DNA of 64,000 bases from Macrostomum hystrix. Lineage: Eukaryota > Animalia > Platyhelminthes. This document shows positions 1 through 64,000 of the stretch, piece after piece. Below the pieces are notes generated by a model, which was given only the letters and a program-made list of their open reading frames with translations, did not search any database and was not told the origin of the DNA. Numbering within the stretch: position 1 is the stretch's first letter; each line of letters opens with the position of its first letter. Location of the stretch: positions 1,054,001 through 1,118,000 of the forward strand of contig CATNEN010000002.1 in NCBI GenBank assembly GCA_950097015.1, written 5' to 3'. A program made the translations under genes and the position numbers.

Positions 1-3000
1 CTGCTGTGCCGAGCGTGACTGAGCCGTCGCGTACAACGGCAAGACGACTGGCGCCAGAGGCTGCGCCAGTTCGGCCGAGAGTTGACGAACCCGTGACTGT
101 CATTATGTTTGTGAAGCCGCCAGATGTTGACAATGAATAGCCGTGATGCCCGGAGCCGCCTGAACTGGAGGCGGCGGCTGCCGCGGCTGCAGCCGACAGT
201 CGCTCGTCAAATCTGTGCACCGTGGCGGTGGCGTCGAACCGACTGGAGGCGGCCCGACTGGAGGTGCCGATGCCGACAGCGCTGCCGCCGGAGCTGCTGA
301 TGGGGCCGCCGCCGACGCCCTGGCTGACACCGCCGCCGCTGGCATGCAGCGTCAGGGCGGTCATCGCCTGGCTCTCCAGGCCGCCCTCGAGCGATTTCTT
401 CTCGACCTGCAGGCCGAATTTGAGAATGATTTTGAGCAATGGAAACATGAATAAACTGGCAATGGACAAATCATAAGTTGCTCATTATTGGTCTTTCTAC
501 TGTTAACGGCAATGCTAAGACAACTAAAATGAGCAATCTACGAGTAGATTAGACAATGACTCAGGCGCACTACTCAGCTCACCAGCATATTTTCGAAGAA
601 GTCAATCAGGGCCAGCACATCATTGCGCAACTGCCAGCCGTACTGAGCTGGGAAGCTCGGCCGCCTAGTGAAATGCTTCAAAGCGCAGGCGTAGACTTTG
701 TCGCGCAGGACGGCCTTAGCAACTGGTTGGAGACGGCCGCTAGCCTGGATCACCACCAGGCCCATCCACAGTAGGCGAAACAGTACTCCAGTGGCGGCTA
801 TGTGCTTTGATACGAATGGCAACGAGCGGGTCAGCATGTTGGCCACTAGGGACACTCGCTCAGTGCTAATGTATTTGAAAGCGGTCAGCTGTTCGCTGAG
901 GAAGCCGACCCAGATCCGATGCGGCTCCACGTCTGGCACAGTCTGGCTGAGCCGATAATCTTCGCAGAACACTAGCGGCGTGGGATCCGGCTTGGTCTTG
1001 GTGAACAGGCCGATGCGGCGTTCGGCGCTCACCTGTCAATTTTTCGGCAACTAAACTTTTGAACTTACTTTGTTCGATAAGACCAGATGGGCAAGATGAC
1101 AGAGTTCATTGTCAACCTATGTACACTCGCTAGCCAGATCCACCCCTCCGCCTCTCTTACCCCTGTGTACACTCGCTAGCCAGATCCACCCCTCCGCCTC
1201 TCTTACCCCTGTGTACACTCGCTAGCCAGATCCACCCCTCCGCCTCTCTTACCCCAGTGTACACTCGCTAGCCAGATCCACCCCTCCGCCTCTCTTACCC
1301 CAGTGTACACTCGCTAGCCAGATCCACCCCTCCGCCTCTCTTACCCCTGTGTACACTCGCTAGCCAGATCCACCCCTCCGCCTCTCTTACCCCTGTGTAC
1401 ACTCGCTAGCCAGATCCACCCCTCCGCCTCTCTTACCCCTGTGTACACTCGCTAGCCAGATCCACCCCTCCGCCTCTCTTACCCCTGTGTACACTCGCTA
1501 GCCAGATCCACCCCTCCGCCTCTCTTACCCCTGTGTACACTCGCTAGCCAGATCCACCCCTCCGCCTCTCTTACCCCTGTGTACACTCGCTAGCCAGATC
1601 CACCCCTCCGCCTCTCTTACCCCCGTGTACACTCGCTAGCCAGATCCACCCCTCCGCCTCTCTTACCCCTGTGTACACTCGCTAGCCAGATCCACCCCTC
1701 CGCCTCTCTTACCCCTGTGTACACTCGCTAGCCAGATCCACCCCTCCGCCTCTCTTACCCCTGTGTACACTCGCTAGCCAGATCCACCCCTCCGCCTCTC
1801 TTACCCCTGTGTACGTGTATAACCGCTAGCAAGATAAACCCTTTCGCCTCACTTACCCCTGTGTACATCCGCTAGCCAAATATATCCTTTCGCCTCCTTA
1901 CCTCTATGTACACCCGCCAGCCAGATATACCCTTTCGATTCTCTTATCCCTACGTACACCTGCTAGCCAGATCCACCCCTCCGCCTCTCTTACCCCTATG
2001 TACACCTGCTAGCCAGATGCACCCCTCCGCCTCTCTTACCCCTATGTACACCTGCTAGCCATATTAACTCTAAATAACCCTTAATAACACCAGCTAATGC
2101 TAGTACACATTTAACAGCTGAGTGAACTGAAGAAGTGGAGTCGGGAATCTAACCCCTCGATCATTAAATCGTGAGTTCGGCTTCTAATCACTAGACTAAA
2201 AAACCTCCTAGCTTTGAATCAATATAGAATTATAAATCTATGGATTACTGACGAACTCATCTGGGAAGCTTATGAACTCACCTGGAAGGCTGAGCAGCAC
2301 TCAGTAAACAGCATTGAGCTGAGCTGCGGTTTAGCAGTAATGACCCACAGCCAGCATGAAACAGCAGCATCCATCACATCTGAGTTGAACTGCCTGAGAC
2401 CCGCCCAGCACAGGTCATGCAGCAGAGGTCGCACGCATTTGTCCGGTGTCTCCGGGTGGACAATCAGGGCGCAAAGGCGGAACAAAGAGCTAGCGTGGTC
2501 CGGACTGCTGTGCAGCTGTTCAGTGAGCAAGCTCTGCAGTTTGGGCAGACCGGCTAGCGAGCGCATGCCGTCAACCGCGCCCAGACATCTGAAAGTAGTT
2601 GAGTTGGGTCTATAGAGTAATCCAAGAACTGATGCTGACGCTTAAGAAATACCGCAATTTCGATATTCTAAAAGTCGTTCTAAAATATTTTAAAAATCGT
2701 TAAAATTTGACATTCTAAGATGATTTCTACATTCTAAATTACGATTCCTACATTCCAGAAGACGATTCCGACATTCTAAAACACGAGTCCGACTTTCTAA
2801 AACACGAATCCTACATTCTAAAACACGATTCCGACATTCTAAAACACGATTCCGACATTCTAAAACACGATTTCGACTTTCTAAATCACGATTCCGACAT
2901 TCTAAAACACGAGTCCGACATTCTAAAACACGAATCCTACATTCTAAAACATGAGTCCGACATTCTAAATTACGATTCCTACATTCTAAAACACGAATCC

Positions 3001-6000
3001 TACATTCTAAAACATGAGTCCGACATTCTAAATTACGATTCCTACATTCCAGAAGACGATTCCGACCGTCTAGAAGACGATTCCGACATTCTAAAACACG
3101 ATTCCGACATTCTAAAACACGATTCCGACGTTCTAAAACACGATTCCGACATTCTAAAACACGATTCTGACTTTATAAAACACGATTCCGACATTCTAAA
3201 ACACGAGTCCGACATTCTAAAACACGAGTCCGACATTCTAAAACACGATTCTGACATTCTAAAACACGATTCCGACTTTCTAAAACACGATTCCGACTTT
3301 CTAAAACACGATTCCGACTTTCTAAAACACGATTCCGACATTCTAAAACACGATTCCGACATTCTAAAACACGATTTCGACTTTCTAAAACACGATTCCG
3401 ACTTTCTAAAACACGATTCCGACTTTCTAAAACACGATTCCGACTTTCTAAAACACGATTCCGACATTCTAAAACACGATTCCGACATTCTAAAACACGA
3501 ATCCTACATTCTAAAACATGAGTCCGACATTCTAAATTACGATTCCTACATTCTAAAACACGAATCCTACATTCTAAAACATGAGTCCGACATTCTAAAT
3601 TACGATTCCTACATTCCAGAAGACGATTCCGACCGTCTAGAAGACGATTCCGACATTCTAAAACACGATTCCAACTTTCTAAAACACGATTCCGACATTC
3701 TAAAACACGATTCCGACATTCTAAAACACGATTCCGACATTCTAAAACACGATTCCGACATTCTAAAACACGATTCTGACTTTATAAAACACGATTCCGA
3801 CATTCTAAAACACGAGTCCGACTTTCTAAAACACGATTCCGACATTCTAAAACACGAATCCTACATTCTAAAACACGATTCCGACATTCTAAAACACGAT
3901 TCCGACTTTCTAAAACACGATTCCGACATTCTAAAATACGATTTCTATATTCTTTAATACAATTTTTATACTTTTAAAATGCTATATAATTCTGAATGTA
4001 AAAGACGATTTTGACATTTCATAAAAATGCTTAAATTTATTTCTAACTAAAGCACGACTACCAAGAAAGTTTAAACTTTTCCCAGCCTTACCTGGCTCTC
4101 AGTTGCAGCACAGCCACGCAGTTACTCATATCACGGCTAATACACCTGGGCAGTTCGGATGTCTCCTGATTTGGTTTAGATTTGGAATATCTGTGATAGC
4201 CAGCTAGAGCAAGGATCTGCTCGGCCGCATAGGACAGGCCACAGTGCTGGCCCCTGATCGCATCGGACACATTCTGATTGTCCAACAGGTACTGAACCAG
4301 GTGCGAGCGAACCAAATCGGGACACCAGGTGGTGGCCTCGCGCATTATATTGCTGCAGTGGCCAACAAAATGCGTCACTCGAGTCTTCCTCTCGCTAAGG
4401 CGGTCGGCAATCACCAAGGTGAATGGAGTGTTGGGCACTGTGTACACCGGAGCAGCTTCGTTAGGATCAACTTCCAAAGACTGGCTGAGCAGTTGGCAGA
4501 TGTCCAGAATGGCCGTGAGCACTTTGCCGCTCCACATAACGTGTGGAAAGTTTTTAATCAGCATGGTCAACTGTTCATCGGCCTGATTGCGAACTTTCTG
4601 CTTGACATGATTGAACATCACTAGCAGGAATTGTGCGTGCGACTCGACTAGGTTGGAAACTGCCACGTGATCCGAGTGACGCTTCAGGTGTTGCAGATAT
4701 TTCAGCCAAATTCGGCGACTCATTGCGGCCAGGCAGTTCCACATGGAGTCTGGGTGATCGGGCAGTTTAATGATGGCTTGTTGCTAAATAATTACAAAAA
4801 GTGCTAATCGCACATCATTTAGTGACACTAGACCCGCAGCCAGCGAGGAGGCAATTCTGCCCATTTCGCTGACTCCTGAGCACACAGGCACACAGATACT
4901 GTACGCAGGCACTCGCTCACACAGGTGTGTATATCTGGCCTGACTTTCTCATCGTCAGGCAGTGTACAATCTCACTGTGCCTTGGAGGTTGGCCCTCAAG
5001 GGCGTAAATCGCACGACAAGCCCCCAAGCCTTCTCTGAATGTGGCCTCGCCGCAGAATCGAGCTCAGGGGCTTTCACACAAGAGGCAAACGCATTAGACC
5101 CGCTCTAAAACTTGACAATTTTCCCATGGGAAATTTAAAATTGAAAGCAATTAGTTGGGAATCCAAGACTAATTAGTTACTTCACCTTGAAAAATTCTAG
5201 ATTTGAAGCTTTTAACTAAGCTCACAGTGACATGAGTGAGGTCGCTAGTTCGAAATTCGAATCCGACATCAAGGAAAACTTTGAATAACTTAGCGAATCG
5301 CTAAATACCCGATTTCAACCGTTTCCAATCGGGCCAGATGTGCAGCCGACAGCACAGCCGCAGCGATGGCGCGCCGCATCTGAAGGCTGCGTACTACGGC
5401 TGTTCAGTCCATGGACTGGGGGACACCACACACACACACCCTTAATTACCTCAATATTTAGGTCACAATATGTTCTAGTGGAGTTAGAAATCGAACCTAA
5501 GACCTCCCGTGAGTCCGTGAGTCCAAAGCTCTAACCGCTAGGCTGAAATGGGCTAACACTTTCTGTTTTAATTGCGAATATGTGCACCATTTCAATTTTA
5601 TTGCTCAACCATGACAAAGAATAACAAACAAGCCCCCAGAAACTCACTGTTCTTCTCTTTGAGAAAGATTTCATCTTCCAGGTAGCGAAACAGGCGCCCG
5701 GGTGCGCCTTCGTGACTGGAGTTTAGAATGCTGCAAACAAAATGCAACGAAAGATTATTAAATACGTACGTAGAGATGTACTTCTATACGCTATTAATGC
5801 CTGTTATAAAAGGGCAATTACTAACCAGAGCAGCTCGAGATTGTAAACAGCTAACAGGTAGGCAACCTGCGGCGGTGTCAAAGGTCTGATGTCGTACTCT
5901 AGCGAGGTCTTACTAGAGTCCAGCAGTAGGATGACCCGCAGACGCTGCTTCAGTTCTTGATCTTCAGTCTGGATTGAGGAATCGAAAGTTAAAATAATAT

Positions 6001-9000
6001 ATTTATTTTTTATGGTCTCTCGTGTGCTGCTTCACAAGAAGTGGACTAGTGTGACGAATATATATAAGACTTTCAGGGATACATACAAAATTCCAAGGAA
6101 ATTAACACAAATGTCATTGATAAAAAAATGGCATTGATAAATATAGAAATGACATTGATTAATATAAAAATGGCATTGATAAATATAAAAATGACATTGA
6201 TAAATAAAAAATGACATTGATAAATATAGAAATGACATTGATAAATATAAAAATGACATTGATAAATATAAAAATGATATTGATAAATAAAAAATGACAT
6301 TGATAAATATAAAAATGACTTTGATAAATATAAAAATGACATTGATAAATATAAAAAGGCCATTGGTAAAAAATGACATTGATAAATATCGAAAATAGGC
6401 ATTGAAAAAATGTTTTAAAAAACGGCATTAAAAAGGGCAATCACACTGAAAAAATGACAAACATATTGCCTGGGCATTAAAGTGCCGATTTAGGACACCA
6501 TTGAGTGAACTACATAAGAATTACAAAACAGATCATGTCACAATAAGCTAAGCAATAGGAGCATACCACATTTGATGGCAGAGGCAAAGCTGTGGGCACA
6601 CGCTCGGAGTTCTGCTTCTCGGCACCGCTGAGCAGCAGGGGACTTTTGACGGCGATCTCCCGGATGCCGCGAAGCCACTCCTTGGACCACTCTGGGTGGG
6701 ATTGAAAGTAAATAAAACGAGGGAAACATTGATAAGGGGAAGTATTAGTCGAATAAAAATATTAAAATATATTCGCCGCGGGATTTTAAAAGCAAAATCT
6801 ACTTACAAAGAACGACACGAACAATTCAGAAACCAATTAAAAAGTGCGCACAGAAACTCACTATCAACAACGGCATTCTCGTGAACAAAATCCAGCAGTA
6901 CACAGTAGAGCCAGAAATCTTTGAACAGCTTTCCCAATCGCATCTTTGGCTCGACCGTTGTGGGCAGTCGGCTGACCAGCTGTAAATTAAGATTACAGAC
7001 GTTTACCTAATGATAGAACTGTCACGCTTTCATATTTTGCTGCTAATTGTTAAAAAAATTGTTGTATTGTGGCTGCTAGTCACTAAACTACATTTGCTGT
7101 TTACTCACTAAATTACACTACCCGTATAAAACGAAATGGTCACAAAAAAGGGCTGTGACCGTTCCACTTGTGACCGTGGTCCGTAACGCTGGTGACCGTT
7201 TAATGTGACCGTTCATGTTCATGAAGATAGGGTCACCAAGTTACCGTTCACTGTGACCATACTTTGTGACCGATTGCAGGGTCACCATGTGACCGTTCAC
7301 TGTGACCATATTTTGTGACCGTTATGTTCAGGGTCACCATGTGACCGTTCACTGTGACCATATTTTGTGACCGTCATGTTCAGGGTCACCATGTGACCGT
7401 TCACTGTGACCATATTTTGTGTGACCATTCTGTGTGTCCGTTGTGTGACTGGCAGTAGCACCAGAAAATAGTAACAAGAAAAAAATCTATACATCTGAAT
7501 ATACTTAATATTTATTATGAATTATATCAAATGTAAAATGCCATGACTTTCTTTATATTGATAAAAAGGCAGTAGTGGCAGTAACAAAAATAGCCAGTAA
7601 AATATAGCTAGTAAAAATTCGCTGTATTTGTATCGGCAAACTGCCCGAGCATCAAATGCCATAACTTTTTATATGTAAATATTGGTATCGATGGTTATAA
7701 GCAATTTTAGGAAACGTATAAAGGTACAAGGTGTAATTAGTTACTGGCACTACCTGCTTTCCAGCCAGCTTTCACTGGACACTTTGCATCACTTGTCTTG
7801 CTATGTTCAGCAACTATTGTTGGCCGTGTCATGCTTCATCATTTTCTGCACACCAAAGCCAGTCCAAGGAAGGCCATAGCCAGTAACTATTAAGAAAAAA
7901 CATAATATTGTCATTAAAACATAATATAATTTGGCATTGTACAATTGTAGTGCATTTCGCACTTAGTTTAGCGATCCGTCACAAAAAAACTGAAAAATAA
8001 TAATGTTCAAATGGCTTAATTTCAGGCTCTACTTCGCCTCCGCTGATGGGTTGCCGGAAGAGTCTTCTTCTTCTTCTTCTTCCACCATTTTATCGCCATC
8101 TGGCGTAGGTGGCACCCTGGGTCTCGGACGTAGGCTCTTCTCCTAATGCTCGCCGCATCCTCGTTCGTGCCGTGCCATGTTTGTTGCTGACAGCCATTTC
8201 TTGCAGTATCGGCATTCCGCTCTCTTCCTCTTATGAATTCTCGCCACCGTTCTTGTCACCTCGTCTACCGTCCTCGGGCTTTTGATTGCCGGCGGGTCCT
8301 CTACGCATTGCCTTCTATGTCTTGCATAATTCGTCTTACTGATCCATCTCTTGCAGTTGTTGCACTCTCTTTTTGTTCCTTCCGTTCTGCCTCCTGAGCA
8401 CCATTGCTCGTGATTTTTCCTTGTTGCTTCCGTTCTGAACTCGTCGTTACACCTTCCGCATTTCATTCTTATTCCCGTGTCGGTTTTGTGCATTCTCTTC
8501 CGGTGGATGGCCAGCCCACCTCTCGATCTACATATCTTTCCGCAGTTTACTTCCCAGCATCTGAAGCCTGTTAGTTCGCTTTCTTCCGTTTGGGGGCTGC
8601 TGGCCTGGTTCCTTTCTTCCAGTTCTATGGTTTCGTTTCCTTCTCTACCTTTGCATCTTAGCCGTTCGATCTTCTCCCATTCGGCGTCTCTCTTTCTGAT
8701 GGTCTCTTTCCACTTGGTTCTGTCGTTCGCGTATTGTCCGACCTTCAATGGGTCGAGTTTGGCTTTCCGAACCAGTTTTCTCCAATACGTAATTATAGTT
8801 GTTCTCCTCTTCTTCGGTCTTTTCGCCTTTTCTAACCTTTTATTCCATCCCATTACGCAGATCTTTGTGAGGCTGGTGTTCGGTAGTCTAAGAACGTGTC
8901 CCATTCGTCTCCAGTGCGCGATCTCGATTTTTCTCTGGATACATTTGACTCCCATTGATCTTCTTACGTCCCACATGTTCATTTGTTTCTCTTCCATTTC

Positions 9001-12000
9001 TCGTAGTGGTTCTTTCGTTTTGCTGCTCCATATATAGCGGTAGAATTTGTCCATTGTTCTTTGCAGTTGGTCAATTTCCCCTTTCTTGAACGGTCTTGCT
9101 CCTGCATTAAACGTCATCGTACTTTCTACGCATGCTTCGACTACTCTCGCCTGGGTTCTTTTGGTCAGTCTCGTTCTCCTGAGTCTTTTCTTGACTTTAG
9201 TCCACGCGCTTGTTGCTCTCTGCAGTCTTTGGTGGGTGTCTTCTTTCTTACCTAGCCACGTTCCTAGCATTCGGATCTTATTGCTTTCTTCTGTTCCTAA
9301 CGTTGCTGTTTCTTCCTTCGCATCATTTGTTCTTTCCTCTAGCCATCCCATGACCTTCTTTACCGTCGCTGTTCCTTCCTTGATCTCTTTTTTCTCGCCT
9401 ATCACCGTGGTGTCGTCCGCGAACAGTGAGCAAGTGATCCGTGTTGTGACTGTTTCCTCCGTGAATTTGTAGTTCCTCTGTGGGGGCAGGTCATTGCCTG
9501 GTAGGTACGCCCATTCAATACCTACTTCTAAGCCCTTGTTTGTCGCTGCCGCTTTCCTTTCTATCTCAGCTTCTCGCATGACCGCCTGGTGGTAGATATT
9601 AAAGAGCACCGGTGAGGTCGCGCATCCTTCGCGTAGTCCTCTCTGGGGGAAGAATGTCTGGCTGTCCTCATCCTCTGTGTGCACCTTATAGGCGGTGTAC
9701 TCGTGCAGGTCTCTGAGTTTATCAATCATCTTCTTTGGCATCTCGTAGTGCGCTAACAGCTTCCACAGTGCGGGTTTATTCACTCGTGGGTAGGCTTTTT
9801 TTAGGTCTAGTAGCTTTATCGTGGTTTCGTCGTTGTCTTCGTCGCTCTCGTTGTTCTCATTGTTGTTCGCGTTTTCTTCCCTGTCTGCACGTATTTCCTT
9901 CATCAGTGTCGCGTCTTCTTGTAATCTCAGGATGATCTGGGTGGCGTCCATTGTCGATCTGTTGCGTCTGAAACCGGCTTGGTTATCATCTAGGCATTCG
10001 GTTTCTTCTGCCCATTTGTTTATGCGAGTCGCGATGATTCTCGCCAGTATCCTGCTTGTCATTGGTAGTAGACATACTCCTCGGTAATTGTTCAGGTCTT
10101 TTTTGTCGCCTTTCTTATGTAAGGGGATGATCAGTCCTAGTTTCTGACTTTCCTTCCACTCCTTGGCTGGTTCTTCCCAGAGTCTCGTAATCTCGGTGAA
10201 ACATTTCTCCCTTACGGTTGTGTTCGCAGTCTTGATGTAAATCAGTCTGACGTCGTCTTCTCCCGGTGCACCGTTCTTCATCTTGTTTATCTCTCTCTCG
10301 AATTCAGTTCTAGTGATGGGTTCGACCAGGGATTCGTTTGCCGTTCTTTGGACTTTTTTGGGTACTTGAAGCTTAGCGAACGTGTCAATCCTGGCCAACA
10401 TAGTTGTTGGGTCATTCTCGAAACGGTCTTTCTGCACTTGTTCGAGATGTTCTTTGAAATCGTTTGCGCTGAACAGGTTCTTTCCTCTGCTCTGGTTCCT
10501 GTTACCCATCTCCGCTGCACCCATCTCTCTTAGGTTTTCATACATCCCTGCAACGTTTCCTTTCTCACAGTTCTCTTTACACTTTTCGGCTAGTGTGTTA
10601 CACCAGACCTCTTCCCATTGCGTGAGCCATTCGTTTTTCTTTTTCCTCGTCTCTCGGAGTACTTGCTTTTTTGTTTCTAGTTTCACTCTGTCTTCTTCGT
10701 TCTGCGTTTCCTGCCACTCACGATTTGCTTCGTTCCTTTCTCTTAGGGCGTTTTTGATACCGATATTAAGTTCCTTCAGTGCTTCTTCCTTCCCGGCCAT
10801 CCAAGGGTTAGTCTGTCTTTTCTTGATGCCGCATACTGCTTCCGCCTTCTTCACCAGGTTTCTTTCCACTTCTTCCCATTGGTTATTTCCTGTTTCCTGG
10901 GACGTTTCTTTTGCGAATTTTTCTCGAACTTCCTCTTCTCTGAGTTTTTCCCACTCGATCCTCTTTCTCTTCTGTTTCTTGATCGCTGTTATTTTGTTCT
11001 TCTTTGCGATCTTCCTGATTTGTTTTGCCAGGTTCGGGTGTGCCCACAAGACCTTCGGTAAGTGATCCGACAGCCTCGGGCTGTGGTCCGTGTACACTTT
11101 TCTTACGGTCTTGTGCCGTTGGTCTTTCCTTACAATGAAACCGTCTAGCTCGTACCATCTCTTCGTTCTCGGGTTCTTCCAGGTGCCTCCTTTCTTTTGT
11201 TTGAAAAAAGAACTTGTCCACACCAAGTTCCATTCTTCCATCCATAGCATTAGTTCCAAGCCTTGGTCGTTCGCTGTTCGTGTGCTACATTTTCCGATGC
11301 AGGTGAACGGGGTTCCAGACCTCGGGTTCATTCCTGTGTTGTTACTTCCAACTGATGCGTTAAAGTCACCTCCGATGAAAATGGCTTTCTTCTGTCCCGC
11401 CGTGGTCAAGATTCTTTCGAGTTCGCTTCTTACCTCTATGATTGTGCTGTCGTATCCTTCGACACCTTTGACTGGTTGGTAAACCGACACCAGGATGCAG
11501 TCGCCTAGTTCTATTGCTAGGCTTCTTTCTTGTGGTTGCATCTTTCTCCCTTCTTTCAGCCACAGTAGCCATGCCGGTTCAGAGAGTAGGATGCCTACCC
11601 TTCCGGAATGGATTAGGTGGCTTGTCCCTTCAACTGTTTTGTATTCCCGGATTCCTGTTTGTGTCACTTGGGTTTCCGTGATTAAGGTGATTTGCCATTT
11701 GCTGGCTGCCTTCACGATCTCGCCAAACCTTGCCGAACCGATGTTGGCCCGCTGTACGTTCCAGGTTGCTATCTTTATTCTTAATTCTTTCCAGTCCGAT
11801 TCTGCCTCTTCCGTCTTCTGCTTTATTCGTTTCTCTTTTCTTTTCCTTCTTCTTAGCGTTCTTCTCCTGTTTCTTGTTTTCCTCTGGTCCGCGTTCCTGG
11901 GTCCTGGGTTTTTCTCAATGGTGCTCAGGTGCAACTTAATTCCTGCTTCAATCGATCTCTGCGAGTCCCCTTCTTGTTTCATATTCTTGTTATTTTCTCT

Positions 12001-15000
12001 CTGATTTTTTTCTGATTTTTTTCTTTTTCTTTGCTTTTCTTTCCTTTTTCGGTCCTTCTCGTTCCTCCGTCTTCTCTATTTTCTCCTTCCGACTCTTCTT
12101 TCTCCTTCTCCTCCTCCTCCTCCTCCTCGTCCGAGTTGGCACCAGGGTGCCTCACTGTTCTATTGTTTATAGAGGTGTGATCCGTGGTTAGTGGGTCACC
12201 ACTCTGTTGGAGGGGGTTTTTCCCACGGACCTCAGATGTTACTCTGAGTCCGCGGGCTCCCCCCCCTGGCTTCTTCTTTGCCAGCCGATTCCTCGGACTG
12301 TCCGCTTGGCACTTGCGCTTGCGCGCGAATGTGGGAAGCCGTTCGCCAAGCTGCCGGAAGAGTCGCTAGAGGCTGCGGCTTCGTCGTCGTCGTCACTGTC
12401 GTCGTCCTCCTTGGCGTCAACGTCACCGCCGTCAAGGTCAAGTTCCTTGGCGCTGTCAAGGTCACCGCCGCCTTCTTCATCACCGGCTTCCTTCCTTCCG
12501 CCCTTGTTCCTTCCAGTGCGACCGCTGGGTGTCACTTTGAGTGGTGACTTCAATTTTCGGGCAGCACAGAAGGCAGTGCGCTTGAAAATCGTGGCATAGG
12601 ACTTCTTCGGAAATTCCTCAGGGAACTTTAGCCCACTTATAAAAGCCTTAATGGCGAACTTTTTCTTCTTAGATACTTCCGGCTTCGGCGGCGGACCATC
12701 CTTTTTTGTCTTGCGGCCGGTGTAGGAACGGGTCGTTAGCTCCTCGGTTGAGAAGACTGCTCGGTACAGGGTCCGGAGCATTTTATCGCCGTCTGTACTG
12801 CTGAAACCTCCCTTCACATAGACAGACACCGCACGCTTGATCTGTTCATAGTCAATGCCATTCAATGCCAACTGACCGCAGTGCATTCAGCTGCTCCACT
12901 AGCTAATATTTAAAGGACAAGCTGGGAGCAAGTAGAATGTATTGTCACAAAATACGGTCACAGTGAACGGTCACATGGTGACCCTGAACATAACGGTCAC
13001 AAAATACGGTCACAGTGAACGGTCACATGGTGACCCTGAACATAACGGTCACAAAATACGGTCACAGTGAACGGTCACATGGTGACCCTGAACATAACGG
13101 TCACAAAATACGGTCACAGTGAACGGTCACATGGTGACCCTGAACATAACGGTCACAAAATACGGTCACAATGAACGGTCACATGGTGACCCGGACAAAT
13201 GGTCACATTTTATGGACACCAAGTGGTAACATGAGACCATGGCGGTCACAAAACGTGGTCACTAACGGTAACATGTGACCATGACAGTCACAACAACGGT
13301 CACAGCCCCTTTTTTGTGACCATTCCGTTTTATACGGGCTAGCTTTTAACAAGACAACCAAGACCCATTGGTTTAGTGTACTCACTAAAGTACACTAGCT
13401 GTTATTCACAAAAGTACACTGGCTGTTATTCACTTAACTACACTTGCCGTTACTCACTAAAGTACACTTGCTGTTACTCACTAAAGTACACTTGCTGTTA
13501 CTCACTAAAGTACACTGGCTGTTACTATTATAAGGAGCTATAATGAAGCTCCTTATAGCTTCATCACTCACTAAAGTACACTGGCTGTTACTCACTAAAG
13601 TACACTAGCTGTTACTCAGTAAAGTACACTGGCTGTTACTCACTATAGTACACTGGCTATTACTCAATAAAATACACTAGCTATTACTCAATAAAATACA
13701 CTAGCTGTTACTCAGTAAAGTACACTAGCTGTTACTTAGTAAAGTACACTGGCTGTTACTCACTATAGTACACTGGCTATTACTCAATAAAATACACTAG
13801 CTATTACTCAGTAAAATACACTAGCTGTTACTCAGTAAAGTACACTAGCTGTTACTCAATAAAATACACAAGCTGTTACTCAGTAAAGTACACTGGCTGT
13901 TACTCACTATAGTACACTGGCTATTACTCAATAAAATACACTAGCTGTTACTCAGTAAAATACACTAGCTGTTACTCAGTAAAGTACACTAGCTGTTACT
14001 CAGTAAAGTACACTAGCTGTTACTCAGTAAAATACACTAGCTGTTACTCAGTAAAGTACACTAGCTGTTACTCAATAAAGTACACTAGCTGTTACTCAGT
14101 AAAGTACACTAGCTGTTACTCACTATAGTACACTGGCTATTACTCAATAAAATACACTAGCTGTTACTCAGTAAAATACACTAGCTGTTACTCAGTAAAG
14201 TACACTAGCTGTTACTCAATAAAGTACACTAGCTGTTACTCAGTAAAGTACACTAGCTGTTACTCACTATAGTACACTGGCTATTACTCAATAAAATACA
14301 CTAGCTGTTACTCAGTAAAATACACTAGCTGTTACTCAATAAAATACACTAGCTGTTACTCAGTAAAATACACTAGCTGTTACTCAGTAAAGTACACTAG
14401 CTGTTACTCAATAAAGTACACTAGCTGTTACTCAGTAAAGTACACTAGCTGTTACTCAGTAAAATACACTAGCTGTTACTCAATAAAGTACACTAGCTGT
14501 TACTCAATAAAGTACACTAGCTATTACTCAATAAAATACACTAGCTGTTACTCAGTAAAATACACTAGCTGTTACTCAGTAAAGTACACTAGCTGTTACT
14601 CAATAAAGTACACTAGCTGTTACTCAGTAAAGTACACTAGCTGTTACTTTCTATGGTCAATTGGCTGTTACTTTAGCAAATTGATAAAGTAAAGTAATTG
14701 ACAAATTGATTACTTTAGCTGGATTGCTGCTAATCGATAATGTAGTTGGGATGTTAATTCCTACTCGACAAAAAATGACCTGCAGCTCACCACAGCAATA
14801 ACAGGAATTAGAGAGCCCAAGCATTCGGTAACTTTGCGTCGAACGGCCTTCAAATCAGTTAGCCTATTCCTAGCTTCTAAATCGAGCAGCACAAACAGTT
14901 CGAGCAGTCGGCCCAGCAGGTCGTAGAGGCTCTCCTCGCCGGTGACGCTGGCGGCCATATTGGCGTAGGCGTTGATCACATGATTGAGCAGAGTCTGACT

Positions 15001-15166
15001 CGAGGCCGGGTCGGACAGTGAATGGCGAACGGAGAGTTCGCTAAATAGGCTCAGGATTTGATGATCCACTGTGGGCTGTAGATTTTATGTATGAGATTGG
15101 TTCCACTTTTATTAAAAAGCGAATACTCGAAACTATGAAACATATGCATTAGACAATATTGATAAT

Positions 15167-15203
<37 letters not shown>

Positions 15204-18200
15204 TTTATAATTATAATTATAATTATGACAGATGTACTGCCGACATTACAGCCGCAGCTATCTGTAAGGCTGCGTACGGCAGTTTAGTTCATGGACATTG
15301 CACACTCAATAACCTGCTTCGGCTTATAAATTTGGCTTCAACCAATCAGAATCGACCACAACCAATCAGAGTCTAATACAACCACCCAGAATCAGCCACA
15401 ATAAATTAGAATCGACTACAGCCGATCATAATTGACCAAAACCAATCAGAATCGATCACAACCAATCAGAATCGACCACAACCAATTAGAATCGACCACA
15501 ACCAATCAGAATCGACCACAACCAATCAGAATCGACCACAACCAATCAGAGTCTAATACAACCACCCAGAATCAGCCACAATAAATAAGAATCGACTACA
15601 GCCGATTATAATTGACCAAAACCAATCAGAATCTATCACAACCAATCAGAATCGACCACAACCAATCAGAATCGACCACAACCAATCAGAGTCTAATACA
15701 ACCACCCAGAATCAGCCACAATAAATTAGAATCGACTACAGCCGATTATAATTGACCAAAACCAATCAGAATCGATCACAACCAATCAGAATCGACCACA
15801 ACCAATTAAAATCGACAACAACCAATCAGAATCGACAACAACCAATCAGAATCGACAACAACCAATTAAAATCGACCACAACCAATCAGAATCGACCACA
15901 ACCAATCAGAATCGACCACAACCACCCAGAATCAGCCAAAATAAATTAGAATCGACTACAGCCGATTATAATTGAGCAAAACCAATCAGAATCGACCACA
16001 ACCAATCAGAATCGACCACAACCAATTAAAATCGACAACAACCAATCAGAATCGACAACAACCAATCAGAATCGACAACAACTAATCAGAATCGACAACA
16101 ACCAATCAGAATCGACAACAACCAATTAAAATCGACAACAACCAATAAGAACCTTACTACAACTAATCAGATCGATTAAAAAAATATCTTAATCACAAAA
16201 TCCAAACGCAAGCACATCAAACTTACGCAACCGGCAATGATGAGACAGCCCAGCTGATCGATAATAGTGCCGCCCAGATCAACTGGCAGCCGTTGAGTTT
16301 GCACCTGTTGCAGACTCTGCTGAAAGAACTGCACCACAGCCTCCTGGGTGCGACTGCCGCGATTGTCTTCTGAACAGTTGCGCAACTCAACAGCCACCCG
16401 GCCCAGCGCCAGAATGGTGTTCACGTACATCAGGTTCGTGTCCCTGGTGAGGTCAACTTTATCATTACTTAATGGCACTAAATACACCGACATTTCTTCA
16501 TCACGCTTTCTAATCTCTTCAACATCATCAAATATAACCCTTCATCGTTCTTGGATTTCGTCCCTCATCCTTCTCCGAATAATCCTAGATTGCTCCTTAT
16601 ATCTTCCCATATACTCGTATCTCCCAACACCATGCCCATATATTTCCCAACACCATGCCCATATATTTCCCTACACCATGCCCATATATTTCCCTACACC
16701 ATGCCCATATATTTCCCTACACCATGCCCATATATTTCCCAACACCATGGCCATATATTTCCCTACACCATGCCCATATATTTCCCAACACCATGCCCAT
16801 ATATTTCCCAACACCATGCCCATATATTTCCCAACACCATGCCCATATATTTCCCAACACCATGCCCATATATTTCCCAACACCATGCCCATATATTTCC
16901 CAACACCATGCCCATATATTTCCCAACACCATGCCCATATATTTCCCAACACCATGCCCATATATTTCCCAACACCATGCCCATATATTTTCCTACACCA
17001 TGCCCATATATTTCCCTGCACCATGCCCATATATTTCCCTACACCATGTCCATATATTTCCCAACACCATGCCCATATATTTCCCAACACCATGCCCATA
17101 TATTTCCCAACACCATGCCCATATATTTCCCTACACCATGTCCATATATTTCCCAACACCATGCCCATATATTTTCCTACACCATGCCCATATATTTCCC
17201 AACACCATGCCTATATATTTCCCTACACCATGCCCATATATTTCCCTACACCATGCCCATATATTTCCCTACACCATGCCCATATATTTCCCTACACCAT
17301 GCCCATATATTTCCCTACACCATATTCATCTACAATTATGTCGCTATACACTTTATTGCCACTCCATTTTGTTAATTATAATTAATTACTATATGTATTA
17401 ATACTGGAAAATCCCATTTATATTGACTATCGACTCGCATTCACTAGAAAAGCCCCCCTACCTCGTAGACTCCACCGCCAGAAAGAATCTGGCACTAACA
17501 GACGCCAGAAAGAAATCAATGAGAGCCGGCTCAATCATCAGCACTCGGCATAGGCTGGCGATGGCCGTGTCGCGAACTCGATGCAACAGCTGGCTAGCCA
17601 AGTCGCGTCTAGCCGCTGCTGCCGCCGAGAGACTTTTAGCGCTAGACGCTGCAGTAGCCGCCGACTCTCTCGATCTGGCAGCATCCAGGCGGCTGAGAAT
17701 TCTCGATGGCAATAGTAGAAAGTCATTCAGACAGTCCAGCACCTCCTTGGCGATGGCATTGAATCGTTGGGCTAACCGGCCCACGCCATAAAGTACAGCC
17801 AGCAAGTGGCTGGAACTCCCCAGAGCATGCTTGCGTGACTCGTCCTTGGCCCAGCAGATCAGATTGTTGGCCAGGGAGTCCACGTCTTCCGGCCTGTTGG
17901 ATGAAGCATGTGGAGGTGAGGTGTGAAAAGTAATGAGCAAGGACGGGTCATACAGTTTCATGAATAATGAGCAATGACGGGTCATACAGATTCGTGATTA
18001 ATAAACAATGACCGGTCATCAGTTACATTTTGGTGAGTAATGAGCAATGAGAGGTCATACAGTTTGATGAATATTGAGCAATGACAGGTCATACAGTTTG
18101 ATGAGTAATGAGCAATGAGAGGTCATACTGTTTGGTGTGTAATGAGCAATAACGGGTCATACAGATTAGACTGATGAGCAATGACGGGTCATACAGATTT

Positions 18201-21200
18201 GTGGCTAATGAGCTATGATAGGTCATACATTTTGGTGAGTAATGAGCAATGACAGGTCATAAAGTTTGATGAGTAATGAGCAATGAGAGGTCATACAGAT
18301 TAGACTGATGAGCAATGACGGGTCATACAGATTAGTGATTGATGAGTATTGAAGGGTCACACAGATTAGAGACTGATGGGCAATGATAGGTCATACAGAC
18401 TGGTGACTGATGAGCAATGATGGGTCACACAGATTACAGTGACAAGTACTCACCGGCTAACCAAGCAAACCAGAGCCGGTACGCATGCGGCGCTACATTC
18501 AACAGCCAGGCCGAAGGGGCTGACGCAGTTGCTGTGCGCCAGCCTCTCGGACTCTCGGCCATAGAGTGTGCTGATCTGCTCATTGGACTCTTTGTAGGCG
18601 GCCATTACCAGAGACTGCAGGCGTTGGGTGAGGCCCTCGCTGAGGTGGGCGTGCTGGGCGCGGACAATATCTCGCACTAGCAGCAGATAGGCCAGGAGTA
18701 CCGGGCGGTAGAGGGTGAAGTACGGGTACCAGTGCGGTCGGTAGGGTCGCACGTGTACGTCAAAGTATTCATTTGATGATGCGTGACTGCTGGCATCCGT
18801 TAAGGAGCGAAGCAGGTCGCAGATCTGCAGAAATTGGAAAATTTTAGAATTGTGAAATCCTCATCCTTGATCTAAAATGAATTTAACCTAACGTGTGGAT
18901 CTGGGGTGATAGAATCCCAACCTGTGGATCTGGGATGATAGAATCCCAACCTGTGGATCTGGGATGATAGAATCCCAACCTGTGGATCTGGGATGAAAGA
19001 ATCCCAATATGGGGATATTGGATGATAGAATTCCAATCTGTAGATTTGGGATAAACAAAAATCCCAACCCGTGGATCTGGGATGATAGAATCCCAACCTG
19101 TGGATCTGGGATGAAAGAATCCCAATATGGGGATATTGGATGATAGAATCCCAATCTGTAGATTTGGGATAAACAAAAATCCCAACCCGTGGATCTGGGA
19201 TGATAGAATCCCAACCTGTGGATCTGGGATGATAGAATCCCAACCTGTGGATCTGGGATGATATAATCCCAACCTGTGGATCTGGGATGATAGAATCCCA
19301 ACCTGTGGATCTAGGATGATAGAATCCCAATCTGTGGATCTGGGATGATAGAATCCCAACCTGTGGATCTGGGATGATAGAATCCCAATCCGTAGATCTG
19401 GGATGATAGAATCCCAACCTGATGATCTGGGATGATAGAATCCCAACCTGATGATCTGGGATGATAGAATCCCAACCTGATTATCTGGGATGATAGAATC
19501 CCAACCTGATGATCTGGGATGATAGAATCCCAACCTGATGATCTGGGATGATAGAATCCCAACCTGATGATCTGGGATGATAGAATCCCAATCCGTAGAT
19601 CTGGGATGATAGAATCCCAACCTGTGGATCTAGGATGATAGAATCCCAATATGGGGATATTGGATGATAGAATCCCAATCTGTAGATCTGGGATAAACAA
19701 AAATCCCAACCCGTGGATCTGGGATGATAGAATTTAAATTTGGGAACAGGGATGAAAGAATCGCAACCTGTAGATCTGGGAAGATATAATCCCAATCTGT
19801 AGATCTGGGATGATAGAATCTTAACCCTAGGGATATAGCAAGGCAGCATTAACCCATCACTCACGCTTTCAATCTCTGTCTCGTTGAAGACCAGCATGAA
19901 ATCAGTTGCTGATGCCAGCACGGAGCCTTCAACCAGGGCCAAATAGTTGGAATAGGTGGAGCAGGCTCGGTCAAACAGGTAGGCGCCCAGGTCTGGAACC
20001 TCCTCTTTGTTACAGTCGGCGATGAAAGTTCTATTACTGTTCGTCTGGCCATCCAAAGTGTCCGTTGGCGACTTGGGCGACATGGATTGCTCATGCGGCA
20101 GCGACACTGGACGGTGAATTTGAGTATTACAATTCTTTATGTCTTGTCGAGAGAGACAACTGGTTCTTCTCACTAGGTTGAGATTCGAACTCAGGACCTC
20201 CTCTGATCGGGGTCCAAAGCTCGAACCACTGGCATGAAACAAATTTAGGATAGTCGACTACTACATATACTACTACTAATATACTACTACTAAAAATAAT
20301 CAAATTTCAACAGGACACAATTAGCTCTCCCCGGGCTGAGATTCGAACTAAGGACCCCGTCTGCTTGTCTCACGTGTACGTCACGGGACGAGACTAATTA
20401 AGGATAGACGAAAAATAATTAATTTCACTCACTAGGCCGCAGCAGCGAATCCTGGGAAGCCATGATAGAATGCGACACGGATCTAGGCAGGATGGGTTTG
20501 AATGCATCGAATGGTCGCTGCGACTGCAGCACTAACTCGCCGTTGCAGTCGAATTCGTCGCATTGATGAGCCTGCGAGAATCCGTTTGACGCGGCCTCGG
20601 CTGCAGTTCGACAGTTGGCACCGGCGGCAAGGAGGGAGGGCGGCGGGAACAGAGCGGTTGTCAGGGCCGACTCGTCAGCGGTGCTCACGCGGCCGAAGGC
20701 GCGAAGGATGCCCAGTAGGCAGGGCAGGTGGTGGAAGCAGACGCGCTCTGGTTGCATAACATTTGACGGGTGGCAAAATAGAGATTCACTATTAGTCTGT
20801 CTCACCTGTGACTGCAGCAGGTAACCAACTACCCTGCCAGACACCTACTGTGTCTCACCTGTGACTGCAGCAGGTGACCAACTACCCTGCCAGACACCTA
20901 CTGTGTCTCACCTGTGACTGCAGCAGGTGACCAACTACCCTGCCAGACACCTACTGTGTCTCACCTGTGACTGCAGATACCAGATAGCCTGACACCTACT
21001 GTGTCTGACCAGTGACCGCAGATACCACATAGCCTGACACCTACTGTGTCTGATCAGTGACCGCAGATACCACATAGCCTGACACCTACTGTGTCTGATC
21101 AGTGACCGCAGATACCACATAGCCTGACACCTACTGTGTCTGATCAGTGACCGCAGATACCACATAGCCTGACACCTACTGTGTCTGATCAGTGACCGCA

Positions 21201-24200
21201 GATACCACATAGCCTGACACCTACTGTGTCTGATCAGTGACCGCAGATACCACATAGCCTGACACCTACTGTGTCTGATCAGTGACCGCAGATACCACAT
21301 AGCCTGACACCTACTGTGTCTGATCAGTGACCGCAGATACCACATAGCCTGACACCTACTGTGTCTGATCAGTGACCGCAGATACCACATAGCCTGACAC
21401 CTACTGTGTCTGATCAGTGACCGCAGATACCACATAGCCTGACACCTACTGTGTCTGATCAGTGACCGCAGATACCACATAGCCTGACACCTACTGTGTC
21501 TGATCAGTGACCGCAGATACCATATAGCCTGACACCTACTGTGTCTGACCAGTGACCGCAGATACCACATAGCCTGACACCTACTGTGTCTGACCAGTGA
21601 CCGCAGATACCACATAGCCTGACACCTACTGTGTCTGACCAGTGACCGCAGATACCACATAGCCTGACACCTACTGTGTCTGACCAGTGACCGCAGATAC
21701 CAGATATCACTTACTATCTTTCAGTGAAGTATCAGCCAGTAGCTTGTTGAACGCCCCCAAACTGTCAATCAGGTGTTGCACAATTTCGTCTCTGCGTTTC
21801 CGGCAGCGACTGGCAATCTGGCAGATAATGCTAGTCAGCACGAAGGCGAAATTCTCCGATGGCGGCAGCTCTGTGATTTGAGAAGTCAAAATCTTAGATA
21901 CTTGATAGATGAGAAGAATTATCAAACATAGTAAGATAATAACTCACTGTGAATGTATACACCCGATGGCGGATCTTCCCAACTGCTGCCAGCTAACGAA
22001 TCGAACACTTCAAACAGCCTTGGCAGTAATTTATCAAGCATCTATGAATTTAAAAAAACATTGAATAGTTAAATCACATTAACTAAAGAAGTGACGGGCG
22101 GTATTTTAATTGATAGTCAACTTACAGCCAAGTTGGACTCCAATAGAAATATGCCAGTTGCTATGATTGCATTCTCGCCCTGACCATTGAAGACAAACTG
22201 ACCAGCTTTAGTCCGATTTGGATAGTAGCTAAGGATGCGATTCACCTGTAGTAATTTGTGAGGTCAGTTACAAAATAAATATAGTTAAGTAACAAATTTA
22301 TTTATAGTTAGAAGTGAAAATTTCAAAGAAATACAGTTCTAGAAATAAAAAGCCTAGGCTATTGAGCACCATTGAGTCAAATTTAACCTGCAAATTAAAT
22401 TTAAATTTAAATTTAGTCTACAAGCCTGACATATTTTCCTTATACTCAGAGTTTTTAGTCTGAACTGATCTGCTTTTATAACCAAAAGTTATATATTATT
22501 TATTATTTAACTGTATATGCATACTATGCATTATTTATACTCACAAATTATAAAACACAGACAATACTTTAATTTTTTCTAAACAATTGTGTAATTAGAA
22601 ATGACAAGAGATATTCTTTTTATCAAATAAGAAAAATCGAACATTCTAATATACTCATTTAAAACAAAACAGGCTTTAAGACTAACTATGGCACATATAT
22701 TACTAGAAGAAGACATATTTGCAATTACTAGTTGCATTTTTTATTATTATCAAAAGAATACATTCAATTTATAACTAAGCCGCATTGAATAGCTATATTA
22801 GCTAATAATGAAATTTCAGGCATGAGTAAATAATTTTTGCATGATCAAATACTAAATATGCTTTTGAATTATCTAGATAGAACAATGTTCTTTTTTATAG
22901 TGCGGCTGATAAACTATACTTTTTTAATTCATGTTTAAATGTGTATTTTTAAGCCGTTTAACACTGTAAAAACCAGATCATATTCAAAAGTAGCCCAGTA
23001 GAATAACCAACTAGAAATTTAGTTAAATAGTTAACTAGTCATAGAAAGATAATTAAGCCCAGTTATTTATCAAGTTTCAGTAGTTTGTTTTCAAGCTTGG
23101 TTTCATAGACAAAATTGATTTTATCACTTCTTGCCTTGCATAAACAAGTAAGAAAAACAATGCTGACTGTCAAACAAACACAATAAATAGTGTTTGTGAC
23201 AATTGTGACCATTTTTTCTATTTCTATAGCTATAACTTGGTTTTCAATAAATATTGACTTAATATAAGTACTGCAATGCCATTTTTTATCATTTAGATTC
23301 TATTTTAATCAACTGGCTTTTGTTAAATATGCTGAATACATTTCAGAATATCTAACAATGGAACTTAAAAGACAAATAAAAAAACTTGGCAATCATTTCT
23401 ATAGTAGCAGTTTCAGACAATACTAAATATTACAACCTATTCCTACATATTCTACTCTGCCAGCTAGCATAGGTGATATATAAAACCAAGTCAACATTGC
23501 ACTACATAGAAAAAATATACCTTATTATAATTTAAACCAACTAAAAGTTTCTGAAGAATAGAAATCAAAGTTCCTACTAATAATTTATTACTACTGACAT
23601 TGACACACTACTATTAACTAGATAAAACAGGAAATTATAGTATAATTGAGCTATATAAGACAATTGTAACCCCTATTGGAATACAATTTCTGATCCTATG
23701 GATATGCAGCTCACATGTTTATACGCAATACACTTAATGTGGCAGACATTTATAGCAAAACTGCTAAATATATACTAAATATACACTAAAGATAACAAAC
23801 TTTCTGGTGGCATAGTGCAGCACGAAAATGTAATACATTTTGACATGGACAGTTGTCCACCATCCTTGCAGTTATTCCAATAGGGATTGCAACTATGCTT
23901 TAGTATTGTTTAATTTACACACTTCTTAACAACTATGCCTCAGAGTTTGAGTCTAATGCCAATAACACATTTACTATTTTGTACCATTAAATTAGTACAG
24001 CTACTTTAAATCAACTATTTACTTCCCCATGGCCCATAGCATAGTTGACATATTTGTTGAATATACTATTCTGTGCTTTACCACAGATTTCAATACGGCA
24101 GAGCTTATTCCCACTGTCCCATGCCAATAATTTAAATTTTATCCACATGGATTCATGCCGATATTTTTCTGCTTATCCATAGGGCAGCTTGTATGAATAG

Positions 24201-25701
24201 GTCTACAACTATTTATATATGCCATGCCATTAATTTCAATTTCATCCACTTGTTCTGTTCTTTGAAACAAGGCCTTTTCGGGTTTGAACATTGTGTTGAA
24301 CACTTGAGCCAATAGATTGACAAAGTTGCCAGTGTGTTACGACAGTGTTCTACATTTTGACAGACCCATTCATTAATTGACATTAATGTCATCCCTTTTA
24401 GTTATTGTAATAACAACTTACTAAATCTTATGTCATCGTTACATGTTTTCATTTGAATTGTATTGACTAATAATAATAATAATTGCAGGAGGGCTGCGGG
24501 CAATGACACATAGTTTGGTGACACTAGACCCACAGCCAGCGAGGAGGCAATTCTGCCCATTTCGCTGACTCCTGAGCACACACGCACACAGATACTGTAT
24601 GCAGGCATACGCTCACACAGGTGTGTACATCTGCCCTGACTTTCTCATCGTCAGGCAATGTACACTCGAACTGTGCCTTGGAGGTTGGCCCTCAAGGGCA
24701 TAAATTGCATGACAAGCCCCCAAGCCTTCTCTCTGCGGCTGCGCCCCAAATAAATGTGGCCTCGCCATGGAATCGAACTTAGGGACTGTGGTGCGAGTGG
24801 CAAACGCGTTAACCGCTCTGCCACCGACCCCCTAATTGTATTGACTTAAAAGTAAGAAGTCTGTCAAAGAAAATCATACATGTCAACCAGCAGAATTCTA
24901 GTCAGCACCAAACTCCTCACACATCATTGTTATTCTTTTACACTATGCATTGATAGTGTACACTATACACTATATACTCTGAAGCAAAAGTCTTATGCTC
25001 AGAGAAGAATAGGTAGGGACTTGAAAGTAGACCTATTCATACAAGCTGCCATGTGGATAAGCAGAAAATTATTTCCACGGATCCGTGTGGATAGAATTGA
25101 AATTATCAGCACGGGACCGTGGGAATAAGCACTTCCTTCAATAAAATGTCTGCAAATCAGCCAACAGTATAGTTTGCACAATTGAGACTTATTGTCATAA
25201 TATACATGCCACATGAAGAAATTTCTTTAAATTTCCAAATTTTCACATTTTTGCTATTTTTTAAGATTCAGTTCAGACATAGCTGTTTCATTTTGGAGTA
25301 AGCCAAACACAACAATTTTATTGTTGGTATTATCCCAGCCCTAGAACAGTGCAAGTAGCTACATTTTTAGCAACATTTTACTACTGGCATAAGCCATAGC
25401 ATCATCTAAACCTGACTGACTAGCTATAGGACTGAAAGGACTGACAAAAGAGAATGACATTTGTCACATTTTACATAGACCAGCATAATAGTAACAAATA
25501 TATGTTCCACTAGAATATAGTCATAGACTAAAAATAGTATAAAAAATCTTTAAAATTTAAGTAATCAATTCTTACCTTCTCTTCAATTAAACTGACACCA
25601 TTCCCTTGTGAAATGTAAGACTTTGCAAGTGCTCGTGCCAGTTGAATGACAGAAGACTGGGAAGTTCCGCCAAAGTAGGAAAGAGAATATATTGGAGGCA
25701 T
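1..25701 (-). CDS. PI4KA: Phosphatidylinositol 4-kinase alpha, 5' part (18 exons; gene continues past the left edge)
   Basis: Exons (5'->3'): 25576-25701, 22126-22245, 21948-22041, 21715-21870, 20433-20747, 19865-20106, 18454-18824, 17462-17893, 16227-16443, 14791-15075, 6862-6979, 6567-6691, 5826-5968, 5648-5730, 4092-4749, 2282-2588, 583-1032, <1-406. All are GT-AG with consistent phase. Peptides match recalled human PI4KA: IIDQLGCLIIAG~IIDQLGCLVITG; KLFKDFWLYCVL~KLFRDFWLYSVL; HAQFLLVMFNH~HAQFLLVNFNH; FPHVMWSGKVL~FPHLLWSGTVL; LLHDLCWAGLRQFN~LLHHLCWGPLRMFN. The kinase domain lies outside the window. Confidence 0.95.
1119..2060. repeat. 46-bp minisatellite in PI4KA intron
   Basis: Unit gtgtacactcgctagccagatccacccctccgcctctcttacccct, period 46, degenerating toward 2060. 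Confidence 0.97.
2077..2200 (-). mobile_element. tRNA-derived SINE family B, partial copy
   Basis: Shares ttaacagctg(a/g)gtgaactgaag and the degenerate tRNA head with the full copy at 55312-55632. Confidence 0.6.
2735..3945. repeat. 21-bp minisatellite in PI4KA intron
   Basis: Unit acattctaaaacacgattccg; source of the spurious MSESCFR ORFs. Confidence 0.97.
4813..5106 (-). mobile_element. tRNA-derived SINE family A
   Basis: Reverse-complement homolog of 42686-43037 and same orientation as 24468-24832; degenerate A/B boxes at the 5106 end. Confidence 0.8.
5320..5545 (-). mobile_element. tRNA-derived SINE family B, core deleted
   Basis: cagatgtgcagccgacagcacagccgcagc...gttcagtccatggactgggggac is nearly identical to 55358-55455; tRNA head at 5490-5545. 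Confidence 0.75.
6113..6395. repeat. 21-bp AT-rich minisatellite in PI4KA intron
   Basis: Unit atgacattgataaatataaaa. Confidence 0.95.
8065..12351 (-). mobile_element. Full-length non-LTR retrotransposon, RTE clade
   Basis: 13-bp TSD tgccggaagagtc at 8052-8064 and 12352-12364; (GAA)6 3' tail at 8065-8082; single intact ORF; about 370 bp of 5' UTR. Confidence 0.92.
8143..11982 (-). CDS. LINE ORF: apurinic-like endonuclease, reverse transcriptase and C-terminal zinc fingers (1279 aa)
   Basis: APE motifs TWNVQ, ITETQ, GGDFNA, SDHLP; RT motifs NYRGVCLL, NQAGFR, DLKKAYPRV, GLREGCATSPVLFNIY, LFADD; four C-terminal Cys/His fingers, the first of RTE type (CGKICRSRGGLAIHRKRMH). Confidence 0.96.
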   Translation of the reverse strand: MKQEGDSQRSIEAGIKLHLSTIEKNPGPRNADQRKTRNRRRTLRRRKRKEKRIKQKTEEAESDWKELRIKIATWNVQRANIGSARFGEIVKAASKWQITLITETQVTQTGIREYKTVEGTSHLIHSGRVGILLSEPAWLLWLKEGRKMQPQERSLAIELGDCILVSVYQPVKGVEGYDSTIIEVRSELERILTTAGQKKAIFIGGDFNASVGSNNTGMNPRSGTPFTCIGKCSTRTANDQGLELMLWMEEWNLVWTSSFFKQKKGGTWKNPRTKRWYELDGFIVRKDQRHKTVRKVYTDHSPRLSDHLPKVLWAHPNLAKQIRKIAKKNKITAIKKQKRKRIEWEKLREEEVREKFAKETSQETGNNQWEEVERNLVKKAEAVCGIKKRQTNPWMAGKEEALKELNIGIKNALRERNEANREWQETQNEEDRVKLETKKQVLRETRKKKNEWLTQWEEVWCNTLAEKCKENCEKGNVAGMYENLREMGAAEMGNRNQSRGKNLFSANDFKEHLEQVQKDRFENDPTTMLARIDTFAKLQVPKKVQRTANESLVEPITRTEFEREINKMKNGAPGEDDVRLIYIKTANTTVREKCFTEITRLWEEPAKEWKESQKLGLIIPLHKKGDKKDLNNYRGVCLLPMTSRILARIIATRINKWAEETECLDDNQAGFRRNRSTMDATQIILRLQEDATLMKEIRADREENANNNENNESDEDNDETTIKLLDLKKAYPRVNKPALWKLLAHYEMPKKMIDKLRDLHEYTAYKVHTEDEDSQTFFPQRGLREGCATSPVLFNIYHQAVMREAEIERKAAATNKGLEVGIEWAYLPGNDLPPQRNYKFTEETVTTRITCSLFADDTTVIGEKKEIKEGTATVKKVMGWLEERTNDAKEETATLGTEESNKIRMLGTWLGKKEDTHQRLQRATSAWTKVKKRLRRTRLTKRTQARVVEACVESTMTFNAGARPFKKGEIDQLQRTMDKFYRYIWSSKTKEPLREMEEKQMNMWDVRRSMGVKCIQRKIEIAHWRRMGHVLRLPNTSLTKICVMGWNKRLEKAKRPKKRRTTIITYWRKLVRKAKLDPLKVGQYANDRTKWKETIRKRDAEWEKIERLRCKGREGNETIELEERNQASSPQTEESELTGFRCWEVNCGKICRSRGGLAIHRKRMHKTDTGIRMKCGRCNDEFRTEATRKNHEQWCSGGRTEGTKRECNNCKRWISKTNYARHRRQCVEDPPAIKSPRTVDEVTRTVARIHKRKRAECRYCKKWLSATNMARHERGCGEH
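12239..12886 (-). CDS. BEN-domain protein, transposon-borne; C-terminus altered by the LINE insertion
   Basis: MLRTLYRAVFSTEELTTRSYTGRKTKKDGPPPKPEVSKKKKFAIKAFI...IFKRTAFCAARK fits the BEN pattern (R.L...F...EL...S.TG...K..L...K..AI), followed by an acidic tail. The original end NPSAEAK* lies at 8029-8051. Confidence 0.75.
   Translation of the reverse strand: MHCGQLALNGIDYEQIKRAVSVYVKGGFSSTDGDKMLRTLYRAVFSTEELTTRSYTGRKTKKDGPPPKPEVSKKKKFAIKAFISGLKFPEEFPKKSYATIFKRTAFCAARKLKSPLKVTPSGRTGRNKGGRKEAGDEEGGGDLDSAKELDLDGGDVDAKEDDDSDDDDEAAASSDSSGSLANGFPHSRASASAKRTVRGIGWQRRSQGGEPADSE
13375..14650. repeat. 24-bp minisatellite in PI4KA intron 10
   Basis: Unit ctagctgttactcagtaaagtaca; a degenerate unit also flanks the left end of the TIR element (7090-7120). 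Confidence 0.97.
15170..15300 (-). mobile_element. SINE family B 3' fragment with (AAT)n tail
   Basis: cagatgtactgccgacattacagccgcagcta...aaggctgcgtac...catggac matches the tail of 55312-55450. Confidence 0.65.
15340..16170. repeat. 21-bp minisatellite (CCAAT-containing) with higher-order structure
   Basis: Unit aaccaatcagaatcgaccaca, with periodic variant blocks. Confidence 0.96.
16622..17322. repeat. 23-bp minisatellite
   Basis: Unit caccatgcccatatatttccc(a/t)a; source of several spurious overlapping ORFs. Confidence 0.97.
17925..18435. repeat. About 33-34-bp degenerate minisatellite
   Basis: Unit approximately gagtaatgagcaatga(c/g)(g/a)ggtcatacagtttgat. Confidence 0.9.
18890..19825. repeat. 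29-bp minisatellite with longer variant units
   Basis: Unit ctgggatgatagaatcccaacctgtggat. Confidence 0.96.
20797..21702. repeat. 45-bp minisatellite (53-bp variant units at left end)
   Basis: Unit agcctgacacctactgtgtctgatcagtgaccgcagataccacat; source of the MWYLRSLIRHSRCQA repeat ORF. Confidence 0.97.
24099..25133. mobile_element. MITE-like element: about 105-bp imperfect inverted repeats, with a nested SINE
   Basis: 24103-24207 (gcttattcccactgtccc...gcagcttgtatgaataggtctac) is the inverted copy of 25027-25131; no clean TSD. Confidence 0.55.
24468..24832 (-). mobile_element. tRNA-derived SINE family A, full length
   Basis: Minus strand: A-box GGTGGCAGAGCGG, B-box GTTCGATTCC, (ATT)n tail; homologous to 42686-43037. 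Confidence 0.85.
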
Positions 25702-26235
25702 TATGGTTTATACTATCTAGGTTGACAATAGTTAAAAAACCGACTAGCTAGCCGCAACTAGCTCTAGCTAGTAGTAAGACCACAAGTTAGACGCCTAACG
25801 ACAGTTGTTTTAGAATATGTAGCAAAATGTAGCAAATAGACGTATCTAAGCTATATATAATATATAGTTAGTACAAAAAAATACTATATATAAACAATAG
25901 GAAGGTAGTAGCAGTATCTATCAATCAAAAACTATTTAAAAAGGTTGAAACCGTCCATAATAGGTATAATACCAATACAAAAAGGACAAAGTATATATTA
26001 ATGTCTCGCTCCTATACGGTAGCCTGAAATGAAATCACCTTTAAGACAAAAAATTCAAAACACATTACGAAGAAACCGATTTATTAACAAATTTATGTTT
26101 TCTCACTTGTAGAGATGTAGCTAATCCGTTTTTTATAAAAATTTAAATTAAAATTTGAAGCACATAATCGCACGCTAACGATCACTGTAGCTTCTATTTA
26201 CTCATAGTTTAAAATCAACGTACGATCAGGTGACT

Positions 26236-29200
26236 GGCCCTGTCTCAAAGCTTAGACGACAATTTTTGAAATAAAAAAGAGGTGAAGGAAGCGATAGTTT
26301 TTTTTTATCTAAATTGTTTATTACTGGCCTTGTATCTCGAAAAATATACTTAAAGCACCAGCATCGACGAATATGTGACCTAAATACGAATTTGTTAGTT
26401 TTTTGTCCGGACTAACTGACGATTACAAAAATACATGACATTAGGTTCTTAAAAGATGTTTAGGATGTCTATAACAAAAATAAAGGAAAATAAAATTTAG
26501 AGCTAGAATTAAGCTTTCGGTTAAAAAAACTTTGTACGTTTTTTTTGTTTTTTTTTATAAAAATGACTCAAACAATAATTTAACTTGTGAAAATGCTGTA
26601 CATTTTTTATCGGTGAAGATAACTCGCACCGTTGTGTTTCGTGTGGGTACTGTTTGAATAACTCAAATAGAATTCCGAAATTTATATTTTAATTATTTTA
26701 TGTTAAAATTAGTTTATTGAAGTGTATAAACTCGTTTTATAACATTGATATGTTTTGGTATTTAATGCAATTTTGTGTATATCACGATGACATAACATAC
26801 TACATTCAGAGCCATTATTAGGTAACATTTTAAGTAGATGTAGACTAGATGTAGTTTTGATGCGAATGTTTAAAAAAGTTCAGACTAGCTTTAAAAAAAT
26901 AAAATGTAACACCAGCTAAATATATATATATATAACACGAAACTCTCTAGAATACGGGCCACAAAATTCGCAGTAAAATTGTACACTTGGCAAAAATAAA
27001 TGCAGCTTTGAAAAAAGAAAAAACCATTTAAAACAATTATAATAAGGCCTTATCTTTATACCTAATTTTTAGCAAATGTAAGGTAATATATAGTTGAAAA
27101 AAACAGAAGGATATAGAAGCTAAAGATTTTTTGCTAACTGTACTGAGTTGCAGATGAAGCTCAAAAAGTATTTTCATTGTAGACAGCAACAGAAATAAAG
27201 TAAATATAACAACTAAACAAGAGCTACTTTCAGCTGAACTGATGCCATTAAAAATGGCAATAACAACAGAAGAAACTGAATAAACTTCTAAATAGCTTTT
27301 TTTACAAACAGTTGTACTGTAAAGATCTGAACAATCTGATTAACAAAGGGCAAGCAACCCATATAAAATGTGATCCTAAAACATTTTTGTTTTAATATAA
27401 GAAAACAGGAGATTTAATACATTTTGCAATTTTTAATTGCTATTAATAACATAATAACTTTCTAGATGTGCTTATTTTTTTCAAATAATAAGCTTCAAAC
27501 CATATCTGCCACTCTAAAAGTGTCTACATTTAAAACTTTTTGCATTTATCATAGCTTTTAGTTATTATTTTATTTTTATCTATAATGCATCTCTAATTTA
27601 AACTCTATGTTAAGCGATTTGGAATCTACATGCATGATGGCACGTTTAAGTTCGTGAGTCTAGTTTCAGAATATGACAAAGTGAAGTCGTTATCTTTTAC
27701 AGCTACCTAGATCAGCAAGCGCAGTTGTTGTTTTCGTCATTTATGCTATGCATGATATAGTGCAAAAGAAGTGGAATGTAGCGAAGTCGGTGCTGGGAGG
27801 CAGATCCACACAATCATGGTGGAACCATCGAGGGCAGCCTTCGCATTGCACTCCCTGCACGTTTGCTGCACTTGGCAGAGGACACTGATCAGCAGCACAA
27901 AACGTGTGCACTACTTCATGATATCTACGCCCTTGTCCTCTGCGCCCTTGTCCGCGTCCTCGTCCGCGCCCTCGGCCACGACCTCGTCCACGACCTCGAC
28001 TGTGATCATCGTTGGAGCCAGCATCAGCGTTAGTGGTGACGCCTGCAACAGTTAAGTCACTGGCAGTGGCCCTCCGACTAGACAACTTCCAAGGGCTCCA
28101 TATGCGTGCATTAAAGCAAGTACAATCCTCTGATGCTCCTGTACAGATACAGCAAAGGTCGCGATAGATAATGCCATGCGCCGAAGACCTTGTTACGTGG
28201 TGCATCTTAGCGGCGCCCGGCATATCATTTAGGTTCACCAACAGGAACAGGTCAGTGAATTCTTTGATGTCTGTCGATTTAACTAACCATGTAAATACAC
28301 GCAGAGCATCATCCTCTTTGACAGCCCACAGAACGTCCTCCGGCGTCACAACATCTCGCTTTGCAGCCACCACCGCATCGCATCTCCGCTTCACAGCTGC
28401 ACCAACGCCATCTGCCGCACCCTTGCCGTGGCCAGCCTCAGTATAAATCCATTGCCAGTCTGAAATCGAAAAGCGCAGCATGAGACGCTGAAATACGTAA
28501 ATCATCTTCCGGCTCCGATACTGACTCGAAGGCGAATCCGATATCATTGTAACCTTCGTCAATGCAATGCCTTCTTCCTTGTACAACTTAAGAAAGTGGC
28601 CTATCACAGGCTTCAGGTGGGCGGCTATCCCATCAGCTGTCTTTGTCCTGTCTGCCGACACAGAAACAAAGGAAAACGGTGGATGATCGGCCCGATAGGC
28701 AACACCCTGGTGGATGACAATCTGATTCTGCTCGCCAAAGTGTGTCGCCTGGACTTCTTTGTGGTACTTAGCGCCATAGTTCTCGGAAAAGTCTACGTGC
28801 AAGACAAGATGACCCGGCACGAGAGTTTGCTTGAGGCGCCGAATGCAACGTAGCTGATGCCGCAGGCGGAAAAAGTGGGCGGCAAAGTCGTCGAGTTGGT
28901 TAAGAAGCATGCTGACGGCCTCGTCGCAATTGACGATCATTCTGACGACCTCTACGCCATTGCCGCTACTTCGTGATTGCCAGACGTCGAAGGTCACATC
29001 CGGCTTGTTAATTGCTGCGCTCGTCACAGGGGACAATCGTCTACAGGTTTCGCAGCGGCGCATTAGACAATCAACCGACTCATCGGAGCAGACGATCGCA
29101 TCCAGGAGATCGCGCAAGCTGCTTGTTTTCAAAAGCCGAGCCGAGTGCATCCCCTTGGCCAGGAACTCTAAGTTGGTACATTGCATGCACATGCAGATGT

Positions 29201-31430
29201 CGCGATCACACAGGCGAGGCTGAACAACATGCCAGGGCCTCAAGCGAAAGAATGTCGCCCGACTGATCTTTACTCCAGGATTCTCTCGTTTGAATTTGGC
29301 ATACAGCGCCTCGCCTGCGTAAAAATACGATTTTAAAGTTTAGAAGCGCTCTTTTACGCAGAACAATAGTTTACTGTTTACTTTTAGGAAGCAGAAAATG
29401 ATATTAAAATTGTGATTTTATTTACTAGTTTGAATCTCTCACTGCACTACATATCTGTTTCCAATTTAAGTTCCTGGACTACATCTACGCTCGTAGAATG
29501 TATATTTGTATAACTGTTCATAAAATATACTAATTGCTTGCGTTTTGTAATCAAGCCCAGCGTACCATGTAATCAATGGACTTCATTTACCTGTGGACAC
29601 AAGAAAGCGCTTCTGACGTGTCTCCTTGGTTTTCTTGCCAGCGATTACCACGAATCGCCTGATGAAATGCTTCTTCGATGATGTCGAGCGGCTATTCTCA
29701 TCATCGCACCAGAAGGCTTCTACAGATTCGTGAAGGGCTTTCGTGACTCGTCTGACAGGCGCCTTCAGAACCTTCGGGGACGCACCAAGCATCTGCATGA
29801 CAGCCTTTCGCTTATCTGGTGGCGAGGCTTCACAAATTTCTCGGATGCTTTGACGAATATGCTTTTTGCGCCGCAGACCAGCTAAGGTCTCAACCAAGAA
29901 ATTGCTCCGCCTGTCCAGATCCTCACAGCGCCGTTCAGCAGCAGCCGTTGCTTGATGCCCCCTCAATAGCTGGACACGCAGAATGCTGATCCGCCTTTTT
30001 GCTTCAATCAGCTCATCATGCAGATTTCGAGCCTCTCTTTTAAGCTTCGTGCGCTCACGGACACGTGCTGCCTCAGAACGAGAAATTGGTACGCGCTTAG
30101 ATTGCTTAGGCGGATTATTGCCTGCGGTAATTCTACTGGTCTTCTTTTTGTGGTAGTAGGCACGCTGATTTTCAAGGTAGCTGCTATGTGACCCAAAGTT
30201 CTTTTTAATGTATCTATCCTTTTTTGCTCGCAGCTTCTGCCGCTTACTAAGTGCAAAAGGCTTGCCCTGCGACGAGAGGATGAACAATGGTTGTAAGCAT
30301 GCTTTACACGTAGATCCTGTATTAACATCTTAAATCCTTAGTGCATAAACAGAGAACAAACATTCTTAAAATAATCTTTATTTCTTGACTCTTCCAATTG
30401 GGAGGAAATAATATTTATATTCAAATATTCAAAAAAATGTAGTGATATAATTTTTTGCACTATTTTGGAATAAATATATTTGTCTATAATGCATAAACCT
30501 ATTGAAATTTATTGAGGCCTATAATTTGAAATCTGTTTATGTCGATGCAAAATGAAAAAAATCATTTGCAATAATTAAAGTAATCAACATTTTTGTTAAT
30601 TTTCACGCTCCAATGCACAATGGGTAATTGTCTAGCTTGGTTACAGAACCAAAATAAAATGTATACAGACATTTACTTACAAATACATCCCTTATTTTTT
30701 AAATATAAGGTTTTGAGAAAATAAAAAAAAAGCATTTGATCATTACATTCAGCTAAACTTGGCTATAAAATTTCAGCACATTTTTTGCACTTAGTGTAGT
30801 GCTAGTGTGATTACAGAAAGTTAGTTTTGTGCTAAAATATTATAACTTTTGTCGAAATGCCAAATGTGATTAAAAATAACGCCATTTTATGCACTTCTAC
30901 TAGTATACGGAAAATATATAACTGCAGTACTGATGTGGAAGTAGTTAAATTATGTGGAAGTGCAGCATTATTTTTTCTATTTTTCTTCTTTTAAGTACGA
31001 ATTAAAACATGAAGACTTATACGGGCCAAGAATTGGGTATTTTTATCTGTAAAAGTTCTCGCCAAAAAAATACTAAATACAATTTCAATTATTAGATGAA
31101 GCTATCATGCTTAAAGTATATGACTATAAGTTTAATCTAAGACATAAATCTGCTTTATAACTTCAGTTTTTTCTTCTGAATCTTTTTAAAAGAACTAATG
31201 GCGGCCATTTTGAAACCGTGACTGATAGTTCTTTTTTAAATAATCGCCTCGAAAAATATCGCTGAATATTTTAAAAGCAATTGTAAGCAATTACTTACTG
31301 CTTAAAAGGCACCTAAAGCATTTTATTTTTCTAAATAGTATATTATTAGAAATACTTAATTGAAAGCTAAGGTGAAAAATAAAAAAAAATTGTTTAAATT
31401 CAATGGTCAGCCTAAAATTGAGACGAGGCC
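26236..31430 (-). mobile_element. DNA transposon, Sola2-like, possibly autonomous
   Basis: Imperfect TIRs GGCCCTGTCTCAAAGCTTAG (left) and GGCCTCGTCTCAATTTTAGG (right, reverse complement); 4-bp TSD GACT at 26232-26235 and 31431-31434; encloses a transposase. Confidence 0.65.
27741..30266 (-). CDS. DDD transposase (Sola2-like) with C-terminal RG repeat and PHD finger; spliced, start exon unresolved
   Basis: Exons 29591-30266 and 27741-29314 join in phase (ACA G|GC GAG) to give 749 open codons. Catalytic motifs VDFSENY, ISDSPSSQYR, HGKGAADGVGAAVKR. Also LYAKFKRENPGVKISRATFFRLRP and a PHD-like C-x4-C...QCEGCPRWFHHDCV...FFC. Confidence 0.8.
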
Positions 31431-32799
31431 GACTCCTTATAATTATACAAATATATATATTTCTCTTTTCGAAGCTTTCGCGCAAGGGGACTTTTGCTTG
31501 TTAAATGGCTGTAAATTTACTCCCTGTCTACTTGGAATAGACAGTTAGTAAACGCGAGTCAAAATAAAGCGACAGGAAGCTTTAAAATAGGAAACTCGAT
31601 AATCACTTAGATGGAACACTGAGCTTCTTTAACAGTTGCTCTTGCTCTATCAGAACTTTACATTATCTCTCTTGATTATAAATATTTATTGGACAGTATG
31701 GTCCCGTGCAGCTGATTTTACTGAGTTTCTGCTATAAACAATATAATAAAAATACAAGAGATGTGACTGATTAAGACTGTATTTAGATGTAGACATACAT
31801 TTAGACATGACAGTACGTGTTGTAATTGAAAACACATGTTTGTGTATAGTAGTGCGCATTAGTAAGATAACGATCAGATTATATAATTCTATTTTTCACT
31901 TTGCACAATTATTTTATTTTCGCGCAGATCCTTTGCCGTTTTCTTTATGGTAATAGATGAAATCAGTTATAATTACAATATCACACGTAGTACGTAATCT
32001 CAACGAGGACCACTTGCTATAGAGTAATATAGGTCTATGTAGTGTCATTTGCTCTAAATCAACGAGGTCATGTCATTCAAATGAAATAACTCTTAAACTT
32101 TACTGTAATGCAGTTAGCTGCATCACAATAGTTAAGAACAACAGGCACAGAAAAAACTATAATCATATTTATTTTTCTCTTACCAATACAGTATGCAGTT
32201 CTGCATGCAGCTACTGCAAGTAGTTAGCAAATAAAGCCATTGGATAAATTTGAATAGAAGCGCAAGAAACTGAGCAGCTACTGTACGTATACATAATAAG
32301 TTTATAGAACCGAATTGAAACATTTGGATAAGGCTAGGCAATGCTGATATGGGTTTGATAAAAGGTTTGTTGCTTTCCCAGGCTACGTACTCAGCTGAAT
32401 GACAACGTTTTTAGAAAAACAAATACAAAAACAGAAAACCAAGCGCACGTGACAAAAGGCTGAATCTCCTGCACCCGAAAAAACGCTTGACAACAGGGAA
32501 AGTGAAAGTCAAAATGAAAACAGCTATAATTAAAGTAATACTAAGTGGTCAAATGATGCTCATATAAAGGGATCTGATAAAAACACAAATCATGATTTCT
32601 CCACATCCGATTGGCCTATAGAGTTGAATAACATTTTACTTGTTAAGTACCATATCCCGATTCGTTGAATAAAATCAATTATTAGTGTTACTTTTTGTAG
32701 AAGCAGCTGCATAATTTGTTGAACCGAACGGAAATTTTCCTATGCCTTGCAGATTACCCATGATTTTACCCTATGTTCATTTAATGCAGAAAGCCAGAG

Positions 32800-33270
32800 T
32801 TACACTTTGGGACCGGCTTGCACCTTCTTGATGAAGTCTTCATATTTGACGTTGCCGTCGAGATCCTCGTGCGTGTCGGTGAACTTCATGATCGCGTCGA
32901 CGTCGGCGTCCTGTAGCCGCTCGCCGTAGCTGGTGAGCACATGGCGCAGCTCTGCAGCCGAGATGTAGCCCTGGCCCTCACGATCAAACGTCTTGAAGGC
33001 CTCCATGAAGTCGGCGAAGGTGCCTTCCTCCTTGGCCTTCATGATCTCCTGGTAGATGGGCAGGAATTCCTCGAACTTGTATCCCTTCTCGCCCATCTTT
33101 TCTTTGCCGCCATGCTTCAGGCAGGTGGCGATGGTCGGGTTCATGCCAACGCAACGTAGGAGGTCGGCAACCTTCGCAGCGTCCACCTCTCCATCGCGAC
33201 CGTCCCAGAAATCGAAGAGGTCGAAAACCTCTCGAATGTCTTCGATTTCACCTTTGCTTAGGCCGGCCAT
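32800..33270 (-). CDS. Myosin essential light chain (EF-hand), intronless
   Basis: [18 protein letters not shown] and [31 protein letters not shown] are typical invertebrate ELC motifs. Confidence 0.95.
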
Positions 33271-34611
33271 TGCTAGTCTGCTGGTGGTTCAGTTTCTGTT
33301 AATGGCGTGTCACAGACTGGCAAACTGCTGCAAGTCTTTCCTCGGTCTGCAATCCTGTCGTTGCGAAATTGCAATGAGTTTAAACCCATGCAGGCCAGTT
33401 CCTCTCGCTCCGCTTCCACAACCCCCGCCTCTGGTTTTCGTCCTATTCGCTTTTTTCTGTGCCATTCAGCATCAGCGATCGATGCGAGGCAGTCAGAGGA
33501 GAGCGAGGGACCTCGGTTGTCTTGCCCTCTTAGCCTGCGTTTCCACAGCTCTTGGAGTGCAATGTAATATTTGGCAGAACTTCGCTAGACCATGCGCGAA
33601 TTGGTCTACAACCCTGATCCCCTTGCCTTCCGGGCTGCAGTGGTGAAAAGTCAATCGCTTTCCAAATTTGGTCATCTTCGTGCTGACTGGCGAATTCTGT
33701 GAAGCCTCGAGGAATCATAATACATTACTTTTCAACCTCTCTGATATATTTCCACCCCACACCTCCACTGAAAGGAATCCCAGCAGAAAGGTCGAAAATT
33801 CAGAACCCCCCGGCCACATACAGCTACTACTTCGATTGCGAATTTCGTCTGCAACTGAAGTTCGTTGTGTAACATTTAGAAGAAGCAGACGATCCATTTA
33901 ATAAAAGTTATTAAATAGCAAGAAGCCTTTGCAGCCAAAGTAAAAAGCCCAAACCCAATGCGAAGTCAACCTGCGAATTGACGGCAGTGCGCAATTTGAG
34001 CGTACATCATAGCTCCTATGGGCTAGAAACATTTTTCTCGATGGCATTAAAAGGAAACGTACACGCGCTCTCTCTCTCGGATTTGAGGGAATCAGGGTTA
34101 ATTGGAGCGTGTGGTAATTGTTAGAGATAAACAAAAAATATAAAGCAATTCTTTTTAAGCTCTTATAACTGTCTTATAACTCGTAGATATTTCTATCGCA
34201 AAAAGCAGGTAAATTCTGGAACTCAACTGAAAGCAAGCTACACGTCTAGAAAGCTAGGCTTGAAACTGATTTACCGAACCGCAATTTTGACAGGGTCATT
34301 ATATAGTTTTGCAACGAGGGTGTTTTGAAACCACAGAAGTCACGTCAGCAGACTTTAATACGAGCTATAGTTAGCTTCACTATCAATAAAATCAAACAAA
34401 CGACTGCTTTCTATAAACACTGGGGTACGCGCAAAGGTCTCTGCTCAAGCAGATTTGCTTTTATCGTTGTTTGGAAGTTTTATAGCACTGATAAGCTGTC
34501 CAGATTTGAAACATTTATTAGCTGACGCAGTTAAGGAGGCTTCATTCAAGCAGTCTCCACAATCAAACGCCTTGCTTGTAACAATTGCTTAGCAATTAAA
34601 AGCTGTGAAGT

Positions 34612-35082
34612 ATGACCACCAAGAAAATCCTTATCGCTGTCGACGGCAGCGAGCACAGCGACCGCGCCATGGACTGGTACGCCAGCAATTTGAAATCCGT
34701 TCATGACCAGATCATCTTCGTGACTGTTGTGGAGCCGAAAGTCGCTCGGGGCTCTAGCCTGACAGCCTCAGACGCGCCCAAACACGTCTCCGAGCAGGTT
34801 GGCAACGCTATGCGCGTCACCCAGGACGTCCAGCAGCGCACGGAGGCGAAGTGCAGCAGCCTCGGTCTCCCAGCTGGCAGCTTCCGGTTCGTCGAGCGAA
34901 TCTCCAGCTCACCGGGCGCCGCCATTGTCGAAGCGGCCAACGACGAACAGGTGGATCTGATTGTCATGGGCAACCGTGGCCTTGGGACTCTACGACGCAC
35001 TTTCCTAGGCAGCGTGTCCGACTACGTGCTGCACCACGCACACCGGCCAGTAGCTGTGGTGCCGCCGAGGAAGTCGAGCTAG
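34612..35082 (+). CDS. Universal stress protein (USP family), intronless
   Basis: KKILIAVDGSEHSDRAMDW...VDLIVMGNRGLGTLRRTFLGSVSDYVLHHAHRPVAVVP is the canonical USP signature. Confidence 0.96.
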   Translation: MTTKKILIAVDGSEHSDRAMDWYASNLKSVHDQIIFVTVVEPKVARGSSLTASDAPKHVSEQVGNAMRVTQDVQQRTEAKCSSLGLPAGSFRFVERISSSPGAAIVEAANDEQVDLIVMGNRGLGTLRRTFLGSVSDYVLHHAHRPVAVVPPRKSS

Positions 35083-35679
35083 GCTGCCGAAACCAGCGGC
35101 CTGAAGCAGAATGGCAAATTGGACGGTGCATTGCTGATTTTCATAGCTTCATAGATTCCAATTATTGCTCATAATTTCTCGCACCGATCATTATACAAAC
35201 ATATTAACATTTCAAATTAATTTTTGTGTGCTACTGATGTGCTACTACTTAAAGCAATGTAAGCGAATTCAACCTGGCAAAAACTTTTTGGCATGATTTT
35301 CTCATTGTAAAAGTAATACACACGAGACTGGACTGCAACAATTGCACTTGCAACAAAATACTTCAAAGTATTTTTTTACGGATGAAAAAGAAATGCTAGT
35401 TTAGAGCTTATGGCATTTAACAATAGCCATATGTGTTTTGAAAAAATTGTAGATTAGATTGAAAGCCTAATGCTTTGACTATTTTAAAGAAAACTGTGTA
35501 TCTGCCCACTGGGCAGCTAAGGTGCGAATTGCGCAAAATTGAAACGCCACACCGGATAAAAGTTTAGCAGAGGGCGCGTTTAAAAGTGCACCATGTGGCC
35601 TCATCGCATGTCAGACATTTGGGAGCTTGGCGTAAAAATGTAAAATGTCACGTAGAGAGCCGGCCGACTCTACGTGATA

Positions 35680-35860
35680 TTGGTCGCTGTCACACGGATA
35701 TTGGACGCTGTCACACAGATATTGGTCGCTGTCACACAGATATTGGTCGCTGTCACACAGATATTGGTCGCTGTCACACGGATATTGGTCGCTGTCACAC
35801 AGATATTGGTCGCCGGCACACAGATATTGGTCGCTGGCACACAGATATTGGTCGCTGGCA
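35680..35860. repeat. 21-bp minisatellite
   Basis: Unit cacagatattggtcgctgtca, abutting a SINE A fragment. Confidence 0.95.
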
Positions 35861-36052
35861 CACACTCACATGGGTGTGCGCATCTGCCCTGACTTTCTCA
35901 TCATCAGGCAGTGTAAAATTAATTTCCTCTGCCTTAATTATTGGAGCACGACTCCCTCAAGCCACACCCCAGTTGAATATGGCTTCACCGCGTTATCAGG
36001 CTCAGGGACCTTGGTGTGAGCTGCAAAACGCTTTAGACCGCTCTACCACTCA
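35858..36052 (-). mobile_element. SINE family A, 5' part
   Basis: catctgccctgactttctcatcatcaggcagtgta and the tRNA head ...gctttagaccgctctacc match the other copies. Confidence 0.7.
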
Positions 36053-36379
36053 CTTGCTGATACTACTTTTAGTAGACATATACTTTTCGCTTCGGAAATA
36101 AAGAAGCTACGCATTTATGAAGCTCTATTGAAGCTTCAAGTGATAACTGATTTTCGGAAATTTTAAAGCTTTTATATGATTCTCACTTAGGATCATTGCA
36201 TAAGTTCAGCATAAGCAATCTTGATTAAAAAATAGCTCGTAGCATCGCTTGGTAAATAAAACTAATAAAACTTTGTATTTTATAAGAGCACATTTAAAAA
36301 ATGTTACAGAGAAAAGCGGTTTGGTTATTATAAAAGTTAATCTATAATGTTAGTCTCAGACTAGTGCGCGCACCGATTT

Positions 36380-38453
36380 TTATTCGTTTCGCGAGGCGTC
36401 AACCCCTCGATTCCGCAGCTGACAAATCAGCTGGCGTATGTCACTGTCGCTGACGCCGTAGGTGACTGTTATGCGCCTCTCATCTGCACTGTTCCTGACC
36501 TTGCGAATAGTGTCCTTGAGGCCTCCCTGGCGCTTTTTAATCATCATATTCTTCTTTGATGGCGACGGCATCGGGTAAAAAGATTTGTCAGTCTCCAATA
36601 GGGCATCTTCTCTCTGAGAATAGCCCTGTTCTTGATCCTCATTGCTCTCAGTAACGCTGCTTGAGCTGATCAACTCTTTAGCATTTCCGCTCAAAATGTT
36701 GCTGCTTGGTGTGTATGTAGAATGGCTCGGACTGTTGGCACCGGTGAAGTTTTTCGACTCAAGCGAGGATAGCGCAATTCCTAAGAACGTTTATAGCTCA
36801 TATGTTAATTAGAGCTGACTGTAGTCATTTTATTCATAGAGACTAAAGCTTTCAGCCCATCGCATGATAGCTCACTTGTTTGCCGAGCAACATTCTGATA
36901 CACCATGTTATCCAGCCTGTACACCTTATCCATAGAGTTCTGCTGTGCCAGCTCCAGCAAACGCTTATCGTGCACTACATTGTTCTTGGCCGAGACGTTG
37001 TGCGACATATCACGGACGAAAATCTCGATGCTTTCTTTACCAGTGGCCCATTGGAGCAGCTCGTCAAGATTCTCTGTCTCCGGGTGCTTCTGGTACGAAT
37101 AGAGTATCACAATTGTTGCTATGGGCTTCTGAGCTGCATGGGTTAAATAGGCCTTTTCCGGATCCAGTAGCAGAATGGAAACTACGGTGTAGTGCTTCCC
37201 GGACATCTCCTGATCAGATTCCAGTTGAGACGCTCCTCTGCTTAGCGAAGGTTCAAGTAAAAAAACTATATAAACTATTAGCCCAATAGTCGATATTTAT
37301 AAATTACAACCAACTTACGACTTGGAGCGTATCTTCTTCTGAAGCGAAAAGTCGCTAAAGCTGTGCTGCACAACGCCAGATGTCGGAAATACAACCATGT
37401 CACAGTTGTTCGGCAGCCTAGTGGCTAGAATTCTAAAATAAACTGACTGGCTAGCATTGTTTATTATAAAGAAGTTGTTCTTCCAATAGGAGTACTGATT
37501 GCCCTGATTGCGATTAAAAGTGATGGACTTGGCCGGATAGACAAACACCTCGTTGTTGGTGAGCTGCGGATGTAAGAAGATGGGTAGCAGGTACTGAGAG
37601 CAGAACAGCTCCGTGCGTCCATTGGAATTGAGACGCCAGATTTGCAGCTTGAAGTAGCGCCTAGTGTCGTGGATGGGCTCCAATTGTCCAATCGTGAAGG
37701 TCTGCGTCTTTTCTTCTGCCCGCTTGTTACTGCCCAGCTTCTCTTTGGAATGCCGAATGCAAGGCTCATCGTTTCTCGGATCGTACGTGACCTTAAGCAC
37801 CACCTTGCGACTGAATACGGTCTGACGAACCAGATGGCCAGTTTTGCCAGGACGAATTATGAAGCACTCCTTGTCGTTCTTCTTATTGTAATCTGGGCCG
37901 TTGGAAGTGATCCAGTGAATGATTAGTTTTTCCTTTCACCCACCTTATTACGCTTGCAGACTACTCATATTAAAACTCTCTAGACTGATGTTCTTGTTGC
38001 ACTTAATATACGATGTGCTTTAATAGCCTGAACGAATTAAATTTCACCTTAACCCAGTCGGCCAGATGTGAAGCCAGTAGCACAGACATACAGCGTTCGG
38101 GACTGTTCACCTGATGGACTGGTGGAGCCGCCGCCTCAGGCATCCGAATTTCTAGCCCAGTATAATGCTGCTACCACATTGCTAATAGTGTTTTACCAAC
38201 CTAGCCAGGGTTTCAGAAGCCTGCAGGAGTATTAATAAACATTCATAAGCTCACCGATATTAAATACAAAGCTGTTTTCCGAGTCGTTGTTCCACAGAGT
38301 GACAAATGAAACCCACTCTTCGCTCTCCTTTGAGTAGTTAAAGATTAGATACCTGTGCGGATCAACTTTGACCTTGTCTATCGGGCTGGAGCCGACTTTC
38401 AGTGAGGTTAGTGTGTCTGGAGTCATGGCGAGGGAAGCACGACTGGTTCGCAT
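36380..38453 (-). CDS. Putative 5-exon protein (about 559 aa) with two MSP/VAP-like Ig-fold domains
   Basis: Exons 38255-38453, 38048-38151, 37319-37932, 36876-37237, 36380-36780; GT-AG, phases sum to 1680 nt. VKVDPHRYLIFN...FVTLWNNDSENSFVFNI and VYPAKSITFN...FFIINNASQSVYFRILATRLP...VFPTSGVV both fit the MSP pattern V.P..L.F...L.L.N......FK..T..P...V.P..G. Confidence 0.6.
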
Positions 38454-39360
38454 ATTCAGCCGTCTATTATTATGCTCCTAACAAGTCTCCTAACAATTCG
38501 GTTGCATTTTTTAGCCAAATATATAATTGATTGAAGCTTCAACCGGAATATAAGAAATACTTGAGCATAGTTAGACTCAAGCCCATAGAAGCGCACTAAA
38601 ATTGGATTAACTGATTCTATTTTTGTCTGCCGTCTCGAGCCTTGCGTAAGTAAAAAATGGGATATTTGTTCATACAACTACATGAGTTTGTTATATAAAG
38701 TCTCGAAATGCTCTGCGAAATGTTGCGTCGTAGTTGTGACAAGAAATGTACATTTTTTTCTCAATGCGCCTATCAATGTTTCTTATTAATTTAGAGTCTA
38801 TGTGAAACTACCCTAATGCGAGCACTGTTGAAATTATACAGTATATATGTTAAAGCTGTTTAATTAGAAGGGTCATATGCCTTTAGGGGGATGGCACAAG
38901 AGGGGAAAGCTGATTATCTGAGATTCATTTCGATTTCGTTGTCTGGTGTCACATAACTGCTCTTTGACATTTTCTGTCACGAGAATGAAGACATTATGTG
39001 TTGTCTTAATAGAACCAACAAGCCTAATTCACCCATTTACTTTAAAAAAACTAAATTTAAACCAGCGGGTTATTAAAACAAAAATACGCAAAGCTACTGC
39101 ATAATTTTTATCACTTTTCGTTTCAATTTTTCAAAAATATGCGTTAGTGTACTATAAAATTGGGAATTTCGTTTTATGATTTGTGCTGCACATACTTTTA
39201 ACATTGTATCAAATCATTCATTTCATCAGAAATTCCGGAAAAATCGTGTGAAAATTACAGAATTAAAAAAACTCCAATTGATAAGTGAAAAGGAATATAA
39301 AATCGCATAGCAAGCAGATCACAAAGCAGATGAAATAATCTCAGTCTATTCAAAGCTAAT

Positions 39361-40230
39361 TTATTTGATATAGTTCATCGTCTCCAAGACTTCGGTTCTG
39401 CTGGACACTGAGTTCCGGCGACCACGTCTTCGCTTCACCGCCATGATGACTAGTGCAGACAGCACGAGAAGCAGCAGCAGGGCAACGATTCCTCCAGAAG
39501 CCAAGCCGATTAGAAGCGAAATGCTCGCCATGTCATCGTTCTTCAGGTCCGGCTCGTGCGAGGATGCAGCAGTTGTTGGCGTGGAAGAGGATGTGAATGG
39601 AGATTGCGAATACGAGGTGGAAAATGACAACGAGGAGGTCGAACTCGATGGAGACGACGACTGCATCGACTAAAAACTAAAAAACTAACTAAAAATATGC
39701 CATCGACTATACTTGCATGTGCCATTGTTCTTGCACTCGCAAACTTGATTGCATCCTCCTGTGGCTGGAAACAATTCGGTATTCACTGGCGTTAGGTTCT
39801 CTTTTGAGCTATTCAGCAGTTTTGATTCCATATTGAGTGGCACTTGAACAATTTCGTTGAGAACGACCTTAAGCCGGTCCGAAGTACACCGAAGTATTTT
39901 TGTTCCAAGGGAAGCTGCTCGGAAATTCGGCGGGAGTATCCACACCAAGCGGAATACCGTTCAGAACCCACCAAGTGCCACTCGAGTTCTGTAGCACTAC
40001 GGTTAGGGTAAACCACTCGCCTGAAACAATACTTATTTTCGCTTTCACATCGACCTCCACCGTATTAACCTTTCCATTCGCCGATAGCCAGATGAATATA
40101 GCTGCGAGATAGTTTTCTCTATTCCATGACACAACCAAATGACCGGTGCCAAAATTCACCAGGCCGAGAATTACGGTCGCATCTGTGCAATGGGATATGT
40201 TCGAAAATCGATATCGATTCGAAGTAGCTC
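39361..40230 (-). pseudogene. Disrupted Crumbs-like paralog (LamG, partial EGF, Ser/Thr stalk, TM)
   Basis: SSFPWNKNTSVYFG and NEIVQVPLNMESKLLN align to 47112 (GRFPWGRNTSFHIG, DQIVKVPLHTKSELLN). Frameshift near 39875 and stop near 39685; TM segment in 39361-39666. Confidence 0.7.
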
Positions 40231-42685
40231 AGATCCGCTTCCCTCAGGTGGTTGGCCTAGCCGATTTTATGTCTTTAAGTTTGTCGGTGTCTTATCAAAC
40301 GCATTATCTACCTGAATTTCTGTTTTCTCTGTTTTCACACGGTGCTTTAGTGGAGAAAAAGTTCCAGAGTAAAAACTAACGGCGAAGATAGTAAAGCCTC
40401 TTATCACTTTTCAGGTAATTCAGACAATCGTTTTTTGACTTGGCTATGCTTTTCTCGCGTCTAAATTACTTGCTAATCAATCGTTAATGAATTTAATCAA
40501 ACCCGTGGCTGGCTCCATGCGAAGGCTGGAAATCCCACTGCAGTGCTGATCCTAAAGTGGGAGGGGATCAGGCCTTACTCTTCCCAGTGTCACCCGCCCT
40601 AGTGATGATTGGTAGCTTGTTTGTGGTCCGATTGGCCAAGGTCCATTGCCTACTCTATTTCTAGGCAAGGGAGTATTAGGGTAGGGACTACTTAGAGTAG
40701 TTCTGCAACCACACTCCATAACTAAAACCTAACGAGGCTAATATTGAGGCCAGAAAGAAAGAGAATAATGGCCGCTAGAGGGACTCTATGTTGGGCATTT
40801 TCTGGTTGTCCTGGTCAGTGCTGGAAGCAAGGTCTTTCGCATAGGGGAGTTATTTTTTACATTACCCAATCCTACCTCAGCTTGGGGTGAGGAACTTGCT
40901 AAAGTTTAATTATAGAGGCTCAATCCCCTCTTACAAGGTCTGTGCCGCGTTTCGTTGGTGAAAGCCTAACCTCTCAAGAATGCGGCTCTGTGTGAAAACT
41001 GTACTGCTGTTAGTAGGGATATTAGAGTTTCATTATTGCTTAATATATTTTATTATTTTGCCTGCCAGTAAACTCCTCTTGGATCGCAGTGACTCTTTAC
41101 TCACCAGACTGCCTGCTTAAGTGAGCAGGGGAAACAGACAAAAGAATTGGATTTAGCTATTTGACAACCCTGAGCAGTGACTCAAAACTGGCAATAATTA
41201 TATTAGCCCAATGTGGTCTAAAGTAAGAGCAAATACCCTGAGTCTGGCTCAATCAAGTCGCAGCTGTACTGCAGGTCAGGTATCGGTCAGGCATGACCCA
41301 AGGGTGTCTTCTTCGTAGGAAAAGCGATGGGATTGTGTAGGGTAGAAAACACGCATCACGCGCGTGAACCGTGATGGAAAGTCTCCGTTGACCCAGCCTT
41401 GACCATCCAAAGTGCACAACCGAGCACTGCCACGTTCTGATTCGCACGACGCGGCACAGTATGCTTGGGGGTGGGTGAGGTAGCTTGTATTAGATAATAG
41501 TAACGTAATAGGCTCATTAATTATGCTTTTGCTAAATAATTACAATAATTATTTATTAAAACACACATCTTTAAGGTTACAACGAGAAGATAAATAAATT
41601 CAAGTTACATTTGGGAAAAGTACCAAGGCAAGGATTTGCGAAAATTTTAAAGGAATTTTTAGAATAAGCTTTCGTCTCGCTCGAGCGAACCAGAACAATG
41701 GGAAGCGGAGGTGGACGTTTTGAGGGATAGAACGGATAGATCAAACGGATGAGTTATCGAGTCGCAAGTTTCAACCTCCCAGGCTGGCCTCGATCAAGGC
41801 CTCCTTGAAATTTTATTCGGTAAACTGGCAACTAGTGCGCAAGTAAAATAGTAAAACTATTTATAAATAAGTTTAGAAACATTAGCTTGATTGCCTAAAA
41901 ATTTACAATTATGTGAACTGAAAATCATTCCCTTGAATGTAATAATCTATTTGTGCCTTACGCCTTTGAGCCGACGTCTGATTGTTGTGGGAACCGAGAA
42001 CTATTTTAACTGAAACGTACTTTACGAAAGTTTTATACCGCTACCAGAAAATTGACTTTTGAATTGATCAGTTGAACTGGCTCTCATTTCGCTCGTCTTT
42101 TTCGTAGCTCTTGTTTATGTCGGGAAAGTAGGTCTGATTTCCTTAGTCAAAAATTGGTCAAACACCGCTCGTGGAATTTTCTAAGAAATCCGACGAAACG
42201 AAAAATGCACGAAAACGTAAAACTCGAAAAAAAGAAATATTCTGAATCAGTTAAAAACGCGAACCTTGGTTGGACATTGGCGTATAATTGTAAAAATTAC
42301 GAGCTCCATCGACCACGCTTGACGTCAGAGAAACTATCGACGTTTTCATTCGATTAGGCTTATTCCACTATAATATATTATAATTATTAGTGTTATCTTA
42401 GAAAAAAATCAAAAGATAAAAAGTAAAATTTTGCGTAAACAATCGATTTATCATACGAAAGCCTCATTTGGGTACCTCGCATCAAATGTATTTTAAAATA
42501 GATAAATAAATGAATACATTCGAAATGAAGACTGTTACAGTTAAAAATACAACGAACTCGTTTTAAGTCCATGCATTGTTAAAGTAATAACAGTCAGGCC
42601 TGCAATTAGAACCGAAAAATTGCAACAAAAACGGGAAATTAGAGTTCAAAGTTTCTAATTTTTTGAAGTCCCTATTATCTACACA

Positions 42686-43037
42686 TGGGGTGGAGGCAGA
42701 GTGGGTTAACGCGTTGCCTCTCGCATTTGTGTCCTGAAGCTCGATTCCGCGGCGAAGCCACATTTTTTGGGGCGCAGCCGCGGAGAGAAGGCTTGGAGGC
42801 TTGTCTTACAAGGGCTTAGCCCTTGTGGGCTAACCTCCAAGGCATTGTGAAATTTACACTTGACGACGAGAAAGTCAGGGCAGATGTACACACCTGTGTG
42901 AGCGTGTGCCTGCGTACAGTATCTGTGTGCGTGTGTGCTCAGGAGTCAGCGAAGTGGGCAGAATTGTCTCCTCGCTGGCTGAGGGTCTAGTGTCACCAAA
43001 TGATGTGCCCACAGCCCTCCTGCAATTATTATTATTA
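42686..43037 (+). mobile_element. tRNA-derived SINE family A, full length
   Basis: A-box ggaggcagagtgg, B-box gctcgattcc, (ATT)n tail; ends about 60 bp from the stop of the mini-Crumbs gene. Confidence 0.85.
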
Positions 43038-43097
43038 TGCGGTTATCTACACATGTTCTGAACATATTTATTCACAATATGATTCCATGCAGCAGGT

Positions 43098-44447
43098 TCA
43101 AATTAATCGTTCGTCTTTCGGTGGTCGCATCGGATGACTCATTGCCATGCTTGTGTCTCTGCCCGCCTGCACCTCTCGTCGGCTTGGCCTATACGCTCCG
43201 GAATCTCGACGCCTCTCTCTGATGATCTTAGCGACCACGAAAGCAACAATCGCGATAATAAGGATGGCAATTATGATGCTAACTGTGACGCTAATTATTA
43301 GAGTAATATCTAGTCCCGGCTGTAGCTCAAACTCGGTGCAATTTCTGCCGGAATACCCTGACGCACAGATGCAGTTGTAATCGAGTGACTCCGGATGCTC
43401 GAGTTCGCCAGTAAGAGTGCAATTCACAGTGTTGCTCTGACACGCTTGGCAAATATTGAAGCTCTGGCATCGTGTTCCCAGATAATCTTGGGTGCAATTG
43501 CATTCATAATTTTCGACGCCTGGCTTGTTGGAGCAGGTACCCCCATTCTGGCATCGTAGTTCCATGTCCAAATTTTCGCAAGTGTTCCATTCGCTCTTGC
43601 ACATCGAGTCGGGTGTGTAGCCCCGGGTGCAGTTGCATCTTTCCAGCAAGTCCCACTGACGGTAGATGCACATGCCGTTCGGCTCGCAAGGACAAGGCGC
43701 CTGACGACACCCAGCCTCCTCTGGCAGCCTGGATGTAGAGTCCAGCCGCAGGTAGTCCGTGATGTTCAGCAGATCCGATTTCGAAGAAAGCGGCATCGAT
43801 ATTATGTTATCAAGGCTGACATTGGCAAAGCAGCCCCTGAATGTGCCAGCTATTTCAATCGATGTACTATTGTCCCAAGGAAAATAATAAGTGTAATTTT
43901 TCAACAGCTCATCCTGGATTGTTTCACCGTTATATACTAGCGATCCATTACTCTCTGCAGTCATTGTTAAATGGTGCCAGGAGCCGTTCGCAACACCTGG
44001 AGCCGGACGGATGAGCTCTTCATAAGCCAGTTCGCTAACGTTATGTCCTTCGGGATTTCGCAAATATATTAGTCGCACTTTAACTTCATCAGCTGATTGA
44101 ATCTGGACCGTAAGGGTTTCGTTTCGCTGATTGACAATTGAGAACAGGAAAGAATTGCTTGCTTGAGATGTGCGAAAATTCAAATTTATTTGTTCCAACA
44201 GAGTCTTGTTGGCACTCGCTGAACCGGCGAGATGAAACCGAGCTGAGTTCGATTCATTAAACGTGCCGCTTTCCGGTGTTGAAGAAATATCGAAATCTTT
44301 AATGGCCAAATATGATGATGTGTGGACACTTCCAGAAAACAACAAGATAACTGCTATAAACAGGCGAGGCTGCATACTAATAATTCTTCTGTAAGCTTGA
44401 GCTTCGTCGCTTTTAGCTGACAGATTTCGATCGCGCCTGAGTAACAT
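43098..44447 (-). CDS. Short Crumbs-like type I membrane protein: signal peptide, LamG, 3 EGF, TM, Crumbs tail
   Basis: Tail RRRDSGAYRPSRREV...RPPKDERLI has the Crumbs FERM-binding GxYxPSxxE and PDZ-binding ERLI motifs. Three 6-Cys EGF repeats; LamG motifs (LNFRTS, WHHLTM, FRGCFANV). Likely start at the second Met (MQPRLFIAVILLF). Confidence 0.9.
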   Translation of the reverse strand: MLLRRDRNLSAKSDEAQAYRRIISMQPRLFIAVILLFSGSVHTSSYLAIKDFDISSTPESGTFNESNSARFHLAGSASANKTLLEQINLNFRTSQASNSFLFSIVNQRNETLTVQIQSADEVKVRLIYLRNPEGHNVSELAYEELIRPAPGVANGSWHHLTMTAESNGSLVYNGETIQDELLKNYTYYFPWDNSTSIEIAGTFRGCFANVSLDNIISMPLSSKSDLLNITDYLRLDSTSRLPEEAGCRQAPCPCEPNGMCIYRQWDLLERCNCTRGYTPDSMCKSEWNTCENLDMELRCQNGGTCSNKPGVENYECNCTQDYLGTRCQSFNICQACQSNTVNCTLTGELEHPESLDYNCICASGYSGRNCTEFELQPGLDITLIISVTVSIIIAILIIAIVAFVVAKIIRERRRDSGAYRPSRREVQAGRDTSMAMSHPMRPPKDERLI

Positions 44448-47111
44448 GCGCCAACTTAAAGAGATTGTCCTCAGGTAGCGTATATTTTAGCCTCGATTAG
44501 TACGCACCTCGGGGCTGACTGCACCACGTAAGCGCATGCACATTTTTTGCAATGCCTTGCTTAGATAAGATACTAAGCACATACCAATTTGCTTGTGGCA
44601 CATACCAATCAAGTTTCATAAATTCGCCATTTGCTGTGCTTGGCACAGAAAAAAACACTGCCACTATCGCATGCCTACTTGGCTTGACGCAGCCAGTTTA
44701 GATGTATTTCATTACATTTCACTTCAGTCCCAATTATTGTCTTCCTTTAGTCCAAAGCGGTGCAGGACAACAAGACGGCTCCGCTGCGGCAGTCGAGACC
44801 GTCGGGTCTACGACATAAGCCAGACAGCCGTTTGCCAGCTGGAAACGAGGCCCTGTATAACAAAGCCCGTCAACTATTCCGCACCTTAAGCGGCTTCAGG
44901 TGGATGACCACGACTCCTTATTTCCCTACAGGTGGTCTCGTCTCGTCTCGGAGCAATAATATCAGAGTTTTCGCAAAAAAATAATAAAACCCATGTTTTT
45001 AGTCCGCAATGAATAAACTTCGCATTTGCTCGTGAAAATGTACTCAGACTATGGGCAAAAACAGTTGTTCATACCTGAGAATATTTTGCGAGTCTTATGA
45101 AATGATCGTCAGCGACTAGTAAATGATAGGCTTTATGAATGAAGAAAGGTAGCAGCTACGAGTACTAAGAGTAGCTCAGATTTCTACGTGTGAGGACACC
45201 ATATGAGCTGGATCGGCTTGTAGTCCACGAACTCAGATGCAGAAGAAAACAAAGCCTTTACATTTTCCAGCTTAGATTAAACTTTATCAATAATTTTGAA
45301 TTTTATCAATATCTTGAGGAGAGCATGACAACCGTTGATAAGGATCGTGATGCATGCTCCGACTCCGGAGCATGCATCGTTTCGTTGATATCGTTCAGGC
45401 GCTGCACTCTGGCAGGTCTTCTCGCGGTCTAACAGACATTGCTCATGTCGCACGTTGGTGCGGGAAGCCGCTCTTACACATCCTTCTCAATTACTTTGCC
45501 AACGCCCCCATCATGCCGCTTGGTATGACACAGCAGGCGAAAATTTATGTCGAGGCTCTTTCCAACAACACACGGAATAAGTATCTGATTATCGGAAAAC
45601 GTATTCTCAGTGCCAAAGTGTGTTATCAACTCGCGCCTCAGAATGTTGCTAGTTGAATTACACTTTTCTGACGCTACAGAACTCCGGAATTGCTTCCACA
45701 CAAGTAAAGGTGTGAGTTCATATAGCTCTCTTCTCCCATAGCTTCCTATATAGCTCCCATAGCTATATAGCTTCCTTTGACCTTTCGATAATTATATTTT
45801 ATTTAATCCAAGCTATGCTTGTGTTGTGTTTGCTTACTTGTGTGGAGAGTAGAATGCTCAACGTGCTACTTAAAGTAATGACACGGGTAAGTGTAAGCAA
45901 TAACTGATGATCTTTTTTAGGACTCGAATGCTATTTTTAGACATGGCTTTACGTTACTTAGGAATATTACATAATGGCAAAACGGTTCTTAACTGCAGTT
46001 TTTCCAACACTTCCATAAATGGTAGCATTCACCTGAAACTCCCCAAAATGCAGCTGAGCAAAAACGCTTGACCCCAATATTTCTGATACAATAAAATTTG
46101 CTTTGCGTGTTAATGAATTGAGTTCTTTATAGCCAGCTTTAGTCGTTAACGAGATCCGCATATCGTCGACGCATTTGAGAAAGGCTTTGTATACAGAGCT
46201 GTTGCGCACAGGTTACAGAGCTTACAGGATTTATTGATTGAATAAAGATACACTTTGCGCTTCAGACATAACAAAGATGACACCCTTCCTGAGGAACTAG
46301 GCAAGATTTTAAGCGATTTTTATTGGGCGCACGTTCTATTGCGAATTCCGAGTTCGAAGACATTGTTAAGGATTCTTATTCACTCTCGACATCGGTCAAC
46401 CCATAGATAAAGTTTGAGCACAGTACGAGCGTAGTGACAGCGGCCAGTTCTACCACCCTCAGACGACTAAGGAGAGGCTCCGCAACACCTGAACAAGAAA
46501 CAAACACTCGGCCGATTAAGAAGCTGAAGCAGTAGAAAGTAACCTGAGTAAGTGCCTACATTTTCTAATCCTGAGTTGTTAACTAATTGGTATGTGAAAT
46601 TGGTGAAATACGATCAGTAGCATGGCTTCGATCATTAACTTTTTAAGTCAGTCTGCTAATTTTTCTATAAAGTCTTTGAATACTTACTTGAATTTATTTT
46701 AAGAAATTGTTTTCTTGATTGGAAAGCCCAGAGAGCCTGTTAAAAGCAAATTTCACAGTACACTCCGACCTTGTTTGATATTTCATACCAAATATTTCAG
46801 CTCTTTTTCTAAGAGTAAATATGATAAGCTATGCACGCCGGGGCTTTGCGAAGATCACTGTATATCACTAAATTTAGACCTGAGTCTTGAGTCATGTGTG
46901 GCTTTTTATCAATAGATATATTGAATTTTTGTACGTTACTGAAATGACTTGGAGATATGACCACACATAATGCTGACACTTAGCCGCCCTTAAAAAGCCT
47001 GCCTCTTATCGCCAAAATCACCGACCTTGAATATCGAATGATAGACCAGGCACTGGGACAAGCATTGAAAGTCTACGGCTAAAAAACACATTGCCTAAGA
47101 TTTAGACCAGC

Positions 47112-48257
47112 TTGGCTAGTCCAATTAACGTCAAACTTCAGATCAGCATGTCCATTCCACTTCTGATGCTGGTGCTAGCGGCAGTGGCAGTCCGAGCGGA
47201 GGTAGCCACCTTCAAAAGAGATAACTTCGCATCCTACAAACTCCTTAGAGCGCCGAACGCTTCGGAGCCGTTTCTGAAGCAATTTGAGCTGGAGTTCCGA
47301 ACCTCTGCTAGAAGCACATATTTTCTGATTTTTTTGGAAAATGATAACAACGAAGATATCATCATCGACTTTTCTAAAGCAAATGTGACGCTTCGTATTA
47401 TTCTGACTTGGAATGTAAACAATAAGTCCACGGTAACAAAAATCTACATGAAGGAACCAGTCATCAACGACGGAGAGTGGCATCACCTGAAAATGCAGAC
47501 AGAGGGCGGTGGGCAGATCGTGTTGGACGGTCGGTTCGTCGAGCAATTGCCAAGCAACTTCACTGGACGATTTCCATGGGGTAGAAATACGAGTTTTCAC
47601 ATCGGCGATGATTATCGAGGCTGCATTGCCAATGCGAGTCTGGACCAGATCGTCAAAGTGCCGTTGCACACAAAATCGGAGCTGCTAAACCAAACGGACT
47701 TCCTGAAGACTATCGAAGTGAAGGACTTGCCAGACTCTGAACCCGGCTGTCGGCAGCAAGATTGCCCCTGCCTAAACAGCGGCGTCTGCATCTTTCGGCA
47801 ATGGGACCTGCTTGATCGGTGCAACTGTACTCGAGGATACGAGGGAAGAACTTGTCAATATGAGTGGGACACCTGCAAAAATCTTCAGACTGGACCACCT
47901 TGCCTCAATGGAGGCACCTGTTCCAACCGGCTAGGCTTGTATAACTATCAGTGTTACTGTGCTTCGGGATTTCTCGGAAAAGTCTGCCAGAACACTAGCC
48001 CCTGTCGATCTTTGCCCTGTCAGAACGGAGGCCTCTGCATGATATCCGGCGATCCGGAACGGCAGGAAACTCTGACTTACGCTTGCGAGTGTCTATCTGG
48101 CTTCACCGGAACCAACTGCACTGAGGTGGCCAGCACACAAGCACCAGCTCAGGACATTGCGCATATTATTATTCCGATAGCGATTGTGCTCTCGCTGTGC
48201 GGTCTGGCGATGGCTCTCGTTTTTTCCTACTTAATGTTTAGGCAAAGGAATCAATGA
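47112..48257 (+). CDS. Crumbs-like paralog (LamG, 3 EGF, TM) with almost no cytoplasmic tail
   Basis: Signal MSIPLLMLVLAAVAVRA; LEFRTS, INDGEWHHL, YRGCIANASL; CIFRQWDLLDRCNCTRGY is shared with 43098; ends FRQRNQ* right after the TM. Confidence 0.9.
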   Translation: MASPINVKLQISMSIPLLMLVLAAVAVRAEVATFKRDNFASYKLLRAPNASEPFLKQFELEFRTSARSTYFLIFLENDNNEDIIIDFSKANVTLRIILTWNVNNKSTVTKIYMKEPVINDGEWHHLKMQTEGGGQIVLDGRFVEQLPSNFTGRFPWGRNTSFHIGDDYRGCIANASLDQIVKVPLHTKSELLNQTDFLKTIEVKDLPDSEPGCRQQDCPCLNSGVCIFRQWDLLDRCNCTRGYEGRTCQYEWDTCKNLQTGPPCLNGGTCSNRLGLYNYQCYCASGFLGKVCQNTSPCRSLPCQNGGLCMISGDPERQETLTYACECLSGFTGTNCTEVASTQAPAQDIAHIIIPIAIVLSLCGLAMALVFSYLMFRQRNQ

Positions 48258-49066
48258 AGCAATCTTCATTTCAAGTTTAATTATTATCGATTGAATTTTT
48301 TGCTGCGATCAATTTGCTTTGCCTGTTTTCTAATCAGTACTAAATCGTAGGACAATCCTGACTAGCAGTCTTAGTTGACAAAAGCAGGACCTTAATCCTA
48401 GAAATGTTTATGGTCTCCTTGATTGCCCCTTAATTGGCTTCCAACTCCATATTAAGCGTATATTTCGACTCAAATAAGTCTTTCACGGCGACAGTAATTA
48501 GTTATTAGCAGTGCGTACCTTTCATTTAAAGCTGTAAGAATGGTTGAAGTAAAGAGTGAAAATGTAAAAAAATGTTTTACTGTGGAAAAACGTTTACTGT
48601 CCCACTCCCAGTGAGTTTTAATTAATCCAATAATTATACGGTATTCCTTGATAACTTACTAAAATAACTTTTAAAATTACTTTCATAGGTCATTGCTTAA
48701 TATGAAACCGATTTTACAAAATTCATCAGTTTTCACTGAATTAAACTATAATAATCATATAATCAAAACAATTTTCATGACAATCGAATCATTCTCGATC
48801 TTCACGACTTAGCCATTTGCGCGTTCTAAGTTTCTTTTTTTATATTTTTAGGTGTTTCGAAAGACAACTCTATTAAACAACTGGACTCGAGTGAAAAACG
48901 AATTTTTCACTTTCGACAGGGGTGTCCCTTTTGACTGTTGCTGTGTACACGCTCGTATAGATTCATTTCCATAAGTAGATTTTATTATTTCTGTCAGAAT
49001 TCGAAGTGAAGTGTCACCTAAGAACGCCAGAATTGGTAGGTGGTTAAATTTTAAAGCAGCGGGGGG

Positions 49067-49236
49067 TTGCAGCCCAGAAGCTATAACGATGGAAGCTATA
49101 ACGAAGGTCTAGGGTTCGATTCCCGACTACATTGGAGCAATTAGTGTCCTTTAGCAAGACGCTTAACTCTGCATTGCTTCAGTTCACCCAGCTGTTAAAT
49201 GGCTGCCAGCATCAGCTGGGGGTAATTGAGGGTGTG
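49067..49236 (+). mobile_element. SINE family B head and core (matching tail at 50420-50545)
   Basis: B-box gggttcgattcc followed by gtcctttagcaagacgcttaactctgcattgcttcagttcacccagctgttaaatgg, as in 55312-55632. Confidence 0.75.
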
Positions 49237-49933
49237 TAATAAAATGAATGTCCTAGCTGGAGCGTGAGGAATTTAAAGCTAGCGACTATTCACTATTCAC
49301 CGGGGTCGGTGTCCTACCAATCGTTTCAATAGCAGCAGGGAATCTGGAATTAAATAGCGTTAGAGACTGGTAGCGAGCGAAGCGGAATAGATAAGCGATG
49401 AGACCCGTGTCGTCCTTCGGCCCGGCGAAACTCCCAATGAAAAAGAATAACACGTCCAGTATGAACGCGAAGACTCGAATAATTTGATTAGGAGTGAGTT
49501 AATTGGCTGTGACTAAGATTCCAGATACGAATAGGGAATTACTCTGAATATAGTTTACTTGACTTAAAAGTTATACTGACAGAATAGATGTTCACATGGA
49601 AATAAATTATAGCGCGCTCACAGTGAGAAGCAAGTCTGGTCTAACAATTTGGATACAACAATTTTTACTTAACTGGCCTACATCCGCGCCCTACTCTTCC
49701 CGAGAGGCTCCGGTTGTCTCTGCTTTCAGCGCTGCCCCGACAGATCCTATCGGTTGGCACTCCTTCTGCCTGACGGCGGAGTCTCCGAAGAGAGCACGTA
49801 CTGACTTCGACAACAAGCGCCTATCTAGACCACCCTTGTCAGCGGCGCACTCTCAAGACGCGTAGCGCCGAAAGCTACCTAACTGAACAAGCGGAGTGTG
49901 GTCGGGCGGGGAGGGACAAAACAAGTGGACTAG

Positions 49934-50072
49934 TTTGCACGTGCTTCTCACAGTGTGAGGCGAATTGCGGAGAACGATAATTTGCACGTGCTTCTCACAG
50001 TGTGAGGCGAATTGCGGAGAACGATAATTTGCACGTGCTTCTCACAGTGTGAGGCGAATTGCGAAGAAAAAG
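49934..50072. repeat. Three tandem 47-bp repeats
   Basis: tttgcacgtgcttctcacagtgtgaggcgaattgcggagaacgataa starting at 49934, 49981 and 50028. Confidence 0.95.
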
Positions 50073-50419
50073 AGATAATTTGGACTACAAAAACACGCTT
50101 CGTTATATAGAGTCATTTTAACCCCAAATTAGGTCGATCGGCGAGGTGGATGCCTGGCTGTAGCTTGAGCCAAGGCGACAAATCGCAGTAGACTTGCGAC
50201 CGCCGTTCTGAGCCCCGGGGTCGCTTTTTGCCGAGGGTAGACAGGTAGTGAGGCCGGGTCGCTCGCTGATTGGCCGGGACCGTAGCCCAGGGGTAGCGCT
50301 CGCGGGGTGGTGGGCGTCCGTTCCCCCAGCTGGTCCGGCCCGGCTTGGCGTGGGTGAACTCTTAGCAAAAACACGTCTAAAAATAAGTACTGAATAATAA
50401 CACGGGCAAACAAGCTGAC

Positions 50420-50545
50420 ACTACAGGTGGGTGCGTCGTTTGTTCAGTCCGCGGACTGAACAGTGGTATGCAGCTTTCAGATGCACCGCGCAATAGCTGC
50501 GGCTGTGCTGCCTGCGGCACATCTGGGCAGTTGTAATATTTTTTT
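50420..50545 (+). mobile_element. SINE family B 3' tail
   Basis: cagtccgcggactgaacag...cagatgcaccgcgcaatagctgcggctgtgctg is the reverse-complement homolog of 55350-55445. Confidence 0.7.
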
Positions 50546-50948
50546 ATGATTACAAAAAATAATATTTACATTTTGTGTATTTTTATGACAGTTGAGCTTT
50601 TATTTAAGCTCATTTTAGACAGAGCGCGGGATGCTGGTTCGAAATATGTAAGAAAAGTTTCACGTTTCAAATCAGAAGAAAATGGGCAATGTAAATGTAA
50701 AAACTGTCGAAACAAATATAAAAACAAGCTCATGTGATTCTCGGATATTGTCTGTCGGTCAGTGCCGAGTCAGAAAAATATAGCGAGTTTAAAATAATCC
50801 CGATTAAAATGTACTGAAGAATTGAAAGAGAAAAAATTGCCTTTATTTAAAACAACTCCAAATCAAGGTATGAAGCTTGATATATACTTTGAGGATTGAG
50901 GAGTCACTAATCATTGAAAAAAGTCTGACATTAAAATCTAGCCAAATG

Positions 50949-51482
50949 TTACTTCTTATTCTTCATGAATAAATAGACCACCAGACCTACCAAGCCTGCA
51001 GAGATAATAATTCCGAGAGGAATTGTGAGTCCCAGAATGAGTCCAATCGGTACGTCATTGTGTGTACAGTTTTTCACAGTGAAACTGCTGGAATAAGGTT
51101 CGATTAGCGGGGCATACAGGTGCAGAATATGACTGGCGTGCATCTCAGTGCCATTGGTTTTCTCTCGCAGAGTCACCTGCACAGAAATTAGGTCTCGCCC
51201 GGTCAACTCAGAATTATCCTTAGCTACAAATGGATCTTGCATGCTCAGCAAATAACCATTCGGATATGCTGCTTGAAACTCCACTTCCAGTAGCTTTGCA
51301 GATAGATCATCGTCGTTGGGTGTTTGGACCAATCGCAGCGCGCCCTGTGTATCTCGACTGTACGAATATGTTGCTAGTTTTGTCCTCTGGGCGCATCCGG
51401 CTCCGACTAGTAACGCGGCAAGCAGGAGAAACCTTGGCGCAGCCGCAAGACTTCTTCGTGCCATCCTGCAGCCAGTTGACAC
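50949..51482 (-). CDS. Internally deleted Crumbs-like paralog (signal, N-half of LamG, TM)
   Basis: Signal RFLLLAALLVGAGCA; ATYS...LRLVQTP...LLEVEFQAA aligns weakly with the paralog LamG start; jumps to KNCT (last EGF Cys) and the TM; ends MKNKK*. Confidence 0.65.
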   Translation of the reverse strand: MSTGCRMARRSLAAAPRFLLLAALLVGAGCAQRTKLATYSYSRDTQGALRLVQTPNDDDLSAKLLEVEFQAAYPNGYLLSMQDPFVAKDNSELTGRDLISVQVTLREKTNGTEMHASHILHLYAPLIEPYSSSFTVKNCTHNDVPIGLILGLTIPLGIIISAGLVGLVVYLFMKNKK

Positions 51483-52836
51483 TGTGACACTTTGGATCAG
51501 CGCCAGTTCGTGAATTGTCTCACTTTGTTAATCAAACATTGCATGGCATTATGCTATGCTGAAATGTGACGCCTTTAAATGACTGGAGCGCACACAGAGT
51601 TGCTCTGTTATCTCGCCGCTCCTCTGCAGGGTTGATTGATACGGCCTGCTTAAAAAAAACTTAAACAGACTGTTTTGTCTGAGACAGTGACGAAATGAAT
51701 AAAGAATGTCAAACAAGGACACAAATATGACCGAATTCGTGCATATAATCGACTTTTTTAGACCTGACTTATCTATCTTACCTGACTTACCTATACAATA
51801 TCAGTCTTCGATATAGCCATAAGTCTATGCATGAGTGTATCAGTGACGCCAAGTGAAATCTAGAACGCTCTGTGATCTTCGTGCGAAGATTTAATTTTTA
51901 GCAATGAAGACAACTTAATTTAGCTTTAGGGCAAAAAGGACTGCACGATCATCTGGCCACGTAAACAATATTAAAGTCCTGATTTCGACATGCTTTCGAT
52001 GGACAGTTGCAATTAGTCCTTTTATAAGATCTCATAGTGGTCTTTAATGATTGCGATGTTTCAAATCTGGTACGACGAAAAACCATATACACATTTTTAA
52101 GAAACAGTTATTGTGCAAAAAATCTTTGTCGAAATCGATTAAATCAAATTAATTATTAGTTTCAACCACGTGAAACTTTGGGATACACAGGTTTATTTCA
52201 TTTCGAATCATTTGTATTAAGCTTAGATAAAAATTTACTATTTTAATCAATAAAGAAAGCTTTAATCGCTGATCTCTGTCCTTAGTCTGACTTGACTGAT
52301 CAGTAGAACTACCAAGAGGGGGCAATTTTTTATGCTGCACTCAAACGGAGCAACGCAAGCACACGAAACTCAAGAACACGTGCCAAAGTTTTGTTGCGCA
52401 TCTTCTGAAAAAAGAATCAAGTCGCCAGCTCAAGATGTGTATTTCATACACCCATATACACAAATTAGCACTGTGCCTCAGTGCGGCCTTGCCAGGCCTT
52501 AATTTTTATCAGCATGTCACCCGAATGTACCTGCATCATCCCCATCTTTGGTGGTCACCTACGTTAATCTAGACGGATTTGCTGGACCTTCAAGGGCTAC
52601 AACAGGAGGAAATAGGCCACTATGGACACCCTGACGCGAAGTTCTCCAATTTCACTGATCAATCTATAATACTAGGCGCAGCTCAACCACAGTACACCAT
52701 CGTATGGCAACCATCAGTCACCACCCAAGGCTGTTAGCATTCAGGTCCTGTAAAAATGTTCAGAAAAACCCCTCTTGGTATAAAAACGGGCAGCAAAATT
52801 GGTAGTCCTACTGTTAAATCTGATATAAGCTAGAAC

Positions 52837-54036
52837 TTAAACTTTATATTTTGGTGTGACTGGATTATTAGTTCCTTTCTTCCGACCTTTCAACACAACT
52901 ATCAAACCGATGGTTGTTAGACTTATTAGTAAAATGGAGCCAAATGTCACGCATAAGATTATGATGAGAGCAGTTGGGTCATGGCTGCTCAAGTCGGGAC
53001 GTGGGACAAACTCGGTGCAATTCTTCCCCCTGAATCCTGATGCGCAGCTGCACATGTAACTTATAGAATCCTGGCGTTCCTCATCGCCATAGATAATGCA
53101 GGTGCCTCCATTTTCGCACGGATTATATGGCCTGCAAGGACTGGCGTTTTGACAGCGTTTTCCGACAAATCCCGAGGCGCAGATGCACTGAAAGCTCTCT
53201 AATCCAGGTACATTGCGGCACGTTGCATTGTTTAGGCAGGGCGGGCCACCTTCCAGGTTCAAGCAGGTGTCCCATTCGCTCCTGCACATTGAAGCAGGAG
53301 TGTATCCGCGAGTGCAGTTACAACGATCCACCAGATCCCATTGCTTGTAAATACAGGCTCCTTTTGGCTCACACGGGCAGGGAGCCTGGTGACAACCAAG
53401 TTTCTTAGGCAGATCTTGAAGCGCGATGGCCTTCAAAGAGTCAGTCTGATTGAGTAGCATTGACTGAGCACTCAATGGCACCTGGATGACGCCATCTAGA
53501 GTAACGTTAGCAAAGCAGCCACGGAAAAAATATCCGAAAGCTAACATGACGTTGTTTTCGTATCGAAAGCGTGCAGTGAAGTTGTTTGGAAGGCGACCTG
53601 CCAGTGGCTTTCCATCCAGATGCAGCAGCCCACCGCTCTCAATCGACATGGACAGACTGTGCCACTCGCCGTCGGAGATGCCCGGAGCTGCGATCTCCTG
53701 CATGTACCAATGCTGGCTCGAACTATGGTCATTCGTAGCGTTCCAAAATAGCATCAATGTCAGCTTGTCGTGACCGTTTAGTTTGACAGAAAGTTGCTCC
53801 GATCCATCATTTTTTGCGTAGAACAGATTGCCAACCATGTCGCGCTGGGAAGTTCGAATTTTCATTTCCATCGTGCCCAAGAAGGGAATATTCGCGCTTG
53901 GTGCTCTGAGCAATTTGTACATGGCCATGTTGCTGGAGATAAACGTGGCTGTCTCTTGGCCAGACGACTGTCCCGTCAGTTGAAGCAGCAGAGCTATTGT
54001 AAGATAGCTCCATTTGTCAGTGCTAGAGCGTTTCAT
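52837..54036 (-). CDS. Crumbs-like paralog (LamG, 3 EGF, TM) with a short divergent tail
   Basis: YKLLRAPSANIPFL, ISDGEWHSL, FRGCFANVTLD, CPCEPKGACIYKQWDLVDRCNCTRGYTPASMC (near-identical to the 43098 EGF1); tail KGRKKGTNNPVTPKYKV*. Confidence 0.9.
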   Translation of the reverse strand: MKRSSTDKWSYLTIALLLQLTGQSSGQETATFISSNMAMYKLLRAPSANIPFLGTMEMKIRTSQRDMVGNLFYAKNDGSEQLSVKLNGHDKLTLMLFWNATNDHSSSQHWYMQEIAAPGISDGEWHSLSMSIESGGLLHLDGKPLAGRLPNNFTARFRYENNVMLAFGYFFRGCFANVTLDGVIQVPLSAQSMLLNQTDSLKAIALQDLPKKLGCHQAPCPCEPKGACIYKQWDLVDRCNCTRGYTPASMCRSEWDTCLNLEGGPPCLNNATCRNVPGLESFQCICASGFVGKRCQNASPCRPYNPCENGGTCIIYGDEERQDSISYMCSCASGFRGKNCTEFVPRPDLSSHDPTALIIILCVTFGSILLISLTTIGLIVVLKGRKKGTNNPVTPKYKV

Positions 54037-55311
54037 GCTTAAAACAGTCAGGTGACTATTTGGCGCATTTCATCTCAAAAAAATGTTTCTTCGTGTTCGC
54101 AAATTCTTAAGTACCATAATATGTACATTTTACATATATGAATGAACATGTGACTGTGGTCAAACATTAGCAACTAGCAAAATACATTTTTAGAAACAAA
54201 ATGAGTACTGGCGCTGGTGACTAAAGCATATTTTTAGGAGGCTTAACCTGGTACGGTAAAGATAAAGATTGATAATTTGTTCGAACTCTAAGTTCTGTCG
54301 CGGCCTCGCCTCGCAAGTGCTTATAGGCTTGCTTGTCTTTACTCTCCAAATTTCTTGACACAAAAAGTACGCGAAAAAACTTTTTTTGCTTGTGGGTACT
54401 ATTTAATATGGAATGTTCCTTCAATTTTTCTTTACAGTGGTTATAATAATAAAAGTTATAATGCCTGCCCTTACAGGGCGAGATGTTTCATAGTGCAATT
54501 GGCCATTTGCAATCGGCCATTTCACATAAATGACTACTTTAACTTGCAATAATGAGTACATGGCTATTTCTTACATAAAAGTACGAAAAAGAAATATATA
54601 AATTCAAAAGTTTACTTAAACGACACGAAATGGTTTATATTTATGGTTCATTAAAACTAGCCTTTTGTCTTCGGCTGTTCAGCTTTTGAAATTTTGAAAA
54701 GTGGCGGCCCGTTTCTTAGTGAATTCATTTCAGATGGGAACATAGACGGGTCAATTGTAGCTATAAAGAACATGAGCTTCGTTCTCTACTTCGACTCTAC
54801 ACTTCATTTTCATGGGCGATTTTTCGGTCTTACAATTCTCAATGTCTCGCAAGCCAGTTTGTCCCTCCTAGACGAAATCAGGACAATGTGCGCCTTAATT
54901 GTTCTGGGTTCAAGATTATCGTTAGTCAACGAAGAACGTAAAGTTAATATACTTCATCCGTTCACTTTAAAACAAAAAAACTGATAATTTTGTCTTGAAT
55001 TTCAAATGGATGAAAAAGAAATAAATCGAGCTAACAAAACATTTTTCCGGCTCGGTGGAAAGTCAATGCTAAATCGTCTTTTATCTATCAAATTATATTT
55101 AATGTGCACTTTAAATAGTAAAGAAAACGTCTTGCGACCCTGCTCGATGTGGGCAGCAGCCGGCACTTGACCAGTCAAGTATAGTCACCATGCAGCCGTG
55201 GGCGGAACTTCAATAAGCAGAATTTAAAAACAACAAGACAACAAAATCTGCTGTGCATGAATTCATTTTGGCAGGAGACAGTAGGACCAAATCCATAGCC
55301 ACTGAATTTTA

Positions 55312-55632
55312 ACATAATAATAATAATAATAATAATAATAATTGATTACACCTGCCCCAATTGGGTCAGATGTGCAGCCGACAGCACAGCCGCAGCTAAT
55401 GCGCGGCGCATCTGAAGGCTGCGTACAGCTGTTCAGTCCATGGACTGGGGGGACGCCACACCCACCTTCAATTATCCCAGCTGATGCTGGTACCCATTTA
55501 ACAGCTGGGTGAACTGAAGCAATGCAGATTTAAGTGTCTTGCTAAAGGACGCAAATTGTTCCAGTGGAGTCAGGAATCGAACCCCCGACCTTCAAGTCGT
55601 GAGTCCGACGCCCTAACCACGAGGCTACAACC
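55312..55632 (-). mobile_element. tRNA-derived SINE family B, full length, with CORE-like central domain
   Basis: Minus strand: A-box TAGCCTCGTGG, B-box GGTTCGATTCC, central CCTTTAGCAAGACACTTAAATCTGCATTGCTTCAGTTCACCCAGCTGTTAAATGGGTACC, (ATT)n tail. Confidence 0.88.
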
Positions 55633-56395
55633 TCTAACATCATACAAATTGATCAGTGGCTAAAATATAATGTGTCTTAAACTTACAGCTTTCCTATCCC
55701 TTCCAAGTTACTTTTCTAATGTTAATTTCATGTCTGAACTGTGATTTTTCAACTCTACCTAACAATAAAGATTAACAAAACATAATTCAGGGCAGCCTAG
55801 TTTTAAACTGAAAGACTTTGAATATGCCTATGCATATTTCGTCTCCAAAATATTGAACTAATTTAGCTAATAGCCTTATCGAACTAAAGTACTTTGCATG
55901 GCAGAATTTTAGCACACGACATTGCGCTGAACATCAACGTTTTTATTGAGCACACGAAAGCTAATTACGGACATGCAAAAAAGTTTGATATTGAACTCAC
56001 AAGGGCAAAATCACAGTTTAGTAAATAAACACACGATCAAATTCAAAATTGAACACTGACTAGACAGTACAAAAGGCTTGCATGAATCAGATTGAATACA
56101 AAAGCTAATACTTTCACTGAATACATAGCTGTCACTCAAAGCGGACAGACAAACATGAAGATAAATGATAACGCAACGTTACAATACAGGACTTCACCTT
56201 GATGAGTACCACGGGTCACTCCTTGAATCGATCAAGATAAATCGCTTGTAATCTCATTTTATTACACTTAGTTTACCTTTTTGCTCTAACTAAAATATGT
56301 TTTCACTGCTGAATATTTGGTTGAGGTTTTTTATCCCGTGCAATTTAATTTGAACCACAGAAAGACAATACGACAATGGAGCGTTGCACAATATT

Positions 56396-59300
56396 CTAAA
56401 CGGGCGCGTAAGAGTAGCTACCAAACTGTCGCTTGCTCATCAAGTTGACGCTGCCACCGCTGCGACTTGGCCGTTGCCATCTAGCTGAAGCTGATGACGC
56501 TGAATCATTCCAGTGAGAAGAAGACGAGCCGGCGGTATGATGACCACCGTGAGCCTGGTGGTGGCGTCTTTTGTGGCTGCGCCTCCTGTAGCTGGCAGTT
56601 GCGGAGTACTGGCTGACTGGTCGGTGACTCCAGTAATAGTCTTCGTATTCTAGTCGACTACTGGCTGGGCAGTCTGTGAATTCGTCTGTGTTAAGGTAAG
56701 AAACGCGAGGCATTTTAATAATATAGTAAGCAGCAGATCGTGCATTTGATAAAACTTCTTGTCAATTTGAAATATTGAATCGTACCATCGAATAGATCTT
56801 CATCCTTTAGTCCATCAAAGAGACCCGACTCAGCAACTAACAAATTCGGCTGATTCTGATGCTGCTGCTGCTGCTGCTGCTGCATTTCAACTGGAATAGC
56901 TGAACTGTAGGCATAAGCGTAGCTGCTGCTGCTGCTAGCCCCAGCTAAATCTGGTCGATGAAGGGGCAGCTGAGGATGCATCTGCAGCAGCTGCTGGCTG
57001 TTTCTCGGATCCAATGGTAGTCCATGAAGCATGCCCATCTGCGGAGTATAGAATGGACTTTAATAATCTAAAGGTATAAATATTTTTTCGGCTTTAATAC
57101 CTATGCCGTTTTATATGCCCTATTTTGTTGTTTCCACAGTTTGAAGGCATAGAGGAACTTTTCAGGCTATTCTCTTGCCAGCTTGAGATTGAGAAAGGGA
57201 TGAGCAGCTTGAGCACCTGGCTGTGATGTTGGAGCAGACTATTCCTGTTTTTCCGCACTACCGGGTCCGGGATGAAAATCGGCGGTGGAGCGCGAACACC
57301 CGGCGGCGTTGGTGGTAGCTGGCGACGCTTTGATGTCACCGAAAGTCGACGACGTTGGGCCGACTCCGGAGTAGGCGGCGTCACCACTGGTGGTGGAGGT
57401 GGTGGCGGCGGCGGCGGCGGCGGCGGTGGTGGTCGAATGCCAGCCACTGCCATTGCCTACAAAATTTAAGATTTGGGAAATAAATTAACCTGAGAATTCT
57501 CCCAGAGGAGACACCCGATTCAGACATCAGATTTAAACAAGATAAAACATTCACAGACAGTACCTGTAAGTATTTACTACTATAAAAAACGTCTTATCAA
57601 CTTTAACAATGTTGCCTATGAGTATCTTAATTTAGTACGTTTATTTACTGTGTCAGTAGGCAATGTAAGTGGGCGAAGCTAAAAATCGGTGTGCTAGATA
57701 ATTAGTTCAACTGATTATAGTAGTAGCAATAGCAGCATATTCAATTTGACGACCAAGACATTTGGTGCATTTGCTAATCAATATTCCGATGCGCTAGGGA
57801 TAAAAATAATGTCAAAGTTTTCCAGCTTATTGTGCACATCCCATGTGGCTATCAGAACGAGTTGAAAGTTTGGCACAGCCGTTGTGCTGGGCTTTCGGCT
57901 CAACATACCTCAACAAGTCTCGTGTAGGAGCCCTTGAATAGAAAACAATGGACAACAGCACCATGTTAGATTGGTTTAACCATAGACAAAGGGAAAATGA
58001 AAAGTTGTGAAGTAAAAAAAACAATAAATTGCTGTCATTTTTTAACAAGATTTCAAATACATTATTAATCACTAAAGCAAAAACAGAACACAAAGGTGTA
58101 AATAAACGGATTAAACTCGTCTGAAATCCCAAACTTAGTTTTCACCGAAGTGCCTTAATTGTGTACAGGCATTGCTTTGTGCTCAATTGTGCTTAATCGT
58201 TCTGTGCGCAGCATTGTGCTCATATTGGGTGAAATAATCGACTCCCAGGAAGAAATTTCGTAACTTCGATGTTTGTCATTTCTACTTATTCCTTTTTCGA
58301 TGCTGAACGTGTTGTTTTTGCTAACACAACATGATACTTTGCTGTCCTGCTTGCACTATGCATTACCAGGATCCTAAACAAAAGTGTGCATTTCAAACAA
58401 CGTAAAACAAAATTCAAAAGCGAAATTGCGAACAGACTTGTGCGCGCCACTTGAGGATTTTGCGAACCATTTCCGTATGAATAGGATAAAGCAAGAAGGT
58501 TGTTTGATGCAAGAAAAAGAAACAGTACATGCTTGTTAGGCAAAAAATATTAGAAAACAAGCCGCTTGAAGAGCAAGATTGAAAGAACTCAAGATTTCAA
58601 TGCAACAGGCTGGTAAAAAGCAAGCGGAATTCCAGGTAGAGAAAACTGTAGATATTTACATGCAACGGCAGCCACATGCTCATTGCTGGCATGGCCTCTA
58701 TGGACTTTTGCCGTGTCTTGGACGTGCGCCTCAGCTTAAAATGGGTGAGTTAGTTCAGGGGAATTAATGAGGCTGTTTTGTGTAAGTCTAGGCATCACCT
58801 GTTGGATGAACATCGGAAAAACCAAAAGAATTATTTTAAATTTTCAAATCCACAAGCCATGACAGGAAACTAAAATCTCAAACATATTGGATGTTCTGTG
58901 ATACAACGCTTTAAAACTTCGTCCGGCAGAATTTAGCTTGAATATGCCTCGCTGCGAAAAGAGGAGAAATAAGAATAAAAAAGAGATGAGTCACAGGAGA
59001 GATGAGTCACAGGAGAGATGAGTCACATGAGAGATGAGTCACGGGAGAGATGAGTCACATGAGAGATGAGTCACGGGAGAGATGAGTCACATGAGAGATG
59101 AGTCACGGGAGAGATGAGTCACGGGAGAGATGAGTCACAGGAGAGATGAGTCACGGGAGAGATGAGTCACAGGAGAGATGAGTCACTAAAGAGGGGTAAG
59201 ATGAATTAGAAATAAATTAGCATTGTAGAAATGAGATAGAGGAGTCGAAGTTTTGCTTTTGGGCCGCCGTATTTAGGCAGCAGGCTCAGGATATGATGCA

Positions 59301-62251
59301 CGCGGAATGCATACTTTAGCATGGAACCAAACTACGGGCATTCATAATGAGCCGGCATGGCTAGCAAACAGCTTAGAAAGATACTAACATTTACATGTAA
59401 AACATCATGCATAAGGAAGAGCAATCTATATGCGCATTTACAAACTACCAAAATAGCGAAATATAAAGTTGATTTAATGTGTCTAATTGAATAAATATAT
59501 TCTCCGACCAACAAGTTCGTACTAAAGGCACTTTTTATTGGATGCGTGAGAAGAACTTAGCAGGCTTAACAATCCACTAGAAGTTGCACTCGAAGAGAAG
59601 AACCTGATATAGAAAGGGCAGTGGCTCACCTGCGATTGCGCGAACAGCAGTGGCTCAGCCATCCTCGAGTGAATATCGCCAGTCAACGGTGGCGATGACG
59701 GCTTCTCGGCGAATCTCGATGACGCCATGCCCCCGCCGACCTGCGGATGCACTTTGAGGAATAAATTTTCTCGGGATTCTTCGCCTTTGAGGCAGAGTAT
59801 TCGCTGTCTGATGGAACCATTTGCCTGCTGCTGCTGCTGATGCTGCTGCTGATGCTGATGCTGCAGAAGCTGTCTGGATGGCGATGCTTCGAATTCACTG
59901 TCGTACTGCGGTACCCTAGGTATCGAAAAATCATACGAGGTAGTATTCTTTTCGATTTTCATACGAACAAAGAGGCGTTAAAGAAAGCTTGCAACGCCGT
60001 TTATCAAGGCCCTATCAAATACTCGGTAAGGCACCCATCATTTTTAGGCGTCACAATGGATTTAGCCGGGGGCACACGTTACCCTTTGCTCCTGTCCAGG
60101 AAAAGCCCCTCCTGTGGGTGGTGGCGCCAATACGGAACCCAGATCGAATGCTAGAACACGAGCACACATTATCATGCCGGCCTTACTCAGACTGCTGAGC
60201 AAACTCGGCTCTTCTATGGCTAGCTTTGGCCCAACGCGGCGACAGACGCCTCTTCAACTTGGAACTGAAGGAGTCCCGATTGCGATTGACAGCTCCTGCA
60301 CCTGCGGCGGAGGAGGCACTCTTGAAGCTCACGCTGCCACCGACGCTGGCAACAGCTGCAGCCGCTGCGGCCGACGCTGACAGATCGTCGCTCTCGAACG
60401 ATGTCTGCGGTGTCAAATCGTAATCAACCACCGGAACTTCCAGGCTATGCTGCTGACGAAGACGCTGATCGGTTGACATAACGGCAGACTTTTGAACTGC
60501 AGCCGCTACGGCCGCTGCAACAGAAGACGAAGCTCGACTGTGCTGCTGCTGCGCCAGTAGCTTCTTAGCCGCTGCGGCTGCTGCTGCAACTGCGTCTTCA
60601 ACTCGACTGGAGAAGGGAAACTCGCGTGACATCTGCGGCAACAGGCCGTCCTCTTCCTCCTCTTCTTCCGCTTCCTCCTCGTCCGCCTCTTCGCCGTCTT
60701 CCAGCTCCTCCTCTTCTTCTTCCTCGTCGGCCCTGTCCGCCGGGTAGCTCGCTTCAGTGCTGATGCTGCGCAAGAGAAAATTGATGAATCGGCAAATGTT
60801 AGTAAATAGTTGGTCAATGTGACCGCAGCTGTTTTCAAAGAGGGGTAAAAGTTAGGTACGACTATTGGCTCAAGGTGCTTGGAAACAAAGCAAAGCAAAA
60901 TACTCGTACTAAGTGGCATAGAAATATGCCGAAATAAAATGCGAATGCCATGGTCAATCAATCTTGTTCATTAGTACTGAGGCTACTGTCAAGCATTTAC
61001 TATAGGTAGGGTTTAGGTTCGAGTATCTCTGAGCAGAATTATGTAACAGCAAGGTAGCAAAAACGCGCCGTAGGAGGCGCTGAAACATCATAGGGTCTTT
61101 ACTAATTTTTGATGCACACATTTTTTTGGTTCAAGCAGGAATTGCACACCTTGCTTCATCGGAAGGAAATGACGATAGCGGAGTTGCGGCAAACCTGTAA
61201 AGTTAGGTTTGCAATTCGAACAAAAGCTAGGGAAAGTGCTTTTAAAATTTTACACTAATTCCCTATTTTAGATCAAGCGAACTCAGCACCAATAAATAAA
61301 CGATCTTAGTAAAAAAATAACATCCCACACCAAGCCATGCTAGCTGATTTCAGAAAAAAAGAGTAGACCAAGAGAAACCATTTTCATTTTTTGTTTCTGC
61401 AATAAATACATACCTCTACTGTGTGATTCAGTCAATATAAGCGCTAAATGTACTTTTACTACTGCATTCAAACTGTTGTTGAAGTGTGACTGCTGCTGGA
61501 ATAAACAAAAAACATCTAACTGAAATTACAGGCGTCAATAGGTTAGAGTTGACACAATCGAAACCAAATAATAACACGCATCACTTACGATCCATCATCA
61601 ACGGACAATTGCGGCGGTGACCTGACTGCCAGCTTCGGCCGTCTCCGGTGACCTTCGCCGCCTATGAACGGCGATTGAGAAGCGGCTCTGCTGCTGCGAT
61701 ACTGCTGCTGCTGCCTGCCACTACCACGATTTGATACAGCTGACGTGTGATAGTCTGAGGATGTCGCTGTCGTTGGCGGATGCAGTGCCGTGGATTTCAC
61801 CGGCGAAGTTGGTGAAATATGCGGCGCCGGAAGGTGACTGTGCGGCGGATTGTCCAGTGAGGACTGCGCTGTCAAAGAGTTCTGCGGGCTAATCTTCGGC
61901 GCCGTTGCGCTGGGCACTACGAGGGAGGTTGGTGACGTCAGGTCTTTCTTTATGCTTCCATTGAACGGCGGGTGCTTGGGCAGGCGCTGCAGCAGCTGAC
62001 CGCTGCTGTGCATCCGCGGTGGTGGCAGCTTCGGTAGCAGTTTGGCCACCTTTGTCTGGTTGGCAGAGCTCGCTGAGATGGACGCCAACGACTGTGACAC
62101 CGACGGTTCTTGCTGCTGCTGCTGCTGGGGTAGGGACTGTGAATGCGGCAGGTGAGTTTCCACCTGAGCTGTTGAGCCGGGTGGTGCGGACACTTCTGCG
62201 ACTGTGATGACGACAGACTGGCTGTGCTGCTGGTGCTCATTTTGAGCATAA

Positions 62252-62308
<57 letters not shown>

Positions 62309-63072
62309 GCAGCCAGTGGTACAGCGGCCATCGGAGTATGAAAGCTCAACGCTTGAACGGCCTGGAAGATGGCCTCCGCACCGGGGCCACCCGGCCCACT
62401 GATGAACGGCCCGCAGTCGTCGTCCACGCTGCCACCGGCGCCTCCGGGTCCGTGGAGTGAGGAGTTCCGCCTGCCAGAGCCGACTCGGTGAATGGCCGAC
62501 ATCACGTGGCCGAACAGAGAGTGGTTGCGCTGATGGGGGTTCAGTTTGTGGATGTGTGAGGTGAGTGCTCATCTTGCCATTTTTTATTTCTAATTTTACG
62601 TTGTTAGTAAGCGTACATTTAGTTAGTTATAAGCCTATATTCTTACCGGCAAAATGCACTTCAAAATTAAGAAGATACACTGTGTACTTATAACAAGCAA
62701 TGCACAAAGTAAAAGAAGAGAAACGGTTTAGGGGAAATTGAATTTCCCAATTGTTAATTTAAAACTGGGCTTTAACACTTATTTCACGAATCGACAGCCC
62801 TGCATCTTTAAATTTGTAAGCCTTGGTCAGTTGGCGGTCCTGGGTTTCATTAAGGATCCAAAATCGTGCCAAAAAAAGTCGTAAAATTCAAAAGTTTAGG
62901 GTGAAGATGCTATGCCCAGGCCATGCTATGCAGTGGCAGTTACCCTGTGAATTGGAAACTCCATCAGCTCTTGCAGCTCCGCCCCTAGTAACAATCGGCT
63001 GTCCTCATCAAGGTCGCCTGATATGGTTCTGGTGATTTCTGGTCCAAGGTCCTGGATGGCTCTGAAGCCAGC
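56396..63072 (-). CDS. Cav1: L-type voltage-gated calcium channel alpha-1, cytoplasmic C-terminal exons (gene begins beyond the right edge)
   Basis: Exons 62944-63072, 61589-62529, 60187-60765, 59630-59915, 57909-57932, 57217-57456, 56786-57038, 56396-56685; GT-AG and phase-consistent. AGFRAIQDLGPEITRTISGDL matches recalled CACNA1C [44 protein letters not shown]~GSASSLVEAVLI. Confidence 0.85.
58983..59186. repeat. 16-bp minisatellite in Cav1 intron, each unit carrying TGAGTCA
   Basis: 13 copies of gagatgagtcac(a/g)(g/t)ga. Confidence 0.97.
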
Positions 63073-64000
63073 CTGGGTGGTGTTGATTGAGAATCACAAA
63101 TGTCTACGCTTTATTTACCTGATGTCGATGCTAAAAGTTTTTTAGAATAACTAGAAGTATATATAAACATTCACACAGAGTAAAAGAAAGTGCTATGATA
63201 ATTAATTACAATGTGCATGAACAGTAAAACAGAGTTATTCTAGATCTATTCGTCGCTATAAAACTTAACTGAATGGGACTTTGACGCTTTTTAGACTCCT
63301 ATTCGATGCAAAATCATAGAAATCAGTTTCCTTATTTAGCCTTGTAATAAATAACAGAAAACTAACATTGCAATGATGGTGACGTCATTCTTTAGCAAGA
63401 AAGCATCAATAAAGTCGGTCTTAAGCTATGAAACTAGTGTCGAAAAGATGACTCTCTTTTAAATTTTGAAATGCTCTTAAAGTACGCAACTTTTTCTGCG
63501 AAGGTCGAACAACTCAAGAATATTCATCAAACACAAACGATTTCATCATTAAAGTAAAATGTTTTTAGTGCAAAATCACGTTAAACACAATTCGCTAAAT
63601 AATAATGTTAAATCGGACTTTCGCTGTGTTTTAGTATGCAGCAGTATGGCTAGAAATCAATAGCATTGGCTGAAAATAAATTATTTCACTATACAATGAC
63701 AACTATTTTATTACATCCTCATAATCGTGCTCAGAATCGACTTTCTGAGATTCCTCTTCTCTAACGCACAGCGCTGCTAAATCTGTATTCGGCGGGCTGC
63801 CGATGGAGCCAATACAGCCGATGGACGCTGTGACAGTCGAGATGGCCTCGACACTGAGCATTGCTGCTACAATACTCTTTCGACGCTAATTAGTGGGCAG
63901 TCAGTTTTTTCGTAGTTGTTAAGTTTGTTATGTTTAGGTGCAGTGCTCATTGTGAGACCTTTTCAGGACTCATTAATAAAACCGAGAATTAGTCGGTTAG

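Follow-up and report, generated by a model that had tools for sequence, protein, structure and literature searches.

What are the short, LamG- and EGF-bearing open reading frames (ORFs) that lie close together in the 64,000-nucleotide stretch of Macrostomum hystrix DNA analysed here (hereafter the window), and how do they relate to the apical polarity protein Crumbs? A first, sequence-only reading had described five intronless Crumbs-derived receptors, each with a LamG and EGF ectodomain and a transmembrane (TM) segment. All five loci were recovered, and their relatedness was far above chance. The count of receptors did not hold, however, as the cluster consisted of three intact genes (A, B and C) and two remnants, the stub D and the relic E. 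The ORFs of A, B and C were uninterrupted, each encoding a signal-peptide-like N-terminus, a single LamG domain followed by three EGF-like domains, and a TM segment. This is the type I single-pass layout of the Crumbs family, with an EGF-like and LamG ectodomain, and it was absent from D and E. The three intact proteins shared 40-51% pairwise identity, with mutual tblastn E values of 1e-77 to 1e-102. The motif C-I-Y/F-R/K-Q-W-D-L-x-x-R-C-N-C-T-R-G-Y was found in A, B and C only, with F for Y in B, and it was unique to them among the 154 sequences compared. The common ectodomain with this motif, previously attributed to all five loci, was thus confirmed for the three intact genes but not for D, which has neither an EGF nor the motif, or for the decayed E.

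Gene A, a "mini-Crumbs" (positions 43098..44375, minus strand), had a signal peptide, a LamG domain, three EGF-like domains, a TM segment and a complete Crumbs tail. Its ORF measured 449 aa from the first ATG (44447) and 425 aa from M25. The latter is the likely start, since a 1409-nt RNA contig, colinear with 43009-44417 and without a single difference to the A locus, begins downstream of the first ATG. An AATAAA was located 28 nt past the stop. The LamG domain (residues 54-238 of the 449-aa ORF; 43734..44288, minus strand) was delimited by the envelope of an iterated LamG profile. The AlphaFold2 model of A (pLDDT 78.8) was compared with known structures in Foldseek, where this domain matched LG/LNS domains with a probability of 1.0 and TM-scores by target of 0.58-0.66. 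The three EGF-like domains (43332..43709, minus strand; Pfam EGF), the first of which bears the family-specific motif, were followed by the TM segment (43221..43307, minus strand), a hydrophobic stretch modelled as a helix at residues 357-391. The 40-aa cytoplasmic tail (43101..43220, minus strand) carried the FERM-binding motif G-A-Y-R-P-S-R-R-E and the PDZ-binding ERLI end. In a set of 30 Crumbs tails, 16 positions showed conservation of at least 90%, and the tail of A matched 12 of these, GxYxPSxxE and ERLI among them. An ERLI end was present in 30 of the 151 database matches listed, and every one that was looked up by name (20 names, cnidarians to chordates) was an annotated Crumbs. As the sequence-only reading had noted, A alone has a Crumbs tail: the tail of about 37 aa with G-x-Y-x-P-S-x-x-E was found in no other member, and B, C, D and E all lacked the ERLI terminus.

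Gene B (47148..48257, plus strand) was positioned head-to-head with A. It encoded 369 aa from its ATG, or 381 aa if counted from a TTG, with an ectodomain and TM segment like those of A and a cytoplasmic stub of 6 aa. Gene C (52837..54036, minus strand; 399 aa), delimited by its ORF and by alignment, also had the ectodomain and TM segment of A, together with an unrelated, non-Crumbs tail of 18 aa ending in KYKV. Pfam EGF was matched in C with an E value of 3e-13.

The two remnants were reduced in different ways. D (50949..51464, minus strand) was a 177-aa ORF (171 aa from the ATG) with a signal peptide, about the first third of a LamG domain, a "KNCT" remnant, a TM segment and a 6-aa stub, that is, an N-terminal LamG stub fused to a TM segment. 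Its ectodomain matched residues 32-95 of B only, with a local score of 73 against 28.5 +/- 4.3 for shuffled sequences, none of which scored as high (0/500). BLAST and hhalign searches with D yielded nothing significant and there was no Pfam match. Judging from its sequence, D is probably a deletion derivative. E (39361..40162, minus strand) was recognised from tblastn pieces (E values of 1e-5 to 4e-7) and by reading the sequence. It was a frameshifted copy whose LamG fragments occupied two frames (39878-40162 and 39694-39951). Its EGF1 was interrupted by a stop, and the conserved RGC cysteine was lost. Reading the sequence upstream of E revealed no signal peptide. A separate 101-aa ORF, Ser-rich and with a TM segment, followed the LamG and EGF1 pieces at 39361-39666.

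We consider it likely that the cluster represents a family of short, tandemly arranged type I membrane glycoproteins, specific to this lineage and each with a single coding exon, derived from the membrane-proximal module of Crumbs, in which A would be a functional miniature, B and C ectodomain-only forms and D and E decayed copies. It is an unusual lineage-specific variant of the well-known Crumbs family and not a new kind of system. Canonical Crumbs proteins (Drosophila Crb, vertebrate CRB1 and CRB2, nematode CRB-1) are likewise type I membrane proteins with a LamG and EGF ectodomain, and they share with A the FERM-binding and ERLI PDZ-binding motifs of the tail. Unlike the miniature proteins, which measure 370-425 aa and have one LamG and three EGF domains, they are about 1100-2500 aa long and have 2-4 LamG and about 20-30 EGF domains. 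The single coding exon, the tandem cluster with tail-less members and the family-specific QWDL...RCNCTRGY insertion in EGF1 also set the miniature proteins apart. The large ectodomain (several LamG, about 20-30 EGF) that they lack does not define the family, because the accepted members EAT-20, CRB-3 and CRB3 are also without it. EAT-20 and CRB-3, like vertebrate CRB3, are precedents for a drastically reduced ectodomain on a retained FERM- and PDZ-binding tail. The comparison was made by description, and no tandem cluster with tail-less copies is described for EAT-20 or CRB-3 in that source (PMC4359734).

How the short form arose is less clear. The sequence-only reading had proposed that the 3′ end of crumbs was captured, possibly as a retrocopy. 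Between the last LamG and the TM segment, canonical Crumbs has 5-16 EGF-equivalents (median 12) and the miniature proteins three, and they are thus not simply the 3′ end of crumbs. Retrocopy capture is unproven. As would be looked for in an intron-free copy, the coding regions of A to C were uninterrupted and A and B were colinear with RNA contigs, whereas elsewhere canonical crumbs genes take up 5.9-8.1 kb for products of 1136-1626 aa and cannot be translated straight through. The earlier description of the cluster as intronless therefore stands for its coding regions, with RNA colinearity for A and B only. None of the five loci had a run of at least 8 A in its 3′ flank. This absence neither supports nor excludes retroposition, because synonymous divergence (dS) between the genes is saturated and such marks would have been erased. 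Elsewhere in the window, an intact LINE RT/endonuclease ORF was observed at 8143-11982.

It is possible, though we would not expect it, that A is the sole Crumbs orthologue of this species, shortened in place through the loss of its N-terminal EGF and LamG domains and of its introns, and that tandem duplication of it gave rise to B to E. The length of Crumbs ectodomains differs greatly, as C. elegans EAT-20 (808 aa) has three EGFs and CRB-3 almost no ectodomain (PMC4359734), and internal EGF loss is required for the short form whatever its origin. Flatworms were also missing from the Crumbs matches looked up by name (0 of 20). However, these came from a list of the best 150 matches, and to be missing from that list is not to be missing from the genome.

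Whether the duplicates matter was approached through transcription and divergence. RNA contigs covered B colinearly over 46989-48600, at a depth comparable to or above that of A, while the 2.4-kb spacer between the two genes (44473-46836) had zero RNA depth in four runs. According to these data, A and B form two separate transcription units, each colinear with its RNA contigs. Among the outcomes that the sequence-only reading had named as contrary to its own proposal, splicing into one larger canonical crumbs gene was not observed for A and B. Another combined expression of A alone with dN/dS near 1 in the other genes, and its first part was not observed, as B is transcribed too. The RNA contigs carried 26 nonsynonymous and 8 synonymous variants in B. 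The resulting pN/pS of about 0.95 suggests that recent B variants may be neutral-like and that constraint on B may be relaxed. This ratio partly agrees with the second part of that outcome; between the paralogues dN was 0.51-0.59 and dN/dS could not be used, because dS was saturated. In spite of this divergence 20 of the 22 Cys columns were kept across A, B and C, a sign that the fold has long been under constraint. In some RNA contigs, 136 nt of B (47306-47441) could not be aligned, probably through divergence. An intron was rejected as an explanation of this gap, which has the ends TG..AA and a length that is not a multiple of 3. A deletion is probably not the cause either, as the offsets in the records (36 + 136 = 172) fit a divergent, unaligned stretch.

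These data bear on a rather doubtful alternative, in which only A matters biologically, while B, C, D and E are duplicates without function or close to neutrality, expressed but turning into pseudogenes. The pN/pS of B and its unalignable stretch agree with it, as do the plain degeneration of D and E and the loss of the tails, no remnant of which was found further downstream of the stop codons in B, C or D. However, B and C hold full ORFs with signal peptides, TM segments and all scaffold cysteines although identity has fallen to about 47-51% and dS is saturated, which is unexpected for genes that are long dead. B was transcribed about as deeply as A or more so, none of its 34 tabulated variants created a stop codon, and no inserted or deleted letters were listed within it.

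Four observations support an origin of the cluster in the membrane-proximal part of Crumbs: the tail of A, the colinearity of its EGF, TM and tail segments with Crumbs, LamG profiles and a LamG tree. EGF1-3, the TM segment and the tail of A were colinear with the last 200 aa of CRB-1 from the nematode Aphelenchus (30% identity, E 2e-19), the three EGFs of A corresponding to the final three of CRB-1. When the LamG of the miniature proteins was compared using hhalign, the last Crumbs LamG was the best match (score 112.8, E 8e-19), with other classes at E values of 1e-12 to 2e-6. A first-round profile made from LamG alone matched the last LamG in six of six Crumbs proteins. Its matches comprised Crumbs proteins and one Saccoglossus protein (P0018) only, the latter belonging to the same 90%-identity cluster as an annotated "protein crumbs-like". 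Crumbs clusters also ranked first in ESM Atlas language-model and structure searches. In a careful maximum likelihood tree of 60 LamG sequences, the miniature proteins formed a clade (support 100/99) within the clade of last Crumbs LamGs (80/94), and the clade of middle LamGs (100/99) excluded them. A quick tree of 144 sequences had been discarded in favour of this one, as a constrained search gave a tree that was 45 log-likelihood units better. The phylogeny thus agrees with the Crumbs origin that was first proposed, but AU tests on the LamG alignment rejected none of the other placements: attachment to the middle LamGs (p 0.23), a position beyond the clade of middle and last Crumbs LamGs (p 0.18) and grouping with non-Crumbs, EYS- or Slit-like LamGs (p 0.18).

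The last of these placements is what would be expected if the ectodomain were not of Crumbs descent, that is, if a LamG-EGF unit of EYS, Slit, neurexin or cadherin type had been joined to a Crumbs-like TM segment and tail, or if the tail were convergent. We regard this as very unlikely. Pfam LamG scores for the cluster proteins were weak, lying below the threshold at E values of about 1e-3, and the Foldseek matches in PDB were generic LG domains; the LamG fold itself was confirmed by the AlphaFold2 model with Foldseek and by the iterated profile. Against such an origin, hhalign put the last Crumbs LamG ahead by roughly six orders of magnitude, the first-round profile matched nothing beyond Crumbs and the crumbs-like cluster, the colinearity with CRB-1 extends through EGF1-3, and a match at 12 of 16 tail positions is improbable by convergence. 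A reading in which a single larger canonical crumbs gene, or a set of alternative isoforms, uses these ORFs as terminal exons is hardly credible, as we found no evidence for it, every ORF opens with a Met and a signal-peptide-like segment of its own, the strands of A and B are opposite, and RNA contigs stop near the start codons with no joints to upstream exons and a silent spacer between the two genes.

Searches for relatives recovered Crumbs proteins but no orthologues of the cluster among the matches listed. Word-seeded searches with A, with a profile of A, B and C and with the LamG region of C found no LamG-EGF-TM relatives, only EGF fragments and one transcript product (P0001), which given the word and length limits of the method is weak evidence. 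An exhaustive profile search supplied the Crumbs comparison sequences; its best 150 matches were mostly long multi-EGF proteins, and it was thus unable to show short orthologues. Exact matches of six proteins of the window were absent from a collection of 15 billion sequences. P0001 (521 aa; Logan SRR33215984/5) was 31% identical to A over the last EGFs, TM segment and tail, and was the only protein shorter than 700 aa among the matches listed that resembles A and also ends in a Crumbs tail. Unlike A, B and C it has an EGF-only ectodomain without LamG, and it is not a member of their family. Vertebrate Crumbs isoforms with altered ends include the secreted CRB1 forms, CRB1-B and CRB3B. These likewise present an ectodomain without the canonical ERLI tail, but they do so through alternative splicing or promoters of one gene, whereas the cluster does so through duplicated genes. 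Literature searches on crumbs in Platyhelminthes, planarians or Macrostomum, and on intronless crumbs, found no description of such genes.

Returning to the tandem family that we favour, its source would have been the last LamG, EGF repeats, TM segment and tail of Crumbs. The short form may have arisen as a 5′-truncated retrocopy or by shortening in situ, followed by tandem duplication. From the motifs in its tail we infer that A is a functional miniature Crumbs, predicted to act at apical membranes by recruiting Pals1/Stardust-PATJ-Par6 and FERM proteins. This would be by analogy to canonical Crumbs, CRB3 and EAT-20, with an ectodomain of only three EGFs and one LamG. Genes B and C have kept the ectodomain fold, with all disulfide cysteines, and have lost the tail, so that they would not signal through Pals1/Stardust-PATJ-Par6 or FERM partners. 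They would most likely work via the ectodomain, either partnering A in cis or in trans or competing with it, or may be drifting to new ligands. The decoy, adhesion or recognition roles that the sequence-only reading had suggested for tail-less or re-tailed versions are conjectural. D and E would be decay products of further duplications. A more speculative extension, which we think unlikely, is that the membrane-proximal Crumbs module was co-opted as a paired system of tailed and tail-less surface receptors. Head-to-head pairs would have been duplicated as units, and fast-changing tail-less ectodomains would tune A-type apical signalling heterophilically or serve polymorphic recognition. This suggestion draws on the B-type pN/pS of about 1 and on the locally hyper-divergent LamG stretch.

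Apical identity depends centrally on Crumbs, and what its large ectodomain does is still debated. A complete Crumbs tail with a natural minimal ectodomain, one LamG and three EGFs, would show which parts are kept when the ectodomain is pared down. The tail-less copies beside A would make it possible to ask whether Crumbs is modulated by ectodomain-only paralogues, in a genus that includes an established laboratory model. The cluster is also a lineage-specific expansion in a family for which the literature found otherwise describes only one to three copies per genome. Should A indeed be the only Crumbs of this species, it would represent an extreme reduction of the ectodomain in a bilaterian that still has both LamG and EGF domains.

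Five related loci were found within 39.3-54.1 kb of the window, and three of them are long uninterrupted ORFs. These intact single-exon Crumbs-like genes (A, B and C, here called minis) are located at 43098-44447 (A, minus strand, 449 aa), 47112-48257 (B, plus strand, 381 aa from a TTG or 369 aa from the first ATG at 47148) and 52837-54036 (C, minus strand, 399 aa). They matched each other in tblastn with E values of 1e-77 to 1e-102 and 37-51% identity, and B and C were 40-42% identical to A in a MAFFT alignment. In all three, a hydrophobic stretch resembling a signal peptide at the N-terminus is followed by a domain of ~180 aa, three EGF-like repeats rich in cysteine, a hydrophobic transmembrane (TM) segment and, last, a short cytoplasmic portion. 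The motif CxYxQWDLxxRCNCTRGY, which the sequence-only reading had described as shared, was borne out in these genes, with F for Y in B, and was found in none of the other sequences among the 154 compared.

The remaining two loci were less complete. BLAST and hhalign detected nothing convincing for D (50949-51482, minus strand, 177 aa, ATG at 51464). A local alignment of its ectodomain with residues 32-95 of B scored 73, against 28.5 +/- 4.3 for shuffled sequences, and since none of the 500 shuffles scored as high, D is a true relative. What it retains is limited to roughly the initial third of LamG, a 'KNCT' remnant and a TM segment. In E (39361-40162, minus strand) LamG matches were found in two overlapping reading frames, the conserved RGC cysteine is lost and a stop codon lies in the middle of EGF1. 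E has no signal peptide upstream, and a separate 101-aa ORF, Ser-rich and with a TM segment, comes after it. As its homologous pieces overlap, leaving no space for an intron, E looks like a decayed copy, and both loci are most simply explained as decay products. The proposal of five paralogs is thus partly confirmed: all five loci are related, but the cluster comprises three intact genes, a stub and a relic.

Two inverted repeat pairs, 49103-49220 with 55476-55593 (90% complementary) and 50425-50525 with 55367-55467 (82% complementary), flank the segment containing D and C and could represent copies of a transposon or the borders of an inverted duplication. Between B and D, a 47-nt unit occurs three times in tandem (49931-50071).

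Pfam LamG matches in A, B and C (E about 1e-3) all fell short of the curated thresholds, and Pfam EGF was significant for B and C. A LamG profile seeded with the three N-terminal domains and iterated across database matches converged on a set of 147 LamG domains from 51 proteins, with scores of 60-75 bits for A, B and C. In the AlphaFold2 model of A (mean pLDDT 78.8), residues ~33-215 form a beta-sandwich, three small units are EGF-like and residues 357-391 form a TM helix. Against solved structures, Foldseek matched this model to the LG/LNS domains of neurexin, SHBG, laminin, agrin, perlecan and CELSR1, at a probability of 1.0 and TM scores of 0.58-0.66 by target. The LamG assignment of the N-terminal domain therefore holds.

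Crumbs descent of the minis is well supported by the combination of tail, colinearity, profile, hhalign, tree and Atlas evidence. The 40-aa cytoplasmic tail of A contains G-A-Y-R-P-S-R-R-E and ERLI, and a canonical Crumbs tail with an ERLI end was present in 30 of the 151 database matches. Twenty ERLI proteins were looked up; those named Crumbs or crumbs-like included proteins from Nematostella, Lingula, Lymnaea, Dreissena, Argonauta, Diadema, sharks, Steinernema, Aphelenchus (CRB-1) and Gordionus, and those unnamed or "uncharacterized" were from Tubulanus, Branchiostoma, a millipede and Mesorhabditis. A retains 12 of the 16 positions conserved in at least 90% of the 30 Crumbs tails. Its EGF1-3, TM segment and tail are colinear with the final 200 residues of CRB-1 from Aphelenchus (30% identity, E 2e-19), in an alignment that spans the long loop of the last EGF. 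Crumbs clusters ranked top in both the feature search and the shape search of the ESM Atlas.

The best matches of the first-round profile, built from the three mini LamG domains only, were in six Crumbs or crumbs-like proteins, and by LamG domain map all six fell on the last, membrane-proximal LamG. In hhalign, the mini LamG likewise scored highest with the last Crumbs LamG (112.8, E 8e-19), followed by a non-Crumbs set that still includes some Crumbs fragments without the ERLI end (73.9, E 1e-12) and by the first central (65.8, E 1.5e-10), middle (51.0, E 8e-8) and N-terminal (43.8, E 2e-6) Crumbs LamGs. A careful ML tree built from 60 LamG domains placed the minis as a clade (100/99) within the last-LamG clade (80/94). 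The middle-LamG clade (100/99) left the minis out. Placement of the minis with the middle LamG was nevertheless not rejected by the AU test on the same alignment (p 0.23). Placements outside the Crumbs middle and last clade, or with EYS/Slit-like LamGs, were also not rejected (p 0.18 each). A quick LamG tree of 144 rows was discarded due to poor tree search. The suggested Crumbs derivation is thus largely supported, and origin from the last LamG specifically is its best-supported reading, short of proven.

The minis are not simply the 3′ end of crumbs, as had been suggested. From the last LamG to the TM segment they have 143-146 aa, 19 cysteines and ~3 EGFs, versus 215-646 aa and 5-16 EGF-equivalents (median 12) in 28 canonical Crumbs. 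In profile comparisons the mini EGFs fit those right after the last LamG (Saccoglossus P0018, Steinernema, Aphelenchus) as well as the final three before the TM segment, an ambiguity due to EGFs being repeats. Whichever EGFs remain, most of the EGF run has been lost.

The single-exon state and the restriction to the parent's 3′ part would fit a 5′-truncated, LINE-mediated retrocopy; shortening in place is equally possible. No poly(A) runs were found in the 3′ flanks of the cluster genes and no tail remnants, which is uninformative because the saturated dS implies erasure of such marks anyway. The window contains an intact LINE ORF of 1279 aa (8143-11982, minus strand), located where AT skew is extreme (-0.49); it encodes endonuclease and reverse-transcriptase domains and, at the C-terminus, a zinc finger. 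An exon at 4088-4744 (minus strand) matched the N-terminal region of PI4-kinase (PI4KA, E 6e-12), and therefore multi-exon genes adjoin the single-exon cluster. Other ORFs include one of 500 aa with a C-terminal PHD finger (27741-29243, minus strand) and one with about a dozen tandem DIGRCHT heptads, a 21-nt tandem repeat (35586-36101, plus strand).

Contigs from public runs were mapped to 42700-48600, which covers A and B, with depth taken from four runs. A single 1409-nt contig from run X5 was colinear with 43009-44417 and spanned the entire A coding sequence from M25, with 0 differences; B differed from X5 at 15 positions in about 1700 nt. M25 is the probable start of A, since this contig stops short of the upstream ATG (44447) and M25 directly precedes the signal-peptide-like segment. 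B had colinear contig cover from 46989 to past 48600. Depth was zero in all four runs across the spacer (44473-46836), which argues that the data are RNA and that A and B form two distinct units with divergent transcription. Splicing into a larger crumbs gene had been a concern, and no joints from A or B to upstream exons were found in these contigs. Contigs from runs X3 and X5 showed a 136-nt skip in the B LamG coding region (47305 to 47442), whose ends (TG..AA) are non-canonical. The offsets in the record (36 + 136 = 172) suggest that 47306-47441 is too divergent to align and not deleted; a divergent allele, a tract of gene conversion or a close paralogue might account for it. Just 3′ of A, a repeat at 42700-43093 had many loose ends and an X5 depth of about 2500-3500, compared with 43 for A, and resembles a dispersed repeat or a piece of a transposon that is abundantly transcribed.

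Between pairs of minis, dN was 0.51-0.59 and dS was saturated, so that no dN/dS ratio could be given. The retention of 20 of 22 cysteine columns in all three indicates that the fold has been under long-term constraint. The 34 B variants in RNA contigs, pooled from three organisms or strains and possibly also near-identical paralogues, comprised 26 nonsynonymous and 8 synonymous changes (pN/pS about 0.95). None introduced a stop codon, and no inserted or deleted letters were listed inside B. This ratio fits relaxed constraint or diversification, and weakens claims of conserved B function.

Word-seeded searches recovered no relatives with the mini architecture (LamG, three EGFs and TM), none of the window proteins was present in a 15-billion collection, and no literature on such genes was found. 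Among documented short Crumbs proteins, the closest precedents are EAT-20 of C. elegans, with 808 aa and three EGFs, and CRB-3 (PMC4359734). Crumbs tails are established to bind the Pals1/Stardust PDZ domain and FERM proteins (PMC4359734). Judged by its motifs, A should act like other Crumbs proteins: it would be apical and of type I, and in its tail ERLI would bind the Pals1/Stardust PDZ domain and the juxtamembrane motif FERM proteins. B and C would be unable to make either contact. Given that they have A's ectodomain scaffold in common and that transcription is seen for B, their likeliest role would be ectodomain-mediated binding of A or its ligands, as partner or competitor, with gradual loss of function as the alternative. 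The cluster is real, and it represents an unusual form of the Crumbs family that is specific to this lineage.

What the first reader, a model, noticed from the sequence alone, without database searches (positions are those of the whole stretch)
43098..44447. Self-contained 449-aa 'mini-Crumbs' with intact FERM- and PDZ-binding motifs
It has its own signal peptide, one LamG, three EGFs, a TM and the tail GAYRPSRREV...PPKDERLI, all in one exon. Short Crumbs forms are known (vertebrate CRB3, nematode CRB-3), but as I recall them they have a different ectodomain. This may be an independent origin of a short polarity determinant.
Basis: partly seen in the sequence, partly recalled or inferred. Interest (0 to 1): 0.72.

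Follow-up and report, generated by a model that had tools for sequence, protein, structure and literature searches.

The report
Intronless short Crumbs gene in flatworm
A flatworm-type genome carries a transcribed, single-exon gene for a much shortened Crumbs cell-polarity protein that keeps only the last laminin-G domain, three EGF domains, the membrane anchor and the Crumbs tail. It is a new shape for a well-known protein family, not a new kind of system.

Summary
On the minus strand, 43098-44447 is an uninterrupted ORF encoding a signal peptide, one divergent LamG domain, three EGF domains (20 Cys), a TM helix and a 40-residue Crumbs tail (RRDSGAYRPS ... PPKDERLI).

RNA-type contigs from three runs lie colinear over 43009-44417 with at most one mismatch. 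Nothing lies on the 2.4 kb upstream, and the window holds no other EGF/LamG coding pieces except four paralogous loci. So it is a self-contained gene, not the last exon of a long crumbs.

Two corrections:
- The likely start is Met25 (ATG at 44375), giving 425 aa.
- The FERM-binding motif matches RxxxGxYxPS, but it lacks Arg7 and both aPKC threonines, which are near-invariant in 120 canonical Crumbs.

The protein aligns colinearly with the C-terminal part of canonical Crumbs (last LamG; last three EGFs, TM and tail). A profile of 99 canonical Crumbs C-termini scores it at 118 bits. No protein with this architecture turned up in the public protein collections.

Polarity function is inferred, not shown. 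I found no full-length crumbs for this genome, and the search could not settle it.

Earlier scan notes, untested here, report a second mini-Crumbs cluster about 929 kb away and a 109-aa CRB3-like gene elsewhere in the genome.

Verdict: a new variant of a known kind, of moderate interest.

The parts
43098..44375 (-). Most likely CDS, 425 aa plus the stop at 43098-43100, starting at Met25 of the listed ORF
   Evidence: ORF. It is the first AUG inside the RNA contig and is followed at once by the signal peptide.
44376..44447 (-). In-frame 24-codon upstream extension of the ORF (MLLRRDRNLSAKSDEAQAYRRIIS). Probably 5' UTR or untranscribed. Positions 44418-44447 are not covered by the RNA contigs.
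   Evidence: An in-frame stop lies 14 codons upstream of the ATG at 44447.
43009..44417 (-). Stretch covered by one colinear 1409-nt RNA-type contig in each of runs X3, X4 and X5 (0, 0 and 1 mismatches; no gaps or joints)
   Evidence: table 8. Depth is zero over 44570-46933 in all four runs (table 2).
44417..44422 (-). TGTCAG at the 5' end of the RNA contig. It is either a CAG splice or trans-splice acceptor (exon from 44416) or an initiator-like TCAG start site. Unresolved.
   Evidence: Sequence, contig end. The M. lignano trans-splice acceptor motif is YTNCAG and the spliced leader ends in G (PMC8629364).
44313..44375 (-). Signal peptide, aa 1-21
   Evidence: Basic n-region, a 9-residue hydrophobic core and a small-residue c-region. 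AF2 helix at aa 4-13. All paralogues start the same way.
43731..44267 (-). Divergent laminin-G (LNS) domain, about aa 37-215 (Pfam envelope 43809-44177)
   Evidence: BLASTP places aa 38-346 on the last LamG plus EGFs of a canonical Crumbs.
43599..43709 (-). EGF-like module 1 (aa 223-259), with an extra Cys in a CPC motif
43467..43580 (-). EGF-like module 2 (aa 266-303)
   Evidence: Pfam EGF best stretch.
43338..43451 (-). EGF-like module 3 (aa 309-346)
43233..43313 (-). Transmembrane helix (aa ~355-381)
   Evidence: Kyte-Doolittle maximum 3.3. AF2 helix at aa 357-391.
43101..43220 (-). Cytoplasmic tail, 40 aa (RERRR...DERLI)
43182..43211 (-). FERM-binding motif RRDSGAYRPS (fits RxxxGxYxPS)
   Evidence: Motif definition from PMC5968619. 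Comparison with 120 canonical tails.
43101..43112 (-). C-terminal PDZ-binding motif ERLI
   Evidence: All 120 canonical Crumbs end in ERLI.
43067..43072 (-). AATAAA in the 3' UTR. The RNA contig runs past it to 43009.

Best explanation
This is a complete, intronless, transcribed gene for an N-terminally shortened member of the Crumbs family.

What the protein is (shown):
- About 425 aa, or about 404 after signal-peptide cleavage.
- A type I membrane glycoprotein with 14 N-glycosylation sequons.
- Its ectodomain corresponds to the membrane-proximal end of a canonical Crumbs. It keeps the last LamG domain and three EGF modules. About four or five EGFs that lie between them in long Crumbs are missing.
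- A TM helix and a 40-residue Crumbs tail follow.
- The gene sits in a tandem family of five paralogous loci, and it is the only member that keeps the Crumbs tail.

How it most likely works (inferred from what is established for Crumbs tails):
- The C-terminal ERLI binds the PDZ domain of Stardust/PALS1 (and Par6), which recruits PATJ/Lin7.
- The juxtamembrane RxxxGxYxPS motif binds FERM proteins of the Moesin/Yurt/Expanded type.
- The protein would therefore mark and stabilise apical membrane. In flies a membrane-tethered Crumbs tail alone rescues most crb defects.
- Thr6 and Thr9 (the aPKC sites) and Arg7 are replaced, so aPKC control of FERM binding is probably absent or different.

Likely origin (inferred): truncation of a long crumbs, possibly by retroposition, followed by tandem duplication and tail loss in the other copies.
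For: Transcription and single-exon structure:
- Each of X3, X4 and X5 holds a 1409-nt contig colinear at 43009-44417.
- Depth is zero at 44570-46933, while the neighbouring gene is covered at a different depth. That pattern fits RNA rather than DNA.

No hidden exons:
- tblastn with the protein, two paralogues and a multi-EGF Crumbs fragment finds coding similarity only at the five paralogous loci.
- Every paralogue begins with its own signal peptide and has an in-frame stop 11-20 codons upstream of its ATG; the target's is 38 codons upstream of Met25.

Family membership:
- BLASTP against a 1859-aa canonical Crumbs (P0011; 23 EGF stretches and 3 LamG) aligns aa 229-425 with residues 1676-1859, the protein's end (35% identity, E 1e-22).
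- The same comparison aligns aa 38-346 with residues 1290-1580, the last LamG plus EGFs (E 1e-15).
- A profile of the last 600 aa of 99 canonical Crumbs gives 118 bits, with profile positions 471-660 matching aa 223-425. Five shuffled copies and a reversed copy gave no hit.
- The only eukaryotic Cys-rich hit of the LamG profile in 1.84 billion representatives is that same Crumbs.
- The protein atlas feature search ranks CRB1/CRB2 clusters first, at 0.96.

Tail: RxxxGxYxPS and ERLI are both present (motif definitions from PMC5968619).

Selection: the paralogues are 40% identical with every EGF Cys kept. dN is 0.5-0.6, dS is saturated, and omega is at most about 0.28.
Against: - No binding, localisation or loss-of-function data exist, so the function is inference.
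- The runs are not labelled RNA. That is inferred from the coverage pattern.
- The true 5' end is not fixed. The contig ends on a CAG, so splicing there (to the spliced leader or to alternative upstream non-coding exons) is possible.
- Arg7, reported as needed for Moesin recruitment by fly Crb (cited in PMC3564977), is Ser here, and the tail carries a 2-3 residue insertion. FERM binding may be weakened.
- The LamG assignment rests on sub-threshold Pfam scores and a low-confidence model (pLDDT 53.6).
Confidence: 0.7

Rival explanations
1. The protein is real, but it is not a polarity determinant. On this reading it is a lineage-specific surface receptor or adhesion molecule of the LamG-EGF family. 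It uses the inherited Crumbs tail only as an anchor to PDZ/FERM scaffolds and works together with its tail-less paralogues through ectodomain binding.
For: - Four paralogous loci keep parts of the ectodomain but have other tails or none, so selection seems to act on the ectodomain itself.
- The FERM motif is non-canonical.
- Crumbs ectodomains are reported to bind each other homophilically and heterophilically in zebrafish (PMC12510390).
- In C. elegans all three crumbs genes are dispensable for polarity (PMC4359734).
Against: ERLI and the core FERM motif have been kept although dS is saturated between paralogues. That points to continued use of the canonical partners.
Confidence: 0.2
2. The ORF is the last exon of a longer multi-exon crumbs gene, with upstream EGF/LamG exons outside the stretch examined.
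For: - The reading frame stays open for 24 codons upstream of Met25.
- The RNA contig ends exactly on a CAG that could be a splice acceptor.
Against: - The contig has no non-genomic extension, so a single dominant cis-spliced form is excluded.
- No RNA lies on the 2.4 kb upstream.
- No EGF/LamG coding segments exist anywhere in the window apart from the paralogues, each of which has its own signal peptide.
- A hydrophobic signal sequence would otherwise sit in the middle of an ectodomain.
- The next upstream gene is on the opposite strand.
Confidence: 0.04
3. It is a transcribed but functionless retrocopy or decaying duplicate of part of a crumbs mRNA.
For: - The gene is intronless and is a truncated version of a larger gene.
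- It lies in a repeat-rich region next to a degenerate paralogue (39361-40162) and a truncated one (50949-51482).
Against: - The 425-codon frame is intact and all 20 Cys are in EGF/LamG register.
- Both tail motifs are kept and omega is at most about 0.28 against old paralogues.
- It is expressed at a depth similar to its neighbours.
Confidence: 0.06

Closest known systems
Canonical long Crumbs (Drosophila Crb, vertebrate CRB1/CRB2). Represented here by P0011, GAB6032299.1 of the millipede Chamberlinius hualienensis, 1859 aa.
   Same: - Type I membrane protein.
- Colinear homology from the last LamG through the EGFs and the TM to the tail.
- RxxxGxYxPS and a terminal ERLI.
   Different: - Lacks about 20 EGFs and two LamG domains at the N-terminus, and about 4-5 EGFs between the last LamG and the TM.
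- Intronless.
- The tail is 2-3 residues longer and lacks Arg7, Thr6 and Thr9.
Zebrafish Crb2b-sf (short form made from an alternative start site in intron 7)
   Same: An N-terminally shortened Crumbs that keeps membrane-proximal LamG/EGF domains, the TM and the tail (PMC7044448, PMC12510390).
   Different: - Crb2b-sf is an isoform of a long gene. It lacks only the first 11 EGFs and keeps all three LamG domains.
- The present protein is a separate single-exon gene with one LamG and three EGFs.
C. elegans EAT-20
   Same: A Crumbs family member with a reduced ectodomain carrying three EGF repeats and conserved FERM- and PDZ-binding residues (PMC4359734).
   Different: EAT-20 is 808 aa and no LamG domain is reported for it. 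No specific sequence similarity was tested here.
Vertebrate CRB3 and C. elegans CRB-3
   Same: Short Crumbs proteins that consist mainly of the TM and the conserved tail (PMC4359734, PMC2064851).
   Different: Their ectodomains are tiny and lack LamG or EGF domains. The present protein has a folded ectodomain of about 330 aa.
Beta-neurexin (an analogy of architecture only)
   Same: One LNS/LamG domain, a single TM and a short tail. A short form sits beside a long multi-LNS/EGF alpha form (PMC3084293 abstract). A neurexin-1-beta tail cluster was the top, weak, atlas hit for the TM-plus-tail piece (0.87). The 4.1/FERM- and PDZ-binding sites of the neurexin tail are stated from my own knowledge.
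   Different: No homology of the tail is claimed. Beta-neurexin arises from an internal promoter, not from a separate gene. The score is below the level that counts as evidence.

Membership tests
Crumbs family | Type I single-pass membrane protein with an N-terminal signal peptide | tested here: met
   Hydrophobic N-terminal signal-like stretch and one TM (hydropathy; AF2 helices). No dedicated signal-peptide predictor was available.
Crumbs family | Ectodomain built of EGF-like and laminin-G-like domains | tested here: met
   Three EGFs. One LamG, supported by sub-threshold Pfam hits, Foldseek hits to LamG/LNS domains and a profile hit to a Crumbs LamG.
Crumbs family | Short cytoplasmic domain (37 aa in the fly; under about 40 aa) | tested here: met
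   40 residues after the TM. From the motif's Gly to the C-terminus there are 33 residues, against 30-31 in 120 canonical Crumbs.
Crumbs family | Juxtamembrane FERM-binding motif RxxxGxYxPS | tested here: met
   RRDSGAYRPS, with all five defining positions present (definition in PMC5968619).
Crumbs family | C-terminal class II PDZ-binding motif ERLI | tested here: met
   The protein ends ...PPKDERLI.
Crumbs family | Sequence homology colinear with bona fide Crumbs | tested here: met
   BLASTP E 1e-22 and 1e-15. Canonical C-terminal profile 118 bits, with no hit for shuffled controls.
Crumbs family | aPKC phosphorylation sites (TxGT) and Arg7 in the FERM motif, a bilaterian feature | tested here: not met
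   The residues are D-S-G-A here, against T-R-G-T in 114 of 120 canonical proteins. PMC5968619 reports these sites absent in sponges, placozoans and C. elegans, so this trait is not family-defining.
Crumbs family | Binds Stardust/PALS1, Par6 and FERM proteins; localises apically | not testable with these tools
   Needs biochemistry and imaging.
Canonical long Crumbs (Crb/CRB1/CRB2 type) | Large ectodomain with about 19-30 EGFs and 3-4 LamG domains | tested here: not met
   One LamG and three EGFs. No further exons in the RNA or in the window.
CRB3 / CRB-3 type | Very small protein with a minimal ectodomain lacking domains | tested here: not met
   425 aa with a folded LamG-EGF ectodomain.

The most novel reading that the evidence does not exclude
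Macrostomid flatworms evolved their own family of 'mini-Crumbs' genes by truncating, and possibly retroposing, the 3' part of crumbs.

In this family, tail-bearing and tail-less members with matching LamG-EGF ectodomains are arranged head to head. They would act as a ligand/receptor or dominant-negative pair that tunes apical membrane identity.

This would be a route to a short polarity determinant independent of CRB3. It might replace or supplement a long Crumbs in this lineage.
Probability: 0.25. Interest if true: 0.65.

Novelty: new variant of a known kind. Interest (0 to 1): 0.42.

Why it matters
- Crumbs ectodomain function is much less understood than tail function. A natural, compact LamG-3xEGF Crumbs would give a small, genetically tractable system for asking what the membrane-proximal ectodomain does. 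It comes with sister genes that keep the ectodomain but have lost the tail.
- That depends on the organism being a Macrostomum species, where RNAi and transgenesis exist.
- The gene documents another way in which short Crumbs proteins arise, beside CRB3-type genes and internal promoters.
- It shows which tail residues survive long divergence (R-4, G, Y, P, S, E, PP, ERLI) and which do not (the aPKC sites and Arg7).

Tried and rejected
- **Word-index protein searches.** With the protein alone the only hit was P0001, a 521-aa Crumbs-like fragment. With a five-sequence alignment the only hits were P0001, P0038 and an Asterias kinase-EGF protein. No protein of the same architecture appeared. Sensitivity is limited, and the candidates were capped at 8000.
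- **Exact look-ups.** The target and its paralogues are not in the 15-billion-protein collection or on its contigs.
- **Exhaustive HMM search with the LamG profile.** It gave 36 weak hits. All are Cys-poor (<=2.6% Cys) multi-repeat proteins ranked by the LamG profile, except one canonical Crumbs; the five I read look like bacterial LamG_3-type repeats. No family members were found.
- **Tail-region search with a canonical Crumbs.** This was meant to find a flatworm long Crumbs. Only the best 120 of 252 hits are shown and none is a flatworm. So it remains unresolved whether this genome has a full-length crumbs.
- **AF2 with a 4-row alignment.** It gave a poor model (pLDDT 53.6), usable only for fold class.
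- **dN/dS.** dS is saturated, so only an upper bound on omega can be given.
- **Other searches.** Rfam on 42400-47200 found nothing. The M. lignano spliced-leader sequence is not in the window. The atlas search with the TM-plus-tail piece scored below 0.9 and gives leads only.
- **Literature.** No paper on Crumbs in Macrostomum or planarians was found.
- **Pure spliced-leader trans-splicing.** I considered this for the 5' end and rejected it. A 31-mer graph contig would then carry about 24 leader bases, and it carries none.
- **Organism.** I did not verify it independently. 'Macrostomum' comes from earlier scan notes.

Full report
**1. The observation**

The minus strand carries an uninterrupted ORF at 43098..44447, 449 codons from the first ATG. 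It is one of only six ORFs of 380 aa or more in the 64-kb window. An open frame of that length is far beyond what a 43% G+C sequence gives by chance.

Numbering below is from Met25 = 1.
- **Signal peptide.** A signal-peptide-like start, MQPRLFIAVILLFSGSVHTSS.
- **LamG.** A LamG-like region.
  - Pfam Laminin_G_2 gives E 0.0018, below the curated cut-off.
  - Both full-length paralogues give the same sub-threshold hit.
  - The AF2 model is weak (pLDDT 53.6). Even so, Foldseek puts laminin alpha-2 LG5, SHBG, agrin, perlecan and neurexin LNS domains on top (E 1e-5 to 1e-6).
- **EGF modules.** Three modules, with 20 Cys in all, equal to 3 x 6 plus one extra pair. phmmer against Notch EGF repeats gives 1.3e-7.
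- **TM and tail.** One strongly hydrophobic TM and a 40-residue tail containing RRDSGAYRPS and ending PPKDERLI.
- **Glycosylation.** The ectodomain has 14 N-glycosylation sequons.

**2. Is it a gene on its own?**

*RNA evidence.* One sequencing study holds the stretch. In each of three runs (X3, X4, X5) a single 1409-nt contig lies colinear on 43009-44417, with 0, 0 and 1 mismatches and no gap or joint. Depth is zero from 44570 to 46933 in all four runs laid. The divergent neighbouring gene at 47112-48257 is covered at a different depth. The runs are not labelled, but this pattern is what RNA gives and DNA does not. So the coding region is one exon and is transcribed.

*The 3' end.* The contig stops 30 nt into a very high-copy repeat (42797-43038, depth above 10,000). 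That is what a 31-mer assembly graph does at a repeat boundary.

*The 5' end.* It is the same, 44417, in all three runs, and the contig has no non-genomic extension. A single dominant cis-spliced upstream exon would have extended the contig, so it is excluded. Pure spliced-leader trans-splicing would have left about 24 leader bases in the contig, so it is excluded too.

The end sits on TGTCAG. The M. lignano leader ends in G, and its acceptor motif is YTNCAG (PMC8629364). Two readings remain, and these data cannot separate them:
- A mixture of leader-spliced and other forms, branching at that point in the graph.
- A sharp start site at an initiator-like TCAG.

*No hidden exons.* tblastn with the protein, two paralogues and a multi-EGF Crumbs fragment finds EGF/LamG coding similarity only at the five paralogous loci. 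The next gene upstream is on the other strand. Each paralogue begins with its own signal peptide and has an in-frame stop 11-20 codons upstream of its ATG (38 codons upstream of Met25 for the target).

I put the 'last exon of a long crumbs' reading at about 4%.

*The start codon.* The ATG at 44447 is outside the RNA contig and has a poor context (C at -3). Met25 at 44375 is the first AUG in the contig, has A at -3, and is followed at once by the signal peptide. The protein is therefore most likely 425 aa. Signal-peptide cleavage would remove either N-terminus, so the mature protein should be the same.

**3. What it is**

*Comparison with a canonical Crumbs.* I compared the protein with P0011 (millipede, 1859 aa; 23 EGF stretches and 3 LamG). 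Two colinear pieces align:
- aa 229-425 with residues 1676-1859, which are the last three EGFs, the TM and the tail up to the final residue (35% identity, E 1e-22).
- aa 38-346 with residues 1290-1580, which are the last LamG and the EGFs after it (26% identity, E 1e-15).

The alignment shows that about four or five EGFs between the last LamG and the TM of long Crumbs are missing here.

*Profile test.* A profile built from the last 600 residues of 99 canonical Crumbs scores the target at 118 bits. Profile positions 471-660 run to the target's C-terminus. Five shuffled copies and a reversed copy give nothing. The tail-less paralogue at 47148-48257 matches the LamG part of the same profile much better (70.6 bits). 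That ties the family's LamG to the last LamG of Crumbs.

*Independent searches.*
- The exhaustive search of 1.84 billion representatives with the family's LamG profile returned 36 weak hits. All are Cys-poor (<=2.6% Cys) multi-repeat proteins ranked by the LamG profile; the five I read look like bacterial LamG_3-type repeats. The only Cys-rich eukaryotic protein among the 36 was that same Crumbs.
- The atlas feature search ranks CRB1 and CRB2 clusters first, at 0.96.

The protein is thus a true Crumbs relative that keeps only the membrane-proximal end of the ectodomain.

**4. The tail**

The Crumbs signature is a short tail carrying RxxxGxYxPS and a terminal ERLI (PMC5968619). The fly tail has 37 residues. 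ERLI binds Stardust and Par6, and the FERM motif binds Yurt, Expanded and Moesin (PMC3564977). The target meets both motifs.

It is not canonical in detail. The 120 long Crumbs retrieved were selected by similarity to a canonical tail, so the comparison is biased. Among them:
- All end in ERLI.
- The Gly-to-end distance is 30 or 31 residues. The target has 33.
- The four residues around the Gly are R..T-R-G-T in 114 of 120. The target has R..D-S-G-A.

So both aPKC threonines and Arg7 are absent. Arg7 is reported as needed for Moesin recruitment in S2 cells (cited in PMC3564977). 'Intact FERM-binding motif' is therefore only partly right, and aPKC regulation is probably missing. The same is reported for sponges, placozoans and C. 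elegans (PMC5968619).

**5. Context**

The window holds five related loci:

| Locus | Coordinates | Strand | Content |
|---|---|---|---|
| Target | 43098-44375 | - | LamG, 3 EGF, TM, Crumbs tail |
| Tail-less paralogue | 47148-48257 | + | Head to head with the target, 2.6 kb apart; also transcribed |
| Third paralogue | 52837-54036 | - | 399 aa, tail ends PKYKV |
| Short derivative | 50949-51482 | - | 171 aa: signal peptide, part of the LamG, TM |
| Degenerate or spliced copy | 39361-40162 | - | LamG pieces in different frames, Ser-rich stalk, TM |

- The three full-length proteins are 40-50% identical, and all EGF cysteines are kept.
- dN is 0.5-0.6 and dS is saturated, so omega is at most about 0.28. 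The family is old and constrained.
- Only the target has the Crumbs tail. The two other full-length genes are closer to each other than to it. The simplest history is that the tail is ancestral to the cluster and was lost or replaced in the other copies.
- Earlier scan notes, not tested here, report a second cluster with a tailed/tail-less head-to-head pair about 929 kb away and a 109-aa CRB3-like gene on another piece of the genome.

**6. How it most likely works**

*Shown:* gene structure, transcription, domain architecture, and homology to Crumbs.

*Inferred from established Crumbs biology:*
- The protein enters the secretory pathway and is heavily glycosylated.
- It sits in the apical membrane, where ERLI recruits PALS1/Stardust-PATJ (and Par6) and the FERM motif links it to the cortical cytoskeleton.
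- The membrane-tethered intracellular domain alone rescues most fly crb phenotypes (cited in PMC4359734). A short ectodomain therefore does not argue against polarity function.

*Main rival (about 20%):* the family is chiefly an ectodomain-driven receptor or adhesion system, and the tail is only an anchor. Crumbs ectodomains are reported to bind each other (PMC12510390).

**7. Comparison with what is known, and novelty**

| Known short form | How it compares |
|---|---|
| CRB3 and CRB-3 | Almost no ectodomain |
| EAT-20 | 808 aa, three EGFs |
| Zebrafish Crb2b-sf | An internal-promoter isoform that lacks only the first 11 EGFs |

- Truncated Crumbs-like genes have also been mentioned for a sponge (PMC9729800).
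- A separate, intronless gene with exactly one LamG and three EGFs, embedded in a family of tail-less sisters, was not found in the protein collections or in the literature searched.
- These negatives are weakened by the word index. I also do not know how well this organism's proteome is represented in the collections.
- I rate it a new variant of a known kind, with interest about 0.4. It is useful to people who study the Crumbs ectodomain or flatworm epithelia, but it is not surprising in principle.

**8. Limits**

- I did not verify the organism independently.
- Whether a long crumbs exists in this genome remains open. One search showed no flatworm among the best 120 of 252 hits.
- The read tool could be used only once.

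Noticed in passing
47112-48257 (+), true start probably ATG at 47148: A tail-less paralogue of 369 aa: signal peptide, LamG, 3 EGF, TM and a tail of only a few residues. It lies head to head with the target, 2.6 kb away. RNA-type contigs cover it, and several carry 3-17 differences, which suggests further near-identical copies or alleles.
   Followed up: partly
52837-54036 (-): A 399-aa paralogue with the same ectodomain and a different short tail ending PKYKV, which could itself be a PDZ ligand. It is closer to the tail-less gene (about 50% identity) than to the target (about 41%).
   Followed up: partly
50949-51482 (-), ATG at 51464: A 171-aa derivative with a signal peptide, roughly the first half of the LamG domain, then a TM and a four-residue tail. 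It is either a truncated family member or a decaying copy.
   Followed up: no
39361-40162 (-): A fifth family locus. LamG pieces lie in two frames. A partial first EGF follows, then a Ser-rich stalk, a TM and a basic tail in a third ORF. It is either a pseudogene or a copy with short introns.
   Followed up: no
42797-43038: A very high-copy transcribed repeat immediately 3' of the gene. Summed contig depth reaches 10,800, against 30 for the gene, with many rearranged joints and loose ends. No Rfam match.
   Followed up: partly
43108-43109: In run X1 (a different organism label, about 98% identical contig, depth 9.4) two adjacent changes turn the Arg codon of ERLI into Ile, giving EILI. A relative or paralogue may therefore have an altered PDZ ligand. 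A second adjacent pair of changes lies at 43081-43082 in the 3' UTR.
   Followed up: no
beyond the window's end (about 4.8 kb) and another piece of the genome: Earlier scan notes place a Cav1 L-type channel gene next to this cluster, and a 109-aa CRB3-like gene inside an intron of a Cav1 gene on another piece. If the two Cav1 regions are duplicated segments, the CRB3-like gene could be a positional relative of the mini-Crumbs genes.
   Followed up: no
27741-29243 (-): A 500-codon ORF with a C-terminal PHD finger (E 9e-5, below cut-off) and a Gly-Arg repeat. It looks like a transposon-borne or orphan protein rather than a host gene exon.
   Followed up: no
35586-36101 (+): An ORF made largely of tandem TDIGRCH heptapeptide units, that is a 21-nt minisatellite read through as protein.
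   Followed up: no
4088-4744 (-): An ORF matching the N-terminal region of PI4-kinase (Pfam PI4K_N, E 6e-12). It is probably one exon of a PI4KA gene.
   Followed up: no
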